A DNA stretch of 64,000 nucleotides from Nostoc sp. DedSLP01 (GTDB lineage: Bacteria; Cyanobacteriota; Cyanobacteriia; Cyanobacteriales; Nostocaceae), in the NCBI GenBank assembly GCA_034530875.2, contig JAVRCJ020000001.1:192001-256000 (forward strand), given 5' to 3'. Each line of letters begins with the position of its first letter. Position 1 is the stretch's first letter. Below, piece after piece: positions 1-64,000 of this stretch. A program made the position numbers and the translations under genes. Under the pieces are notes generated by a model. The model did no database searches. It saw only the letters and a list, made by a program, of their open reading frames with translations, and was not told where the DNA came from.

Positions 1-965
1 GTGCATCTATAAGACAGATGATTAACTTGTGGAATGAAAATTATGGCATTGGCATACAAAATTCCACTCAATATTTCCGCACTGACAAGAACTTTGCTTG
101 GTACAAAGGTGGCGCTCATAATGACACTGAACTAAGCCCTGGTGATAAAGGAACAGTACAGATGGTCATCAAAGATAGCAATGTCGGGATTGGCACGGCG
201 GCTCCAAGCCATAAGTTTCATGTTCTAGCATCAGACGCAGTAGGCTTATTTGAATCAAGCGGCAAAGAAGCTTACTTACGACTTTCAAGCAAAGAAGGAT
301 TTGATAATCGGGTAGAAATTACCAATCGGCCTGGTGGACGATTGAGCTTGTGGACAGCAGGAGGAGGTGACGTATTAAACATCACAAAAGATGGCAATGT
401 GGGTATTGGGACAACGAGTCCTGGTGCAAAGTTAGAGGTGAATGGCGATTTAAAACTCAAGACTAATGTGAATGAATTGACAATGTACGTAGATGGCGAC
501 GGCTTACTATTTAAAGTATTGAACTCATTTCAAGGTAAAGCTAATAGCAATAGAGTAATCAAATGGGATGGTGACAATAATTGGGATTCTGTCTCTGATG
601 TCCGATTAAAAACAAATATCGAAAATGAAGGTAATATCTTGAGCCGTTTAATGCAATTAGATGTCAAAAATTATCATTGGAAAGATAATCCTGATGCTCA
701 AACTAAAAAAATTGGTTTCATAGCACAAGATGTTCAGCCTTTATTTCCATCTATAGTTGGCGAAATAAAAAATCAAGAAAGTAGTGAAACAACGCTAACG
801 TTAAAATATTCTGAGTTTGGCATATTAGCAATAGGAGGATTAAAAGAGTTTAAAACTGAAATAGATTGGCAACTTGCAAAAATCAAAACTGATATGAATG
901 ATGAACTTAATGAACTCAAAAATCAGATTCAAAAATTGAGTAATTTAAGTAATATTAAGATATAA
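1..965 (+). CDS. eCIS/phage-like tail fibre, C-terminal part, with peptidase S74 intramolecular chaperone; 5' end lies outside the window
   Basis: Frame is open from base 3 (ASIRQMINLW). It has NVGIGTxxP fibre repeats, an SDVRLKTNI S74 cleavage motif, IGFIAQDV and a C-terminal coiled coil. Confidence 0.85.
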   Translation, partial: ASIRQMINLWNENYGIGIQNSTQYFRTDKNFAWYKGGAHNDTELSPGDKGTVQMVIKDSNVGIGTAAPSHKFHVLASDAVGLFESSGKEAYLRLSSKEGFDNRVEITNRPGGRLSLWTAGGGDVLNITKDGNVGIGTTSPGAKLEVNGDLKLKTNVNELTMYVDGDGLLFKVLNSFQGKANSNRVIKWDGDNNWDSVSDVRLKTNIENEGNILSRLMQLDVKNYHWKDNPDAQTKKIGFIAQDVQPLFPSIVGEIKNQESSETTLTLKYSEFGILAIGGLKEFKTEIDWQLAKIKTDMNDELNELKNQIQKLSNLSNIKI

Positions 966-977
966 AAATTAAAAAAT

Positions 978-1190
978 ATGAAAAAACAACTCGAACAACG
1001 CCTTGCACAACTCAAATCCGAATTTGCATCAGGACAAAAAGTCCTCGCAGATTTAGAAGCCAAACAAGTAAACGTCCGGGAAACTTTACTCCGCATTCAA
1101 GGAGCGATTCAAGTATTAGAAGAAGAACTAACGAAAAATAATGCTGCTGCATCTGAAGAGGTTTTAGAAACAGAGGAAACAGGGAGTTAA
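978..1190 (+). CDS. Small coiled-coil protein of the eCIS locus
   Basis: 70 aa heptad-rich ORF tightly spaced between fibre and baseplate genes. Confidence 0.7.
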   Translation: MKKQLEQRLAQLKSEFASGQKVLADLEAKQVNVRETLLRIQGAIQVLEEELTKNNAAASEEVLETEETGS

Positions 1191-1217
1191 ATCGCTAGCC
1201 AAAACTATATAATTACT

Positions 1218-3599
1218 ATGACTGAACACTTGACTATCTCCAGTAGTCTCCCAGAACATCCTGGGATGAATTTTGCTTTGTTGCGACAAGAAGGTATAAA
1301 GCACATTGAACGCCTAGCAGGGAAACTGTGGACAGATTACAATACCCACGATCCTGGGATCGCTATCCTAGAACAGCTCTGCTATGCCATCACGGATTTA
1401 AGCTATCGGCTTGACTTCGAGATGAAAGATTTGCTTGCACCTTCTCCTGAAGAAAACAGAAAACAGTTTTTCACAGCCAGAGAAATTCTCACTGTTAATC
1501 CCCTCACAATTAATGATTATCGGAAACTATTAATTGATATTGATGGTGTTAAAAATGCTTGGTTAGAACCCATCAAGAATCCACAACTTCCCATTTATTA
1601 CGATTTAATTCTTCATACATTAAGTTTTAAAGCTTCTGATTTCACTGAAGAAATCAATTTAAATGGGCTTTATCGGGTAATGGTTGAAAAAGAAAAGAAT
1701 ATATCTGATGAAGCCAGTTTATTAGAAAAAATAAAAACTAAACTTAATCAACATCGTAACCTTTGTGAAGATTTTGCTTCAATCGAAATACTATCCATTG
1801 AAGAAATTACCATCAAAACTGAGATAGAAGTAGAAGAAGGCTTTGATGTCAATGAATTAATGGCAAAGATATATTTTGGTTTAGATAATTTTATTTCTCC
1901 TAACTTACAGTTCTTCACTTTAAAAGAACTATTAGACCGAGGTAAAACTCCTGAAGAAATTTTTGATGGTTTTCCGCTGGAGCACGGCTTCCTTGATGAC
2001 GAAAAAATTGAGAGTTTCAATAAAAAAGATGAACTCCATAGTTCTGATTTGATTAAAATTATTTTAGATATTCCAGGAACAAAAACAGTTAGAAATATTA
2101 GTATTTCAAGCAACAATTCATCAGAATTAGAAGAATGGGCTTTAGCATTAGATCGCAATCTAACACCCCAACTCAAAGATATAGAGAGCCTGGCAAATAA
2201 TATTACTTTTTATAAAGGACAAATTCCGTGTAATTTGAACCTGGCTAAAGCCAAAATTTATTTAGAATTATTACAACAGCAAAATACAAAATCTGGATCG
2301 ACTACACAAATAAAAGATATCCCCATCCCTCAAGGACAATATCGAGAATTATCTGAATATGAATCAATCCAAAACGATTTTCCTGCTAATTACGGTATTG
2401 GAGAATTAGGTTTACCTGCTTCCGCTTCTCCTTTACGCAAAGCTCAAGCGAAGCAGCTGCAAGCGTATTTAATGTTTTTCGATCGCCTTTTAGCTAACTA
2501 CTTTGCTCAATTAGAACGCGCTAAAGATTTATTCGATTTTCAAAATAATAATAAGATAACTTACTTCTCTCAAGATATCTCTCAGATTCCAGGTGCAGCC
2601 GAACTCTTAAAGATTGATAATAATTCCTCAGCAGTTCAATGGAATGACACCGATTTAGAAAGAAAAAACCGTTTTCTGAATTATTTAATAGCACAGTATT
2701 GTGAAAAATTTACAGATTATTCTTTACTTTTATATAACTCAACCCTGGAAGAAAAGCTAATTAATAATAAAGTTACTTTTTTACAAAACTATCCTCAAAT
2801 TAGTGCCGAAAGAGGTAAAGCATTTAATTACACTGATTCTAGTCAAGTTTGGGATACAGACAACGTATCGGGACTCAAAAAAAGAATTTGCAGTTTAATC
2901 GGGATTCCCTACAAGCGGCAAACTTTAGCTCTCTCTGATGAATCGAATCAAACTGAAGGATTCCATATAGTCGAGCATATTTTACTTCGTCCTTATAGCA
3001 ACCAAAATTCCGAGCAAAACCCTAATTTTTTAAATTTTGGTCATCAAATTTCGGAATTTAAAGCCAGCACAGTTTCAAACAAAATAGTAACTTGCGTTTC
3101 TCAGCAACACGGACTCGATAACAACGAGCAAATAGAAATATTTGACACAGATAATTATAATGGAATTTATTTCATTACCAATGTTCAACAAGATACATTC
3201 GATATAGAAATAGAAACGGGATTTACAAAATCAGAACAAGGACAATGGGTAGAAGTAAACCGACCCCTAGATCCTTACTCTTTCCAAATTAGTTTTGTAT
3301 TCCCTAACTGGAGGTTTCAAAATGAAAACTTTAGAAAACTAATTTATAACATTATCAGTGCAGAAATACCCGCACACATAACTCCTTATTACTACTGGCT
3401 AGATAAATCGGAAATGCAAGATTTTGAGAGGTCTTATACTTATTGGTTGAACACAATTGTCAATAAAGATGCTTCACCTGAGGATATTAAGAGTACAAGT
3501 AATAACCTGATTAAAGCCTTGAAAATTGCTAGTGTTGAGATAAGAGAATTTAGCGTTCTTGGATATATGACTATCGGTACTGATTTTGTAGTGAGTTAA
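1218..3599 (+). CDS. eCIS baseplate wedge protein (Afp11/12-like)
   Basis: WTDYNTHDPG..ILEQLCYAITDL, HRNLCEDF, QLQAYLMFFD, EGFHIVEHILLRP, DPYSFQISFVFP and EIPAHI motifs, typical of CIS baseplate proteins. Confidence 0.8.
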   Translation: MTEHLTISSSLPEHPGMNFALLRQEGIKHIERLAGKLWTDYNTHDPGIAILEQLCYAITDLSYRLDFEMKDLLAPSPEENRKQFFTAREILTVNPLTINDYRKLLIDIDGVKNAWLEPIKNPQLPIYYDLILHTLSFKASDFTEEINLNGLYRVMVEKEKNISDEASLLEKIKTKLNQHRNLCEDFASIEILSIEEITIKTEIEVEEGFDVNELMAKIYFGLDNFISPNLQFFTLKELLDRGKTPEEIFDGFPLEHGFLDDEKIESFNKKDELHSSDLIKIILDIPGTKTVRNISISSNNSSELEEWALALDRNLTPQLKDIESLANNITFYKGQIPCNLNLAKAKIYLELLQQQNTKSGSTTQIKDIPIPQGQYRELSEYESIQNDFPANYGIGELGLPASASPLRKAQAKQLQAYLMFFDRLLANYFAQLERAKDLFDFQNNNKITYFSQDISQIPGAAELLKIDNNSSAVQWNDTDLERKNRFLNYLIAQYCEKFTDYSLLLYNSTLEEKLINNKVTFLQNYPQISAERGKAFNYTDSSQVWDTDNVSGLKKRICSLIGIPYKRQTLALSDESNQTEGFHIVEHILLRPYSNQNSEQNPNFLNFGHQISEFKASTVSNKIVTCVSQQHGLDNNEQIEIFDTDNYNGIYFITNVQQDTFDIEIETGFTKSEQGQWVEVNRPLDPYSFQISFVFPNWRFQNENFRKLIYNIISAEIPAHITPYYYWLDKSEMQDFERSYTYWLNTIVNKDASPEDIKSTSNNLIKALKIASVEIREFSVLGYMTIGTDFVVS

Positions 3600-3608
3600 T
3601 TAAAGCTT

Positions 3609-5474
3609 TTGCAAGTGAATCAACAACGACATTTGATTAAAAAACAGGTTATAGAACTTAATTTGAGTTCGCAAGAAGGTGCTTTTGAACTGCAAAATGA
3701 ATTAAGCAGAATATATCGCTATAAAATTATTGGTCTCATCGATCGCGTGTTGAGTGAGTTCAGCAGTGCAGAGATAATATACAGAATTAATACATTAGAA
3801 CTTAATTTAGGAAATATTGATATTAATAATCTTGAAGATGAATTTATTAATAAATTCATAGAAAAATTTCGGCAACAATTACCAGAAACAATTCATATAT
3901 CAACTTCTATATTGTCAGGACATACGCAATCTAACACTAACTTACACGAATCTTCAAAGCTGGTTCTTAAAACAGCGGTTTTGTCTAGTGAAACAGGTGC
4001 AGAGAAAGCGAAAAATCAACGAGAGAATCAAGTCAACTCTGTGGATGTAACTTGGAATGAAAAACTATCCGATCGCCATCAACCCAGAGTAGCAGAAACC
4101 GCCGATAAAAAAGCTTTAGAATTAGAGATTTTTAGCTACTTTATTCAAACAGGTATGCTACCTTGGTGGAGTAAAAAATTAAGCAAACAAGAGTTAGAAG
4201 AATGTTGCGATCGCCTCATAGCAAATTCCCCAAATAAAATTAAATCTCTTCTCGAGCAAAATTTTAAAGATATCAACCAATTGCAGCGCCTTATTTACCA
4301 ATTTTCTGATGAAATCCTCCTGAAAATAGTAAAATTATTTACTGCTGATTTAGTCCAGTTTATTGCAGACTACAATACAGACACAAAGCTTATTTTTCAA
4401 CGGTTAGAGCAGACTAGAAATATTCCAGAAGCAAAATTGAGATTGGAGAAATGGCAAGGAATATTTGTCAGCCTAGTCTCAGAGACTAATATTCAACTAA
4501 ATAAACTTAAATTAATCCAAGCAAATTTATTACACATTGCTACAAGTAATGCAATTAACTATTCTGAGCTTATAAACAGCCTTGTTGCCAAAATTGACTA
4601 TCTAATCAAACAAGGAAATCACTTTAACAGTAACCTTCCAGAAATATTAACGTTAATCCAAAAACCTAGCGAAGATACACAGATTGTTAGAGAATACCAA
4701 CAAGCAAAGCTATTATTAAGTGAGTTACAAAAACTAAGCCTCAATCGCCAGATATCACTGCAATATACACAGCAAATCAATCAACTTAAGCATGAGATTC
4801 AAATATTACTCAGTGAGATAAAAAATTCTGTTCTACCACAGAGCCAACCCTACCATATAACAACACATTTGAATCAACTTTTGCAAATTACTCAAACTCT
4901 GAAAATTAAAGTTAAACAAGAAAGTAATTCCCAACAAATTACAATTACAAATACTATCAATACTTTTAGCGATTGTAATGAATTTTATATTTACAATGCC
5001 GGATTAATTTTGTTATGGCCATTTATAAATCGTTTTTTTGTCAAAATAGGACTCGTACAAGAAAATAATTTTATTAACATCATATCTAGGAAACGAGCAA
5101 GCCTTTTACTTCAGTATTTAGCTGATACTTCAATAGAATCACCAGAACATATTTTACCCTTAAACAAAATACTTTGCGGCATAGATTTATTAGAACCTAT
5201 AGACGCCAATTTAGAAATTACTGCAAGCGAAATAGTAGAATGTGAAAATTTGTTATCTGCTGTGATTCAAAAGTGGCCGATTTTAAAAAAAACATCTGTA
5301 GAAGGGTTTAGAAAAGCTTTTTTGCAGAGAAACGGTATTTTGAGAGTTCATGATAATGGATGGCTGCTACAGGTTGAACGTGAAACTTACGATGTTTTGT
5401 TAGATAAAATTCCTTGGAGTATACGCGTTATTAAACTGCCGTGGATGGACAACATTTTATACGTAGAGTGGTAG
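3609..5474 (+). CDS. Contractile injection system tape-measure protein (Afp14-like)
   Basis: N-terminal HLIKKQVIEL...LELNLG, TGMLPWW, and C-terminal NAGLILLWPF...LNKILCG...FLQRNG...DVLLDKIPW...KLPWM...VEW. Confidence 0.85.
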   Translation: MQVNQQRHLIKKQVIELNLSSQEGAFELQNELSRIYRYKIIGLIDRVLSEFSSAEIIYRINTLELNLGNIDINNLEDEFINKFIEKFRQQLPETIHISTSILSGHTQSNTNLHESSKLVLKTAVLSSETGAEKAKNQRENQVNSVDVTWNEKLSDRHQPRVAETADKKALELEIFSYFIQTGMLPWWSKKLSKQELEECCDRLIANSPNKIKSLLEQNFKDINQLQRLIYQFSDEILLKIVKLFTADLVQFIADYNTDTKLIFQRLEQTRNIPEAKLRLEKWQGIFVSLVSETNIQLNKLKLIQANLLHIATSNAINYSELINSLVAKIDYLIKQGNHFNSNLPEILTLIQKPSEDTQIVREYQQAKLLLSELQKLSLNRQISLQYTQQINQLKHEIQILLSEIKNSVLPQSQPYHITTHLNQLLQITQTLKIKVKQESNSQQITITNTINTFSDCNEFYIYNAGLILLWPFINRFFVKIGLVQENNFINIISRKRASLLLQYLADTSIESPEHILPLNKILCGIDLLEPIDANLEITASEIVECENLLSAVIQKWPILKKTSVEGFRKAFLQRNGILRVHDNGWLLQVERETYDVLLDKIPWSIRVIKLPWMDNILYVEW

Positions 5475-5485
5475 AAAGATGGCGA

Positions 5486-5558
5486 TACCGAGTTGCGTTC
5501 AAAAATATTAGTTTGGGGAAGCAGGGGGAAAAATACTACATTTGATTGCAACTTGGTA
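5486..5558. repeat. Short IR-bounded repeat element / hairpin after the eCIS locus
   Basis: ATACCGAGTTGC ... GCAACTTGGTAT inverted repeat with 1 mismatch. Confidence 0.5.
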
Positions 5559-5786
5559 TAATCAATAATTTTTGGGGGACAACTGGTGGGGCTGCCATTA
5601 AATGCACTTAGACCTGATGCTTGTCAGCATACCTTCAGCACATGGGCTATTACTAGCTGTATTACTTGTGGCGTCGCAACCTAGTTGATGCTGAGTACCC
5701 TGATTTTTGATGCCGGACAAGACAAGCTGCTACTTAAATGCTACTTATAAGAATGAATTAACAAGTCGCAAATAGATTTATAAAAT

Positions 5787-7622
5787 ATGACTAACTTTAT
5801 TAAACAAACTCTTGCTAGTTTAATTGGCAGCTTACTAGGACTAATTATTTTCGCCGGTCTGGGAACCAGCGGACTGTTTTTCTTGCTGTTGGCTGCTACC
5901 TCCTCTAAAGATACCGGGCCGCAAGTCAAAGATAAGTCAATGTTGGTTTTTGATTTGTCGATGAAAATTAGTGATGGCGAACCTAATTCTGGCGAATTCT
6001 TTCAGAACGCACTCTCAAATGTGGGCGAAGAGAGAATGACACTGCGCAAAATTATGGAAACCTTGGACAAGGCTAGACGCGATCCGCGAATTGTAGGTAT
6101 CTATCTGGATGGGAGCCGCACAAGTGACACTACTGGTATCGGTTATGCTTCTTTGAAGGAAATCCGCGAAGCTCTAGAGCAATTTCGCGCTAGTGGGAAA
6201 AAGATTGTCGCTTATGGCAGTAATTGGAGCGAAAAGGAATATTATCTCAGTTCGGCAGCAAATTCCATCATCCTTAATCCCTTAGGGTTGATGGAAGTTA
6301 ACGGTTTGAGTTCACAGATGATGTTTTTAACGGGAGCATTCCAGAAGTATGGTATTGGGGTGCAAATTGTGCGGGTGGGCAAATTTAAGGGAGCTGTTGA
6401 ACCGTTAATCCTGACAAAGTTGAGTCCAGAAAACCGCGAACAAACTCAGAAATTATTGGATGATGTCTGGGGAGAATGGCGCAATGTTGTGGCTGCGAGT
6501 CGGAAAATTCAACCAGAAAAATTACAGGCGATCGCAGACGAACAAGCTGTGTTAGAAGCAACACAAGCAAAAAGCAGCGGTTTGGTAGACCAAGTAGCAT
6601 ACCCCGATGAAGTGGTAGCTGACCTGAAAAAGCTAACAAGTAGCGACAAAGAAGACAAAACATTCCGGCAAATTAACTTGAATGATTACGCCCAAGTTTC
6701 CGGTAAGTCTTTGGGTGTAGAACGCGACTCAAAAAATAAAATTGCCGTTGTTTATGCTGAAGGCGAGATTGTCGATGGTAGAGGGGAAGATGGCGAAATA
6801 GGAGGCGATCGCTTTGCGAAAATCTTTAACAGACTGCGGCAAGATAAAGATATCAAAGCAGTTGTCCTGCGAATTAATAGCCCCGGTGGTAGCGCTACCG
6901 CAGCCGAAGTTATACAGCGAGAAGTGAAATTAACTCGCCAAGAAAAACCAGTTGTAGTATCGATGGGCGATACCGCCGCCTCTGGTGGTTATTGGATTGC
7001 TAGCGACTCTAACAAAATTTTTGCCCAACCAAATACAATTACAGGTTCAATTGGGGTATTTGGGGTACTGTTTAATGGACAAAAATTGGCCAGTGACAAT
7101 GGTATTACCTGGGATTCAGTAAAAACAGGACGCTATGCAGACGTACAAACAGTTTCCCGCCCGAAATCACCCCAAGAGTTAGCACTTTACCAACGCAGCG
7201 TTGACCGAATTTATAATATGTTTCTCAACAAAGTTTCTCAAGGTCGGAAACTCCCAGAACAAAAAGTTGCAGAAATTGCCCAAGGACGAGTTTGGTCGGG
7301 TGTGGCGGCCAAGGAAATTGGTTTAGTGGATGATATTGGCGGTTTAGATGCTGCGATCGCTTTTGCTGTTAAAGAAGCCAAACTAGGAGAAGATTGGGAA
7401 TTACAAGAATATCCTCGTTTTAGTAGCTTCGGAGAACGCTTTTTTGGACGAGCAACTCAAGAGGTACAGAATACTTTAGAAATTGAGCCAACCCAAGTCA
7501 AAAAATCTAATCCTCTGAATGCTGAATTCCAGAAATTGCAACAAGAAATCCAAATTCTGCAAAAAATGAACGACCCACAGGGAATTTATGCCCGTTTACC
7601 TTTCAATTTGAAAATTGAGTAG
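5787..7622 (+). CDS. sppA: Signal peptide peptidase SppA, long (67K) type
   Basis: N-terminal TM, tandem S49 domains, LRINSPGGS, AASGGYWI, TGSIGV. Confidence 0.95.
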   Translation: MTNFIKQTLASLIGSLLGLIIFAGLGTSGLFFLLLAATSSKDTGPQVKDKSMLVFDLSMKISDGEPNSGEFFQNALSNVGEERMTLRKIMETLDKARRDPRIVGIYLDGSRTSDTTGIGYASLKEIREALEQFRASGKKIVAYGSNWSEKEYYLSSAANSIILNPLGLMEVNGLSSQMMFLTGAFQKYGIGVQIVRVGKFKGAVEPLILTKLSPENREQTQKLLDDVWGEWRNVVAASRKIQPEKLQAIADEQAVLEATQAKSSGLVDQVAYPDEVVADLKKLTSSDKEDKTFRQINLNDYAQVSGKSLGVERDSKNKIAVVYAEGEIVDGRGEDGEIGGDRFAKIFNRLRQDKDIKAVVLRINSPGGSATAAEVIQREVKLTRQEKPVVVSMGDTAASGGYWIASDSNKIFAQPNTITGSIGVFGVLFNGQKLASDNGITWDSVKTGRYADVQTVSRPKSPQELALYQRSVDRIYNMFLNKVSQGRKLPEQKVAEIAQGRVWSGVAAKEIGLVDDIGGLDAAIAFAVKEAKLGEDWELQEYPRFSSFGERFFGRATQEVQNTLEIEPTQVKKSNPLNAEFQKLQQEIQILQKMNDPQGIYARLPFNLKIE

Positions 7623-7836
7623 TGCTAAAACCACTACGCAGATATCTTCTCGGTAAAGTATATCAGTTATCAAAATTACCGATTTAGAGATAGATGCAAT
7701 GTGGGGTGTCTACAATAGCACCCCAGATTATCAAGATTTCTAATGTCAGTAGATTACAAAGTTCTCTGTTTAGGCTGGGTGTAGGGTGTAGGGAAAAGAC
7801 ATCTCCAGAAATTAATTCTGCGTTACCCGAAATACT

Positions 7837-7865
7837 TGTAGAGACGTAGCAATGCTACGTCTCTA
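7837..7865. repeat. GTAG-type REP-like palindrome between convergent genes; possible terminator
   Basis: TAGAGACGTAGCA-A-TGCTACGTCTCTA, a perfect 13-bp stem. Confidence 0.75.
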
Positions 7866-7897
7866 AATTCATTTTCACCAAATGTCTCTAATTAATT

Positions 7898-9988
7898 TTA
7901 AACAACAGTAAAATTGCTGTTGGTTAATGATAGCCCAGTAGATAGTTGTGCAAATTGTACTTTATTGAACGCACCCGCACTACCATCAGAGTCAAAGAAC
8001 AATGCACCTGTAGTCGAGTTATAGATAAATCTCTGAGCGCCCGTGGTTGCAGATGTACCGATTGTAAATTGACTAGCTTTGAGTACGCCTAGTGATAAGC
8101 CGCCACCAAAACCACTAGCCGATACTCGAATGACTTCGTTAGTGGCGTTAAAGTCAAAAATGCGATCGCTACCTTCATTGAAACTATCGAAAACAAAGGT
8201 ATCAATACCACTTCCTCCATAAAGGCGATCGTTACCTTTGCCACCTGTGAGGGTATCATTACCATTTCCACCTTTGAGGGTGTTTTTACCAATGGAATTA
8301 AGCGCGATGAGAGTATCATTTCCATCCCCACCATCGAGTAAATTATCACCTGATGAAGAGTTAACAATCAAGCGATCGCTACCTGCACCACCGTTGAGAG
8401 TGTTATTGCCAGATGTCCTACGATCCATCTGGTTATCAAAATCGTAATAGTAACCAGAACCTGCGATCGTATCGTTACCATCGCCACCATTGAGTAGGTT
8501 ATCTCCTGTTGAATAATCAAAATTCAAAGAATCGTTACCAGCACCACCATTGAGGGTGTTATTACCATCTGTGGTATGGAAACCTCCTTGGATGTCGTAA
8601 GTGTAACCAGAAGCCGAAAGATAATCGTTGCCATCATCACCAGACACCAAATTATCGCCTTCTGAAATGCTGATATTCAAAGTATCATCACCAGCTCCAC
8701 CATTGAGGGTATTATTACCGTAAGTGCGATCGGTTCCTCTAAAGCCAGACTGTATCCCAGAGGCAGAGAGATAATCATTACCATAGCTACCATTGAGTAC
8801 GTTGTTGCCTCCTGAATAGTTGGCAATCAAACTATCATTACCAATGCCACCATTGAGGGTGTTATTGCCGATACTATTTGAAACGCCAAGAAAATCATTG
8901 CCATCACCACCATCCAGCAAATTGTTATCTTCTGAATAGTTGGCTGTCAAAGTATCATAACCAGCACCACCATCAAGGATATTCTTGCCAGAGGTCACAT
9001 AGCCTCCACGTTCGTTAACGTAGAAACTAGACACAGAAAGCACATCGTTGCCATTACCTCCCAGCAGTAGGTTGTCCCCTGCTGAATACCCAGCATCTAA
9101 TGTATCGTTACCAGCCCCACCATTGAGGGTGTTGTTACCTAAGATGGGATCGACTTCTATGAAGCCTCCTGAGCTATCCACTAAGCCAGAGGCAGATAGA
9201 AAATCATTACCATCGCCTCCATCTAGCAAGTTATTGCCTGTTAAGTCAGCGGTCAAACTATCATCACCGCTACCACCAACAAGGGAGTTATTGCCTGCAT
9301 CACCACGCAGTATGTCATTACCAATACCACCAATGAGAGTATCATTCCCCGTACCACCTCTCAAAAGGTCGTTGCCACTTTTGCCATCGATTTTGTCATT
9401 ACCCCCCTGACCATTTACCACATCATTTGAGTTGTCTAAACCTGTAATGTTGTTAGCGAGGTCATTGAGGAAAGTTACCGTATTCTTGATGCCGATGCTT
9501 GTTTCAGTGGAGTTGGCATCCAGAACATTAAAACTATCGGTAATGCTACTTTCTCCATCAAAGATAATATTGCCAATGGCTGGTTTGTTACTAGAGGCTT
9601 TCAGGTTCTCTAAGTTTTCTAGTTTGAAGTTTTTCAGGATAATTTTCGCGTCATCTACTCCTTCAAAGCTAATTTCTAAGGTTGTGCCATTCTGGGTGAG
9701 CAGCAAATTTCGTACAGTCAAACCACTGCCAATGAATTTGATGGTATCGACTTCGGCAATAACTGCTGCTGTTGGATTTGTTCCTTTACCGATGCCACCG
9801 AAATCAGTAATAGTATCAGTGCCGTCACTCAAGTTATAAACAAATTTATCCTTGCCACCACCACCAGTCAGGGTGTCGTTGTCAAGGCGGCCTGTGATGG
9901 TATCATTCCCGGCTTTACCATTAATTGTGTCGCTACTGTCAGTGCCTATTAGGGTATCATCTGACTTAGTTCCAATGATATTTGACAT
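7898..9988 (-). CDS. RTX (GGxGxD) calcium-binding secreted protein, paralogue 1
   Basis: Many GGxGNDxL nonapeptides and a C-terminal DxIxDF...ALFFDSDG T1SS-type tail. Confidence 0.9.
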
Positions 9989-10058
9989 AACTTTTTCCTA
10001 ACTGAATCGATGTTTTGGAGTAACTTTTAGTTCTCAAGGTGCTGTAAAGTTATGACCT

Positions 10059-10175
10059 GAATGTAAGTATTCAGGAGCCAGAATAGTTAAAAAATCAGAA
10101 TAAGATTTGATGAATGAATATCGAAACCATACTTAATTCTGACTTGGTGACTTCTGGGTGCTGAATTCTTACATT
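10059..10175. repeat. IR-bounded STRR-containing element
   Basis: AATGTAAGTATTCAG ... CTGAATTCTTACATT ends with degenerate TTCTGAC heptamers inside. Confidence 0.55.
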
Positions 10176-10185
10176 TGAATTAACT

Positions 10186-12705
10186 TTAAACAACGACAAA
10201 ATTGTTGTTGGTTAATGACAAGCCAGTAGATAGTTGTGCAAATTGTACTTTGCCGAACGCACCTGCACTACCATCAGAGTCAAAGAACAATGCACCTGTC
10301 GTTGAGTTATAAATAAATTTCTGCGCGCCAGTGGTTGCAGATGTACCGATTGTAAATTGACTAGCTTTGAGTACACCTGTTGATAAGCCGCCACTAAAAT
10401 CAACTGATATCTGAATTACTTCATTAGTGGCGTTGAAATCATAAATCCTATCAACACCTTCATTCAAACTATTGAAAACAAAGGTATCAATACCACTTCC
10501 TCCATAAAGCTTATCATTAGCATTCCCGCCTATTAGGGTATCATTACCTGCACCACCAATAATCGTATCACTGCCAGAATAGCCCCCATCGAGCGTATCG
10601 TTGCCATTGCTACCTACAATGTAGTCATTGTATTCTCTGCCTGAGATATGTAATCTTTCGATATTCTTGTAGCTAACCCGAGATGTGCCCTCTGTAATTT
10701 CTCCGGTGTTTGTAGTGGAACTGAATGTCGAAGTGATTCCTTGTGGATTATTGCTGTAATTTACTATGTAATCAACGGACAATAAATCGTCACCCTTACC
10801 CCCGTCTATGGTATCTTTGCCACCATAGCCTGTGGAGAGCGTATCGTTGCCATTGCTGCCTACAATGCTGTCATTGTAGTCTGTACCTGTGACATTTAAT
10901 CTTTCGATATTCTTGTAGCTAACCCGATATGTACCCTCTGTAACTGAGCCAACATTAGTAGTGACATTGAATGTTGAAGTGATTCCTCCAGGAGCATTGC
11001 TGTAATTGACTCTCAATAAATCTTCACCCTTACCTCCGTCTATGGTATCTTTGCCACCACTGCCCGTGGAGAGCGTATCGTTGCCATTGTTGCCCACAAT
11101 ATTGTCATCGTAGACTGTATCTACGATATTTAATCTTTCGATATTCTTATAGCTAACCCGATATTTGCCTGCTGTTATTTCTCCAATGTTAGTAGTGGCA
11201 TTGAATGTCGTTGCGATCGCTCCAGTAGCATCTGTGTAATCAACGGACAATAAATCATCACCCTTCCCCCCATCTACCGTTTGAGTTGCAAAAGAAGAGA
11301 GGACAATATCTGGAGATGAAGTCCTTACATAGAATGAATCATTGCCATCGCCACTAGAAAGTAAGTTATTGCCTGTTGTATACTCAGCACGCAATGTATC
11401 GTTACCAGCCCCACCGTTGAGGGTGTTATTACCTGAGGTGGAATTGTAATAACCACTAGTAACTGCGAAGAAATCGCCAGAGACGGAGAGGTAATCATTG
11501 CCATCGCCCCCAGAGAGTAGGTTATTGCCTGTTGAATACCTAGCAAGCAATGTGTCGTCACCAACGCCACCGTTGAGGGTGCTATTGCCTGAGGAGCTAA
11601 AACTATAGTAAGATCTATATACATCGTAGCCAGAACTGGAGAGATAATCATTGCCATCGTCTCCAGAGAGGAAGCTATTGCCTTCTGAAGACTCAGCACG
11701 TAAAGTATCGTCACCAGCGCCACCATTGAGGGTGTTAGTGCCTGAGGAGCTAATTAATTTGAAGTCTCCGCCAACAAAGTAAGAAGCGTTAAGAATATCA
11801 TTACCATCGCCCCCAAAGAGTAAGTTATTGCCTTTTGAACCCTGAGTATACAATGTATCGCTACCAGCACCACCGTTGAGGGTGTTATTGCCAGTTGAAA
11901 AATTAGTACTCAAGTAATCATCACCAGCATTTCCATTGAGGCTGTTATTGCCAGACACATAGTAATAGTTAAAGCCTGCAATTTCATCTCGGTAGTACCC
12001 AGAGGCATAGAGGGTGTCATTGCCAATACCCCCAATGAGAGTATTATTGCCAGTACCACCCCGCAGCAAGTCATCGCCGCCTAAGCCGTCGATTTTGTCA
12101 TTACCTCCCTGGCCATTAATCACATCGTTTGAGTTGTCTAAACCCGTAATATTATTGTCCAGGTCATTAAGAAAGGTCACTGTATTCTTGATGCCAATGC
12201 TCGTATCAGTAGAGTTCGCATCTAAAACATTAAAACTGTCAACAATGCTAGTGTCCTCATCAAACAGAATATTACCAATTGCTGGTCTTGTTCCAGAAGC
12301 TTTAAGGTTTTCCAAGTCTTCTAGTTTAAAGTTTTGCAGGATAACTTTTGTGTCAGCTAGAGCAAGTTTCCCTTCAAAAGTGATTTCCAAGTTTGTACCA
12401 TTTTGGGTGAGCAACATATTTCGGGCAGTCAGCCCAGCGTCTTGGAATTTAATCGTATCAACTTCGGAAATGACTTCTGCTGTGGGGTTTGTTGCTTTAC
12501 CGACGCCACCGAAATCTGTAATGGTGTCAATGCCGTCATTGTCATACAAGTCGTAAACAAATATATCCTTCCCACCGCCACCTGTTAAAGAGTCGTCGCC
12601 TTGATTACCTGTGATGGTATCGTTGCCAGCTTTACCATTAATCGTGTCAGCGCTGTCAGTACCCACTAGGGTATCATTTGCCTTGGTTCCAATGATATTT
12701 GACAT
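10186..12705 (-). CDS. RTX calcium-binding secreted protein, paralogue 2
   Basis: N- and C-termini closely match 7898-9988. It carries three extra about 78-82 aa repeats (RVSYKNIERL). Confidence 0.9.
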   Translation of the reverse strand: MSNIIGTKANDTLVGTDSADTINGKAGNDTITGNQGDDSLTGGGGKDIFVYDLYDNDGIDTITDFGGVGKATNPTAEVISEVDTIKFQDAGLTARNMLLTQNGTNLEITFEGKLALADTKVILQNFKLEDLENLKASGTRPAIGNILFDEDTSIVDSFNVLDANSTDTSIGIKNTVTFLNDLDNNITGLDNSNDVINGQGGNDKIDGLGGDDLLRGGTGNNTLIGGIGNDTLYASGYYRDEIAGFNYYYVSGNNSLNGNAGDDYLSTNFSTGNNTLNGGAGSDTLYTQGSKGNNLLFGGDGNDILNASYFVGGDFKLISSSGTNTLNGGAGDDTLRAESSEGNSFLSGDDGNDYLSSSGYDVYRSYYSFSSSGNSTLNGGVGDDTLLARYSTGNNLLSGGDGNDYLSVSGDFFAVTSGYYNSTSGNNTLNGGAGNDTLRAEYTTGNNLLSSGDGNDSFYVRTSSPDIVLSSFATQTVDGGKGDDLLSVDYTDATGAIATTFNATTNIGEITAGKYRVSYKNIERLNIVDTVYDDNIVGNNGNDTLSTGSGGKDTIDGGKGEDLLRVNYSNAPGGITSTFNVTTNVGSVTEGTYRVSYKNIERLNVTGTDYNDSIVGSNGNDTLSTGYGGKDTIDGGKGDDLLSVDYIVNYSNNPQGITSTFSSTTNTGEITEGTSRVSYKNIERLHISGREYNDYIVGSNGNDTLDGGYSGSDTIIGGAGNDTLIGGNANDKLYGGSGIDTFVFNSLNEGVDRIYDFNATNEVIQISVDFSGGLSTGVLKASQFTIGTSATTGAQKFIYNSTTGALFFDSDGSAGAFGKVQFAQLSTGLSLTNNNFVVV

Positions 12706-12899
12706 AACTTTTTCCTACCTGAATCGATTTTTGGAGTAAATTAAGTTCTCAAGTCGTTGTTAGTGCTGTTGGAGTGCGCAAAAATTCGCCGAAATATGAT
12801 GCTTTCGGCATACCTGATATCACCTTGGAGGGTTACGAATTTTTAATCACAAATCCCCTTGGATTTGCTTGTAAGTAGTATTTTTCCAACTATCTATGA

Positions 12900-13002
12900 T
12901 ATGATGTCCGCCTAATCACCCATAATAAAAACCTCTCCGCGTCCCCGCGTCTCCGTGTCTCCGCGTCAGCCTTAACTATGGGTCTTTAACCGGACATGAT
13001 AT
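12900..13002. repeat. IR-bounded element with internal 8-mer tandem repeats
   Basis: TATGATGTCCG..CCCATA / TATGGG..CGGACATGATA ends, and (CTCCGCGT)-like x4 at about 12935-12967. Confidence 0.6.
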
Positions 13003-13514
13003 GACTATTTATGTCTTAAGCGCTGTACAAATTTGTGAGGGTGTAGATTCACAAAAACAACTAGTTTCACAGTTGTTTCAAGCATCCTCCATATATTAGT
13101 GTTAGCAAACATTTAGCGTAGACATTACTGAACAAGGCTTGAAAAGCCAAGCTGGAATGCGCCAAACAAAAAGCTGATAGCTTGGTTGGTTCAATGCCTA
13201 AGCCGCACTAGTTTAAAAATCAGGAACACTTGACACAAATGAGAGAAAGAATCTTTATGCTTTTTTGTGGGCGATGCCCTTGGATATTTGGCTTCCAAAT
13301 AGTTAATATTCTACTAAATTAATATAGAATATTTACTTACATATTTGTATGTATACAGATATCTTTGCATAATCTTTATATTAATTGCTAATAAATCTAT
13401 ACATAAGTACTAAATATTTTGAAAATCAAAGTATTTGCACAAAGCACTAAATAAATATCCTCTGAATAAATAGATGTTTTGCTTAGCGATTCCTACGGTT
13501 TTTGCTACCTTACA

Positions 13515-13534
13515 TGATAATGAAAATAAATTCT
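13515..13534. promoter_or_regulatory. Candidate Fur/Zur-family operator
   Basis: GATAATGAAAATAAATTCT matches the classical GATAATGATAATCATTATC Fur box at 13/19 and lies upstream of a FecCD permease. Confidence 0.4.
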
Positions 13535-13673
13535 ATCCGAACCACAATTGTTATCGATCGCCAAATTATCAACCCACAGATAGATGCAATATGAGGTGCA
13601 ATTAAACATTGAAATCAAAATTGCGATCGCTACCTTCATTGATACTATTAAAACCAAAGGTATCAGCACCAGC

Positions 13674-13708
13674 TCCCCCATCTCCCCATTCCCTATTCCC
13701 TACTCCCC
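13674..13708. repeat. STRR heptamer run (CCCCATT-like)
   Basis: Run of about 5 degenerate heptamers; it produces the false N-terminal extension of the ORF call. Confidence 0.65.
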
Positions 13709-13715
13709 TCAATTA

Positions 13716-14732
13716 ATGAAAAGACTATTTCAAACAATCTTTGATGAATACCGCGTATTTTGGGCTGTTTTGCTTTTTGGCGTAGGGCTGCTGGTTACCC
13801 TAGCGCTATCGCTTTCCCAAGGAGCAGTACCTTTGAGTATGTCTGAGTTTTGGCAAGCCATTCTTCGCCAAGGAGATCCGATTAAACAGACAATTCTCTG
13901 GGATTTGCGTCTGCCGCGCATTTGTGCGGCTGTGCTTGTTGGCGCAGCTTTGGGGATGTCAGGAGCGCTGCTACAAGGAATGTTACGCAATAGCCTTGCC
14001 GATCCTTTTATTCTCGGGATTTCGGCGGGTGCGGGATTAATTGTCATTTTAACGATTGTCTGGCAAATATTCCCGATCGCCATTCCTCTGGCGGCTTGGA
14101 TAGGTGCAATCTTGACTTCGGCGATCGTAATTTTACTCGGTCGTGGGACGTCGGGAATTTCAGTCGAGCGTTTGATTTTAGGCGGAGTGGCGGTAAGTTC
14201 TTTATTTGGTGCCGTGCAAAGTACCTTGCTGCTTTTAGCTGAAGACGGTCAAATTCAAATTGCGCTGAGTTGGTTGATTGGTAGCCTCAACGGACGGGGT
14301 TGGCAAGAAATTTTTACTGCTAGTCCTTATATTATCGTTGCATTAGTGGCAGGATGCTTGTTGGCGCGATCGGTGAACGTGTTGGCTTTGGGTGACGATT
14401 TGGCCGTGGGATTGGGGCTTTCGCTAACGCGATCGCGCTTATTAATTGGTGGTGTCGCCACGTTATTAGCTGCAAGTGCTGTCAGCATCGGCGGCTTAAT
14501 TGGATTTGTCGGTCTTGTCGTCCCTCACGGCGTCCGGCTGCTCGTGGGTACAGATCATCGCTTTGTTTTGCCACTTTCTGCCCTTGCAGGTGCATGGTTG
14601 CTAACCTTTGCAGACTTACTCTCTAGATTAGGAGCAGTAGAACTTCCAGTAGGTTCGGTCACCGCCTTGTTAGGTTCGCCGCTGTTTATCTGGTTACTTT
14701 ATCGTCGTTCTGCTGGCTTTAATAAATTGTGA
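13716..14732 (+). CDS. FecCD/BtuC-family ABC permease (iron-siderophore or cobalamin)
   Basis: RLPR, RNSLADPFILGISAGA, IGFVGLVVPH, ELPVG motifs. Start revised to ATG 13716, after the STRR. Confidence 0.9.
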   Translation: MKRLFQTIFDEYRVFWAVLLFGVGLLVTLALSLSQGAVPLSMSEFWQAILRQGDPIKQTILWDLRLPRICAAVLVGAALGMSGALLQGMLRNSLADPFILGISAGAGLIVILTIVWQIFPIAIPLAAWIGAILTSAIVILLGRGTSGISVERLILGGVAVSSLFGAVQSTLLLLAEDGQIQIALSWLIGSLNGRGWQEIFTASPYIIVALVAGCLLARSVNVLALGDDLAVGLGLSLTRSRLLIGGVATLLAASAVSIGGLIGFVGLVVPHGVRLLVGTDHRFVLPLSALAGAWLLTFADLLSRLGAVELPVGSVTALLGSPLFIWLLYRRSAGFNKL

Positions 14733-15196
14733 TGTGGCAGGAGGTAAAAGTATTACCATTCGTGGCATTCAACCTTTCAAAATGTCCTAACATATCTGCC
14801 TACTGCTATACAAATACCAGGTGAGTTTCTCTAAATTTTTATTCTTTGCGAGTCTGGTTATAATTCCGGACAAACAGGGTTTTGAATTCAGAATATCTGT
14901 ATTCTTTTTTAAGAATTTATTATGAAGGAATTCAAGCATTCATGAAGTTTATTTAAATCTTCAGCTAACTGTCTTAACTGTCTTATCTGTCCTTGCATTT
15001 TTATTCAAAAAGTAAAACCATATTGACTAAAGCTGAAACAAACACACAAAAGAGGCTCAATGTTAAACAAAAATAGCTCTTTTTGAGCTTAATGTTTGCC
15101 CCTCTTAAGTATAAGTAAAAGGATTTACGCCAAATTGCAATTTATAGAATGCGTTAGTCCTGAGTTGGCTTTTACCATTAATTTTGAATAAAAACT

Positions 15197-16189
15197 ATGA
15201 CAAATCAGCAAATTCCCCAGATAGAAATTACCAATATTGTCTACAAGAATCAGGTCAAGAGAACTCAATCTGACGAATACGTTGAGATTACCAATAAGGA
15301 AAAGACAGCGATCGATGTATCTGGTTGGCAAATTGCTTCAGGGGTAGGGCGCAACAAAGCATTCACTTTCCCCCAAGGAACAAAATTAGCCCCAGGCCAG
15401 AGCGTGCGGGTTTATACAAATGAGGTACATCCAGAGTCAGGCGGCTTTAGTTGCGGTAGCGGTGTATCCCTTTGGAAAGATTCAGGAGATGAGGGTAGAC
15501 TATTAGATACTCAAGGAAATGTTGTATCAGGTTTAGCATACGACAGTAACGGCAATTTCACGAAAACAACTACTACTAACGGTAAGACAGCACCTGTAGA
15601 AACAGCTAGTACAGATGCAAAACTGAATGAGCTATTAAACAAACCTGTTTTCATTGAAAACCAAGAGACAAAACGCTATTTATTTGCCACAGGAGATCCA
15701 ATCAAAGGAGAGCGAGGAGATGAAGGTGGCTGGCTAGCATCAAGCGGCTTTGAAAGCCCTAAAGTCGTTGGCGCTGATGCCAATTACTACAATCGTGCCA
15801 TCTGGAAGATAATACCAAGTGGTGATAGTTTTCTCATTGAAAATCAAGAGACAAAACGGTATTTGTTTTCCGATGGAGAGCCAATCAAAGGAAAGCGAGG
15901 AGATGAAGGTGGCTGGCTAGCATCAAGTGGTTTTGAAAGTCCTAAAGTTGTTGGTGCTGATGCCAATTACTACAACCGTGCTTTATGGAAAATAATACCA
16001 AGTGGTGATAGTTTTCTCATCGAAAATCAAGAGACAAAACGGTATGTATTTTCTGATGGAGAGCCAATCAAAGGAAAGCGAGGAGATGAAGGCGGTTGGC
16101 TAGCATCAAGCGGCTTTGAAAGTCCTAAAGTCGTTGGCGCTGATGCTAATTACTACAATCGCGCTCTGTGGAAGATTACAACGGTATAG
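15197..16189 (+). CDS. Lamin-tail domain plus three near-identical 61-aa repeats (beta-trefoil/lectin-like)
   Basis: DEYVEITN..DVSGW..FTFP..LAPGQSVRVYT lamin-tail motif; repeats at 15650, 15833 and 16016 (183-bp period). Confidence 0.8.
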   Translation: MTNQQIPQIEITNIVYKNQVKRTQSDEYVEITNKEKTAIDVSGWQIASGVGRNKAFTFPQGTKLAPGQSVRVYTNEVHPESGGFSCGSGVSLWKDSGDEGRLLDTQGNVVSGLAYDSNGNFTKTTTTNGKTAPVETASTDAKLNELLNKPVFIENQETKRYLFATGDPIKGERGDEGGWLASSGFESPKVVGADANYYNRAIWKIIPSGDSFLIENQETKRYLFSDGEPIKGKRGDEGGWLASSGFESPKVVGADANYYNRALWKIIPSGDSFLIENQETKRYVFSDGEPIKGKRGDEGGWLASSGFESPKVVGADANYYNRALWKITTV

Positions 16190-16330
16190 TGCAAAATCAA
16201 GTCTTTTTGGTCTCAGCAATACTGTAGCTAGATTCAATCAAACTTCCAGAATCTTGCTTCGATTATTGTTTTCCAAAAGTGACAAAACAGCGATAAAAGG
16301 GCATTTAGTATAAATTGGGGTCAATAAAAT

Positions 16331-16400
16331 GGTGCGTTAGCCTTTGGCATAACGCACCTTACCAAAATTTGTAGAGACGCGATTAATCGCGTCTCTACAA
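16331..16400. terminator. Two tandem palindromes between convergent genes (hairpin plus REP)
   Basis: GGTGCGTTA..TAACGCACC at 16331-16358 and a perfect 32-bp palindrome TTGTAGAGACGCGATTAATCGCGTCTCTACAA at 16369-16400. Confidence 0.7.
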
Positions 16401-16407
16401 TATTTTT

Positions 16408-18051
16408 TTACAGCGCACAACTTAACTCGCCAGCTTTTTGGGTGAAACGGCGATTTTCACGATAGTCTACAGGACAATCTATAACTGCGGGTACATCTTG
16501 GGCGAGGGCTTCTTTGAGTATGAGAATTAAATCTAATGCAGATTCAACTCGATAGCCTTTTAAACCCATGCTTTCGGCTAATTTGACAAAATCAGGATTA
16601 CCAAAATGCACAAAGGATGAGTTTCCTTTACCAAAATGATTTTCTTGTTTCCACTCAATTAATCCATAGCCCCCGTCATTAAAAATAATGGTGACAAAGG
16701 GCGTACCGACGCGCAAGGCTGTTTCTAATTCTTGGCAGTTCATCATGAAGCCGCCATCGCCGGTGACAGCAACAATTTTGCGGTTGGGATGAACGAGTTT
16801 TGCTGCTAAGGCACCAGGAATCGCAATACCCATTGCTGCAAAACCATTGGAAATAATACAAGTATTAGGGCTATGGCAGTGATAATGACGCGCCATCCAC
16901 ATTTTATGGGCGCCAACATCAGAGATGACGATATCATCTGGCCCCATCACTTGCCGTAAGTCATAAATTAACTTTTGGGGTTTAATAGGAAATCCATCAT
17001 CATGAGCGTACTGTTCGTAATCAGCACGAATATTTGCTCGTAAACTGATACCAAAAGGATCGGGTTTACCTTGTCGGTCTGCTAATTTTAAGATTTCATA
17101 GAGGGAATCCGAAATGTCTCCCACGACTTCGGCATCGGGAATATAACTACTATCAATTTCTGCTGGATTTAACCCTATATGCACAACTGGAATTTTACCA
17201 TCACGATTCCATTTTTTGGGAGAAAATTCTATCAAATCGTAGCCGATCGCGATTACTAAATCTGTATTATCAAATCCACAAGTAATAAAGTCTCTTTGCT
17301 GCAATCCCACTGACCACAAAGCTAATTGATGGGTGTAGGGAATCACGCCTTTACCCATGAAGGTATTAGCAACAGGTATATTTAGCAATGTGGCAAATTG
17401 CGTTACGGCATCGCTAGCTTGAGCGCGTATTGCCCCATTTCCTACTAAGATTAATGGGTTAACTGCTTGGCAAATTGCGGCTGCTGCTGCCCGAATGCTA
17501 GCAAAAGATGCATAGGTTTTTTCGATATTATCCTTACGCAAAGGTTTGCCTTCTACAGGCATAGCAGCAATATTTTCTGGTAAATCGATGTGAACTGCAC
17601 CAGGTTTTTCCGATTGCGATCGCTTAAATGCTTTTCGCACTACTTCTGGTGTAATACTCGGCCTAACAATTTGCTTATTCCATTTAGTAACAGGTGCAAA
17701 CATCGCCACCAAATCTAAATATTGATGGGATTCAATGTGCATTCTATCTGTTCCCACTTGACCGGTAATCGCCACTAAAGGCGCACCATCGAGGTTGGCA
17801 TCTGCTACCCCAGTCATCAAGTTTGTGGCCCCAGGGCCAAGAGTAGAAAGACACACGCCGGCTTTTCCGGTTAGGCGTCCGTAGACATCCGCCATGAACG
17901 CTGCACCTTGTTCGTGACGAGTCGTAATAAATTTAATTGAAGAATGTTTTAGTGCTTCTAAAACATGCAGGTTTTCTTCACCTGGAAGTCCAAAAATGTA
18001 TTGTACTCCTTCATTTTCTAGGCATTGCACCAAGAGTTCTGCTGTATTCAT
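16408..18051 (-). CDS. ogdA: ThDP enzyme, probable 2-oxoglutarate decarboxylase (usually annotated acetolactate synthase-like)
   Basis: FGLPGEEN, RHEQGAAFMA and GDGGFMMN ThDP motifs. It lies directly downstream of SSADH, as in the cyanobacterial TCA shunt operon. Confidence 0.8.
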   Translation of the reverse strand: MNTAELLVQCLENEGVQYIFGLPGEENLHVLEALKHSSIKFITTRHEQGAAFMADVYGRLTGKAGVCLSTLGPGATNLMTGVADANLDGAPLVAITGQVGTDRMHIESHQYLDLVAMFAPVTKWNKQIVRPSITPEVVRKAFKRSQSEKPGAVHIDLPENIAAMPVEGKPLRKDNIEKTYASFASIRAAAAAICQAVNPLILVGNGAIRAQASDAVTQFATLLNIPVANTFMGKGVIPYTHQLALWSVGLQQRDFITCGFDNTDLVIAIGYDLIEFSPKKWNRDGKIPVVHIGLNPAEIDSSYIPDAEVVGDISDSLYEILKLADRQGKPDPFGISLRANIRADYEQYAHDDGFPIKPQKLIYDLRQVMGPDDIVISDVGAHKMWMARHYHCHSPNTCIISNGFAAMGIAIPGALAAKLVHPNRKIVAVTGDGGFMMNCQELETALRVGTPFVTIIFNDGGYGLIEWKQENHFGKGNSSFVHFGNPDFVKLAESMGLKGYRVESALDLILILKEALAQDVPAVIDCPVDYRENRRFTQKAGELSCAL

Positions 18052-18083
18052 TATGATTTCCTAATTAGCGACAATATTGGCGG

Positions 18084-18254
18084 CTGGGGACTGGGGATTC
18101 GGGACTGAGGAATGGGGACTGGTGATTGGGGACTGGGAAATGGGGAATGAAAATATCTTTCCCAAAACCTAATCCGTAATCTCTAATTGTTAATTCCTAA
18201 TCCCAATATTTAGTTCCTAATACCCAGTCCCTAATCCCCAGTCCCCAATACCTA
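18084..18254. repeat. Inverted arrays of STRR heptamers (GGGGACT / CCCAGTC)
   Basis: A G-rich heptamer run followed by a complementary C-rich run. Confidence 0.8.
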
Positions 18255-19622
18255 TCACTTCACCCACACAGTTTTTACGTTGACAAACTCATGTATACCC
18301 TGGATACTCAATTCTCTGCCATATCCAGAACGCTTAATGCCACCGAAGGGCAAGCGGGGGTCGGATTTGACCATACCGTTAATAAATACGGCACCGGCTT
18401 GGATTTCTTCAACTAAGCGATCGCGTTCTTGGTCGTTGGTTGTCCAAGCGCTTGCACCTAAGCCAAAGGGGGAGTCATTAGCGAGTTTAATGGCAGTATC
18501 GATATCTGGAACCCGGAATAATAAAGCTACCGGCCCAAAGAATTCTTCTTTGGCAATTGGTGTGTCGGGTGGGATATCTATGATAATGGTTGGCGGATAA
18601 AAGTTCCCTGGACGATCTAATAACTGATGTCCACCGATGAGGACTTTACCACCACTTTTGGTAGCAGTTTGCACTTGTTGGTCTAAATCCTGGAGAATCC
18701 CAGGAGTTGCCAAAGGCCCTATATCGGTGTCTGGTTGCATCGGATCGCCCACTTTCAGCGCCTCGAATTTATCTAACAACAGTTTTTCAAATTTGTCAGC
18801 GATCGCTTCTGCGACAATAAAACGTTTCGCTGCAATACATGATTGCCCGTTATTTAACATCCTTGCTGTAGTAGCTGTGACAACTGCTGCTTCTAAATCA
18901 GCACTTGGTAACACAATGAAGGGGTCGCTTCCTCCCAATTCCAAAACGGTTTTTTTAATTTCTTTACCGGCGGCGGCGGCTAGGGATGCGCCTGCTGGTT
19001 CGCTTCCTGTTAAGGTGGCAGCTTTTACCCTCTCGTCTGCCATTAAGCCGGCGACTTTGGCAGCGCCAATCAATAAAGTTTGAAATACACCTTCAGGAAA
19101 ACCTGCGCGGCGAATAATTTCTTCAATTGCCAAGGCGCACTGTGGCACATTGGAGGCATGTTTGAGTAAGCCGACATTTCCCGCCATGAGTGCCGGTGCC
19201 ACAAAGCGGAAAACTTGCCAGAAGGGGAAATTCCACGGCATGACTGCCAGAATCGCACCTAAGGGTTGATAGCGTACAAAACTATGGCTGGCATCGGTTT
19301 TTACAGAAACATCAGCCAAAAAACCGGGGGCGTGTTCGGCGTAGTAGCGACAGACGGTGGCGCATTTTTCGACTTCGGCGATCGCAGCTAGAATCGGCTT
19401 ACCCATTTCTAGAGTCATCAACTTGGCAAAGTCTGCTTTGTCTTGCTCTAAAATCTCGGCAGCTTTTGTTAACCATTGCGATCGCTTTTGAAAACTAGTC
19501 TGGCGATAGCTTTCAAAAGCCCGATTTGCCAAATCGAGTTTAGCGTCAATTTCTGCATCGTTGAGTGGCTCAAAAGTTTGAATAGTTTCCCCAGTGGCGG
19601 GATTAATCGTGGCGATCGCCAT
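18255..19622 (-). CDS. gabD: Succinate-semialdehyde dehydrogenase
   Basis: MAIATINPATG start (revised to 19622), PWNFP, LTGS, LELGGSDP, GQSCIAAKR, EEFFGP, PFGGIKRSGYGRE. Confidence 0.9.
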   Translation of the reverse strand: MAIATINPATGETIQTFEPLNDAEIDAKLDLANRAFESYRQTSFQKRSQWLTKAAEILEQDKADFAKLMTLEMGKPILAAIAEVEKCATVCRYYAEHAPGFLADVSVKTDASHSFVRYQPLGAILAVMPWNFPFWQVFRFVAPALMAGNVGLLKHASNVPQCALAIEEIIRRAGFPEGVFQTLLIGAAKVAGLMADERVKAATLTGSEPAGASLAAAAGKEIKKTVLELGGSDPFIVLPSADLEAAVVTATTARMLNNGQSCIAAKRFIVAEAIADKFEKLLLDKFEALKVGDPMQPDTDIGPLATPGILQDLDQQVQTATKSGGKVLIGGHQLLDRPGNFYPPTIIIDIPPDTPIAKEEFFGPVALLFRVPDIDTAIKLANDSPFGLGASAWTTNDQERDRLVEEIQAGAVFINGMVKSDPRLPFGGIKRSGYGRELSIQGIHEFVNVKTVWVK

Positions 19623-19864
19623 TACCTGCCTCCCGTTAAAAAATAGCTTAAGTGTTGGCTTCCTAGTGTTACACACATCTATTTTGGAAGCCACCACCAA
19701 AATTCTAGTCTTTTACTCAATAAGCGGTTGCTCAGTATTACAATTTCGCAATTAAAATTGAACTAATATATACAATTTAATGATGTATTTATACTTAAAA
19801 ATCTGCTATTTATCAGTAGTTAATTGGTATTAACTACTGACTAATGCCTATAACTAGCTGCTTA

Positions 19865-20000
19865 TTAAGTAGAAGGCAGAAGGCAGGATAGCGCAGCGTT
19901 AGCGAGTCCGCGAGCGTCGGCAGAAGGCAGAAGGTAAAACCCTCAATAGTAAAAGATTTCGCTCCTTTGGATTTCACATTTAATTATGTCCGCCTACTTA
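19865..20000. repeat. STRR (GAAGGCA) element with a nested small dispersed repeat
   Basis: GAAGGCA runs interrupted by GATAGCGCAGCGTTAGCGAGTCCGCGAGCGTC. The same core recurs at 30657-30780. Confidence 0.65.
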
Positions 20001-20106
20001 TTACAATTGGTTAACTATTTTTGGAATAAAATATACCAATCAAGAAAAAGTCAGAATTCAGAATGGGTTATGCCCCACTGTGGTAACAAAATTCTAGGAA
20101 TTAGCC

Positions 20107-20217
20107 ATAACTCAAGCCTTACGCAAACTAGTTACATTTGATGAATTCGTTGCTAAATATCCAGATAAAACAGGAAAACGTTACGAACATAAACCAGAAG
20201 TGACGGAAATACCATAG
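20107..20217 (+). pseudogene. 5' remnant of a Uma2-family endonuclease gene
   Basis: After an AGGA RBS, ATA (mutated ATG) leads TQALRKLVTFDEFVAKYPDKTGKRYE, then the similarity is lost and a stop follows. Confidence 0.55.
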
Positions 20218-20325
20218 CTTAGGATGCTGATTTCTCTTACTAAAGTTACAAGTATGACAAGCTACGACAGTAAAGCGATCGCCTTTTGTAATCGATTTTG
20301 AAATGAAGCGATCTAGAATTATTTG

Positions 20326-21073
20326 TTAACGTTTCTGGTAAATATGAAACTTTGACAGTAAAAAGTTTTTCATAAGTTTTTTATTCCCTTCTATGCCAAT
20401 CTGTTCAAATCCAGACTGCTCCATCAATTGTTTTGTTTGATTGCTATCAAGAATTAACAAATCAGCAGTTGTATCGCTAATTATTTCACCATTGTTTTCT
20501 CTGAGCCATATATACTGCTTCTTAACACCTGTATCTGTTTTTGAAACTTTGACCTGATGGATTATGTCTCCTGGTAATTTTTCTACTCTATCTATATGCA
20601 TACCTTGAGCACTCAGAACCAATAGACCATTCATTTTGAGATGTTCAGCAACACGCCTTAATGCTATTACATTATTCTCAATACTATTAATACTACTAGA
20701 TAGTAAGTATTCATTGTCGTTATTTGTATCTAAAAAAAACCAAACGCCGCTATTTGAATAAGCTAGATCGAAACTCTCTTCCAGTTGCATATTAAGAACA
20801 TCAGATTCGACTAACTTAATTTTATTTCCCAGTCGTTTTTTTGCTACATCTAGCATTTGTTTAGAAATATCAATTCCTGTAAAGTTACAATTCGGTTTTA
20901 GTTTTAAGACTCTTTCTGCTACTAAACCTGTACCTACTCCTATCTCTAGGATATTATTAGAGTCTCTAAATTATAGGAAACAGAGATTTAACAACTTCAT
21001 CGTGGTACTCAGTGTAAATATATTGAAATAATAAATCGTAATAGTTTGCTGGATTGTCGGCAAATTTATTCAT
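20326..21073 (-). pseudogene. Class I SAM methyltransferase, frameshifted
   Basis: ATG 21073 MNKFADNPANYYDLLF stops at about 20966. Motif I ILEIGVGTG and GIDIS are in the frame of the 20326-20856 ORF, so one extra base lies near 20970. Confidence 0.75.
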
Positions 21074-21237
21074 AAAACCCTCGTCAAAGTCGCCACTCGA
21101 AGCGAAGAAATTTTATAAGTAGGTATTAATTATACTGGACTTTAGACTAAAGTCGATTGCTTTAGCATGTTTGAAGATTTGTAATTCTACATCCATTACT
21201 CTACTTAACTTTTATTTAGAAGATGATAGAAGAGAGT

Positions 21238-21265
21238 TAGAAACGTTGCAATTGCAACGTCTCTA
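21238..21265. repeat. REP-like palindrome downstream of the GHL10 gene
   Basis: TAGAAACGTTGCAATTGCAACGTCTCTA, 1 mismatch. Confidence 0.65.
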
Positions 21266-21287
21266 CATCTTGATTTATACTTTTCTC

Positions 21288-23534
21288 TTACCGCCGAATG
21301 CGAAAACCTTGTTTTCCATTAACTTGGTCAAAAAGTACATCGTATTTATCAAAAAATGCAATTCCAGGATTTACAAATATACCCAGTTGTGACTGTGGCG
21401 ATACACTCAAATTCCAGCGATTAAAGCCGTCGCGGTTTCCTGGTTTTAGACTGTAATCAAAAATGCCATTCATTGCAACTTTCACAGTATTTGCTGCACC
21501 TAATACTCCTGGTTTGAGTTTTCCGGCTGTGGAAGCTGATTTGAATTCAGCCAAACCATTAATACTTCCAGTATCAGCGATCGCTGTTGCATTACAAGAG
21601 TTTTTCGCAGAACTGCCAGCAAGAGTTAAACAAACTTTGCTCAGTCGAGAGTCCCATCTATTACCGGGTACGGCGTTAATTTGAGGTTGTTGAGTCCAAG
21701 AAGCCATTTTGAAACCTGCTTGATTTTCAGCAGTTAAACCCAGAATTAAGCTGCCATTTTTGTTAGTACCGCCATTTCCCGTGACGATAAATCCGTTATT
21801 CAAATTGCCTGCTAATTTTCTCAACGGGTTATAAGGAAGTGACTTTTCAGAATAGTTGACACCAATAACGCCGGAAAATGGTACGCCACTATTAGCCGAA
21901 CATTTAGGTTTTTGGGGAGTACATTGGCGGCTAGTAACAATTTGTACGGGAACGGGTTCGGCGGTGGGAATCAAACCAAACCGGACGTTAGCATAAACTA
22001 GTTCGCCTTCTAGGATAGTACCATCGCTTAATACCTCCTTGATGTTTTCACCTGTTCTTTGGATGGGAGAATTACCTAAAAACTCTTGGGGAACTCTCAG
22101 CCCTGCTGACCCTGTATCTAATAAAACACGTTTTGGCTGACCATTGGCGATCGCCACTTCCAAAAAATAGCCCCGAACGCGTTGGCCGAGGGAAGGTTTT
22201 GGATATAAAGGCAAGGATACCGTATTAAAAGTTGGCTGGCGGGGTGTATTTTGAGAGATATCGCGCACTGCCGAATTGCGAAAAAGAGCCGCAAATATCT
22301 GCTGGCGTTGGTCTGCTGGTTCGGGTGCGATATCCCAAAGGCTTTCGTAGTAGAAAAAGCCGATACCTAAACCGCGCTGTTGCGCTGCTGCTACCTGGGA
22401 TTGGATTTGTGCAATGGAAACTGGGCGATTTCGTAACCCTGCCATAATACCGATACCAGTCGGGATAACTTGCTGGGTTTCTAAAATTTCTGGGCGGGTA
22501 ATTTGACCGATAAAACTTTCTAAATCGTTACGGTACACCTGCATTACCAATTCATCGACAATGCCCAAGCGTACCCAGTTCAGCCAGTCTTGCAGTTGTA
22601 GCTTGTAAGCAAAATCATAGTAATTGGGAGCAACCGAAAAAATTGCATTCGGTTTTCGGGCTTTCACACTTTGGTAGAGGTCTACCATGAAAGCAGTAAT
22701 TTTATCTGCCCGCCATTTTATCCATGCTTGGGCTTGGGGATTGGGTGGAGGAGGATTGCCAGTTTCTTGAGTATATAGATTAATTGTGTACTTATCGTAA
22801 CCAAAATCTACGGGTAAACTCGTATGGTCGTCAAATTGAACGCCATCAGGATTGTATTTGCCGATGACTTCGAGGACGAGTTCGCGGATAAAGTTTTGCA
22901 CTTCCGGGTGAAAGGGATTCAACCAAGCTACTTCACCGGCAGCACTAATTGAAGTTTGAGTTCCATCCTGCTTTTGTGTTAGCCAATTTGGATGTTGTGA
23001 TGCCAGTTCCGAGGTTAGAGGAACCATGAAACCAAATTCAAACCAGGGTATTGCTAGTAACCCTTGGCTGCGGGCTTGGGCGATAATGTCTGCAATTACA
23101 TCTTGCCCCTCTGCTCCTTTGAAGAAAAAAGGAATGCCCTCTTTCTGCATGATGGCGCTGGGGTATTGGGTATAGCCATCATTCCAAACTACGGGATAAA
23201 CAGTATTAAAGTTTAATTGCCGCAGTTGGCTCATCGCTGCTTGCACCTGGGAACGATTTCTAAAAACGCTAAAATCGTTACCACTGAGCCACACTCCCCG
23301 AATTTCCTGACGAGGTAGTTGGGCAACAGCAGGAGCAAAGCTGTTAAGTTGCAATACTGCAAGGAATGATATCAGACATAATACTGGCAGCAGACGCTTT
23401 CTTAAAAGCCACCAAGCCTGATGCATCAAAGGTAATGTTAAACATATAAGTACCCTTCTGCGAATAGGCTGAAATAGGAAGTTATTTAGAGTCGCACTAA
23501 TTTCTCTGCTTTTTTCCCAAAACTGAGTTGTCAT
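21288..23534 (-). CDS. GHL10 (DUF187) glycoside hydrolase-like protein fused to a pepsin-like (DUF3443-like) domain
   Basis: EIRGVW, PWFEFG, WLNPFHPEVQ, DGVQFDDH in the GH part; VLLDTGS and AIADTGS in the C-terminal part. True start may be downstream, near the hydrophobic signal-like segment. Confidence 0.8.
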   Translation of the reverse strand: MTTQFWEKSREISATLNNFLFQPIRRRVLICLTLPLMHQAWWLLRKRLLPVLCLISFLAVLQLNSFAPAVAQLPRQEIRGVWLSGNDFSVFRNRSQVQAAMSQLRQLNFNTVYPVVWNDGYTQYPSAIMQKEGIPFFFKGAEGQDVIADIIAQARSQGLLAIPWFEFGFMVPLTSELASQHPNWLTQKQDGTQTSISAAGEVAWLNPFHPEVQNFIRELVLEVIGKYNPDGVQFDDHTSLPVDFGYDKYTINLYTQETGNPPPPNPQAQAWIKWRADKITAFMVDLYQSVKARKPNAIFSVAPNYYDFAYKLQLQDWLNWVRLGIVDELVMQVYRNDLESFIGQITRPEILETQQVIPTGIGIMAGLRNRPVSIAQIQSQVAAAQQRGLGIGFFYYESLWDIAPEPADQRQQIFAALFRNSAVRDISQNTPRQPTFNTVSLPLYPKPSLGQRVRGYFLEVAIANGQPKRVLLDTGSAGLRVPQEFLGNSPIQRTGENIKEVLSDGTILEGELVYANVRFGLIPTAEPVPVQIVTSRQCTPQKPKCSANSGVPFSGVIGVNYSEKSLPYNPLRKLAGNLNNGFIVTGNGGTNKNGSLILGLTAENQAGFKMASWTQQPQINAVPGNRWDSRLSKVCLTLAGSSAKNSCNATAIADTGSINGLAEFKSASTAGKLKPGVLGAANTVKVAMNGIFDYSLKPGNRDGFNRWNLSVSPQSQLGIFVNPGIAFFDKYDVLFDQVNGKQGFRIRR

Positions 23535-23689
23535 TACTTCTAGTTACTCAACGTCGGTTAATTGGTTACATTTGATTCCATAAAAACATTAAATTGCTAC
23601 ACCAGGGAAACTGATACAGCAATTTAGCAGCGAAATAGTTGACGCAGTTATCGGGTTAGTAGTGCCAATCCTGCTATATATAGCAAGGA

Positions 23690-23790
23690 ACTGGGGAGAG
23701 GCGGAGATGGGGAGTGTAGGCAGAAACAGAATTTATGCCCCCTCTCTTCCCACACCTCCCACACCTCCCACACTCCCTGCTTGCCCCATA
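23690..23790. repeat. STRR 9-mer region (CCCACACCT)
   Basis: G-rich then C-rich degenerate tandem repeats. Confidence 0.55.
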
Positions 23791-23791
23791 T

Positions 23792-25438
23792 TCATTGATT
23801 AATAATTGTTGATGCTGGGTGCAATTTTGCTTGATAAACTTTCACTAATCGATCGATACCTTTAAAGCGATAATCTCCCATTTCTTGGAAGCCTTCGGGG
23901 TCTGAAATCATTGCATAAGTTGCTTCACTAATGACGCATTCACTTGGAGGACAAACTCCTTCCATACGAGCTGCAAGATTAATTGTTGCGCCTAATGCTG
24001 TATAGTCTACCCTTTGGGAACTACCAACATCTCCGACAACGGCTTTACCACTATTTATTGCAATGCGTAGTTGTAGGGGTTCTTGCCAAAAGTTATTGGC
24101 ATTGAGATGTTGAAGGCGAGTTAGCATTCCTTTGGCAGCAGCGACGGCGCGATCGGCGTGATCGAACTGCGGTTCTGGAGCGCCAAAAAATGCCATGATA
24201 CAATCGCCAATATATTTATCTAAAGTGCCGCCGCAAGTAAATACTTCTTTGAGCATTTCTTCAAATAAATTATTTAATAGTTGAGCGATCGCAGTTGGTG
24301 TTAATCTTTCTGAAATTGCTGTAAAACCGACTAAATCTGCAAACAAAATACTAATTTCACTCTCTGCTGGCGCTAAACGTCCATCTGGCGAAGCACCTAC
24401 AGCTATCAACTGCTGTACGACTGCTGGAGAATGATAGCGTTCTAGTCGATGACGAATTACTTCTTCAGTTTTCAGTTTCTCTGCCAGCAACCAACGCTGG
24501 ACGCTAGAAGCCACAAGGTTGGCTAAAGCTGAAAAAAAGCTCAGTTCTTCCTCGCCTTCATTTGCCCAATGGTAAGAGGAAAGATTGGCATCGGCATAAA
24601 GAACGCCCACAACTTTATTTTCATCCCATAAAGGCACTGCCATTGCACTGCGAATGCCTTTGACTAAAATACTCTGTTCGCTAGCAAACCGTTCGTCCTG
24701 ATGAGTATCGCCGGTTTGAATCACGACTTTTTCTTCAAATACCTTTTGACAGATGCTACGACTAATCCAACTGCCATCGGCGGGAAGATGTTTTTGTTGG
24801 GCAACATTCCTCGTAGCAGCATTCACTAACTCTAAGTGTCCGCCACTATTGACATCAATTAATAATGCCAAGCGTTCGATGCTATCAAGGTAACGAAATA
24901 CAACTTGTTGAACTTGGGAAAAAATCTCTTCTATAGATGCCGCCGCACAGAGATTTTTGGCGATATCAACTAAATCCTTGAGGCGGGCAATGGTTTTATC
25001 TTTATTGCTGATGTTGCCATCTTTACTATCGGCTGCAATCCACTGCTGTTGTAATTGTTCGACGTTATGAAGAATTGTTCTTTGCTCGTTAGTGTCCGAA
25101 TTTGAGGCTAACTCTGGTACTGATGTCGATTGGGAAACAGGACTTGTGAGCAGCACTACCAGGCTAACATTACCGAGCCAAACAACATCGCCGTGATGTA
25201 ACTCTTGGGGAAAGTTTACTAAATACTTATTTACTTGCGTGCCGTTTTTGCTGCCCAGATCTTCAATAGTCCACCTCCCATCGGTCGTTTTTGAAATACG
25301 AGCATGGGTGCGGGATACTCCACCAAAAGGTAAGTACAAGTTACATTCTGGCAAACGACCAATTGTAAATATATCTTGGTCAACTGCGATGGTTGTCTCA
25401 GTATCTCCCTCTTGTAGGCGTAACGTGAGTTCAGTCAT
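23792..25438 (-). CDS. cyaD: FHA-GAF class III adenylate cyclase
   Basis: FHA (IGR..VSRTHA..DLGSKNGT), GAF, FADLVGFT, DKYIGD, NLAARME. Confidence 0.9.
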   Translation of the reverse strand: MTELTLRLQEGDTETTIAVDQDIFTIGRLPECNLYLPFGGVSRTHARISKTTDGRWTIEDLGSKNGTQVNKYLVNFPQELHHGDVVWLGNVSLVVLLTSPVSQSTSVPELASNSDTNEQRTILHNVEQLQQQWIAADSKDGNISNKDKTIARLKDLVDIAKNLCAAASIEEIFSQVQQVVFRYLDSIERLALLIDVNSGGHLELVNAATRNVAQQKHLPADGSWISRSICQKVFEEKVVIQTGDTHQDERFASEQSILVKGIRSAMAVPLWDENKVVGVLYADANLSSYHWANEGEEELSFFSALANLVASSVQRWLLAEKLKTEEVIRHRLERYHSPAVVQQLIAVGASPDGRLAPAESEISILFADLVGFTAISERLTPTAIAQLLNNLFEEMLKEVFTCGGTLDKYIGDCIMAFFGAPEPQFDHADRAVAAAKGMLTRLQHLNANNFWQEPLQLRIAINSGKAVVGDVGSSQRVDYTALGATINLAARMEGVCPPSECVISEATYAMISDPEGFQEMGDYRFKGIDRLVKVYQAKLHPASTIINQ

Positions 25439-26251
25439 GAGCGTGATAGATCCATTGAAGCTACAAATGCAAGCAACTCTTGGCTAGGTTATAACCTACA
25501 AGTTAACTCTTCACCTTTTCTTTATGACACTGTTAACCGCATTCCGACAACTGTGTGTATTTAATCTTACAATAAATATAATATGAGCATTTCTAGCCGA
25601 AAATTAGTGTCAACTTCAGCTAAAATCCTGTAAAAGTCTTGCTAAATCTCGTTTATAGCTGTTGGCAAACTGGCGATCGCTACCTTGCCTATGCCAATAA
25701 CTTTGAAGTCCGTTAAAACTATTCATCATAGCTTGATAAATTCTTCATAAATTTGAGGAATATAAGCCAGTAGATATAGCATTCGTCTTTTATTGAGACT
25801 TTTTACATAAGTTGCAAAAGGCTAGAAAAAATCTTTTCCCAACTTCTTACTGACTTGGAGAGCCGGAAGTCTTAACAGGGAACAGATAAGAAATAGTTAC
25901 ATACATAGCGATCGAAAACTTCTTCATCGCGACTACCTACTCTCTACAACAACAATCTCTCAACCCCTTGCTTGCAAAACTTGGAATGCGATGTCATTAA
26001 GTAAGAAAAGTAAGAAAAGTAAGATCTTTTGTCAAACTAATTTACTAAGCTGTTGATAAGCTGTATGTTGATATATAGGATAGGTAGTAAGTGATAGACA
26101 AAGTTCTTCTTTAGAGGATGTTTTAAAAAGGTGGCTAAAATATCCAAAATTTTAGACACCTTTACCTCTTTCCTTCCAAAAATAGCTGATATTAAACTTA
26201 CCAAAATAACCCATTACAAAGAAATTTGTAGTTACTGCATAAATAAAAACA

Positions 26252-26776
26252 ATGTGGTTAAGTACGAGAGGAATTAAGTTTTTTAACGATCGCGAATATA
26301 GAGAGTATACAAAAGCTCTTGGTTTGCCTTCCCGTTATGAAATTCGGAGTATTGATTCTTGGTGCAATCCACACGTTAGTTATTCGCACAACTTTCACCT
26401 AGATTCAGCAGACCGAGTTTGGGATTTGCTCGATTGGCTCCCTAGTCCGGCTTCTAGCCAACAATATTATCTCTTGTTTGCAAATCCTAAGAAACACAAT
26501 ATTCCAGAAAATCACCCAAGATTAAAGCTACTGGGATACGATTTAATAGATATCGAGGGCAAGTCATCTTTGTGGCACTATCGACCTTGGATAGGAATGT
26601 TAAAGCCCTCAATTCAAAAAGTTAATCAGTATGGACTATTAACTTTACCAGATGCTATAACTGCTCAAAATATTCTGCCCCAGGCTTGGCAGAATCACCC
26701 CCGTTCTATTGTGAAGATTTGTACTTTGTTTGAAGTCTTACCTTTAAAAGATTTCCAAATAATTACTAATTCGTAA
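26252..26776 (+). CDS. Hypothetical protein
   Basis: 174-aa ORF in otherwise empty space; no recognised motif. Confidence 0.6.
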   Translation: MWLSTRGIKFFNDREYREYTKALGLPSRYEIRSIDSWCNPHVSYSHNFHLDSADRVWDLLDWLPSPASSQQYYLLFANPKKHNIPENHPRLKLLGYDLIDIEGKSSLWHYRPWIGMLKPSIQKVNQYGLLTLPDAITAQNILPQAWQNHPRSIVKICTLFEVLPLKDFQIITNS

Positions 26777-26904
26777 TGGGCTACGCCCCGCTACACTAAC
26801 GTAATTATTGAGTTTTAGTTAGCCACCAAAATCTCCAATTTGGTAATATTGAATTAGGAGGGGCATAGATTCCCAACTAATTCAATTACGAATTACGAAT
26901 TATT
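26760..26904. repeat. AATTACG STRR plus SDR between convergent genes
   Basis: AATTACG repeats and GGGCTACGCCCCGCTAC. Confidence 0.5.
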
Positions 26905-27786
26905 TCAATTTGGTGGTATTTCTAAAGCTATTTCCCCCAATAGTCCCTTGCGAAAATCTGTTAAAAGTTGCCTTGCAGCTCGCTCGACATCACCTTTATA
27001 ACGATGCTCTGCCAAGGCATGTAAATATGCTTCTCCAGTTTCAGATGTGGAATCGAGCTGATAGCGAGACTCTAATGGCTTTTTCGGTAATAAATCTGTG
27101 GCTACAGCTTCCAAATAATTCAGTAAATCTACTAAAGCTGCTGCTACTAGCTGATTATCGTAAGATGCCTCACCGATATCATCGCAAATTGCCAATTTCA
27201 ATGCTGCGTCTTGGTCTTCTAACCTAGCGGGAATAACACCAGGGGCATCAAGTAATTCTAAATGTTCGGAAATTCGTACCCAGCGCAGTTGGCGAGTGAC
27301 TCCGGGACGAGCTGCGCTTTCTACTACTCGCCTTCCTAACAGACGGTTAATCAAAGCCGATTTACCGACATTGGGAAAACCAATTACCACAGCCCGCACT
27401 GGACGGGGTAACATACCGCGATCGCTTCTTCTTTTATTGAGTTCGACTCCAGCCGCTTGTGCTGCCCGTGCCACTTCTGCTATACCTTTACCATGTTGAG
27501 CATTGGTAAAATAAGGGACTTCTCCTTGACGTTTAAACCAATCTACCCATAGCGATCGCATTTGCGGCGTAATCGCATCTACTCGGTTGACTATCAATAC
27601 CCGTGTCTTCCCCTCCACCCACTCAGCTATTTGGGGATGATGAGTCGCTAAGGGAATTCGCGCATCTCTAACCTCAAACACCACATCTACCCGTTTGAGC
27701 TGTTCTTTGAGGTTCTTTTCAGCTTTGGCAATATGACCTGGATACCACTGAATCAGGTTTAACTTATAGTTCTGATTTATACTCAT
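26905..27786 (-). CDS. rbgA: Ribosome biogenesis GTPase YlqF/RbgA
   Basis: IQWYPGH, DARIP, GFPNVGKS, PGVT, LLDAPG. Confidence 0.95.
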   Translation of the reverse strand: MSINQNYKLNLIQWYPGHIAKAEKNLKEQLKRVDVVFEVRDARIPLATHHPQIAEWVEGKTRVLIVNRVDAITPQMRSLWVDWFKRQGEVPYFTNAQHGKGIAEVARAAQAAGVELNKRRSDRGMLPRPVRAVVIGFPNVGKSALINRLLGRRVVESAARPGVTRQLRWVRISEHLELLDAPGVIPARLEDQDAALKLAICDDIGEASYDNQLVAAALVDLLNYLEAVATDLLPKKPLESRYQLDSTSETGEAYLHALAEHRYKGDVERAARQLLTDFRKGLLGEIALEIPPN

Positions 27787-27845
27787 TTATGATTTACCCT
27801 TTATTATTCGCCCTTCGTCAATTATCTTTTGTAAATGACCAATGA

Positions 27846-28289
27846 CTAATGACTCCCTTTAGCTTGATATAAAATCAGACGATTACCATCGGGGTCATAA
27901 GCATAAATTTCTCTGCCGTGGTCAGCAATGGAAATCTTTCCTGGTGGGGGATAGCCTAAGGTGGTTAGGTGAGCGATCGCATCTTCCAAATTACTCACCT
28001 TTAAGCATAAACTTATCTTACTTTTGGCGCGTAGACAAAGCGGCGAGTCACCAGAAATGACTCCAAATTCCGATTCATTTGTCTTCTTTGGTTTAAAAAT
28101 ACCCAATCGCATACTAATCAAATGAAACTCAGCATAGACATTGGGAATCAAAGTAGCTGGCTTTTGCTCGAATAATTTTGTATAAAAGTTCACTAAATCT
28201 TCATAATTAACAGATGCTATGGTGACGAATGCATCAATGTCTGGGAAAACCATATTACTCAATATGTCGGTGGATATATAGTATTCCAA
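27846..28289 (-). CDS. VOC/glyoxalase family protein
   Basis: NFYTKLF and GREIYAYDPDGNRL. Start may be the internal Met at about 28253. Confidence 0.8.
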   Translation of the reverse strand: MEYYISTDILSNMVFPDIDAFVTIASVNYEDLVNFYTKLFEQKPATLIPNVYAEFHLISMRLGIFKPKKTNESEFGVISGDSPLCLRAKSKISLCLKVSNLEDAIAHLTTLGYPPPGKISIADHGREIYAYDPDGNRLILYQAKGSH

Positions 28290-28632
28290 TTTGATTTATA
28301 AATATACTTACGTAAGCACGCAAGAGCCAAAAAGCATAATAATTTTTTCACAAATCAAATAAGATTTCTATTATTAAATATAAAACGCAAACAGGCACAA
28401 TCAGCTTTCTAAGCAACTTTTACGTTTTTTATTTCAGATAGCAAGCTTATACTTATTGCCTTTTGAGCTTTTCATTTTACGTAGCATAAAGAGTCAAAAT
28501 GCTTACTTTACAATAACTTGTTGTAATAGATTGTGCAAATGATGCTACAGTACACGTATTACAGATGTTAATTCTTTGTTAAGAATCCAAGCTAGTCTAA
28601 TCAATGAATGATTCTAATTCTGAAGTTTTGAC

Positions 28633-29337
28633 ATGCTAAATATTAAAACCAGTATCTTCCTCATCGCAGTTATCTGCATCATTGCTACAGGTTTATTAAT
28701 GTATCTATTGGGTGGCGTTAATCCAGTACAAATTCAAACTTGGCTCAAAGCTGCTGGTATTTGGGCACCAATTATTTATATTCTTCTGTATGTTGTAGCA
28801 ACTGTATTGATTTTGCCCTCAACAGCACTCAACTTGACTGGTGGTGCAATTTTTGGCCCGGTATTAGGAACTATTTGGACTAGTTTAGCTGCAATTATTG
28901 CTGCAATTGTTTCTTTTACTTTTACCCGCACTGTTGGACGCGAAGCAGTAGCCAAAAGATTAGCTGGAAAATGGGAAGCGATGGATGCTGAGGTGCGTCG
29001 GGCAGGGTTATTTTATATGTTTGCTATTCGATTGGTAGCAGTTATGCCTTATGGTTTAGTAAACTTCACTGCTGGGCTAACTTCAGTCAGTTTTAAAGAT
29101 TATGTTCTGGGTACAAGCCTGGGTACAGTTCCTGGAGTTCTACCTTTTGTATTACTAGGTAGTTACGGCTTAAAAGCTTTTAGTACAGGTGATTTTTTGC
29201 CAATGATTCTAGCTTTGTCACTAACTGGCGTATTAGTGGTAGCAGCAACATGGTATCGTCGTCGTCGCACATTTCCCTCAAAACAAGTTGAAGCTATTAA
29301 ATCATCAAAAAATAACACAGATACTCAAGATAAATAA
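28633..29337 (+). CDS. TVP38/TMEM64 (DedA/VTT) membrane protein
   Basis: GGAIFG, FTRTVGR, IRLVAVMPY..VNF.AGL motifs. Confidence 0.9.
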   Translation: MLNIKTSIFLIAVICIIATGLLMYLLGGVNPVQIQTWLKAAGIWAPIIYILLYVVATVLILPSTALNLTGGAIFGPVLGTIWTSLAAIIAAIVSFTFTRTVGREAVAKRLAGKWEAMDAEVRRAGLFYMFAIRLVAVMPYGLVNFTAGLTSVSFKDYVLGTSLGTVPGVLPFVLLGSYGLKAFSTGDFLPMILALSLTGVLVVAATWYRRRRTFPSKQVEAIKSSKNNTDTQDK

Positions 29338-29414
29338 ACCAGATTATTTTCATAATTCAAGAGATATTTTATGCCTGTTTCCTCAATTTTCTAATAAATT
29401 AGGAGGTTTAATAG

Positions 29415-30395
29415 ATGGCTTTAAATAAAAATGTAGAACTTTCTGTAGTAGTTCCTATGTACAATGAGGAACCAAACTTAGACTACTTGTTTGAGCGATT
29501 AGTATCAGTATTAGCTCGTTTGAACATGAAATATGAGATTGTGTGTGTGAACGACGGTAGTAAAGATAAGACTCTTCAATGTTTAGTTGAATATCATTAC
29601 CGTAACCCTGCAATTAAGGTAGTTAACTTATCTCGTAACTTTGGCAAAGAAATTGCTCTCACGGCTGGTATTGACTATACAACAGGTGCAGCAGTAGTTC
29701 CAATTGATGCGGATCTCCAAGATCCACCGGAATTAATTGAGGAGCTAATTCGTAAATGGCGTGAAGGTTATGATGTGGTTTATGCAACTCGGCGATCGCG
29801 TCAAGGAGAAAGCTGGACTAAACGCTTCACAGCTAGCGCTTTCTATCAAACTATAAGTAAATTGAGCCAGATTCCCATTCCTCCCAACACGGGAGATTTT
29901 CGTTTGTTGGATCGATGCGTAGTGAATGCTCTCAAACAAATGCCAGAACGCAATCGTTTTATGAAGGGTTTGTTTGCTTGGGTTGGTTTTCGGCAGACCT
30001 CAATATTATACGATCGCCATCAACGTTATAAAGGAAATACTAAGTGGAATTATTGGAAACTTTGGAACTTTGCTATTGATGGGATTGCTGCATTTAGTTT
30101 AATTCCCTTAAAAGTTTGGACTTATCTTGGTCTTGCTATCTCCTTAATTTCATTTTCATACGCCAGTTTTTTAATAATTCGGACTTTGCTTTTTGGAATT
30201 GATATTCCTGGTTATGCTTCTTTAATGGTGGCAGTATTATTTTTAGGGGGAGTGCAATTACTGAGTCTGGGAATGATAGGCGAATATCTTGGAAGAGTTT
30301 ATGATGAAGTAAAAGCGCGGCCGCTGTATTTAGTTCGAGATGCTTACGGGTTTAAGTCTGAATCTCTCAATGAAAAATCTGTTTCTTGTAATTAG
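29415..30395 (+). CDS. GT2 polyprenyl-phosphate glycosyltransferase (GtrB-like)
   Basis: VVPMYNEE, VNDGSKD, SRNFGKE, DADLQDPP, GDFRL and two C-terminal TMs. Confidence 0.92.
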   Translation: MALNKNVELSVVVPMYNEEPNLDYLFERLVSVLARLNMKYEIVCVNDGSKDKTLQCLVEYHYRNPAIKVVNLSRNFGKEIALTAGIDYTTGAAVVPIDADLQDPPELIEELIRKWREGYDVVYATRRSRQGESWTKRFTASAFYQTISKLSQIPIPPNTGDFRLLDRCVVNALKQMPERNRFMKGLFAWVGFRQTSILYDRHQRYKGNTKWNYWKLWNFAIDGIAAFSLIPLKVWTYLGLAISLISFSYASFLIIRTLLFGIDIPGYASLMVAVLFLGGVQLLSLGMIGEYLGRVYDEVKARPLYLVRDAYGFKSESLNEKSVSCN

Positions 30396-30604
30396 CGATC
30401 GCCTGAGAAAATCTTCTATAACAATTACTGGATATTATATTAGCAGCTATAACAAAGTAGCTGTTTTTGCACGCATTTAAAACTGAAATAGCACAATATC
30501 TTTACTGAATATCTACAATCGCAGATGATATAGACCTATTATATCTAAATATTTTTTGATAAAATAAAAATTGTTTTTGTAAGATATAAAACAATAATCT
30601 TATC

Positions 30605-30860
30605 ATACAGCAGTTTTGATTTGCATGAGGTACAAATTAACTGGTTTTGAGGCAGGATAGCGCAGCGTAAAGCCTTCTCTACGAGAGGCTTTGCCAACGG
30701 CATGGCTTCTCTACGAGACGCTACGCGTAGCTTGCTTCCCCGTAGGGGTACGCTTAGAGCGAGTCCGCGAGCGTCGCGTCGGCAGGCGGCAGGAAGTAGA
30801 AGAAGAATTTCTATATTTAATTCTCCAGTTGTGTACCTCATTTAGTTGCAACCTGCTGTA
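30605..30860. repeat. IR-bounded element with multiple nested SDRs
   Basis: TACAGCAG..ATGAGGTACA / TGTACCTCAT..CTGCTGTA ends around a GC-rich palindromic core. Confidence 0.7.
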
Positions 30861-30961
30861 ATTTTTAGAGAGAAATTGCTTAGTATCAGAAAATTCAGTT
30901 AATTACTCTGAATTGATATATTGCAAATAATCTTATTCTTGTACATTTAATAGCTAAGATA

Positions 30962-32821
30962 ATGAATACTAAAATTACAAAATTTAATTTCATTGAAGAA
31001 ATACCTACTTTATTAATACTTTTAATAGTTATTACATTAACCTCATTTTCTTTTTCACTCTATGGAATGAATTGGTCAGATACAAGTCAGATATTTCATT
31101 TTGGCAATAGAATTTTACATGGTGATTTTCCCTACAGAGATTTTGACTATCAAACTGGATTTATTGGTATTTTTATTGATGCCTTTTTACAGAAAATATT
31201 AGGAGAAACTTACTTAACTAGTTTAATTGCTAAATTTTTAGTAAAGATTACTACACTATTGTTTTTTTATTTATCTTGTAGGCAATTTACTTCAAGGTTA
31301 ATCTCGTTATCTGTCTCTAGCGCATGGGGATTCATGCATCCTGTACTTTATCGAGGTGGAAACGATAATTATGTCAATTTATTTTTATTAATTTCTACTT
31401 TTTTTATAGTTATCGGCTTGAAACGGCTAGCAGGAAAAGCATCATTTTTATATTTAGCAATAGCCGGTTTTTCTCTAGGTTTAGTGATGGCAGCACGCCA
31501 GAGTAACGGAACTATTTGTCTAATAGTTACATTGGCGATTCTTTTTCTCTATACCTGGAGAGATTTACAAAAATATTTATTGTTTATTGTAGTTCCATTT
31601 TTAATAGGTATTATTTTAGCTTTAGGATTGATAGTAGGAGTATTATTATGGAATAACGCATTATCACAAGCTTTTTACCATCTTTTTATTGGTGCAGCAG
31701 AAAAAAAACATGTTAGCGGCTTCTCAAGCGTAATAGACGCTTTATCAGGTGGAACAATTTCCAGTCATTCTTCTGTTAGAGAAATTGTTGTATATTTAAT
31801 TTTTCCATTAGTTTTATATCTAATAGCTTTTCTGCTAATCGAAAAATTGAGAAAATTTGTAAATTATAAAAAATTCGATTCAACTAATTTAACAATACTA
31901 GTAATTACTGTTTTACTAATTGGTGGTGGCTTTTTTGGAGAAAAAGTTTTAGGCGCGAATAACATCATAAATTATGACATGCCTAGAACATTCTTTAGTC
32001 TAGCTTTGATTGCCAGTTGTATATTTCCTAAACAGAGTAAAGAATTTTTAGGATTACCGTATCCAATTTTCCCATTAATAACAGCTCTGACATTAGGGAC
32101 AACTTGGGCTATGCAGATGTCCTGGCCGGGTAGACTCTATATAGATGACGAAACATTAATTTTATCGTCAGCACTGACGATTATTATGTCAACTAAAATT
32201 TCTAATACTTGGAAAAAAGGCTTGGCATTAGGGTTTTTATTGTTTACAGTAATCATCTTTTCTGGGTATGTAATTCGCAATTCCATTGGTGCAGAAGCGA
32301 AGTATTATATTCCTGGTTTCTATGAAAGTACTCGCTATCCTCTAGAACACCCAATGACAAAATTTGTGAAAATAACGAAAGAAAAAGCACAAGCTTTTTC
32401 GATGCTGCAAGAAAATATTAATCCTGGCGATTCTTGTTTTATATATGGCTCGGCATCAGTTTTATATACTTTACTACATTGTAAAAATCCAACACATATT
32501 GATATAACTAACTCAGATGCTCTGACTTTAAAAACTGCACGCAAGGCAGTTGCTGTTTTAAAAGCCAACCCACCAAAATGGATTGTCGATACAGGTAAAG
32601 GAGGTTTTTATATTTCAGATGTTTATGATGGTTCGCCAAATTTTTATGGTGCTTTCAATCAATTGGCTCCAAAAGAGTTACATACAGGTTTGCAAAGTAT
32701 GATAGGTGATTATCAATTAGTAACTTCTGTTAAAGAGCGATTTCCCCAAGGAGAAAAATTAGAAACTAGAGACCAAGATAAAGTATTTAGATTTCGTTTG
32801 TATAAGCAATTTAGAGAATAA
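30962..32821 (+). CDS. Polytopic membrane protein, probable GT-C glycosyltransferase
   Basis: D-containing first loop, RILHGDFPYRDF motif, many TMs and a C-terminal soluble domain (PPKWIV). AT-rich. Confidence 0.7.
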   Translation: MNTKITKFNFIEEIPTLLILLIVITLTSFSFSLYGMNWSDTSQIFHFGNRILHGDFPYRDFDYQTGFIGIFIDAFLQKILGETYLTSLIAKFLVKITTLLFFYLSCRQFTSRLISLSVSSAWGFMHPVLYRGGNDNYVNLFLLISTFFIVIGLKRLAGKASFLYLAIAGFSLGLVMAARQSNGTICLIVTLAILFLYTWRDLQKYLLFIVVPFLIGIILALGLIVGVLLWNNALSQAFYHLFIGAAEKKHVSGFSSVIDALSGGTISSHSSVREIVVYLIFPLVLYLIAFLLIEKLRKFVNYKKFDSTNLTILVITVLLIGGGFFGEKVLGANNIINYDMPRTFFSLALIASCIFPKQSKEFLGLPYPIFPLITALTLGTTWAMQMSWPGRLYIDDETLILSSALTIIMSTKISNTWKKGLALGFLLFTVIIFSGYVIRNSIGAEAKYYIPGFYESTRYPLEHPMTKFVKITKEKAQAFSMLQENINPGDSCFIYGSASVLYTLLHCKNPTHIDITNSDALTLKTARKAVAVLKANPPKWIVDTGKGGFYISDVYDGSPNFYGAFNQLAPKELHTGLQSMIGDYQLVTSVKERFPQGEKLETRDQDKVFRFRLYKQFRE

Positions 32822-32851
32822 AATCCGTTGACTATTAACTTTCAACAGCCA

Positions 32852-33700
32852 TCAATCAATATTCATAAACTTTATTCTTTCCATACCAGAATAGACATTA
32901 AACCTTTCTCCACGCAGGAATCCAATTAAGGTAATTCCGAATTCTTTGGCTACAGACACCGCCAAACTGCTGGGAGCAGAAACAGAACAGACGATAGGAA
33001 CTCCAGCAATTGTAGACTTTTGCAAAATTTCAAAACTAGAGCGCCCGCTGACTAAGACAATACGATCGCTCAAAGGTAATTCATCACTGAAAAATGCCGA
33101 ACCAATCAATTTATCTAAAGCATTGTGACGTCCAACATCCTCACGCAGATTTAATAATTCTCCTTGAAAATCGAAGGTAGCCGCAGCGTGCAAACCCCCT
33201 GTAGCGTTGAAGATACCTTGAGCAGCCCTAAGCTTAGCTGGTAGGCTGGAGATGATTTCAGGTGTTACTGTTAAGCCAGCAGGAATCATTGAACATCCGC
33301 GCAGATGTAAAGCTTCAAGGCTAGCTTTACCGCATACCCCACAGGCACTACTAATATAGAAATGACGCTCTAAAGGCTGTAAGTCGGGAATTAACCCGTG
33401 CCGGAGTTCTACATTTATAATGTTATGGCGTTGTTCGCCATCTACTGATTCATCTACACAGTAACTGATACGTTGGATATCTTCCCTGCGGCTAACAACT
33501 CCTTCGGCATAAAGGAAACCAGCGGCGAGTTCAAAATCTGCACCAGGTGTCCGCATGGTAACCGCTAGAGTTTTTCCCAAAGGAAGGAGGCGAATTTCTA
33601 ACGGTTCCTCAGTGGTGAGATGGTCTAAACGCGATCGCATCTTACCATTTTCCACAACCCAAACTTGTGCTTTGGTTTTGCTACCAGGTTGTTTATTCAC
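32852..33700 (-). CDS. fdhD: Formate dehydrogenase accessory sulfurtransferase
   Basis: EEPLEI, MRTPG, SACGVCG, TGGLH, EDVGRHNALDK, SAPSSLA. Confidence 0.95.
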   Translation of the reverse strand: MNKQPGSKTKAQVWVVENGKMRSRLDHLTTEEPLEIRLLPLGKTLAVTMRTPGADFELAAGFLYAEGVVSRREDIQRISYCVDESVDGEQRHNIINVELRHGLIPDLQPLERHFYISSACGVCGKASLEALHLRGCSMIPAGLTVTPEIISSLPAKLRAAQGIFNATGGLHAAATFDFQGELLNLREDVGRHNALDKLIGSAFFSDELPLSDRIVLVSGRSSFEILQKSTIAGVPIVCSVSAPSSLAVSVAKEFGITLIGFLRGERFNVYSGMERIKFMNID

Positions 33701-33709
33701 AATCGATTT

Positions 33710-34399
33710 TTACAAATTATCCGGATCTATATTTAATTCTCGCAATTTTGCTGCTAGGCGATCGGCTTTTTGTCTTTCTTGTTCGGCAAGTTGTGCTTGT
33801 TGTTCAAAAGCTTCTTCCGGAGTGGGAATTAGTTGTCCATCTTCGGTAAAGTAACGCAATTTATTTTCACGAACGCCCAAATACAAACTTAGCTGCTGAC
33901 TCCACAATAATCCTTGAGGGTTGGGTTCTAGCGGTTGATACGTACCGCCAACTAAAATAAACCCAACAAATTCTAGATTCTTGGGGTCAAACCAGAAATA
34001 TTCAGGAGTGCGAAAAATATCTTGATAAATTTGTTTTTTTAAGCCCTTGTCAGTCGCTGCGGTTGAATCTGAAAGCAGTTCTATAATCAAATTCGGATAT
34101 TTGCCGTCCTCTTGCCAAACAACCCAACTATCACGAGGTTTGCGTTCAGTATCTAACACAACAAAAAAATCTGGTCCCCGGAAGTCTTCTGATTTTCGTT
34201 GGCGTGGACTGTAATAAATGCTAAGATTCCCGGCAGCAAAAAAGTTGTTGCGATCGCGCCACCACCAATCAAGGCATTTTATTAATAGCAGCATTTGCTG
34301 CAAATGTAGATATGTTTCCAATGGTGGTTCGTTACTTTCTAAATCTCCTGGAGGAAATATTACATCTTTTGGGGGTTCAAATTCTTTGGCGACAGACAT
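33710..34399 (-). CDS. Uma2 (DUF820) family endonuclease-fold protein, copy 1
   Basis: GPDFFVV, PNLIIELLSDST, PEYFWFDP. Confidence 0.9.
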   Translation of the reverse strand: MSVAKEFEPPKDVIFPPGDLESNEPPLETYLHLQQMLLLIKCLDWWWRDRNNFFAAGNLSIYYSPRQRKSEDFRGPDFFVVLDTERKPRDSWVVWQEDGKYPNLIIELLSDSTAATDKGLKKQIYQDIFRTPEYFWFDPKNLEFVGFILVGGTYQPLEPNPQGLLWSQQLSLYLGVRENKLRYFTEDGQLIPTPEEAFEQQAQLAEQERQKADRLAAKLRELNIDPDNL

Positions 34400-34558
34400 G
34401 ACTGCAACTTTTCAGGTGATATTAAGTTTAGCGTAGCATCGCACTCGTGAATTGTTTTGCGATAATGCGATCGCCTCAATCGTACTTTTATGTAGTGACA
34501 CCCTAAAAACATCTAGTATCAGCTACATTTTTTTTATTTTTGACACAAGCTGCTGCTT

Positions 34559-35332
34559 TTACAAATTATCCGGATCTATATTTAATTCTCGCAGTTTTGC
34601 TGCTAGGCGATCGGCTTTTTGTTTTTCTTGTTCGGCACGCTGCGCTTGTTGTTCGGCACGTTGTGCTTGTTGTTCGGCACGTTGTGCTTGTTGTTCGGCG
34701 CGTTGTGCTTGTTGTTCGGCACGCTGTGCTTGTTGTTCAAAAGCTTCTTCCGGAGTGGGAATTAGTTGTCCATCTTCGGTAAAGTAACGCAATTTATTTT
34801 CACGAACGCCCAAATACAAATTTAGCTGCTGACTCCACAACCAACCTTGGGAATTAGGTTCTAGCCGTTGATAAGTACCGCCAACTAAAATAAATCCAAC
34901 AAATTCTAGATTCTTGGGGTCAAACCAAAAATATTCAGGAGTGCGAAAGATATCTTGATAAATTTGTTTTTTGAGTCCTTTATCAATTGTTGCTGTAGAA
35001 TCAGAGAGCAGTTCGACAATTATATTGGGATATTTGCCGTCCTCTTGCCATACTACCCAACTATTACGCACTCTGCGTTCGCATCCCAGCACGACAAAAA
35101 AATCTGGGCCGCGGAACTCTTCTGATTTTCGTTGGCGCGGACTGTAATAAATTGTCAAATTACCCGCAGCATAAAAATCATTGCGATTTTGCCACCACAA
35201 CTCCAAAGATTGTAAGAGCAAAATTATTTGGCGTAGATGTAATTCGCTTTCCAAGGGTGGTTCATCACTATATAAATCTCCTGGAGGAAATATTACATCT
35301 TTTGGGGGTTCAAATTCTTTGGCTACAGACAT
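34559..35332 (-). CDS. Uma2 family protein, copy 2, with expanded EQQAQRA heptads
   Basis: Paralogue of 33710-34399 with 21-bp tandem repeats at about 34627-34739. Confidence 0.9.
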   Translation of the reverse strand: MSVAKEFEPPKDVIFPPGDLYSDEPPLESELHLRQIILLLQSLELWWQNRNDFYAAGNLTIYYSPRQRKSEEFRGPDFFVVLGCERRVRNSWVVWQEDGKYPNIIVELLSDSTATIDKGLKKQIYQDIFRTPEYFWFDPKNLEFVGFILVGGTYQRLEPNSQGWLWSQQLNLYLGVRENKLRYFTEDGQLIPTPEEAFEQQAQRAEQQAQRAEQQAQRAEQQAQRAEQQAQRAEQEKQKADRLAAKLRELNIDPDNL

Positions 35333-35403
35333 GGCTACAAGTTTTGGATGATATAAGTTTAGGGTAGCAGTAAAGGCTAGAGATGCTGTAGATACTGAGA
35401 AAT

Positions 35404-37626
35404 TTAGATTTTTTCTAACCAGGCGATCGCATTATAATCAGGAACGCCTTCAAGCGATCGCTTACTTTTATCTAATAGTATATTTCCTTCCGGCCAATGT
35501 ATTTGCAAGTTACCTGATTGAATTGGTGCAATATAAACTTGTCCTTGAAATTCGCCTAACTGATTTTTCAGAATTACTCGATCCCCATTTTTTAAACCTA
35601 GCTTTGCCGCATCAGCAGCATTGATTAACACTGCCTCTCGCACTGCACCGGTAATTGCATCTGTGCGTTCCTGAACCATACTATTAAATTGTTTGCCCCG
35701 ACGAGTTGCTACTAAAAAACAACCCTCCGGTAATTTTCGCTGTGGTGGCAATAATACTCTAAAATGTGCCTTTCCATCGGCTGTGGGGAAGTTCCAGCCA
35801 AAGCACAAATGGGAACCGCCATATTGAAATTGATCGCCTGCTTGTTGTAAGTGTTGAATACCTGCATATTGGGGAACGACTCGCCCAATTTCTTGACGCA
35901 TTGCAGATGTGTCAGCAAAAACCAGCTTGTCTGCTAAGTCTGGCCTGACGCGTCTTGCCAATTCTAAAAATACTTCCCACTCTGGACGCGCTTCGCCAAT
36001 ACGCGACCCTGGGATTTCTGGACTGAAAATTACCCGGCGTTCGGTGTTAGTTTCCGTGACTCCCCCTGGTATTTCGTAGCGAGTTGTCCCAGGCAAAAGC
36101 ACCACAGTATCAGCAGGTTCTACTAACATCTGACTGGAGAGAACAATATCGAAATGTACTCGCAGCGGTATTTGCCGGAGCGCACTTTCCACATAATCTG
36201 GTTCTGGGAGTACTTCGAGAAAATTTCCCCCCACCGAAAATAACACATCCAATTCTCCCTGATGTGCAGCATGAATCATTTCTGGAGCAATTAAACCTTT
36301 AGTTGTTGGCACTTCAAAGCCCCAATGCTGGCTTAATTGGGCAGCATTTTCTGGGGTAATGGGTTTACCGCCAGGAAATACCGTCGCGTAACACCCCATC
36401 TCTGCACCACCCTGCACTCCAGAGTGACCGCGAATTGGCATTAAACCGCAACCTTCGCGACCGACAAAACCTTTGGTGAGGGCTAAGTTGATAATACTCC
36501 GCACGTTATCTTCACCGCACTCATGCTGAGTAATGCCCATACTCCAAACAAATACTGCTTTGTTGGCTTCCCCAACCATTTTGGCAAAAGCGTACATTTC
36601 CTCGCGAGATGCGCCAGAAAGCTGTTCTAATTCTTCCCAAGATTGGCTTTCTAAGGATGCCTCCAGTTCTACAAAGCCGACTGTATGTAAATTAATAAAT
36701 GACTCGTCTAGCCAGTTGTTGGCAATTATATGTTTAAGTGTGCCATTTAAAAATGCGATGTCGCCGCCGATGTTAATTAAAAAGAAGTCTTCGGCAAACT
36801 TAGTACCGAAAAGGGCACTTTCTACAATTGAGGGTACCCAGTAGCGCTCCATTCCTGGTTCGCGGTAGGTGTTAATTACTACAATTTTAGTGCCAGCTTT
36901 TTTAGCATAATGCAGATATTTAACAGTAACAGGCTGATTATTGGCAACATTAGAGCCAATGAATACTAATAAATCAGTACCAATCCAGTCTTTATAAGAA
37001 CAAGTAGTTGCGCTTGCACCGAGGGCAGCTTTTAACCCGGCTGTACTGGGAGAATGACAAATACGAGCAGCGTTATCTATATTATTGCTGCCCATTGCCC
37101 GCACAGCTTTTTGCGTAGCGTAGTAAGTTTCGTTAACCGTGCCGCGACTGGTAACATAAAAGCTGAGGCGCTCTGGTGTGGTAGCGCGGATGCGATTAGC
37201 AATTACCTCTAAAGCTTCATCCCAGTTGACACGGCGAAAGCCTTTTTCTCCTCGTTGACGAATCATCGGGTAAGGAAGCCGCCCCAAGTCTCGCAATTGA
37301 GCGCTTTTTTGCTTTTGCAATTGGGAGACATCCTCTAGTAACACAGGGTCAAAAGCTGGCATAGTGTTCATCCGCAACAACCGCAACCGGACATTGCACA
37401 GATGAATGCCATCTAAAGTCCAATCTTTCATTCCGGTTGTTCCGAGAGCACAACCATCGCAAACACCCTGATTCAGGATATTCCACGCATAGGGCAATTG
37501 GTCGCGAGAGAGCCAAATTGCGCGAAATACCTCCCAGTAGTTATTCGGGTACTGTTCGCCAATGCCAAAAGGCTTCCAACTCGCCCAGTGCTGGGGCGTC
37601 CAAAATCTGTTCGGTTTGGGCAACAT
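35404..37626 (-). CDS. FdhF/YdeP-family molybdopterin oxidoreductase
   Basis: CDGCALG, NAARICHSPS, RGHSGVQG, TRRGKQFNS; close to fdhD. Confidence 0.9.
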   Translation of the reverse strand: MLPKPNRFWTPQHWASWKPFGIGEQYPNNYWEVFRAIWLSRDQLPYAWNILNQGVCDGCALGTTGMKDWTLDGIHLCNVRLRLLRMNTMPAFDPVLLEDVSQLQKQKSAQLRDLGRLPYPMIRQRGEKGFRRVNWDEALEVIANRIRATTPERLSFYVTSRGTVNETYYATQKAVRAMGSNNIDNAARICHSPSTAGLKAALGASATTCSYKDWIGTDLLVFIGSNVANNQPVTVKYLHYAKKAGTKIVVINTYREPGMERYWVPSIVESALFGTKFAEDFFLINIGGDIAFLNGTLKHIIANNWLDESFINLHTVGFVELEASLESQSWEELEQLSGASREEMYAFAKMVGEANKAVFVWSMGITQHECGEDNVRSIINLALTKGFVGREGCGLMPIRGHSGVQGGAEMGCYATVFPGGKPITPENAAQLSQHWGFEVPTTKGLIAPEMIHAAHQGELDVLFSVGGNFLEVLPEPDYVESALRQIPLRVHFDIVLSSQMLVEPADTVVLLPGTTRYEIPGGVTETNTERRVIFSPEIPGSRIGEARPEWEVFLELARRVRPDLADKLVFADTSAMRQEIGRVVPQYAGIQHLQQAGDQFQYGGSHLCFGWNFPTADGKAHFRVLLPPQRKLPEGCFLVATRRGKQFNSMVQERTDAITGAVREAVLINAADAAKLGLKNGDRVILKNQLGEFQGQVYIAPIQSGNLQIHWPEGNILLDKSKRSLEGVPDYNAIAWLEKI

Positions 37627-37700
37627 AACGCGCTATGGGTATCGTGTGTTGGGGTTTCTTTTACATTAGCGTTAAGTAGCATTTTAAGTAGCATCGCTTC

Positions 37701-38027
37701 TTAAAAATCCGGACATTCGGCGCTGACGATTTCCGGGTGACAGTAGTAAGTTAAGACCGTCTCGACGGTATCGCCAATCCAGAGGGCAACTTTATCCGGC
37801 GATATCCCAGAGCTAATTGCCCAGGTAGCGAAGATGTGCCGCGTGGCGTAGGGTTTGAGGTAGGGAATTTTCCCCGCGATCGCTAATTGTTTGACCCCGC
37901 CGGGATATTTAAATATGCCTTCACCTTAACCCGAATTCCACTCGTTCCAAAACCCGAACATAATGCCGCTATTCATAGGGCGTCCGGTTTTGCTGGCAAA
38001 TACTAAATTGTGCGTCCCCGATTGGGG
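37701..38027 (-). pseudogene. C-terminal remnant of a tyrosine recombinase/integrase
   Basis: Manual translation: [13 protein letters not shown]...G*GE...KIPYLKPYATRHIFATWAISSGISPDKVALWIGDTVETVLTYYCHPE...DF*. It has the xxRH box and catalytic Tyr region, with an in-frame stop at 37926-37928. Confidence 0.75.
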
Positions 38028-38028
38028 C

Positions 38029-40171
38029 GGGCAGATGAACCGTTTGCTCGATTACCGGACTGATTTCTACTGGCTGGGTGTGACATTTTACGAACTGCTC
38101 ACCGGACAACTACCATTTCCCACCACAGACGTGCTGGAGCTAGTCCATTGTCATTGGTGAGAGGTTAAGATAATCTTACTTTTGTCAATTAGAAATTATG
38201 CTGAAAATTTGGGGAAATCTGAGGTATTAAGTTGACTATTGTACTGAACTTATAGAGCAAGAATAAAGATGCGTATTCAGATGACGCGATCGCCCGCTCA
38301 AAAATTGTGTTTCCAACTCCGATTTTCAGCCATATTTTAAGTACTATTGCTTATTGACAAATGGTATCTGACCTTAACCTCTCACGAATGATCCATTGTC
38401 ATATTGCCAAACATCCTATTCCGCCTCATGAAATAAATACAACGATTCCCAAGCCAGTTTCAGATATCATTCTCAAACTGATGGCGAAAAATGCTGAAAA
38501 TCGCTATCAAAGTGCCTGGGGCATCAAAGCAGATTTAGAAATCTGTGCTGAACAATTAGCAGAAATCGGTCAAATCTCTAGCATTCAACTGGCGCTTCAA
38601 GACGTTTGCGATCGGTTTCAAATTCCCCAAAAACTTTATGGACGGGATAAGTAAGTTGCAATGTTACTGGCGGCGTTCGTTCGCGTAGCGTGTCCAGAGT
38701 CAAATCCCGTTGCTGCTTTACCAAACAATTCAGAAACAACTTCACAAACCCAACAAACGGGCAACCCAAAATTCCAAGTCGAAATGATGTTGGTATCTGG
38801 CTATGCTGGCATTGGTAAATCTGCGTTAGTGCAAGAAATCTATAAACCAATCACCCAAAAGCGCGGCTATTTTATCTCTGGGAAATTCGATCAATTTCAG
38901 CGCAATATTCCCTACAGTGCGATCGCGGTTGCCCTGCAAAAATTGGTACGGCAATTACTTAGTGAGCCAGACGAACAAGTGCAACAGTGGCGATCGCTCA
39001 TACTTACAGCTTTAGGAAACAACGCACAAATCATCATTGATGCGATCCCGGAAGTTGAATTGATTATTGGCAAGCAGCCGCCTGTACCGTCCGTTGGAGC
39101 AACTGAAGCTCAAAATCGCTTTCACCGGGTTTTTGGGCAATTTGTGCGGGTGTTTTGTTCAAAAAAACATCCCCTGGTGATATTCTTAGATGATTTGCAA
39201 TGGATAGACTCAGCAACGCTGAATTTAATTGAGTTGATGCTGCTGGATGAGCAAGCCCAATCACTATTTTTGATTGGAGCTTATCGAGATAATGAAGTGA
39301 AGCCAACGCATCCATTAGCATTAATGCTAGAGAGACTGCGAAAACAAGGGGTAGTACTTCAAGAAATTAACCTAACACCATTAACGCTTGAGCCGTTGAG
39401 TCAGTTAATTGCCGAGACGCTGCATCGGAATGCAGACATCGTTCGTCCCTTAGCTGAGTTAGTTTTACGTAAAACTGAGGGTAATCCGTTCTTTGTCAAT
39501 GAATTTTTGAGAATGCTGTATAGCGAGAATCTGCTGACATTTGATGCTGAACACTTATGCTGGCAATGGAACATAGCTGATATTCAAGCCCAGGATATTA
39601 CCGATAATGTTGTAGAGTTGCTACTGATTCAGTTAAATAAATTACCAGCAAACACACAGCAAATTCTCCAGTTAGCAGCTTGTATCGGTGCTGAATTTAA
39701 TTTAAATACGTTAGCGATTGTTTGCGATCAACCAGCTGAAACGGTTTTTCAAGATTTACTAGCAGCCATACAAGTTGGATTAATTCAACTACTATCTGAA
39801 TTAGATGAAAACTTTTTAATTCAAGAGTATAAGTTCTTGCACGATCGCGTCCAGCAAGCTGCTTATGCCCTAATCGATGAATCCAAAAAACAGATGGTTC
39901 ATCTTCAAATCGGTCGCAATCTGCTTGAAAAAATGTTGCCAGAGGAGTTATCAGAGCGGCTGTTTGAAATTGTCGATCATCTTAATCATGGAATTGAGCT
40001 TGTCACAGATCGACTAAAACGCAATGAAATTGCTAGATTAAATTTAATCACAGGACAGAAAGCAAAAGCTGCGATCGCCTATAGTGTGGCTCAAAACTAT
40101 TTAGCCAGAGGTAGAGCATGGCTGGCAGACTCCAGTTGGCAAACTAACTATGAGATGACTTTAGAGTTATA
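38029..40171 (+). pseudogene. Disrupted Ser/Thr kinase-AAA ATPase(-His kinase) gene
   Basis: Begins mid-kinase ([12 protein letters not shown]), interrupted by a MITE, nonsense TAA at 38652-38654, Walker A GYAGIGKS, truncated by IS5. Paralogue of 47779-53256. Confidence 0.88.
38151..38391. mobile_element. Non-autonomous MITE (about 241 bp, IS4-like ends)
   Basis: TCATTGGTGAGAGGTTAAG vs reverse complement TCATTCGTGAGAGGTTAAG (1 mismatch). Direct repeat TCCATTG at 38144-38150 and 38392-38398; removal restores VHCHIAK. Confidence 0.85.
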
Positions 40172-41073
40172 TAGAACCCATTTGGGATCTTGGGAGAGAG
40201 GGTAAAATAAGAAATAAATGCCGTACTCTAGCAGTTTAAGCGATAAAGAGTGGGAAATAATTGAACCACTGTTGCCCCAGAAAAAGCAAACCAGACCGCC
40301 GAAGTGGACAAAGCGACAAATTTTAGATGGCATCTTTTATCAACTTAAGAACGGGTATAACTGGTGCGATTTACCTAAAGACTTACCGCCCTACTCAACG
40401 GTGTTTTGGCACTACAAACAGTGGCGAGAAGGGGGAGTGCTAGAGCAGATGATGATGACGTTACATGGGAAAGTGCGCTCCGACGCGAAAAAAAACCAAA
40501 ATGGACAACCCTACCGATCGTTGACTCGCAAGCGGTGAAGAATACATGCAATGCTAGCGTTATGTCCAAAGGGTTCTGTCATTACAAATGCACTAATGGC
40601 ATCAAACGACATCTCGCCGTTGATACACTCGGCTTACCATTTTTTACCCACTGTACTAAAGCGAATGTCAGCGATGACCAGGGCTTAATTGAACTACTGA
40701 GCAATAATCTGGATTACTTGCGAGCCAAACCCGTGAATATCCCGAAGATTACTATCCTCCTTGACCACGGTTATCATCCAGACAAACTCACACTCGAACT
40801 ACAAAAGCTCTACCCTCAAATCATGACCAAGATTCGGTTTCAACTCGCACCCAAGCCAACCAAAGCAGAAATTGCAGCCCTTGGGAAAACTGGATTTGTA
40901 CCTGTAGCTACCCGGTGGGTGATTGAGCGGTCAAATGCTTGGATGGAACGCTGTAAAAGTTTGGTCAAAAACTTTGAGAGAACCCTCTCCCATGCCACCG
41001 CGAAGCTTAATCTTTGCTTCATCAGACTCATGCTCAAGCGACTGGCAAATGGGTAGATCCCAAATGGGTTCTA
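40172..41073 (+). mobile_element. IS5-family insertion sequence, apparently intact
   Basis: Perfect terminal IR TAGAACCCATTTGGGATCT / AGATCCCAAATGGGTTCTA flanked by TA, enclosing two overlapping transposase ORFs. Confidence 0.92.
40218..41056 (+). CDS. IS5 transposase split over ORFs 40218-40538 and 40406-41056 (probable -1 frameshift)
   Basis: YSSSLSDKEW..W..LP..LPPYSTV N-terminal part; IVDSQ, DHGY, RWVIER DDE motifs; A8 run at 40488-40495. Confidence 0.88.
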
Positions 41074-41180
41074 TAAGGCAGCACCGATCGACTTTAGGTA
41101 TATCGCCAATGCAATCCTTTCTACAGATGAAGTTGTTGCAGCAATAAAGTAATGTCAAACTCATTAATTTTACAACACTT

Positions 41181-41546
41181 ATGAAAACATCCGCGTTACT
41201 CCTGGCTTTGCCAATCAGTATCTTAGCTAATTTTTCCTTAAGAGCTTCTGCTGACTCTACAGCTGGCCTCATCCTAAGTACGAAATGCCAGGGTGGCTAC
41301 AACATCAATATTTGGCAGAATTATAATTCCGGTGAACTACTCTATCGCGCAACCAATCCCAACGGTAATTTAAGTTTGGGCAAAGGAACTAGCCAAGCGA
41401 CAGAAGGTGTTCGAGTGTATAAGTTTCGCAATAGAAATTATGAATATTGGGTGTGGGATGGTACGTTGGATAACCCGCAGTCTGGAACTTTAGAGGTGTA
41501 TAAAAACAACCGGATCTTGATGAAGCAAGCTTGTACGAAAAGTTGA
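41181..41546 (+). CDS. Small secreted hypothetical protein
   Basis: Signal peptide (MKTSALLLAL..ASA) and two Cys. Confidence 0.7.
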   Translation: MKTSALLLALPISILANFSLRASADSTAGLILSTKCQGGYNINIWQNYNSGELLYRATNPNGNLSLGKGTSQATEGVRVYKFRNRNYEYWVWDGTLDNPQSGTLEVYKNNRILMKQACTKS

Positions 41547-41559
41547 ATCCTAAGCGCGG

Positions 41560-42510
41560 GTGTTATGCACTTTTTTGAAACCCAGTTACAGCAATAAAAC
41601 TGCTCTGGTTGAACGCAGTTTAAACATGATTGGTGGCGGGTGCATTAATCTCGTCTGCATTCCTACTAAAACTATGGTGACGAGTGCCAATGTAGCAAAC
41701 ATAGTGCGAAACACTGCCACTTATGGTGTTAAAGCCGATGCACCCACCGTTGATTTAGCAGAGGCGATCGAACGTAAACGAATGGTTGTGCAAGGAATGC
41801 GTGAAATGAACTTGCACAATTTAGAAACTGCTTTGGGTCACGAACTGATCGTTGGTACAGCCCGCTTTGTTGCTCCCAAAACGATTGAAGTAACGACGGC
41901 TGAAGACACCACTCGCTTACTCACCGCCGACCGGTTATTTATTAATACAGGCACACGACCGTTAATTCCATCGATTCCCGGACTTACAGAAGTTGAGTTT
42001 TTAACGAGTGAGTCAATTATGCAGCTAGAACACCTGCCTGAACTCCCGATCGTTCTCGGTAGTGGCTATATTAGTTTAGAGTTTGCCCAGATGTTTCGGC
42101 GCTTTGGCTCTGGCGTTACTGTCATTGGGCAAAGTGAGCAAATCCTGTCACAGTAAGATCCAGATATAGCGATCGCAGTTCAAACACTGCTAGAACAAGA
42201 TGGTATTGAATTCTTGCTAAAGGCGAAGGTGTTGAGGGTTGCTCGTACTGATAATGAAACCATCCTGCAAATCCAAGTTGGCGATCGTGAAATCACCCTC
42301 CAAGGGTCGCATTTGCTCGTCGCCGTTGGTCGTGCGCCCAATACCGATAGCTTAAATTTAGCTGCTAGTGTAGCAACCGATACACGCGGATTTATTCAAG
42401 TCAACGCTCGCTTAGAGACGAACATTCCGGGAATTTGGGCGTTAGGCGACATCAACGGTGGCCCGCAATACACTCATATATCGCTCTCATTACACCAGCT
42501 TTCGATCTGA
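41560..42510 (+). pseudogene. Pyridine nucleotide-disulfide oxidoreductase (MerA/RclA-like) remnant
   Basis: GGGCINLVCIPTK redox CxxxxC, in-frame TAA at 42154-42156, WALGDINGGPQYTH. It lacks the N-terminal GxGxxG and the C-terminal dimerisation domain. Confidence 0.85.
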
Positions 42511-42524
42511 TTTTCTGATTTTTT

Positions 42525-42555
42525 AGCCCCTGACCCTTCAGGGGATTTTTGTTTG
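42525..42555 (+). terminator. Possible rho-independent terminator or REP hairpin
   Basis: CCCCTGA-CCCT-TCAGGGG followed by a T tract. Confidence 0.5.
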
Positions 42556-42613
42556 TTAGCTAATTACTTAACTTATGAAGAGATAATCGCGATCGCAAAC
42601 ACAATAACTCAAC

Positions 42614-42977
42614 TTACTCAATCAACCTCAAATGCCGATGGAAAACCTCAACCGCATTTGCCACCCCATCCTCACCTCGAATCTTCTCACCCAACTCCTG
42701 GGCTTTAAACTGCATCCCCTTATCACCCAGTACAACTTCAATCGCTGCCGCTAGAGTTTTTTCTGAAACTTCCTTGTAAGGCATGGGTTTGGGGCTGACT
42801 CCTAGCCGCATTAGCACGACTACCCAAAAACAGCAAGGGCGGCAATTTTAATGTTTCGGTTCTCAAGGAGTTGAGCAGCTTTCGATACCTCTGCCAGTAA
42901 AGTAACTCTGCAATGAAGTAGCTTGCATAATTGATAACTTTCTTGAGCGGATTTGTTGTTGTTCGAGCGAATCTCAA
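42614..42977 (-). pseudogene. GT1/GT28 (sterol glucosyltransferase-like) fragments joined by an internal deletion
   Basis: NSLRTETLKLPPL segment fused out of frame to FW..LMRLGVSP...IRGEDGVANAV. Confidence 0.6.
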
Positions 42978-43089
42978 AAATCATCCGATCTCAACAGAAA
43001 ATCTTTGTGCATAAGCCCTGATGGTGAAAGTTACCAATACTTGGGAACCATAAGCTTGACAACCCTTGTTGAGCTTATGGAGACAACAA

Positions 43090-45501
43090 ATGCAGCAAAC
43101 TACGATAAAGCGGCAATTCCTAGCCAAGTTAGATCGTCCATTTATCATAGCTGCACTAATTATTCCAATTGTTCACCTCGGACTTGGATATATAGGTTTA
43201 TCCATGACATTCGTTGGTGGTGCGTCAGCAATTTGGCCTTCGTTTGGGGTGTTCTTAGCAGGAATGTTATTAGTAGGGTACCGAGTCTGGCCTATCTTAT
43301 TTTTGAGTGATTTTGCTGTTAGTTATATTCTTTTTTTTAAAAACAATCTTGTACTCAGTAGTATTATTCCTGCTATTAATTTAATTACTCCTTTTGTTGC
43401 AACTTTTTTGATTCAGAAGTTTATCAAGCGGTACAATTTCTTAGAGAGATCGCAAGATATTTTTAAATTTATAGTTTTAACTATACCTAGTCCCCTCATC
43501 AGTTCCATACTAGCAGCACTAACACTTTGTATCAGTGGTATTGCACCTTGGGCAGTATTTAGCAACGTTTGTCGAACTTGGCTGACATCAGACAGCACAG
43601 GCATTTTAGTTATTACACCTTTAGTACTGGCATGGTTGCAAAAGTCGCCATCGCCAAGAAGCTTTCATCGGCGACAAATTCTCGAACTTATATTTGTCTT
43701 ACTGTCAATAATGGGGATTGTTCGGGTTGCCTTTTCAGGAGGATACCCAATTGAATATACGATCGTTCCGCCGTTAATTTGGGCTGCATTTCGATTTGAA
43801 GCGCGGATATCGACTTTAGCTGTACTCATTGTGTCAGCGATCGCAGTTTTTGGGACTGTTAATGGCTTCGGTTCGTTTGCCAAACAACTATCACCCAATG
43901 AATCGCTTATTTTGCTGCAATCATTCATTTGTGTGATTGCTATTACTACCTTTGTGATTTCTGCCGTCACTCATGAAAACCAGAGATCGGCCGCGATCCT
44001 CCGACAAGCCAATGATGAACTAGAGCGACGAGTTGAAGAACGAACGGCCCAACTCAAAGAAGCAAAAACTGTTGCTGAAGTTGCTAATCAAGCCAAAAGT
44101 GAATTTCTCGCCAACATGAGCCATGAACTACGCACACCACTAAATGGCATACTAGGCTATACTCAAATCCTGCAAAGGACTGAACCCTTAACAGACAAAG
44201 GACAAAAAGGAATTGAAATCATCCATCAATGCGGCTTTCATTTATTAACTTTAATTAACGACGTGCTGGATTTGTCTAAAATCGAAGCCCGCAAAATGGA
44301 GTTGCATCCAATCGATTTCCATTTGCCTTCATTTTTAGAAGGAGTCGTCGAAATCTGCCGTATTAAAGCCGATCAAAAAGTCATTGCTTTCAATTATCAG
44401 CCCGACACTCGACTCCCTGTTGGTATCCATGCTGATGAAAAAAGACTGCGGCAAGTTCTGATTAATCTTTTAGGAAATGCTATCAAGTTTACAGATAAAG
44501 GAGGAGTAACTTTAAAAGTAGATGTCATTAGCCAAGAAACACAACTAATAACTAATTATAAAATTCGTTTTCAAGTGAAAGATACAGGGGTTGGGATGAC
44601 ATCAGCACAATTGCAGAAAATCTTCCTGCCCTTTGAACAAGTAGGAGATATAAAAAGACAGTCCCAAGGAACTGGATTAGGATTAGCTATTAGCCAAAAA
44701 ATCGTCAATCTTATGGGCAGCAATTTAGAAGTTGAAAGTCAACCCGATCGCGGTAGTATTTTCCACTTTGAAGTGGAGTTACCAGAAGCAAAACAATGGG
44801 CTGCAAATTCTAGAGTGATGCAACAAGGAGCTATCACAGGCTATCAGGGCGAGCAACGTACTATTTTAGTAGTAGATGACAAGTGGGAAAACCGTTCGGT
44901 AATTCTTAATTTATTAGAACCGATAGGATTTAAGTTAATCGAAGCTAGTAATGGACAAGAGGCGATCGATAGAGCTATTGCATCTCAACCTAATTTGATT
45001 ATCACTGATTTAATTATGCCTGTAATGGATGGCTTTGAGCTAATTCGGCAAATTAAGCAATCCGATGGTTTCAAAAATGTAGCCATTATTGCTTCTTCTG
45101 CAAGTGTATTTGAAAACGACCAAAATCAGAGTTTAGATGTCGGCGCAGTTGCTTTCTTATCTAAGCCTGTTGTCGCTGAAAGTTTACTAGAATTACTCCG
45201 ATTGCACCTAAATTTAGTATGGATTTATGCACCAAAATCAGAAATTATTGCAAATCAAAACTCAACTAATTTCCAGGTGAATTCTCAAAATATTTCTTTA
45301 CCTTCTCTTGAAATATTGACTAGCTTATATGAGTTGGCAAAAGATGGCAATCTCGATGAAATATTGCAGAAAGTAAATGATTTGAAAAATGAATGTCCTA
45401 CTTATTCTGATTTTGCTCAAAAAGTAATTCAACTTGCCGAAAATTTCCAAATCAAGAAATTGCGAGATGCATTAAAACAGTGGATGAATCAAGCCAAATA
45501 A
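43090..45501 (+). CDS. MASE1 membrane hybrid histidine kinase (HisKA-HATPase-REC)
   Basis: AIWPSFG MASE1 TMs, FLANMSHELRTPLN, NLLGNAIKFT, GTGLGL, receiver VVDD..TDLIMP..LSKP. GGAG RBS before ATG 43090. Confidence 0.92.
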   Translation: MQQTTIKRQFLAKLDRPFIIAALIIPIVHLGLGYIGLSMTFVGGASAIWPSFGVFLAGMLLVGYRVWPILFLSDFAVSYILFFKNNLVLSSIIPAINLITPFVATFLIQKFIKRYNFLERSQDIFKFIVLTIPSPLISSILAALTLCISGIAPWAVFSNVCRTWLTSDSTGILVITPLVLAWLQKSPSPRSFHRRQILELIFVLLSIMGIVRVAFSGGYPIEYTIVPPLIWAAFRFEARISTLAVLIVSAIAVFGTVNGFGSFAKQLSPNESLILLQSFICVIAITTFVISAVTHENQRSAAILRQANDELERRVEERTAQLKEAKTVAEVANQAKSEFLANMSHELRTPLNGILGYTQILQRTEPLTDKGQKGIEIIHQCGFHLLTLINDVLDLSKIEARKMELHPIDFHLPSFLEGVVEICRIKADQKVIAFNYQPDTRLPVGIHADEKRLRQVLINLLGNAIKFTDKGGVTLKVDVISQETQLITNYKIRFQVKDTGVGMTSAQLQKIFLPFEQVGDIKRQSQGTGLGLAISQKIVNLMGSNLEVESQPDRGSIFHFEVELPEAKQWAANSRVMQQGAITGYQGEQRTILVVDDKWENRSVILNLLEPIGFKLIEASNGQEAIDRAIASQPNLIITDLIMPVMDGFELIRQIKQSDGFKNVAIIASSASVFENDQNQSLDVGAVAFLSKPVVAESLLELLRLHLNLVWIYAPKSEIIANQNSTNFQVNSQNISLPSLEILTSLYELAKDGNLDEILQKVNDLKNECPTYSDFAQKVIQLAENFQIKKLRDALKQWMNQAK

Positions 45502-45565
45502 TTTGTTGATATTCCATATTAAACAGCGATTTTTATCTTTTCTATAAAAAACTATATTTCGACCG

Positions 45566-46822
45566 ATGAAAAACTTTGATTTTGTTTTAATTGTTGATGA
45601 TAATCCCACTAATTTGTCAGTACTATCACAAGCGCTAAAAAGTGCCGGGTTTGCAGTTCGAGTTGCCGAAGATGGAGAAACTGCAATTGACATGGTACAG
45701 CATAAACAACCTGCTCTAATTTTATTAGATGTGCAAATGTCTGGAATAGATGGGTTTGAGACTTGCCAGAAACTCAAAGCTGACCCATTAACGCAAAACA
45801 TCCCCATTATTTTTATGACTGCGTTAGCGGATACTGAAAATAAGGTGAAAGGATTTTCGTTAGGAGCCGTTGATTACATTCCCAAACCTTTTGAACAAGC
45901 AGAAGTCATTGCCAGAGTGCGAATGCATTTACAACTCAAGCAATTGACCGACAATCTTGAACAAAGAGTGACAGATAGAACAGCAGCTTTAGAACAGGCA
46001 CAAGTGCAGCTGGTACAACAAGAAAAGCTGTCTATGCTTGGTCAATTGGTAGCAGGTGTAGCACATGAAATGAATAATCCTATTAGCTGCATTACTAGCA
46101 ATATTCATCCGGCACAAGAATATATTGCCGACCTCACCGAAATCTTGCAATTATGTCAGCAAAATTATTCCCAATTACCGCCTGTAATTCAAGATGCGAT
46201 CGCACAAACAGATCTAGAGTTTATCTTAGAAGATTTACCAAACCTCCTCAACTCGATGCAGGTTAGCACACAACGAATTAAAGATATATCCGTATCGCTG
46301 CGAAACTTTGCCCGTACTGACACTTTCGGAAAAGTTAAGTTTGATGTCCATGAAGGACTTAACGATACATTATTAATTTTGCGACATCGCCTGAAAGGAG
46401 TTGGACAGCGACCGGAAATTCAAATCATCAAAAAATACGCTTCCTTACCAAAAGTTGAGTGCTATCCGGGGCAACTTAATCAAGTGTTCATGAATATTTT
46501 AGCTAATGCCGTTGATGCTTTAGAAGACATTTGGCAGGAAGGAAAGCGAGTCAATGATTCCCTGGCAATCAACATCTGCACCGAGGTGTCCAGTCCTAAT
46601 TATGTCACGATTCGGATTTGTGATAATGGCATTGGCATGACAGAGGAAGTAAGACAACAGATTTTTAATTATCTATTCACCACGAAAACAGTTGGTAAAG
46701 GTACTGGACTGGGATTAGCGATCGCTAATCAAATTGTAGTAGAAAAGCACGGAGGAGCAATTCAAGTTAATTCCACACTCAATCAAGGAACTGAATTTGT
46801 CATCATGTTACCTTTGCAATAA
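45566..46822 (+). CDS. REC-histidine kinase hybrid
   Basis: IVDDNP..LLDVQM..DYIPKP, AHEMNNP, GKGTGLGL. Confidence 0.92.
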   Translation: MKNFDFVLIVDDNPTNLSVLSQALKSAGFAVRVAEDGETAIDMVQHKQPALILLDVQMSGIDGFETCQKLKADPLTQNIPIIFMTALADTENKVKGFSLGAVDYIPKPFEQAEVIARVRMHLQLKQLTDNLEQRVTDRTAALEQAQVQLVQQEKLSMLGQLVAGVAHEMNNPISCITSNIHPAQEYIADLTEILQLCQQNYSQLPPVIQDAIAQTDLEFILEDLPNLLNSMQVSTQRIKDISVSLRNFARTDTFGKVKFDVHEGLNDTLLILRHRLKGVGQRPEIQIIKKYASLPKVECYPGQLNQVFMNILANAVDALEDIWQEGKRVNDSLAINICTEVSSPNYVTIRICDNGIGMTEEVRQQIFNYLFTTKTVGKGTGLGLAIANQIVVEKHGGAIQVNSTLNQGTEFVIMLPLQ

Positions 46823-46871
46823 CAACATGAGTTGGAACATAACGCTCCTCCAGCAGATTCAAGAAATAAAC

Positions 46872-46995
46872 CTAATTCAAGGGCAATATAAGTGTAAATT
46901 CTGCTCTCGATCCTAGTTCTGATATTACACTTAGTTTTCCTTTATGTTTCTCAATAATGGAATAGCTAATTGATAACCCCAAGCCCGTGCCTTTT
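46872..46995 (-). pseudogene. C-terminal remnant of a histidine kinase HATPase
   Basis: Minus-strand translation KGTGLGLSISYSIIEKHKGKLSVISELGSRAEFTLILPLN*. Confidence 0.75.
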
Positions 46996-47778
46996 GAATT
47001 GATTTGACGCTACAGCTTGTACCAATGTCATTCTATCGAGTCCCTGCTGATAGCGCTGGTGAGGCTTGTTTGTATTTCATCCTGTCTGAACTGAAGTTAG
47101 GTAAGCAAGCTACTGGGTATAAAACTGCTCAGAAGATTCTCAATCGGTTCAGTTGACCTGTTTGGTGAATTCGCCAACGGTATCCGTTTCTCGGCTCAAT
47201 ACCGTTCAGTACTGTAATACTTAGGTAAATTACTTATTAAATAGAACACAACAAAACTGACATAAAGCATTTGTAGCGGGGTTAATAAAAATTAATTTAG
47301 ATAAAGTGTAATAAATAGAGATGGAACACAGATTATTTGTATAGCATTAGATAACTTTGTTGTTTTTAATGCTAACTGAACTTATCTGAACATTAGATTT
47401 TCTCTATGTTCAGCACTTATTACTCAAGATTTTTTTTTAAATTGGAAATTAAATTCTTACGGTAATTACATAGAGGCTGGTTGATCTAGATTTACAAAAC
47501 AATAGTATATTAGCCGATTACAATCAAGTTTTATAACCAGTAAAATATAACAAATTAATCTATTACATGAATTTTGTAAGAGTATTTTAGTAAATGTAAT
47601 TTTAAAAAACCTCATATTTATGTAAATAAAAAATCAACTGTTATACTCGAAATTAAAATACAACAACTTATTAATTTTTATATCTATAATATTTAAAAGT
47701 ACATTATCATATATTAACAATATAAATATTCAACCAGTTCAAAAATATTCTTTAAAAAAATAACTCAAATAGAAAACA

Positions 47779-50700
47779 ATGGTTACAAGCTTTAAATATA
47801 ATAATCTAAAAAAAATTTCTGACAGTCTAGAAACTGTTGTTTATAGAGCATACGATACTGCAAATCAGAAAAATGTTATTTTAAAAAGTCTTAAAAGTGA
47901 ATATTCTAATCTTGAATATGTTACAGTATTTAAACATGAGTACCAAATTTCTAGCTCTATAGATTTGCCTGGTATTATCAAAGTATACAGATTAGAAAAT
48001 TTTCAAAATTGTATTACTCTAGTTTTAGAGGATATTGAAGGGCAAAATCTAAAACAATATATAGATGATGTTAAACTTAATGTCATAGATTGCTTAAAAA
48101 TAGCCATTCAACTTGCTGATATTATTGCCAGCTTACACGAAAAACATATTATTCATAAAGATATTAAACCACAAAATATAATTATTAATCCTAAACTAAT
48201 GCAAGCTAAAATAACTGATTTTAGCATTGCATCACGTTTATCAAAAGAAAATGCAATTATCAGTAATCCGAATTTGCTCAAAGGCACACTTGCTTATATG
48301 TCTCCAGAGCAAACAGGGCGGATGAATAGGTCGATTGACTATCGTACAGACTTTTACTCTTTAGGCGTAACTTTCTATGAGCTGTTCACCTCAAAGTTAC
48401 CATTTTATTGCACCGATCCCTTAGAAATAATTCACGCTCATATTGCAAAACAACCTCTACCCCCTCATCAAGTTAACCCACAAATTCCAGAGGCATTATC
48501 TAATATAATAATCAAATTATTATCTAAAACTGCTGAAGAAAGATACCAAAGTGGCTTAGGGCTAAAAGCAGATTTAGAAACTTGTCTTAAACAGTTAATA
48601 ACTAATGGCAAAATTGACAATTTTATTCCTGGCCAATTAGATAAATTTAGTCAGTTTACTATTCCTCAAAAACTGTATGGGCGCGAACAAGAAGTAGCAT
48701 GTCTTATATCAGCTTTTGACCGAGTAAGTGCAGGAACAACCGAGATGATGTTAGTCTCTGGTTATGCAGGGATTGGTAAATCTTGCTTGGTTAATGAAAT
48801 TCATAAACCCATTATCCGACAACGCGGGTATTTTATATCTGGTAAATTCGATCAATTTAAGCGTAACGTTCCTTATGCAGGTTTAATTCAAGCATTTCAG
48901 GAATTAACCCAACAATTATTAACAGAAAATTATGAAAAAATACTTATTTGGAAACAAAAACTTTTAAAAGCATTTGGCGACATTGGTCAAGTTATTATTG
49001 ATGTTATTCCCGAAATTGAAAAAATAGTTGGTCAACAGCCATCTGTTCCACAGCTAGGAGCAACTGAATCACAAAATCGCTTTAATACGGTATTTCAAAA
49101 ATTTATTCAGGTGTTTACTCAGAAAGAACACCCACTCGTTTTATTTTTAGATGATTTACAATGGGCAGATTTAGCATCGCTAAAGTTGATTAAGATGCTG
49201 ATGGTTGAACCTGGTAGCCAATATTTATTAATGATTGGAGCTTATCGAGATAACGAAGTTATCTCGACTCATTATTTGTTTCAAACTTTAAATGAAATTC
49301 AGCAATCAGGAACAGTTATAAACAATATCCTCTTACAACCTTTAAATCTTGTAAATGTTCATGAATTAATAGTTGATACCTTCCATATCACTACAGAAAA
49401 AACAAAAGCCTTAGCTAATTTAATTTTTAGCAAAACTCAAGGTAATCCTTTTTTCATCAACCAACTACTCCAAACAATGTATCAGGAAAAGCTATTAAAT
49501 TTTGATTTTAATAGTGGAGTATGGCAGTGGGAAATCAATCAAATTCAGACGGTTGGTATTACAGATTATGATGCCATAGAATTAATTGCGAGAAATATTA
49601 AAAAATTACCTAAAGAAACGCAAGAAGTTTTAAAATTATCTGCTTGTATAGGAAATCGCTTTAGTATAGATATTCTAGCAATTGTCAATGAAAAATCTCA
49701 GTCAGAAACCGCATCTGATTTATGGGAAGCACTGCAAGCAGGTTTAATTTTGCCACTAAGTGAGAACTATAAAGCTCCGTTGTTTTTTGACGAAGGCACA
49801 TCTAGCTCTATAGCTTCCCAGGAATTAAAAATTTCATATAAGTTTTTACACGATCGCGTCCAGCAAGCAGCTTATTCCCTCATCCCAGAATCCCAAAGAA
49901 AACAAACTCACCTAAAAATTGGGCAACTATTATTAGATTCTTACCAAACAGGAGAGATTGAAGAAAATATTTTTGATATTGTCAATCATCTAAATTTTGG
50001 TACTGAGTTTATTTGCGAACAGTCCAAAAGAGATAGACTAGCAAAATTAAATTTAATCGCTAGCCAAAAAGCAAAAGCAGCATCAGCATACGAAGCTGCT
50101 TTGAGTTATGCAACAGTTGGACTAGAATTGCTTAACTCATCAAGTTGGGAAAGTAACTACGACCTGATGCTGGCACTGCATCTAGAAAGCGTAGAATTAC
50201 AATACCTAAATGCTAACTTTAAACGCGCAGCCATCCTAACTGAAACAGTTTTAGAAAAAGCCACTAATCTGCTGGATCTAGTCAAAGCTTACCAATTACA
50301 GATCCAGTTTTATATGGCTCAAAATCAGATGCTTCAAGCCATTGATGCTGGACTAGAAGCGATCGCCAAGCTAGGAGTATCTCTATCAGAAACACCAAAC
50401 AAACAAAGTACTATAGCTAATTTACCTCAACTCCAAGATTTAGAAAATTATCCAATTGTTACAGATCCTTGCATCCTAGCGGCTTTAAAAATCCTTGTTA
50501 CCATTGCTGGTGCTGCTTTTATTACTAACCCAACAAAAACAAATTTTCCTCAGATAATCTTGACTGTTGTCAATCTCTGCATTAAACACGGTCATTCACC
50601 TTTAGCTGCCCACGGGTACGCTTATTATGGTATGCTTTTGTGTGGCTATCTAGAAAATATTGATGCTGGATATCACTCTGGTCAAATAGCTTGGCAGATA

Positions 50701-53256
50701 TTAGAGCAATTCCAAACTATTGAACTTAAAAGCAAAGTATATGCCCCATTTTATGGTTTTACTATTCATTGGAAAGAGCATATTAGAGAAACAATTGCTC
50801 CACTCCAAGAAGGAATTCAAACCGCATTAGAAATCGGAGATTTAGAGTACGCTGGCTATTGCTCTGTCCACTACTGCGGCCATATATTTTTTAGTGGAGA
50901 ACAACTCGAATTAGTAGCTCAACAGCAGGCATCATATATTGATTTGCTACAAAAATTTCAACTAGATTTCCCTATCAACTACATTAAAATTTGGCATCAA
51001 CTAACATTAAATTTACAAGATTTGTCACAAAATAAATATATTTTAGTTGGCGATAGTTTTGATGAAGTATCAATGGTTGCATATTTACAAGAAACGAAGA
51101 ATGCTACTTCTTTGTTTGTTGTTTATGTTGCCAAAATGATTCTGCTTTACTTATTTAAGGATTACGCTCAAGCAGTTGATAATGCCAAATTAGCTTCAGA
51201 ATATATAAATGGTGTTCTGGGAATGATGTCAGTTGGCATCCACAACTTATATTATTCTTTAGCCTTGATTGGTTTATATGCCAACGTTGAACCCGACATT
51301 CAACAAGAATATCTAGATATTATCAATGCCAATCAGGAAAAAATGCAGCTATGGGCTAGTCATGCTCCTGCTAACTATCAGCATAAATACTATCTAGTAG
51401 AAGCAGAAAAAGCCCGAATCTTAGGACATACTTTTGTCGCAATGGAGTATTATGAGCTAGCGATCCAAGGAGCAAAAGAACAAAGATTTCTTCAAGAAGA
51501 AGCACTAGCCAATGAATTGGCAGCAGAATTTTACTTTTCTCGCAATAGAGATAAACAAGCGATTTTCTACCTCAAAGAATCTTATCATGGTTATGTACGT
51601 TGGGGAGCTATTACAAAAGTCAATGAATTAGAATCAAAATACCCTGACTATTGTCCATTAAGAATAAATCATGAATCATCTAGTTTGAAGTCACCTCTAC
51701 CCACTACTTCAAGCAAAATAAGCAATTTAGCATCTTTTGATTTAAATACAGTCTTTAAAGCCTCGCAAGCTATTTCTAGCGAAATTATACTAGATGATTT
51801 GCTAGCAAAATTGATGACAATTGTGATGGAAAATGCTGGCGCACAAAGTAGCTGCTTACTTTTAGAAAAAAATGGGCAAATGGTGATAGAAGCTGTAATG
51901 GGCGTTAATCACAATAAGCTATTGCTAGAAACATCAATACCTTTAGATAATACTCGATATTTGCCAGTATCAATTGTTAATTATGTTGTTACGACTAAAG
52001 AAAGTGTTGTTCTTGGTAATGCTAGTTGTGAAGGCATATTTGTTAGCGATCCTTATATTATTAACCAGAAATGTAAGTCTATTTTATGTACGCCGATTAT
52101 TCATCAAAGTAAACTCATAGGTATTATGTATTTGCAAAATAACTTAACAGCAAATGCATTTACTACGGAACGTTTAGAGGTTTTAAAAATTCTTGCCTCT
52201 CAAGCAGCTATTTCCATTGAGAATGCAAAGCTTTATACTAATTTATCTAAATTAAATGATAATCTGCAACAAGCTAACCAGGAATTAGAGAATTATAGCA
52301 AAAATCTGGAGCTAAAAGTCGAAGAAAGAACACAGGAATTAAATGAAAAAAATGTGTGTTTAAAAGAACAAGCACAACAGTTAGAACTCACACTAAGGGA
52401 ACTACAAGCTACGCAGTTACAGATGGTTCAAAAGGAAAAAATGTCTAGTTTAGGTCAACTAGTTGCTGGTATAGCTCATGAAATTAATAACCCAATTAAC
52501 TTTATTTATGGAAATATTACTCATGCAAGTGAATACACTGAAGATATATTACGCATAATCAAAATTTACGAGCAACATTCACCTAATTTAACTCCTCAAA
52601 TGCTGGCAGAACAAGAGGATATCGATCTTGAATTTTTGCTTGAAGATTTACCCAAATTGCTATCTTCTATGAAAGTCGGGGCTAATCGCATCCGCCAGAT
52701 AGTTCTAAGTTTACGCAACTTCTCCCGTTTGGATGAAGCAGAAATAAAGTCAGTGAATATTCATGAGGGTATTGATAACACTTTACTAATCTTGCAACAT
52801 CGGCTCAAAACTGATTCAGTAAATTCTAAAATTCAGATTATTAAAAATTATGGCACTTTACCATTAGTAGACTGTTATCCCAGTCAACTCAATCAAGTAT
52901 TTATGAATTTGTTAGCTAATGCTATTGATGCTATAGAAGAGTCTAACTCTGCCCGTTCATCAAAAGAAGCTGAAATAAATCCAGGTTATATCAAAATTAC
53001 TACTGAGTTATTAGAGCAAAATTGGATTTCGATCTGCATTGCTGATAATGGACTTGGCATGAATTCAGATATACTTGCTCAGATTTTTAATCCTTTCTTT
53101 AGTACCAAACCTGTTGGTAAAGGTACTGGTTTAGGATTATCTATTAGTTACAATATTATCGTGGAAAAACATGCAGGTAAAATCAGTTGTTCGTCAATAC
53201 CAGGAGAAGGAAGCGAGTTCTTAATTGAACTTCCCGTACATCAGAAGAACTTCTAA
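47779..53256 (+). CDS. Trifunctional Ser/Thr kinase - AAA ATPase - GAF - histidine kinase (HstK/Pkn-type)
   Basis: HKDIKPQN, TDFS, YMSPEQTG; Walker A GYAGIGKS, Walker B FLDDLQW; GAF; AHEINNP; GKGTGLGL. Confidence 0.95.
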   Translation: MVTSFKYNNLKKISDSLETVVYRAYDTANQKNVILKSLKSEYSNLEYVTVFKHEYQISSSIDLPGIIKVYRLENFQNCITLVLEDIEGQNLKQYIDDVKLNVIDCLKIAIQLADIIASLHEKHIIHKDIKPQNIIINPKLMQAKITDFSIASRLSKENAIISNPNLLKGTLAYMSPEQTGRMNRSIDYRTDFYSLGVTFYELFTSKLPFYCTDPLEIIHAHIAKQPLPPHQVNPQIPEALSNIIIKLLSKTAEERYQSGLGLKADLETCLKQLITNGKIDNFIPGQLDKFSQFTIPQKLYGREQEVACLISAFDRVSAGTTEMMLVSGYAGIGKSCLVNEIHKPIIRQRGYFISGKFDQFKRNVPYAGLIQAFQELTQQLLTENYEKILIWKQKLLKAFGDIGQVIIDVIPEIEKIVGQQPSVPQLGATESQNRFNTVFQKFIQVFTQKEHPLVLFLDDLQWADLASLKLIKMLMVEPGSQYLLMIGAYRDNEVISTHYLFQTLNEIQQSGTVINNILLQPLNLVNVHELIVDTFHITTEKTKALANLIFSKTQGNPFFINQLLQTMYQEKLLNFDFNSGVWQWEINQIQTVGITDYDAIELIARNIKKLPKETQEVLKLSACIGNRFSIDILAIVNEKSQSETASDLWEALQAGLILPLSENYKAPLFFDEGTSSSIASQELKISYKFLHDRVQQAAYSLIPESQRKQTHLKIGQLLLDSYQTGEIEENIFDIVNHLNFGTEFICEQSKRDRLAKLNLIASQKAKAASAYEAALSYATVGLELLNSSSWESNYDLMLALHLESVELQYLNANFKRAAILTETVLEKATNLLDLVKAYQLQIQFYMAQNQMLQAIDAGLEAIAKLGVSLSETPNKQSTIANLPQLQDLENYPIVTDPCILAALKILVTIAGAAFITNPTKTNFPQIILTVVNLCIKHGHSPLAAHGYAYYGMLLCGYLENIDAGYHSGQIAWQILEQFQTIELKSKVYAPFYGFTIHWKEHIRETIAPLQEGIQTALEIGDLEYAGYCSVHYCGHIFFSGEQLELVAQQQASYIDLLQKFQLDFPINYIKIWHQLTLNLQDLSQNKYILVGDSFDEVSMVAYLQETKNATSLFVVYVAKMILLYLFKDYAQAVDNAKLASEYINGVLGMMSVGIHNLYYSLALIGLYANVEPDIQQEYLDIINANQEKMQLWASHAPANYQHKYYLVEAEKARILGHTFVAMEYYELAIQGAKEQRFLQEEALANELAAEFYFSRNRDKQAIFYLKESYHGYVRWGAITKVNELESKYPDYCPLRINHESSSLKSPLPTTSSKISNLASFDLNTVFKASQAISSEIILDDLLAKLMTIVMENAGAQSSCLLLEKNGQMVIEAVMGVNHNKLLLETSIPLDNTRYLPVSIVNYVVTTKESVVLGNASCEGIFVSDPYIINQKCKSILCTPIIHQSKLIGIMYLQNNLTANAFTTERLEVLKILASQAAISIENAKLYTNLSKLNDNLQQANQELENYSKNLELKVEERTQELNEKNVCLKEQAQQLELTLRELQATQLQMVQKEKMSSLGQLVAGIAHEINNPINFIYGNITHASEYTEDILRIIKIYEQHSPNLTPQMLAEQEDIDLEFLLEDLPKLLSSMKVGANRIRQIVLSLRNFSRLDEAEIKSVNIHEGIDNTLLILQHRLKTDSVNSKIQIIKNYGTLPLVDCYPSQLNQVFMNLLANAIDAIEESNSARSSKEAEINPGYIKITTELLEQNWISICIADNGLGMNSDILAQIFNPFFSTKPVGKGTGLGLSISYNIIVEKHAGKISCSSIPGEGSEFLIELPVHQKNF

Positions 53257-53293
53257 CTGAATCAAGTAAAAATTTTACACAAAAGGAATCTTT

Positions 53294-56200
53294 ATGATTA
53301 ATAATTTTGCAGGTACAGATGTTGCTAGTATCTCAATTTCTGAAGTTTTTATGGCTTTGGTAACAGGAAATATACTAGATGAACCGTATGAACCATCAAG
53401 GATTGGAAAAATTTCCTGGCTCACAACGACACAAAGAGATTTATATCTGGATAATATGCTTCATCCAGATAATACTGTTTTCAGTTTAGGATTATCGATA
53501 AAGCTGCCACAAAATTTAGATACATATACTTGGGAACAGGCGATAAGAATAGTATGTCAAGAAGATGACACAATTAAGACTAAGTTTATTTTTTATCAAG
53601 GTGAAGCTTTTCAATTTGTAGATAACAATGCTGATATTCATTTTGAATTTATAGAAATAGGTACTAGAAATGCTGATTTTAATAGTTTAGAACAGGTTGT
53701 AAAAGAAAAAATTAAAGTCAAGCTAGAACTTGACAAAAACTATTTATTTAAAAATGTTTTAGTCAAAGATGGACAGGGTGGTTATACTGCTATTTTAGGT
53801 GCGCCTCATATTCTTTTTGATGGATATTCTGGCAAGGTTTTCTTTGAAAGAGTTGCAAAAGTCTATTTAGATTTAAAAGCAGGCAATATTACTCGAAAAT
53901 TTAAATATAGTTCTTTTTATGATTCTATTCAGGAGCATTTGCTTGAATTTGATACTCAAGAAATTCAGCAGTACTGGCAGGAATCTTTAAGTAAGGTTAT
54001 TCCTGTCACGTCTTATATAAAATCCAAAGAAGAAAACAAAGCTCAATCTAGAAAAGTACAAATTACAGGGAATGACCTAGAACATATTAGAAAATATTGC
54101 CAAATAAATAAATGTAATATTCCAGCTTTTTTTAGGGCTGTGTATGGTATTTACTTGAGCAAGTATTTACAAGCGTCAGGAGATTTTGTCTTTTATGATA
54201 TTATCGGTAAAAGAAATAAGCAAACACTTAATGTTTTAGGTTGTCTATATCAAGTAGTTCCGATTATTATTCCTCAAGATAGCCTAGAAAAAAATAACAA
54301 TATTGGTAATTACCTTTCATATATAACTGATTATCGCAAAAATTTAAATCATTATCAAAACATTTCTGTTTTTTTACAGAAAAAATTTATAAAAGATGAA
54401 CAATTAAAATTTTTCTATAATTTCTATAAGTTCAGCGTGCTTAATCTGCCTGTTGCCGAAGAAAATACCAGATTAACTGTTTATAATTCTTTTGCAGATA
54501 ATGAAGTTCATCTTATAATTAATGAGTTTAAAGATAGTCTAGAAATAGAATTTTTTTATAACGAAGCTTATTTCGTATATATAAAAACTTTAGAAAGATT
54601 GCTATTTATAGCTAATCAAATTATTCAAGGTTGTGAATATTTTGAGCAATTGAAGATATTACCAGAAAACGAACATCAAGAACTATTAGAAAGCTGGAAT
54701 GATACCAGTAAGAATTATGCATTAGATAAATGCGTTCATCAGCTCTTTGAAGCGCAGGTAGAGCGATCGCCAAACACCGTAGCTGTAGTATTTAAAGAGG
54801 CAGAAAATAACCGCGAACAATCTTCACTCACTTACCAACAGCTAAATCAGCGAGCGAATCAGTTAGCACATTATCTGCATTCGCTAGGCGTGAAGCCAGA
54901 TATGCCTGTGGGAATCTGTGTCGAGAGAAGTCTAGAAACGGCGATCGCAGTTTTGGCGGTTCTCAAAGCTGGTGGTGCTTACGTACCATTAGATCCAGCG
55001 TATCCTAAGGATCGTTTAGCTTTCACGATCGAGGATACGCAAATATCTGTATTGCTCACTCAGCAGCAATTACTACCAGAGCTTCCCAAACATCAGGCAC
55101 AAGTTATTTGTTTAGATACCGACTGGGATAAGATAGGCCAATACAGTCAGGAAAATCCCTCTACAGAAGTCACAGCAGAGAATTTAGCCTATATCATCTA
55201 CACCTCTGGTTCAACAGGCAGACCAAAAGGCATCTGTTTAGGCCATCGTCCTTTAGTGAATTTACTCGAATGGCATCTAAATTCACTATTAACAGGTGTC
55301 CGTACCTTGCAATTTGCCTCCTTAAGCTTTGATGCCAGCTTTCATGAAATGTTTGCTGCTTGGTGTTCGGGAGGAACTTTATTTCTCATCTCAGAAAACT
55401 TGCGTCGGGACACCACAGCTTTAGCTTACTTCATTCACAACCAAGAAATTGAAAAAGCGATTTTGCCTGTTGTCATCCTACAGCAAATGGCAGAACTAGC
55501 CACATCTGGGTTGAAATTATTTACCAGCCTCAAAGAAGTTACCACCACAGGCGAACAACTGCAAATCACTCCTGCCATTGTCAAATTATTCAAATCCCTG
55601 CCACACTGCTCATTTCACAATCACTACGGCCCATCAGAAACCCATGTAGTAACGGCTTTAACATTAGATCCAAATCCTGATTCCTGGCCTGCTTATCCCT
55701 CCATAGGTCGTCCAATAGCTAACACTCAAATCTACATACTTGATACCGAGTTAAAACCAGTTCCTATCGGTGTTCCGGGAGAACTATATATTGGTGGCGT
55801 TAGTTTAGCTAGGGGTTATCTCAATCGGCCAGATTTAACTAACGAACGCTTTATTGCCAATCCCTTCCAAAGAGGCAGAGGGGCAGAGGAGCAGAGGAGG
55901 CAGTGCGGTCTTGGGGGTTTCCCCCATGAGCAACTGCCGTCGAGCAGAGGGGATGGAGAAAGCTGCGATCGCTTGTATAAAACAGGCGACTTAGTTTGTT
56001 ACTTACCAGATGGGAACATTGAATATCTCGGTCGGATAGACCAACAGGTGAAGATTCGCGGCTTCCGCATTGAGTTAGGGGAAATCGAGACAATACTCTT
56101 GCAACATCCTGACGTGCGCAAAGCCGCAGTCATAGCGCGTGAGGATGTAGCTGGAGAAAAGCGCCTAGTTGGTTATATTGTTTCTAACCTAATTCCAGAA

Positions 56201-59200
56201 CGAGTACCTTATCAAAGTCTTTGTCGAGTCGAGACTGATGATAATCGGATAGTGGAAGTACAAACAGAAGATATCTCCAATGGTGGCGTGTGCTTAGTAG
56301 AAGTGCCATTTAGTTGGGCAAAAGGTAAACGAGTCCGTCTTTGTCTGAGGTTGCCAGTAATATCAGAAGAACTTTGGATAGACGGTTGTATTGCTTGGTG
56401 TCAGGGTAAGCGGGCTGGTGTTGAGTTGACTCTAACACCTAGTGAAAAAGTCCTCTTTAACCAAAGCATAGAGTATATCTTAGAAACTCAACATTTATGG
56501 AAAACCTTGCAGCGGACAATAAGTGGCAATCTTCGGAGATTTCTCCAACAGAAGTTACCAGACTATATGCTGCCTTCCAGTTTTGTGATGTTAAATGTAT
56601 TGCCGCTAACACCGAATGGCAAAGTAGATCGTCGTTCCCTACCAGTACCCGATCGCAACCGATGGAATCAAGAGCAAGATTTTGTTTCACCCCGTACTGC
56701 CGTTGAGGAAGTACTAACAAAAATTTGGCTGAAAGTTTTGAAGTTACAGCAGATTAGCATCCACGATAACTTTTTTGAGGTTGGGGGACACTCACTGTTA
56801 GCGACACAGGTAATTTCTCGGATTCGAGATACCTATCAGTTGGATATACCATTACGGCGTTTATTCGATGCACCTACTGTTGCTAGCTTGGCTGAAAGTA
56901 TCGAGGTGCAACTCAACCAAAATCAAGAATGGCATACTTGGGCGATCGCACCTGCAGGGCGCAACCAAAACTTGCCCCTTTCCTTTGCCCAGCAGCGATT
57001 GTGGTTCCTCGAACAGTTGTTGCCTGACAGTCCCTTTTACAATTTCCCCCAAACTTTTCACCTGTTTGGTCAGGTAAATGTGAAAGCTTTAGAGCAAAGC
57101 CTCAACGAAATTGTGCGACGGCACGAAGTTTTACGCACCACTTTTGCTTCATTAGATGGGCAGCCCGTACAAATTATTATTCCGGCTCTAAGTGTACTTA
57201 TACATCTGGTAGATTTGCGTTCTTTATCTGAATCAGAAAAAGATACAGAAATTCAACGATTACGGATTGAAGAGTTCCAACAACCTTTTAATATCAACCG
57301 CGGCCCATTATTGCGAGCAGCCCTAATACAGATAGATGCAGAAGAATCTTTACTGCTTTTGAGCATTCACCACATTGTTTTTGATGGTTGGTCTGTGAGC
57401 GTATTGTTTCAAGAACTGACATTGCTGTATCAAGCTTTTGCTAATGGTTTACCTTCTCCTTTGTCTGAATTGCCCATTCAGTATGCAGACTTTGCTGTTT
57501 GGCAGAGACAATGGTTGCAAGGAAAAGTCATATCAGAGCAACTGAGTTATTGGAAGCAACAGCTAGCAGATTTACCCATTTTACAGTTGCCAAGCAATCG
57601 CCCCCGTCCAGCCATCCAAACTTATCGCGGAGCGCGTCAACCTCTAGCATTCTCCAAATCTCTTAGCGAGGCAGTAACTCGGTTCAGCCAACAAGAGGGA
57701 TGTACCTTGTTTATGACCCTCTTAGCAGCATTTCAAACGCTGTTATACCGCTATACGAGTAGTGAAGACATCATAGTAGGCTCGTTAATTGCCAATCGCC
57801 ATCATCAGGAAATCGAGAGTTTAATCGGATTCTTTGTTAACACTTTAGTACTACGCAGTGATTTTTCTGATTCTCCAACGTTCCGCCAGCTGCTCAAGCA
57901 AGTACGAGAAGTTACTTTAGAAGCTTACGCTCATCAAGACGTACCCTTTGAAAAACTGGTGGAGGAACTAGAACCAGAGCGTGATTTGAGCCGCCATCCT
58001 TTATTCCAAATCTGCTTTGCACTGCAAAATGTACCCATACAAGCTTTGGAACTTTCCGGTTTAACAATCAACCATCGCTTAGAACACAATGGTACAGCCA
58101 AGTTCGATTTATTCCTAGAATTATTTGAAACGCCAGATGGAATTAGTGGTTGGTTTGAGTACAGCACTGACTTATTTGATGCTGCTAGTGTCTCTCGGTT
58201 AGGAGAAAATTTCCAGACTTTAGTTGCGGGGATTGTCGCTAATCCAGACCAGAGAGTGGCAGATTTACCGCTTTTAACATCTGGTGAACGCCAACAATTA
58301 TTAGTGGAATGGAATCAAACTCAAGCACACTACCCGCAACAAACTTGCATTCATCAACTATTTGAAGCCCAAGTTAAGCGCGTACCTGACTCCATAGCAG
58401 CGATATTTGCAGACCAACAAATAACCTACCGTGAATTGAATGCTAGAGCCAATCAGTTAGCCCGTCATTTACAAGCTTTAGGTGTAGGGCCAGATGTATT
58501 AGTAGGGATTTGTCTAGAACGTTCTTTAGACGCGATGATAGCTTTACTAGGGATTCTCAAAGCTGGTGGGGCTTATATACCTCTAGATCCAGCCTATCCC
58601 CAGCAGCGTTTATCTTTGATGGTGTCAGATTCGCAGCTATCAGTACTCCTAACCCAGCAGCATTTGTTGGCACAACTTCCTCAACATCAAGCGCATATTG
58701 TCTGTTTGGATAAAGACTGGCAGGATATTGCTACACAAAACCAAGACAACCTAGATACTAATGTTAATCCTGACAACTTAGCTTATGTAATCTACACCTC
58801 CGGTTCCACAGGCAAACCGAAAGGCGTACAAATTATGCACGACTCTGTAGTTAATTTCCTGCACTTCATGGGTCAACATTTGGAACTGACAGAGCAAGAC
58901 ACACTGCTTTCCGTTACTACCTTATCGTTTGATATTGCCGTACTCGAAATTTTCTTACCCATTACTCTCGGTGCGCGTGTTGTCACGGTCAGTCGCGAAG
59001 AGGCTATGGATGGCAAAGCGTTAATTGCAAAATTAACCAATGGCATTACCGTTATGCAAGCTACTCCAGCCACTTGGCAACTGCTTCTAGAGGCAGGTTG
59101 GCAAGGTAGTAAAGATTTGAAAATCTTCTGTGGTGGGGAAGCTTTGCCGAGAAAATTAGCTAAACAATTGCAACAGCGATGCGCTACTTTATGGAACGTT

Positions 59201-62200
59201 TATGGCCCGACTGAAACAACCATTTGGTCAGCAACATATAAAGTTGCATCTGAAGACGGACAAGTTCTAATTGGTCGCCCTATGGCCAATACTCAGTTCT
59301 ACATACTTGACTCTCAGTTACAACCTGTACCTGTAGGTGTGCCAGGAGAACTTTACATTGGTGGTGCTGGTTTAGCACGCGGTTATCTCAATCGCCCCGA
59401 TTTGACGGAAGCTCGGTTTATTCCTAATCCGTTTAATAACTCAAAAGCAAGCGATCGCCTTTATAAAACTGGAGATTTAGTTCGTTATCTTCCTGATGGC
59501 AATGTCGAGTATCTTAGCCGTATCGACCACCAAGTGAAGATTCGTGGCTTCCGAATTGAGCTAGGCGAGATTGAAGCCGTTTTGACGCAACATCCCTCAG
59601 TCCAGAAAGGTGTAGTCATAGATCGGGAAGATATACCCGGACAAAAGCGTTTAGTAGCATATTTAGTGCAGAATCAACAAGATGAGAATGTCCCATTATT
59701 AGCAAATTGGCAAACCGAACACCTTTCCCAGTGGCAAACAATCTACGATCAAACCTACAAGCAAACTACTGAGGAACAGAACCGCGTATTTAATACTATT
59801 GGCTGGAACAGTAGTTATACAGGTATGCCTATTCCTGCCGAAGAAATGCGCGAGTGGGTAGATTGCACTGTTGAACGCATTCTTTCTCTGCAACCCAGCC
59901 AAGTACTAGAAATTGGTTGCGGTACAGGTTTGTTGTTATGCAAAATTATTTCCCATTGCAGTAAGTATTGGGGGACTGATTTCGCACCGGAAGCATTGCG
60001 ACAAATCCAACAGTTGCAAATGTCCGGTCAAGATTGGCCGCAACTGACTTTGTTGCAAAGACCTGCGGACAATTTTGAGGGTATTGAGACAGATGCCTTC
60101 AATACAGTAATTATCAATTCAGTAGTTCAGTATTTTCCTAGCATTGACTATCTGCTGCAAGTTTTGACAGGAGCAGTCAATGCTGTGCAGCCTGGTGGTT
60201 TTATATTTATCGGAGATGTACGCAGTCTACCTTTACTAGAGGCTTACCACACTTCTGTAGCCCTGTATCAAGCATCATCTACACTTTCCACGATACAGTT
60301 ACAAGAGCGCATTCGCCAACGCCTCAACCAAGAGGAAGAACTGGTAATTGACCCAGACTTTTTTAGAGCATTAGGACAGCACTTGCCTAAGATAGGCCGC
60401 GTTCAAATTCAAGTCAAACGAGGTCAGCATCATAACGAACTGACAAAGTTTCGCTACGATGCGATTTTACATATAGGAACTGATACTGATAGCACTGTCG
60501 GAATTACTTGGTTGGATTGGCAACAACAACAGCTAACTTTGTCATCTGTTCGTCACCTGTTATTAGCAACTGAGCCAGAGATTTTAGGAATCAAAAATGT
60601 ACCCAATGCCAGAGTAATTCAGGAAATCAAGACTATAGAATTGCTCAACAGTCCAGAAGGGCTGAACACAGTAGGCGAAGTGCGATCGCATTTAGAACAA
60701 CTTCCCCAGATTGGCATCGATCCGGAAGAATTGTGGAATTTAAGCCAAGATTTACCCTATTTGCTCGATATTACTTGGTCAGAATCGAGTGTGGTTGACT
60801 GTTACGACGTAGTTTTCAGACATAACCAAAAAGAAGGGGTGACAAATGTGATCGCTAATCGAGATACAGTTGCTCTTAAACCTTGGAATTACTATGCCAA
60901 TCAACCTCTACAGGGCAAATTTACCCGCAAACTGGCAGTAGAACTCCGCCGCTTTCTGGAACAAAAGCTACCAGAATATATGATACCTACAGCTTTTGTC
61001 AGCTTAGAGAAATTGCCATTAACACCTAATGGTAAGTTAGATCGGCGATCGCTACCTGCACCAGATCAGTCCAGAAGCAGTCTGGAAGCAGCATTAGTTA
61101 CACCTCGTACTCCTACTGAGTCAAAAATGGTTGCTATTTGGGCTAAAGTATTGGGTAGCGATCGTGTGGGAATTCAAGATAACTTCTTTGAACTAGGTGG
61201 TAATTCCCTATTAGCAACCCAGTTAATGATGTATCTACGAGAAACTTTTCAAGTAGAACTGCCTGTAAGATATATTTTTGAGCAGCAAACTATAGAAGGA
61301 CTCAGCCAAATCATTGACAAACTGCATCAAAAAGGCACTGCTGTTCTGGATACTGTTGTTAATCTAAAAGCTGAAGCAGTACTAGATCCAAACATTTATC
61401 CTCAAGGAATCCTTGCCCAGGATATCACCCAGCCAAATCATATTTTCTTAACAGGAGCAACAGGCTTTTTAGGTGCTTTCTTAATCCATGAATTACTAGA
61501 GCAAACTCAGGCAAAAATATATTGTCTCGTGCGTGCTAAGAACGAAACTGAAGGGTTGAAAAGGCTACAAAAAACCCTAGAAAAATATTTAATTTGGGAT
61601 GCAAGCCAAAGTTCTAGAATCATCCCCATACCAGGAGATTTAGCTTTACCTCGTTTTGGAGTTTCTGTAGAGCAATTTGAGAAGTTAGTACAGCAAATTG
61701 ATGTTATTTATCATAGCGGCGCTCAAGTCAACTTTGCTAAACCATATTCTGTAATTAAGGCAGCAAATGTTCTTGGTACACAAGAAGTTCTCAGATTAGC
61801 GTGTCAGCATCAACTCAAGCCAGTACACTACATCTCAACAATGGCTGTTTTTGGCGCAATGGCCAGTATAAATGGGTTGAATGTCCTTTATGAGGATGAC
61901 GGCATTGATCAGAGTGAACCTTATCTTTCTCAAGAGATTGGCTATACACAAAGTAAATGGGTAGCTGAAAAACTTGTTTGGATTGCTAAATCTAGAGGAA
62001 TCCCTGTAACAGTTATTAGATCGGGATTTTTAATGGGTCATCCTCAGACTGGTGTCACTAATACAGATGACTTCATATCTAGATTGATTGTAGGTTGTAT
62101 ACAAGTAGGTAGTTTTCCAGAACTAATCAATCAAAAACAAGATTTAATTACTGTAGATTATGCCAGTAAAGCCATTGTTCAAATATCTCAGAAAAAAGAA

Positions 62201-62569
62201 TCTTTAGGAAAGGCGTTTCATATAGTGCCTTTAGCATCGGAAAACATTGATTTAATTAAATTATTTGAGTTGATATCAGCTTGTGGATACCAACTTCAGA
62301 AAGTACCATATTCCCAATGGACAGATAATTTAATTAATCAAGCTCAGTATTCCCAGTCAAATCCCTTATTCGCTCTTTTACCTATGTTCACTGAAAAAGT
62401 GAATCCAGAACAGGCTGCATGGGAGCTATATCAAAACACTGCTAATTTAGACTGTCGCAATACCATAAATGCAATTGCCAATACATCAATTAAATGTCCA
62501 TCAATGGATGCGGAATTAATCGGTAAATATTTAGATTATTTTCAACGCAGCGGATTTTTGAGTATGTAA
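53294..62569 (+). CDS. Two-module NRPS: C(starter)-A(PilZ-like insert)-T-C-A(N-MT insert)-T-R (terminal reductase)
   Basis: PHILFDG and HHIVFDG; two YTSGSTG.PKG; GGHSL and GGNSL; VLEIGCGTG; TGATGFLG and YTQSK; DISNGG PilZ-like motif at 56270. Confidence 0.93.
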   Translation: MINNFAGTDVASISISEVFMALVTGNILDEPYEPSRIGKISWLTTTQRDLYLDNMLHPDNTVFSLGLSIKLPQNLDTYTWEQAIRIVCQEDDTIKTKFIFYQGEAFQFVDNNADIHFEFIEIGTRNADFNSLEQVVKEKIKVKLELDKNYLFKNVLVKDGQGGYTAILGAPHILFDGYSGKVFFERVAKVYLDLKAGNITRKFKYSSFYDSIQEHLLEFDTQEIQQYWQESLSKVIPVTSYIKSKEENKAQSRKVQITGNDLEHIRKYCQINKCNIPAFFRAVYGIYLSKYLQASGDFVFYDIIGKRNKQTLNVLGCLYQVVPIIIPQDSLEKNNNIGNYLSYITDYRKNLNHYQNISVFLQKKFIKDEQLKFFYNFYKFSVLNLPVAEENTRLTVYNSFADNEVHLIINEFKDSLEIEFFYNEAYFVYIKTLERLLFIANQIIQGCEYFEQLKILPENEHQELLESWNDTSKNYALDKCVHQLFEAQVERSPNTVAVVFKEAENNREQSSLTYQQLNQRANQLAHYLHSLGVKPDMPVGICVERSLETAIAVLAVLKAGGAYVPLDPAYPKDRLAFTIEDTQISVLLTQQQLLPELPKHQAQVICLDTDWDKIGQYSQENPSTEVTAENLAYIIYTSGSTGRPKGICLGHRPLVNLLEWHLNSLLTGVRTLQFASLSFDASFHEMFAAWCSGGTLFLISENLRRDTTALAYFIHNQEIEKAILPVVILQQMAELATSGLKLFTSLKEVTTTGEQLQITPAIVKLFKSLPHCSFHNHYGPSETHVVTALTLDPNPDSWPAYPSIGRPIANTQIYILDTELKPVPIGVPGELYIGGVSLARGYLNRPDLTNERFIANPFQRGRGAEEQRRQCGLGGFPHEQLPSSRGDGESCDRLYKTGDLVCYLPDGNIEYLGRIDQQVKIRGFRIELGEIETILLQHPDVRKAAVIAREDVAGEKRLVGYIVSNLIPERVPYQSLCRVETDDNRIVEVQTEDISNGGVCLVEVPFSWAKGKRVRLCLRLPVISEELWIDGCIAWCQGKRAGVELTLTPSEKVLFNQSIEYILETQHLWKTLQRTISGNLRRFLQQKLPDYMLPSSFVMLNVLPLTPNGKVDRRSLPVPDRNRWNQEQDFVSPRTAVEEVLTKIWLKVLKLQQISIHDNFFEVGGHSLLATQVISRIRDTYQLDIPLRRLFDAPTVASLAESIEVQLNQNQEWHTWAIAPAGRNQNLPLSFAQQRLWFLEQLLPDSPFYNFPQTFHLFGQVNVKALEQSLNEIVRRHEVLRTTFASLDGQPVQIIIPALSVLIHLVDLRSLSESEKDTEIQRLRIEEFQQPFNINRGPLLRAALIQIDAEESLLLLSIHHIVFDGWSVSVLFQELTLLYQAFANGLPSPLSELPIQYADFAVWQRQWLQGKVISEQLSYWKQQLADLPILQLPSNRPRPAIQTYRGARQPLAFSKSLSEAVTRFSQQEGCTLFMTLLAAFQTLLYRYTSSEDIIVGSLIANRHHQEIESLIGFFVNTLVLRSDFSDSPTFRQLLKQVREVTLEAYAHQDVPFEKLVEELEPERDLSRHPLFQICFALQNVPIQALELSGLTINHRLEHNGTAKFDLFLELFETPDGISGWFEYSTDLFDAASVSRLGENFQTLVAGIVANPDQRVADLPLLTSGERQQLLVEWNQTQAHYPQQTCIHQLFEAQVKRVPDSIAAIFADQQITYRELNARANQLARHLQALGVGPDVLVGICLERSLDAMIALLGILKAGGAYIPLDPAYPQQRLSLMVSDSQLSVLLTQQHLLAQLPQHQAHIVCLDKDWQDIATQNQDNLDTNVNPDNLAYVIYTSGSTGKPKGVQIMHDSVVNFLHFMGQHLELTEQDTLLSVTTLSFDIAVLEIFLPITLGARVVTVSREEAMDGKALIAKLTNGITVMQATPATWQLLLEAGWQGSKDLKIFCGGEALPRKLAKQLQQRCATLWNVYGPTETTIWSATYKVASEDGQVLIGRPMANTQFYILDSQLQPVPVGVPGELYIGGAGLARGYLNRPDLTEARFIPNPFNNSKASDRLYKTGDLVRYLPDGNVEYLSRIDHQVKIRGFRIELGEIEAVLTQHPSVQKGVVIDREDIPGQKRLVAYLVQNQQDENVPLLANWQTEHLSQWQTIYDQTYKQTTEEQNRVFNTIGWNSSYTGMPIPAEEMREWVDCTVERILSLQPSQVLEIGCGTGLLLCKIISHCSKYWGTDFAPEALRQIQQLQMSGQDWPQLTLLQRPADNFEGIETDAFNTVIINSVVQYFPSIDYLLQVLTGAVNAVQPGGFIFIGDVRSLPLLEAYHTSVALYQASSTLSTIQLQERIRQRLNQEEELVIDPDFFRALGQHLPKIGRVQIQVKRGQHHNELTKFRYDAILHIGTDTDSTVGITWLDWQQQQLTLSSVRHLLLATEPEILGIKNVPNARVIQEIKTIELLNSPEGLNTVGEVRSHLEQLPQIGIDPEELWNLSQDLPYLLDITWSESSVVDCYDVVFRHNQKEGVTNVIANRDTVALKPWNYYANQPLQGKFTRKLAVELRRFLEQKLPEYMIPTAFVSLEKLPLTPNGKLDRRSLPAPDQSRSSLEAALVTPRTPTESKMVAIWAKVLGSDRVGIQDNFFELGGNSLLATQLMMYLRETFQVELPVRYIFEQQTIEGLSQIIDKLHQKGTAVLDTVVNLKAEAVLDPNIYPQGILAQDITQPNHIFLTGATGFLGAFLIHELLEQTQAKIYCLVRAKNETEGLKRLQKTLEKYLIWDASQSSRIIPIPGDLALPRFGVSVEQFEKLVQQIDVIYHSGAQVNFAKPYSVIKAANVLGTQEVLRLACQHQLKPVHYISTMAVFGAMASINGLNVLYEDDGIDQSEPYLSQEIGYTQSKWVAEKLVWIAKSRGIPVTVIRSGFLMGHPQTGVTNTDDFISRLIVGCIQVGSFPELINQKQDLITVDYASKAIVQISQKKESLGKAFHIVPLASENIDLIKLFELISACGYQLQKVPYSQWTDNLINQAQYSQSNPLFALLPMFTEKVNPEQAAWELYQNTANLDCRNTINAIANTSIKCPSMDAELIGKYLDYFQRSGFLSM
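55868..55965. repeat. STRR plus palindromic SDR inserted in frame in NRPS A1
   Basis: GCAGAGG(A/G) repeats flanking the GGCAGT...GGGGGTTTCCCCC...ACTGCC hairpin. Confidence 0.75.
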
Positions 62570-62795
62570 TAGACTTCTTGCAGAAGTCGGGAAAAGGGGG
62601 AAAGGTTTGGTATTTTCCCTTCCCCTACAAAAGTGCTTTTTGCACTTTTGAAATAGATCTAATATGCATAAGCTGTCACACATTTAAATTGCACATTTTA
62701 TCGTGTTTGTTGTTAACTATTGACGGTTGACAGTTAATCGTCATCGGTCAATAAACTTAGGAAGTGACTGTACAATTTAAGAGCCGAATAGCTTA
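62568..62795. repeat. Two adjacent IR-bounded repeat elements
   Basis: TAGACTTCTTGCA..GAAATAGATCTA, then TAAGCTG..TTAAATTGCACA / TGTACAATTTAA..TAGCTTA with GTTGAC heptamers. Confidence 0.5.
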
Positions 62796-62952
62796 GTAGA
62801 TACGGTTAATATCTACTCATGAATACCTAATTTAATAATAATTAATTTTCGGTATTTTTGAGTAGCTTAACTTATCAATAAAATCTGATTAATTTAAGTG
62901 TTTTTATCAATTACTGTAAACATTAAAACAGCTAAATTTAAATTATACATAG

Positions 62953-63798
62953 ATGCGGGCTTTTAATATGCACCTCACAGAAGAACAGTTATTAATTTAC
63001 AAAAATCAAGGATTTCTCGTATTACCAGAATATTTTTCTCGCGGTGAAATTGAAGCGATGAAAGCAGAATTATCTAGTTTATCAGCAGATAACTCACCCA
63101 AAAAAGTTCTGGAAAAAGATGGTAAAACTGTACGTTCACTGCATGGTTCGCATACAACAAATGATGTTTTTAATCGCCTAACACGACATCCGTTTATTGT
63201 TGAACCTGCAATGCAAATAGTTGGGAGTCAAGTTTATATATATCAATTTAAAATTAATCTTAAAGCTGCATTTAGTGGCGATATTTGGAAGTGGCATCAA
63301 GACTACATCTATTGGCGTAAAGAAGATGGAATGCCAAGACCGCAAGTAGTCAATGCCATGTGTTTATTAGATGATATGAACGAATTTAATGGGCCGCTAT
63401 TTTTGATTCCTGGTTCTCATAAAGAAGAGATGATTGATGTTACGGCTCATAGTTCTAATGAAAGTCAGGGATGGATATCGAGTTTTAGTGCTAATTTGAA
63501 GTATTCTCTCAACCAGAAATTAATTACTGATTTAGTATCAAAATATGGAATTACTTTTATCAAAGCTGCGGCAGGTTCATTAGTGTTTTTTGATAGTAAT
63601 ATTGTCCACGCTTCTAGCAATAATATATCACCTTTTGGACGTTCAACAGTAATTATTACTTATAATAGTATTGAAAATATTCCTTCTCCAACTATAAACC
63701 CACGACCACATTTTCTTGTTAGTCAAGATTATCGACCTGTTATTCCTTTAGCATCTGATATGTTATCTCAGCTTTCTAGCCAGGGCAACTGTATATAA
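62953..63798 (+). CDS. PhyH-family Fe(II)/2OG dioxygenase, L-proline 4-hydroxylase-like
   Basis: YQFKINLKAAFSGDIWKWHQDYIYWRKEDGM with HxD, plus H..S..N...R, resembling actinomycete proline trans-4-hydroxylase. Confidence 0.8.
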   Translation: MRAFNMHLTEEQLLIYKNQGFLVLPEYFSRGEIEAMKAELSSLSADNSPKKVLEKDGKTVRSLHGSHTTNDVFNRLTRHPFIVEPAMQIVGSQVYIYQFKINLKAAFSGDIWKWHQDYIYWRKEDGMPRPQVVNAMCLLDDMNEFNGPLFLIPGSHKEEMIDVTAHSSNESQGWISSFSANLKYSLNQKLITDLVSKYGITFIKAAAGSLVFFDSNIVHASSNNISPFGRSTVIITYNSIENIPSPTINPRPHFLVSQDYRPVIPLASDMLSQLSSQGNCI

Positions 63799-64000
63799 AT
63801 ATTGATGTGTATAACAAAGCAAGAGGCTTGATAAACTTCAGTTCTCCATCTCAAGTTCTCACAGTACGACTAAAGTTGTTTACTTGGTTAATAACGGCTA
63901 AATCAACATCCGTCATATTGTGCTGAATCCAGATTTTGCTATCTTTAATATCTATATGAATAAAACAGTTATAAATACGTGCCATCTTTTTCCAACCTAT

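Follow-up and report, generated by a model that had tools for sequence, protein, structure and literature searches.

Introduction

Adenylation (A) domains of nonribosomal peptide synthetases (NRPSs) can be interrupted by a second domain, and these interruptions are defined as catalytic (M, KR, or Ox/MOx) (PMC8341866). PilZ is absent from the main text and one supplement of that paper. Rotation of the A subdomain by 140° is described as established in PMC10510592. For PilZ domains, the second Arg of the RxxxR motif and the Asp are reported to be essential in Alg44, where the first Arg is required for the dimeric ligand only (PMC8461298); the R9A change in FilZ, which removes the first Arg, is reported to have abolished binding (PMC10304486). 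The non-binding PilZ groups described in bioRxiv 2020.02.11.943704 and 10.1101/814665 are without both motifs. The targets of c-di-GMP in cyanobacteria are characterized in PMC10124867 as poorly known. The A-domain interruptions described so far are tailoring enzymes, and a sensor in that slot would allow a second messenger to act on the NRPS protein, not on transcription alone. The PilZ fold is the classic bacterial receptor of c-di-GMP, and an A domain interrupted by a PilZ domain is analyzed here.

Results and Discussion

Organization of the Gene Cluster

A two-module NRPS of 3091 aa with the domain order C1-A1(PilZ)-T1-C2-A2(N-MT)-T2-R is encoded at 53294..62569 of the window, the whole 64,000-nt stretch of DNA that was analyzed. 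The gene was assigned from the ORF, Pfam, and NCBIfam (TIGR01733, TIGR01746), and all features given here are on the plus strand. The A1 core (54731..56044, approximately aa 480–917) contains intact motifs A3 (aa 637) and A7 (aa 895). The A1 pocket residues, DAHITTHVV, are presumably proline-like according to the usual position scheme and code tables. The small subdomain of A1 is split into an N-terminal half, from motif A8 to the strand preceding the insert (56045..56176, aa 918–961), and a C-terminal half with A9, A10, and an intact catalytic Lys1110 (56531..56653). Motifs A3, A7, A8, A9, and A10 are thus all present in the host domain, and the model of the whole A1-T portion has a pLDDT of 87.8. 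The T1 carrier domain was located by Pfam at 56711..56896. In module 2, a methyltransferase occupies the a8–a9 slot of A2 (59663..60943, aa about 2124–2550; Pfam, motifs, and spacing), and the A2 pocket, DILQFGVIW, is presumably glycine-like by the same tables. A terminal thioester reductase domain follows at 61439..62560 (Pfam, NCBIfam). The gene for a Ser/Thr kinase-AAA-GAF-histidine kinase (47779..53256; ORF, Pfam) lies 37 bp upstream of the NRPS, and a PhyH-family dioxygenase (62953..63798; Pfam, NCBIfam) is a conserved downstream member of the orthologous clusters.

A PilZ Domain in the Methyltransferase Slot of A1

The insert is a PilZ domain that sits in a methyltransferase-tolerant loop of the A1 small subdomain. 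As delimited by motifs, spacing, and the structural model, it spans aa 962–1079 (118 aa, 56177..56530) and consists of a short linker, the PilZ barrel, the PilZ helix, and a return helix. The motifs quoted in the earlier note are found where it placed them in the plus-strand ORF at 53294–62569: KRLVGY at aa 956 (nt 56159), NLIPER at aa 965 (nt 56186), TEDISNGG at aa 991, AGVEL at aa 1041, and LRRFLQQKLPDYM at aa 1080 (nt 56531). The spacing from A8 to A10 is 189 aa in A1, compared with approximately 84–91 aa in plain A domains and 498 aa in module 2. In both modules the N-side junction lies 38 aa past A8, and A1 and A2 can be aligned on both sides of the insert; the PilZ domain of A1 therefore occupies the same slot as the methyltransferase of A2, as had been claimed. 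The insertion point is between a8 and a9, behind the L(V/A/I)(A/G)(Y/F) strand. The return helix (56495..56530, aa 1068–1079, with Gln1073-Arg1074) continues into a helix of the A subdomain in the model and alignments, and its register is that of the tail of a8–a9 N-methyltransferase inserts.

The PilZ core (56198..56446, aa 969–1051) was matched by PF07238 with 42.5 bits and an E value of 8.9e-11 in a whole-protein search (cut-off 22.5). The AlphaFold2 model (pLDDT 89.9) shows a beta-barrel followed by a helix and matches solved PilZ domains with Z values of 12.2–13.6. Given these three results, the PilZ assignment is not a chance match, and the profile and fold checks proposed in the earlier note both upheld its PilZ-like call. 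PilZ is the sole Pfam match within the insert, with no tailoring catalytic domain (M, KR, or Ox), so the insert is non-catalytic, as had been supposed. An assembly artefact was excluded, as the frame is open and the whole insert was found in 24 database proteins. No solved NRPS-PilZ structure was found by sequence searches of the PDB, and a protein atlas search matched stand-alone PilZ clusters only. Literature searches that strictly combined PilZ or c-di-GMP with NRPS returned no papers, and a further search listed none that dealt with a PilZ-interrupted A domain, as judged by title or opening of the abstract, in agreement with the earlier statement that no characterized example was known.

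Distribution of PilZ-Interrupted A Domains

The proposed survey of homologues revealed a wide family: 119 representative proteins contain 123 such slots, and a genome can have up to five PilZ inserts. Among 95 PilZ-bearing A domains there are 55 substrate (pocket) codes, a diversity that speaks against a substrate-specific chemical role, which was rejected. The PilZ insert belongs to a portable, substrate-independent cassette that occurs, singly or in tandem, in numerous NRPS modules from filamentous cyanobacteria and from certain other bacteria. Of the 38 tandem slots, 28 have both ligand motifs in full, versus 4 of the 85 single slots, and in 15 of those 28 the A domain also retains A9 and the A10 lysine. 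In a tree of 161 barrels (98 columns), an origin of the singles from first or from later tandem copies could not be separated. The source genome has 24 GGDEF matches, and the NRPS insert is its sole PF07238 match; no donor PilZ was found there, the insert being the only one of four candidates matched by PF07238. Neither GGDEF nor EAL families were found among the 68 neighboring ORFs scanned (of 286).

State of the Putative Ligand Site

The complete RxxxR motif is absent. Leu966 replaces the first Arg and Arg970 is kept (56189..56203), which confirms the single Arg that had been noticed. The [D/N]hSxxG motif, D993-I-S995-N-G-G998, is intact (56270..56287). Among the 85 single inserts (representatives of 50% clusters), R970 is found in 93%, D or N at 993 in 88%, S995 in 84%, and G998 in 93%, while most other polar positions are 20–60% kept; L966 is found in 65%. 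This conserved Arg-Asp-Ser-Gly set could instead be kept for folding. The retained residues correspond to the canonical guanine and ribose contacts given in PMC7288161. Recognition of another nucleotide at an altered site (for example, c-di-AMP, cGAMP, pGpG, or cGMP) is in keeping with subfamily-specific polar residues beside the motif, as T991 occurs in 92% of singles versus 51–58% of tandem copies, but it has no direct support, and with the canonical contacts kept this alternative is highly improbable.

Arg1040 in the last barrel strand (56411..56413) is a candidate for an additional ligand contact and is offered as a lead only. It occurs in 21 of 21 full-insert orthologues and in 44% of the 85 singles, and is placed near Alg44 R95 solely by range arithmetic from the fold alignment. 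Arg1074 of the return helix was considered as a stand-in for the first Arg. It accompanies an intact motif in 47/58 versus 7/18 singles, a statistic that ignores kinship. This proposal was demoted, as an Arg is found in the return helix of 14 of 17 N-methyltransferase insert tails, 10 of which are orthologues of A2 in the window; Arg1074 may therefore be structural. Complex predictions with two copies of the PilZ-bearing subdomain and c-di-GMP gave 0.08 and 0.10 against a mark of 0.42, a score to which the ligand contributes nothing.

Retention and Loss among Orthologues

The insert is not universally conserved, and this tempers the interpretation given in the earlier note. Among 27 Nostocaceae orthologues it is whole in 21, with the half-site kept in 20 and the ligand residues lost in one. 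The barrel is missing from the other six, in which the gene is still open. It was removed via at least three different in-frame junctions, and the six reduced rows need five changes on the starred tree branches. In the five barrel-less clusters that were fetched, the kinase, NRPS, and dioxygenase genes are all retained (5/5). The PilZ insert is dispensable in this gene cluster; these losses make an obligatory gate unlikely and are more in keeping with a role that is optional or modulatory. The orthologues form a natural series with the same pocket: intact, motif-lost, barrel-deleted, and insert-free.

The insert dN/dS is 0.225 (bootstrap 0.16–0.36; 10 Nostoc-group orthologues), above the value of 0.141 for the A core, and 0.34–0.38 in two other groups. 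In lineage L102, R970, D993, and S995 changed together; these are three of the eight changes unique to this lineage, counted over the 59 positions that do not otherwise vary (p 0.0017, post hoc).

The single barrel might be a folded remnant, derived by reduction from a tandem cassette that bound ligand, which itself no longer senses anything, stays folded lest misfolding harm A1, and disappears upon clean in-frame deletion. The first Arg is missing from nearly all singles, and the varied junctions, the intact gene content of barrel-less clusters, and the higher dN/dS of the insert all agree with such a history. However, the ligand-face residues are 84–93% kept among singles less than 50% identical, the cassette resides in A domains of 55 codes with as many as five copies in a genome, and most orthologues (21/27) have it whole. 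This explanation is credible, though less likely than not.

A second alternative is that the barrel is a ligand-independent adaptor for a docking partner, which could be the neighboring kinase, a further PilZ, or a different module; FimX and PilB are docked in this way by the Xanthomonas PilZ. Non-binding PilZ adaptors are described in the sources cited above, and PilZ adaptors of type IV pili are among the top PDB matches by sequence (E about 0.002). Of 47 named loci, which are not independent, 24 have the large kinase within 10 kb, versus 3 of 16 other NRPS clusters of the source genome. However, the kinase gene stays in the cluster whether or not the PilZ insert is present (5/5 barrel-less clusters fetched), one genome (G228) has five inserts and no kinase match at E 1e-40, and, of six PilZ clusters from five further genomes, only two have this kinase within about 10 kb. 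The kinase was thereby excluded as an obligatory partner. Known adaptors of the PA2960 type have lost both motifs, whereas DxSxxG and the second Arg are present here. The docking caveat of the earlier note gained no support, and an adaptor role is unlikely.

Proposed Mechanism

The preferred reading, held tentatively and at slightly less than an even chance, is that the insert is an optional, putative site for c-di-GMP, probably the monomer, that tunes module 1. The face formed by Arg970, Asp993, Ser995, and Gly998 would still bind c-di-GMP, probably monomeric and with an affinity below that of a canonical site. Only approximately nine residues separate Arg970 from the strand by which the barrel is anchored on the subdomain, and binding would therefore hold the barrel at a fixed angle. 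This in turn would bias either the rotation of the subdomain from one state to the other (adenylation, thiolation) or its contact with T1, and the output of the first module would be tuned by the cellular c-di-GMP level. The device would be optional, some lineages losing the insert and keeping the cluster.

Counted in favor of the c-di-GMP site are the fold, DxSxxG with Arg970, retention of the four residues, the residue requirements of Alg44, the absence of both motifs from the described non-binding groups, the insert dN/dS, the joint loss in L102, the completeness of the tandem motifs as family ancestry, the spread over 55 pocket codes, the known 140° rotation of the subdomain, and the 24 GGDEF matches in a genome with this single PF07238 match. 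Counted against it are the missing first Arg together with the FilZ result, the scarcity of singles with both motifs (4/85), the possibly structural role of Arg1074, the barrel-less orthologues (6/27), an insert dN/dS above that of the A core and higher still in two other groups, possible retention of the four residues for folding, and the lack of GGDEF or EAL among the 68 neighboring ORFs scanned. A stronger version is that c-di-GMP directly binds the nested half-site and switches module 1, with PilZ-interrupted A domains as a second-messenger-gated class of NRPS modules, tandem inserts as high-affinity and single inserts as monomer-sensing forms, and natural uncoupling of synthesis from the signal wherever Arg970 or the barrel has been lost; this version is rather doubtful. 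If gating is real, it could account for clusters that are silent in heterologous hosts and could offer a compact, portable switch for synthetase engineering.

Comparison with Known Systems

The insertion point is the same as in a8–a9 interrupted A domains (TioS A8-M-A9, PDB 5WMM; families 1, 2, and 5 of Lundy et al., PMC8341866), and the return helix shares the register of the N-methyltransferase interruptions. The split A1 subdomain still folds like that of TioS (Z 16.2, rmsd 1.9, 101 aligned). The interruptions differ in content, with a methyltransferase of 260–390 aa in those domains and a non-catalytic PilZ of 118 aa here.

The barrel and C-terminal helix are common to Alg44 (4RT0), YcgR (5Y6F), MotI (5VX6), MrkH (5EJL), and the cellulose synthase PilZ (4I86), which the insert matches with Z values of 12.7–13.6 and rmsd values of 1.8–3.2 over 95–102 residues. 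The second Arg and [D/N]hSxxG are likewise shared with these canonical receptors, whereas the insert has Leu for the first Arg of RxxxR and is nested in an enzyme subdomain, tethered at both ends. The non-binding adaptors PA2960 and XAC1133/XC1028 also have no complete RxxxR and are weak sequence matches; as they are described in the sources consulted, both motifs are absent and the barrel is incomplete, whereas the insert keeps DxSxxG and matches full barrels. In BcsA, a PilZ domain and a biosynthetic enzyme are in one chain, as they are here, and BcsA is presented in PMC8461298 as a model of allosteric control. The PilZ of BcsA is terminal, has full motifs, and moves a gating loop, whereas the insert is internal and optional, has a half-site, and is assigned a regulatory role only as a proposal.

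Architecture of the NRPS and the Insertion Slot

The open reading frame at 53294–62569 on the forward strand encodes a two-module NRPS of 3091 residues, for which domain searches gave the order C-A-T-C-A(methyltransferase)-T-reductase. Release of the product by reduction would be predicted from the terminal reductase. The insert lies between the flanking motifs of the first adenylation domain, A1, at residues 962–1079 (56177–56530, forward strand). The earlier note had described a PilZ-like interruption here, and each motif that it quoted was located in the frame at the position assigned. The A8-to-A10 spacing is 189 residues in A1, 498 in A2, and about 84–91 in plain adenylation domains. In each module the insert junction falls 38 residues past A8, and the flanks on either side can be aligned between A1 and A2; the PilZ domain and the methyltransferase therefore occupy the same a8-a9 slot, an interruption site set out in the accessible text of PMC8341866. 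Motifs A3, A7, A8, and A9 and the A10 lysine are all present in A1.

By the usual code tables, the A1 pocket would be proline-like and the A2 pocket glycine-like with N-methylation. Orthologous NRPSs without the module-2 methyltransferase are about 2560–2670 residues long (database proteins P0008–P0012, P0015, P0016, and P0028), and their second-module pocket is presumably proline-like instead of glycine-like, as read in P0008 and P0028. An N-substituted second residue would be predicted from both versions. An in-frame insertion of about 30 residues at 55866–55960, in the A1 loop ahead of A7, is built from small dispersed repeats (26 blastn matches in the genome), varies in length between orthologues, and is disordered in the A1-T1 model. 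The C1 domain (53294–54700) is AT-rich (GC 0.286 vs 0.43–0.46 in the next domains), with a degenerate catalytic motif (HILFDG) and a dN/dS of 0.34; its composition matches that of the upstream kinase, which suggests that the NRPS gene is a mosaic.

Identity and Fold of the Insert

Residues 969–1051 are matched by Pfam PilZ (PF07238) at 42.5 bits (cutoff 22.5), and the insert belongs to this family. An AlphaFold2 model of residues 915–1120, built from a 56-row alignment, has a pLDDT of 89.9 and contains the barrel, a helix at 1049–1065, and a second helix at 1068–1085 that continues into the native subdomain helix. Among solved structures, the barrel has matches to MotI (Z 13.6, rmsd 1.9, 96 aligned), the PilZ domain 4I86 of cellulose synthase (Z 13.4), MrkH (Z 13.1), Alg44 (Z 12.8), and YcgR (Z 12.7). 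The split A1 subdomain matches TioS 5WMM (Z 16.2, rmsd 1.9, 101 aligned). Foldseek results agree, and the whole A1-T1 model has a pLDDT of 87.8. The PilZ-interrupted adenylation domain is real.

Distribution of PilZ-Interrupted Adenylation Domains

The whole query region was covered by 24 of the 84 database matches. Among 50%-cluster representatives, the number of proteins matching at E 1e-10 was 131, and the top 150 were collected; a profile from the first matches detected 146 of 229 stored proteins. The census, taken over representatives and the window with matches of at least 55 profile columns, gave 119 proteins with 123 slots, of which 85 are single, 38 are tandem, and 106 are followed by an A9-like motif. 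A complete pair of ligand motifs is found in 28 of the 38 tandem slots vs 4 of the 85 single slots; of the 20 tandem slots that have A9 plus the A10 lysine, 15 carry the complete pair. Single inserts retain R970 in 93%, D/N993 in 88%, S995 in 84%, and G998 in 93%. The 95 readable PilZ-bearing cores display 55 different pocket codes under the position scheme used, and in proteins with several cores the insert occurs in first or later modules alike.

Of 401 genomes from the window's phylum, 21 have the insert; it was also found in 5 of 400 scored genomes (and one unscored) of the class of the Parabeggiatoa genome, and in one protein from Acidobacteriota. The 47 named loci are from Nostoc, Dendronalium, Microcoleus, Oscillatoria, Leptolyngbya, Limnoraphis, Laspinema, Lyngbya, Crinalium, Kamptonema, Pantanalinema, and Ca. 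Parabeggiatoa.

The entire PilZ-bearing small subdomain is tandemly duplicated within one module in P0001, P0085, P0086, and loci L005–L007. Tandem-PilZ A domains that have lost the A10 lysine occur in P0136, P0142, P0143, P0149, P0154, P0158, P0171, P0176, and P0191, where the first copy has a complete RxxxR in most. Small stand-alone frames of 332 and 341 residues (L022, G089:C1:85826–89164, and L117) carry the family insert with no A core.

Retention and Loss among Orthologues

The 389 genomes of the family Nostocaceae that were searched contain 27 clear A1 orthologues (84–100% identity), of which 21 have the whole insert. The barrel was removed by a 78-residue in-frame deletion in one (L095); in the other five (L087, L091, L101, L104, and L105) the spacing is 87 and the junctions look like the flanks of the insert. 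A third barrel-removing junction was found in database protein P0026. Five changes are required by the starred branches in the A-core tree. Both trees nest L087 and L095 among insert-bearing rows, and the core tree alone does so for L091; the basal L101, L104, and L105 reflect either loss or never having gained the insert. All five spacing-87 clusters keep the kinase, NRPS, and dioxygenase genes, with open NRPS frames.

R970 is kept in 20 of the 21 full inserts. In the exception, L102, R970, D993, and S995 have all changed; these account for 3 of the 8 changes private to this lineage at 59 positions that are otherwise invariant (p 0.0017, post hoc and for one lineage of 21). R970Q, one base from the CGA codon, is present in L102, L095, and P0026, always with further decay. 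Pairwise dN/dS over 10 orthologues was 0.225 for the insert (bootstrap 0.16–0.36), with 0.141 in the A core and 0.191 in A9-T1; the insert gave 0.38 and 0.34 in two other groups. These ratios, together with the insert-less orthologues, indicate by sequence comparison that purifying selection acts on the insert wherever it is present, although the insert can be dispensed with. A rival reading, that the insert is a folded passenger, is rather unlikely.

Genomic Neighborhood

The genome has 24 GGDEF matches, and the insert is its sole PF07238 match. No GGDEF or EAL family was found among the 68 of 286 neighboring frames scanned. The gene that ends 37 bp upstream of the NRPS encodes a Ser/Thr kinase-AAA-GAF-histidine kinase; such a kinase lies within 10 kb in 24 of the 47 loci vs 3 of 16 other NRPS clusters in this genome, where 32 kinases of the type occur. 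The kinase link belongs to the clusters and not to the barrel, since barrel-less orthologues keep the kinase and genome G228 has five inserts with no kinase match. Three other NRPS loci of the window genome (C11, C49, and C71) also have a kinase of this type no more than 10 kb away, and the pairing may be a wider cyanobacterial theme. The upstream region 38661–53256 is rich in signaling genes: a truncated second AAA-type kinase remnant adjoining a transposase, then a MASE1 hybrid kinase, a receiver-kinase, and the large kinase next to the NRPS. The end of a contractile injection system locus, with a peptidase S74 tail protein and a tape measure protein, is at 18–5474.

Possible Ligand Site and Mechanism

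Half of RxxxR is present in the insert (Leu966-x-x-x-Arg970), together with [D/N]hSxxG (D993-I-S995-x-x-G998). The literature on half-site binding points both ways. In Alg44, according to passages of the review PMC8461298, R21, the second Arg, is essential, as is residue 44, and the first Arg (R17) and R95 are necessary for the dimeric ligand only. Binding by FilZ is abolished by R9A (PMC10304486, in part). Both motifs are absent from the non-binding PilZ adaptors described in the accessible text of 10.1101/814665 and 10.1101/2020.02.11.943704; a ligand-independent adaptor role for the insert, with its half-site retained, is improbable. Binding of another nucleotide at this site is very improbable.

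Arg1040 is shared by all 21 orthologues with the full insert (44% family-wide) and falls near Alg44 R95 solely by arithmetic on structural-alignment ranges. Arg1074, in the return helix, goes together with an intact motif (47 of 58 vs 7 of 18 singles, uncorrected for kinship). A return-helix Arg occurs in 54 of 66 single-PilZ tails, 14 of 17 N-methyltransferase tails (10 of them orthologues), and 3 of 193 plain tails. Because this register is shared with N-methyltransferase inserts, Arg1074 is more likely structural, and the alignment gives a hint that the return helix of the single-PilZ cassette was acquired from a methyltransferase insert.

In passing from one half-reaction to the other, the small subdomain turns by about 140 degrees (PMC10510592, in part), and a fused PilZ domain can control an enzyme, as for BcsA in passages of PMC8461298. 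c-di-GMP, probably monomeric, could bind on the R970/D993/S995/G998 face adjoining the anchoring strand, bias the subdomain movement or the T1 contact, and thereby tune module 1. We give this tentative reading slightly less than an even chance; direct gating of an NRPS module by c-di-GMP, a form of the allosteric gating raised in the earlier note, is doubtful.

Comparison with Known Systems

In the open literature searched, no description of an NRPS-nested PilZ domain was found, and none appears in the accessible parts of PMC8341866 (including one supplement), of the main texts of the preprints 10.1101/814665 and 10.1101/2020.02.11.943704, or of PMC7063779, PMC10124867, PMC10519070, and PMC10510592. 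The combination would already be present in Pfam architecture lists, as the database matches show. The orthologue series and selection data are what the window adds.

A1 has the layout of a8-a9 interrupted adenylation domains, but the definition of that group requires a catalytic insert, which PilZ is not. Canonical PilZ receptors have the full RxxxR, whereas this insert has half; the difference weakens the claim that it is a canonical receptor but leaves standing the claim that it may function in the same way.
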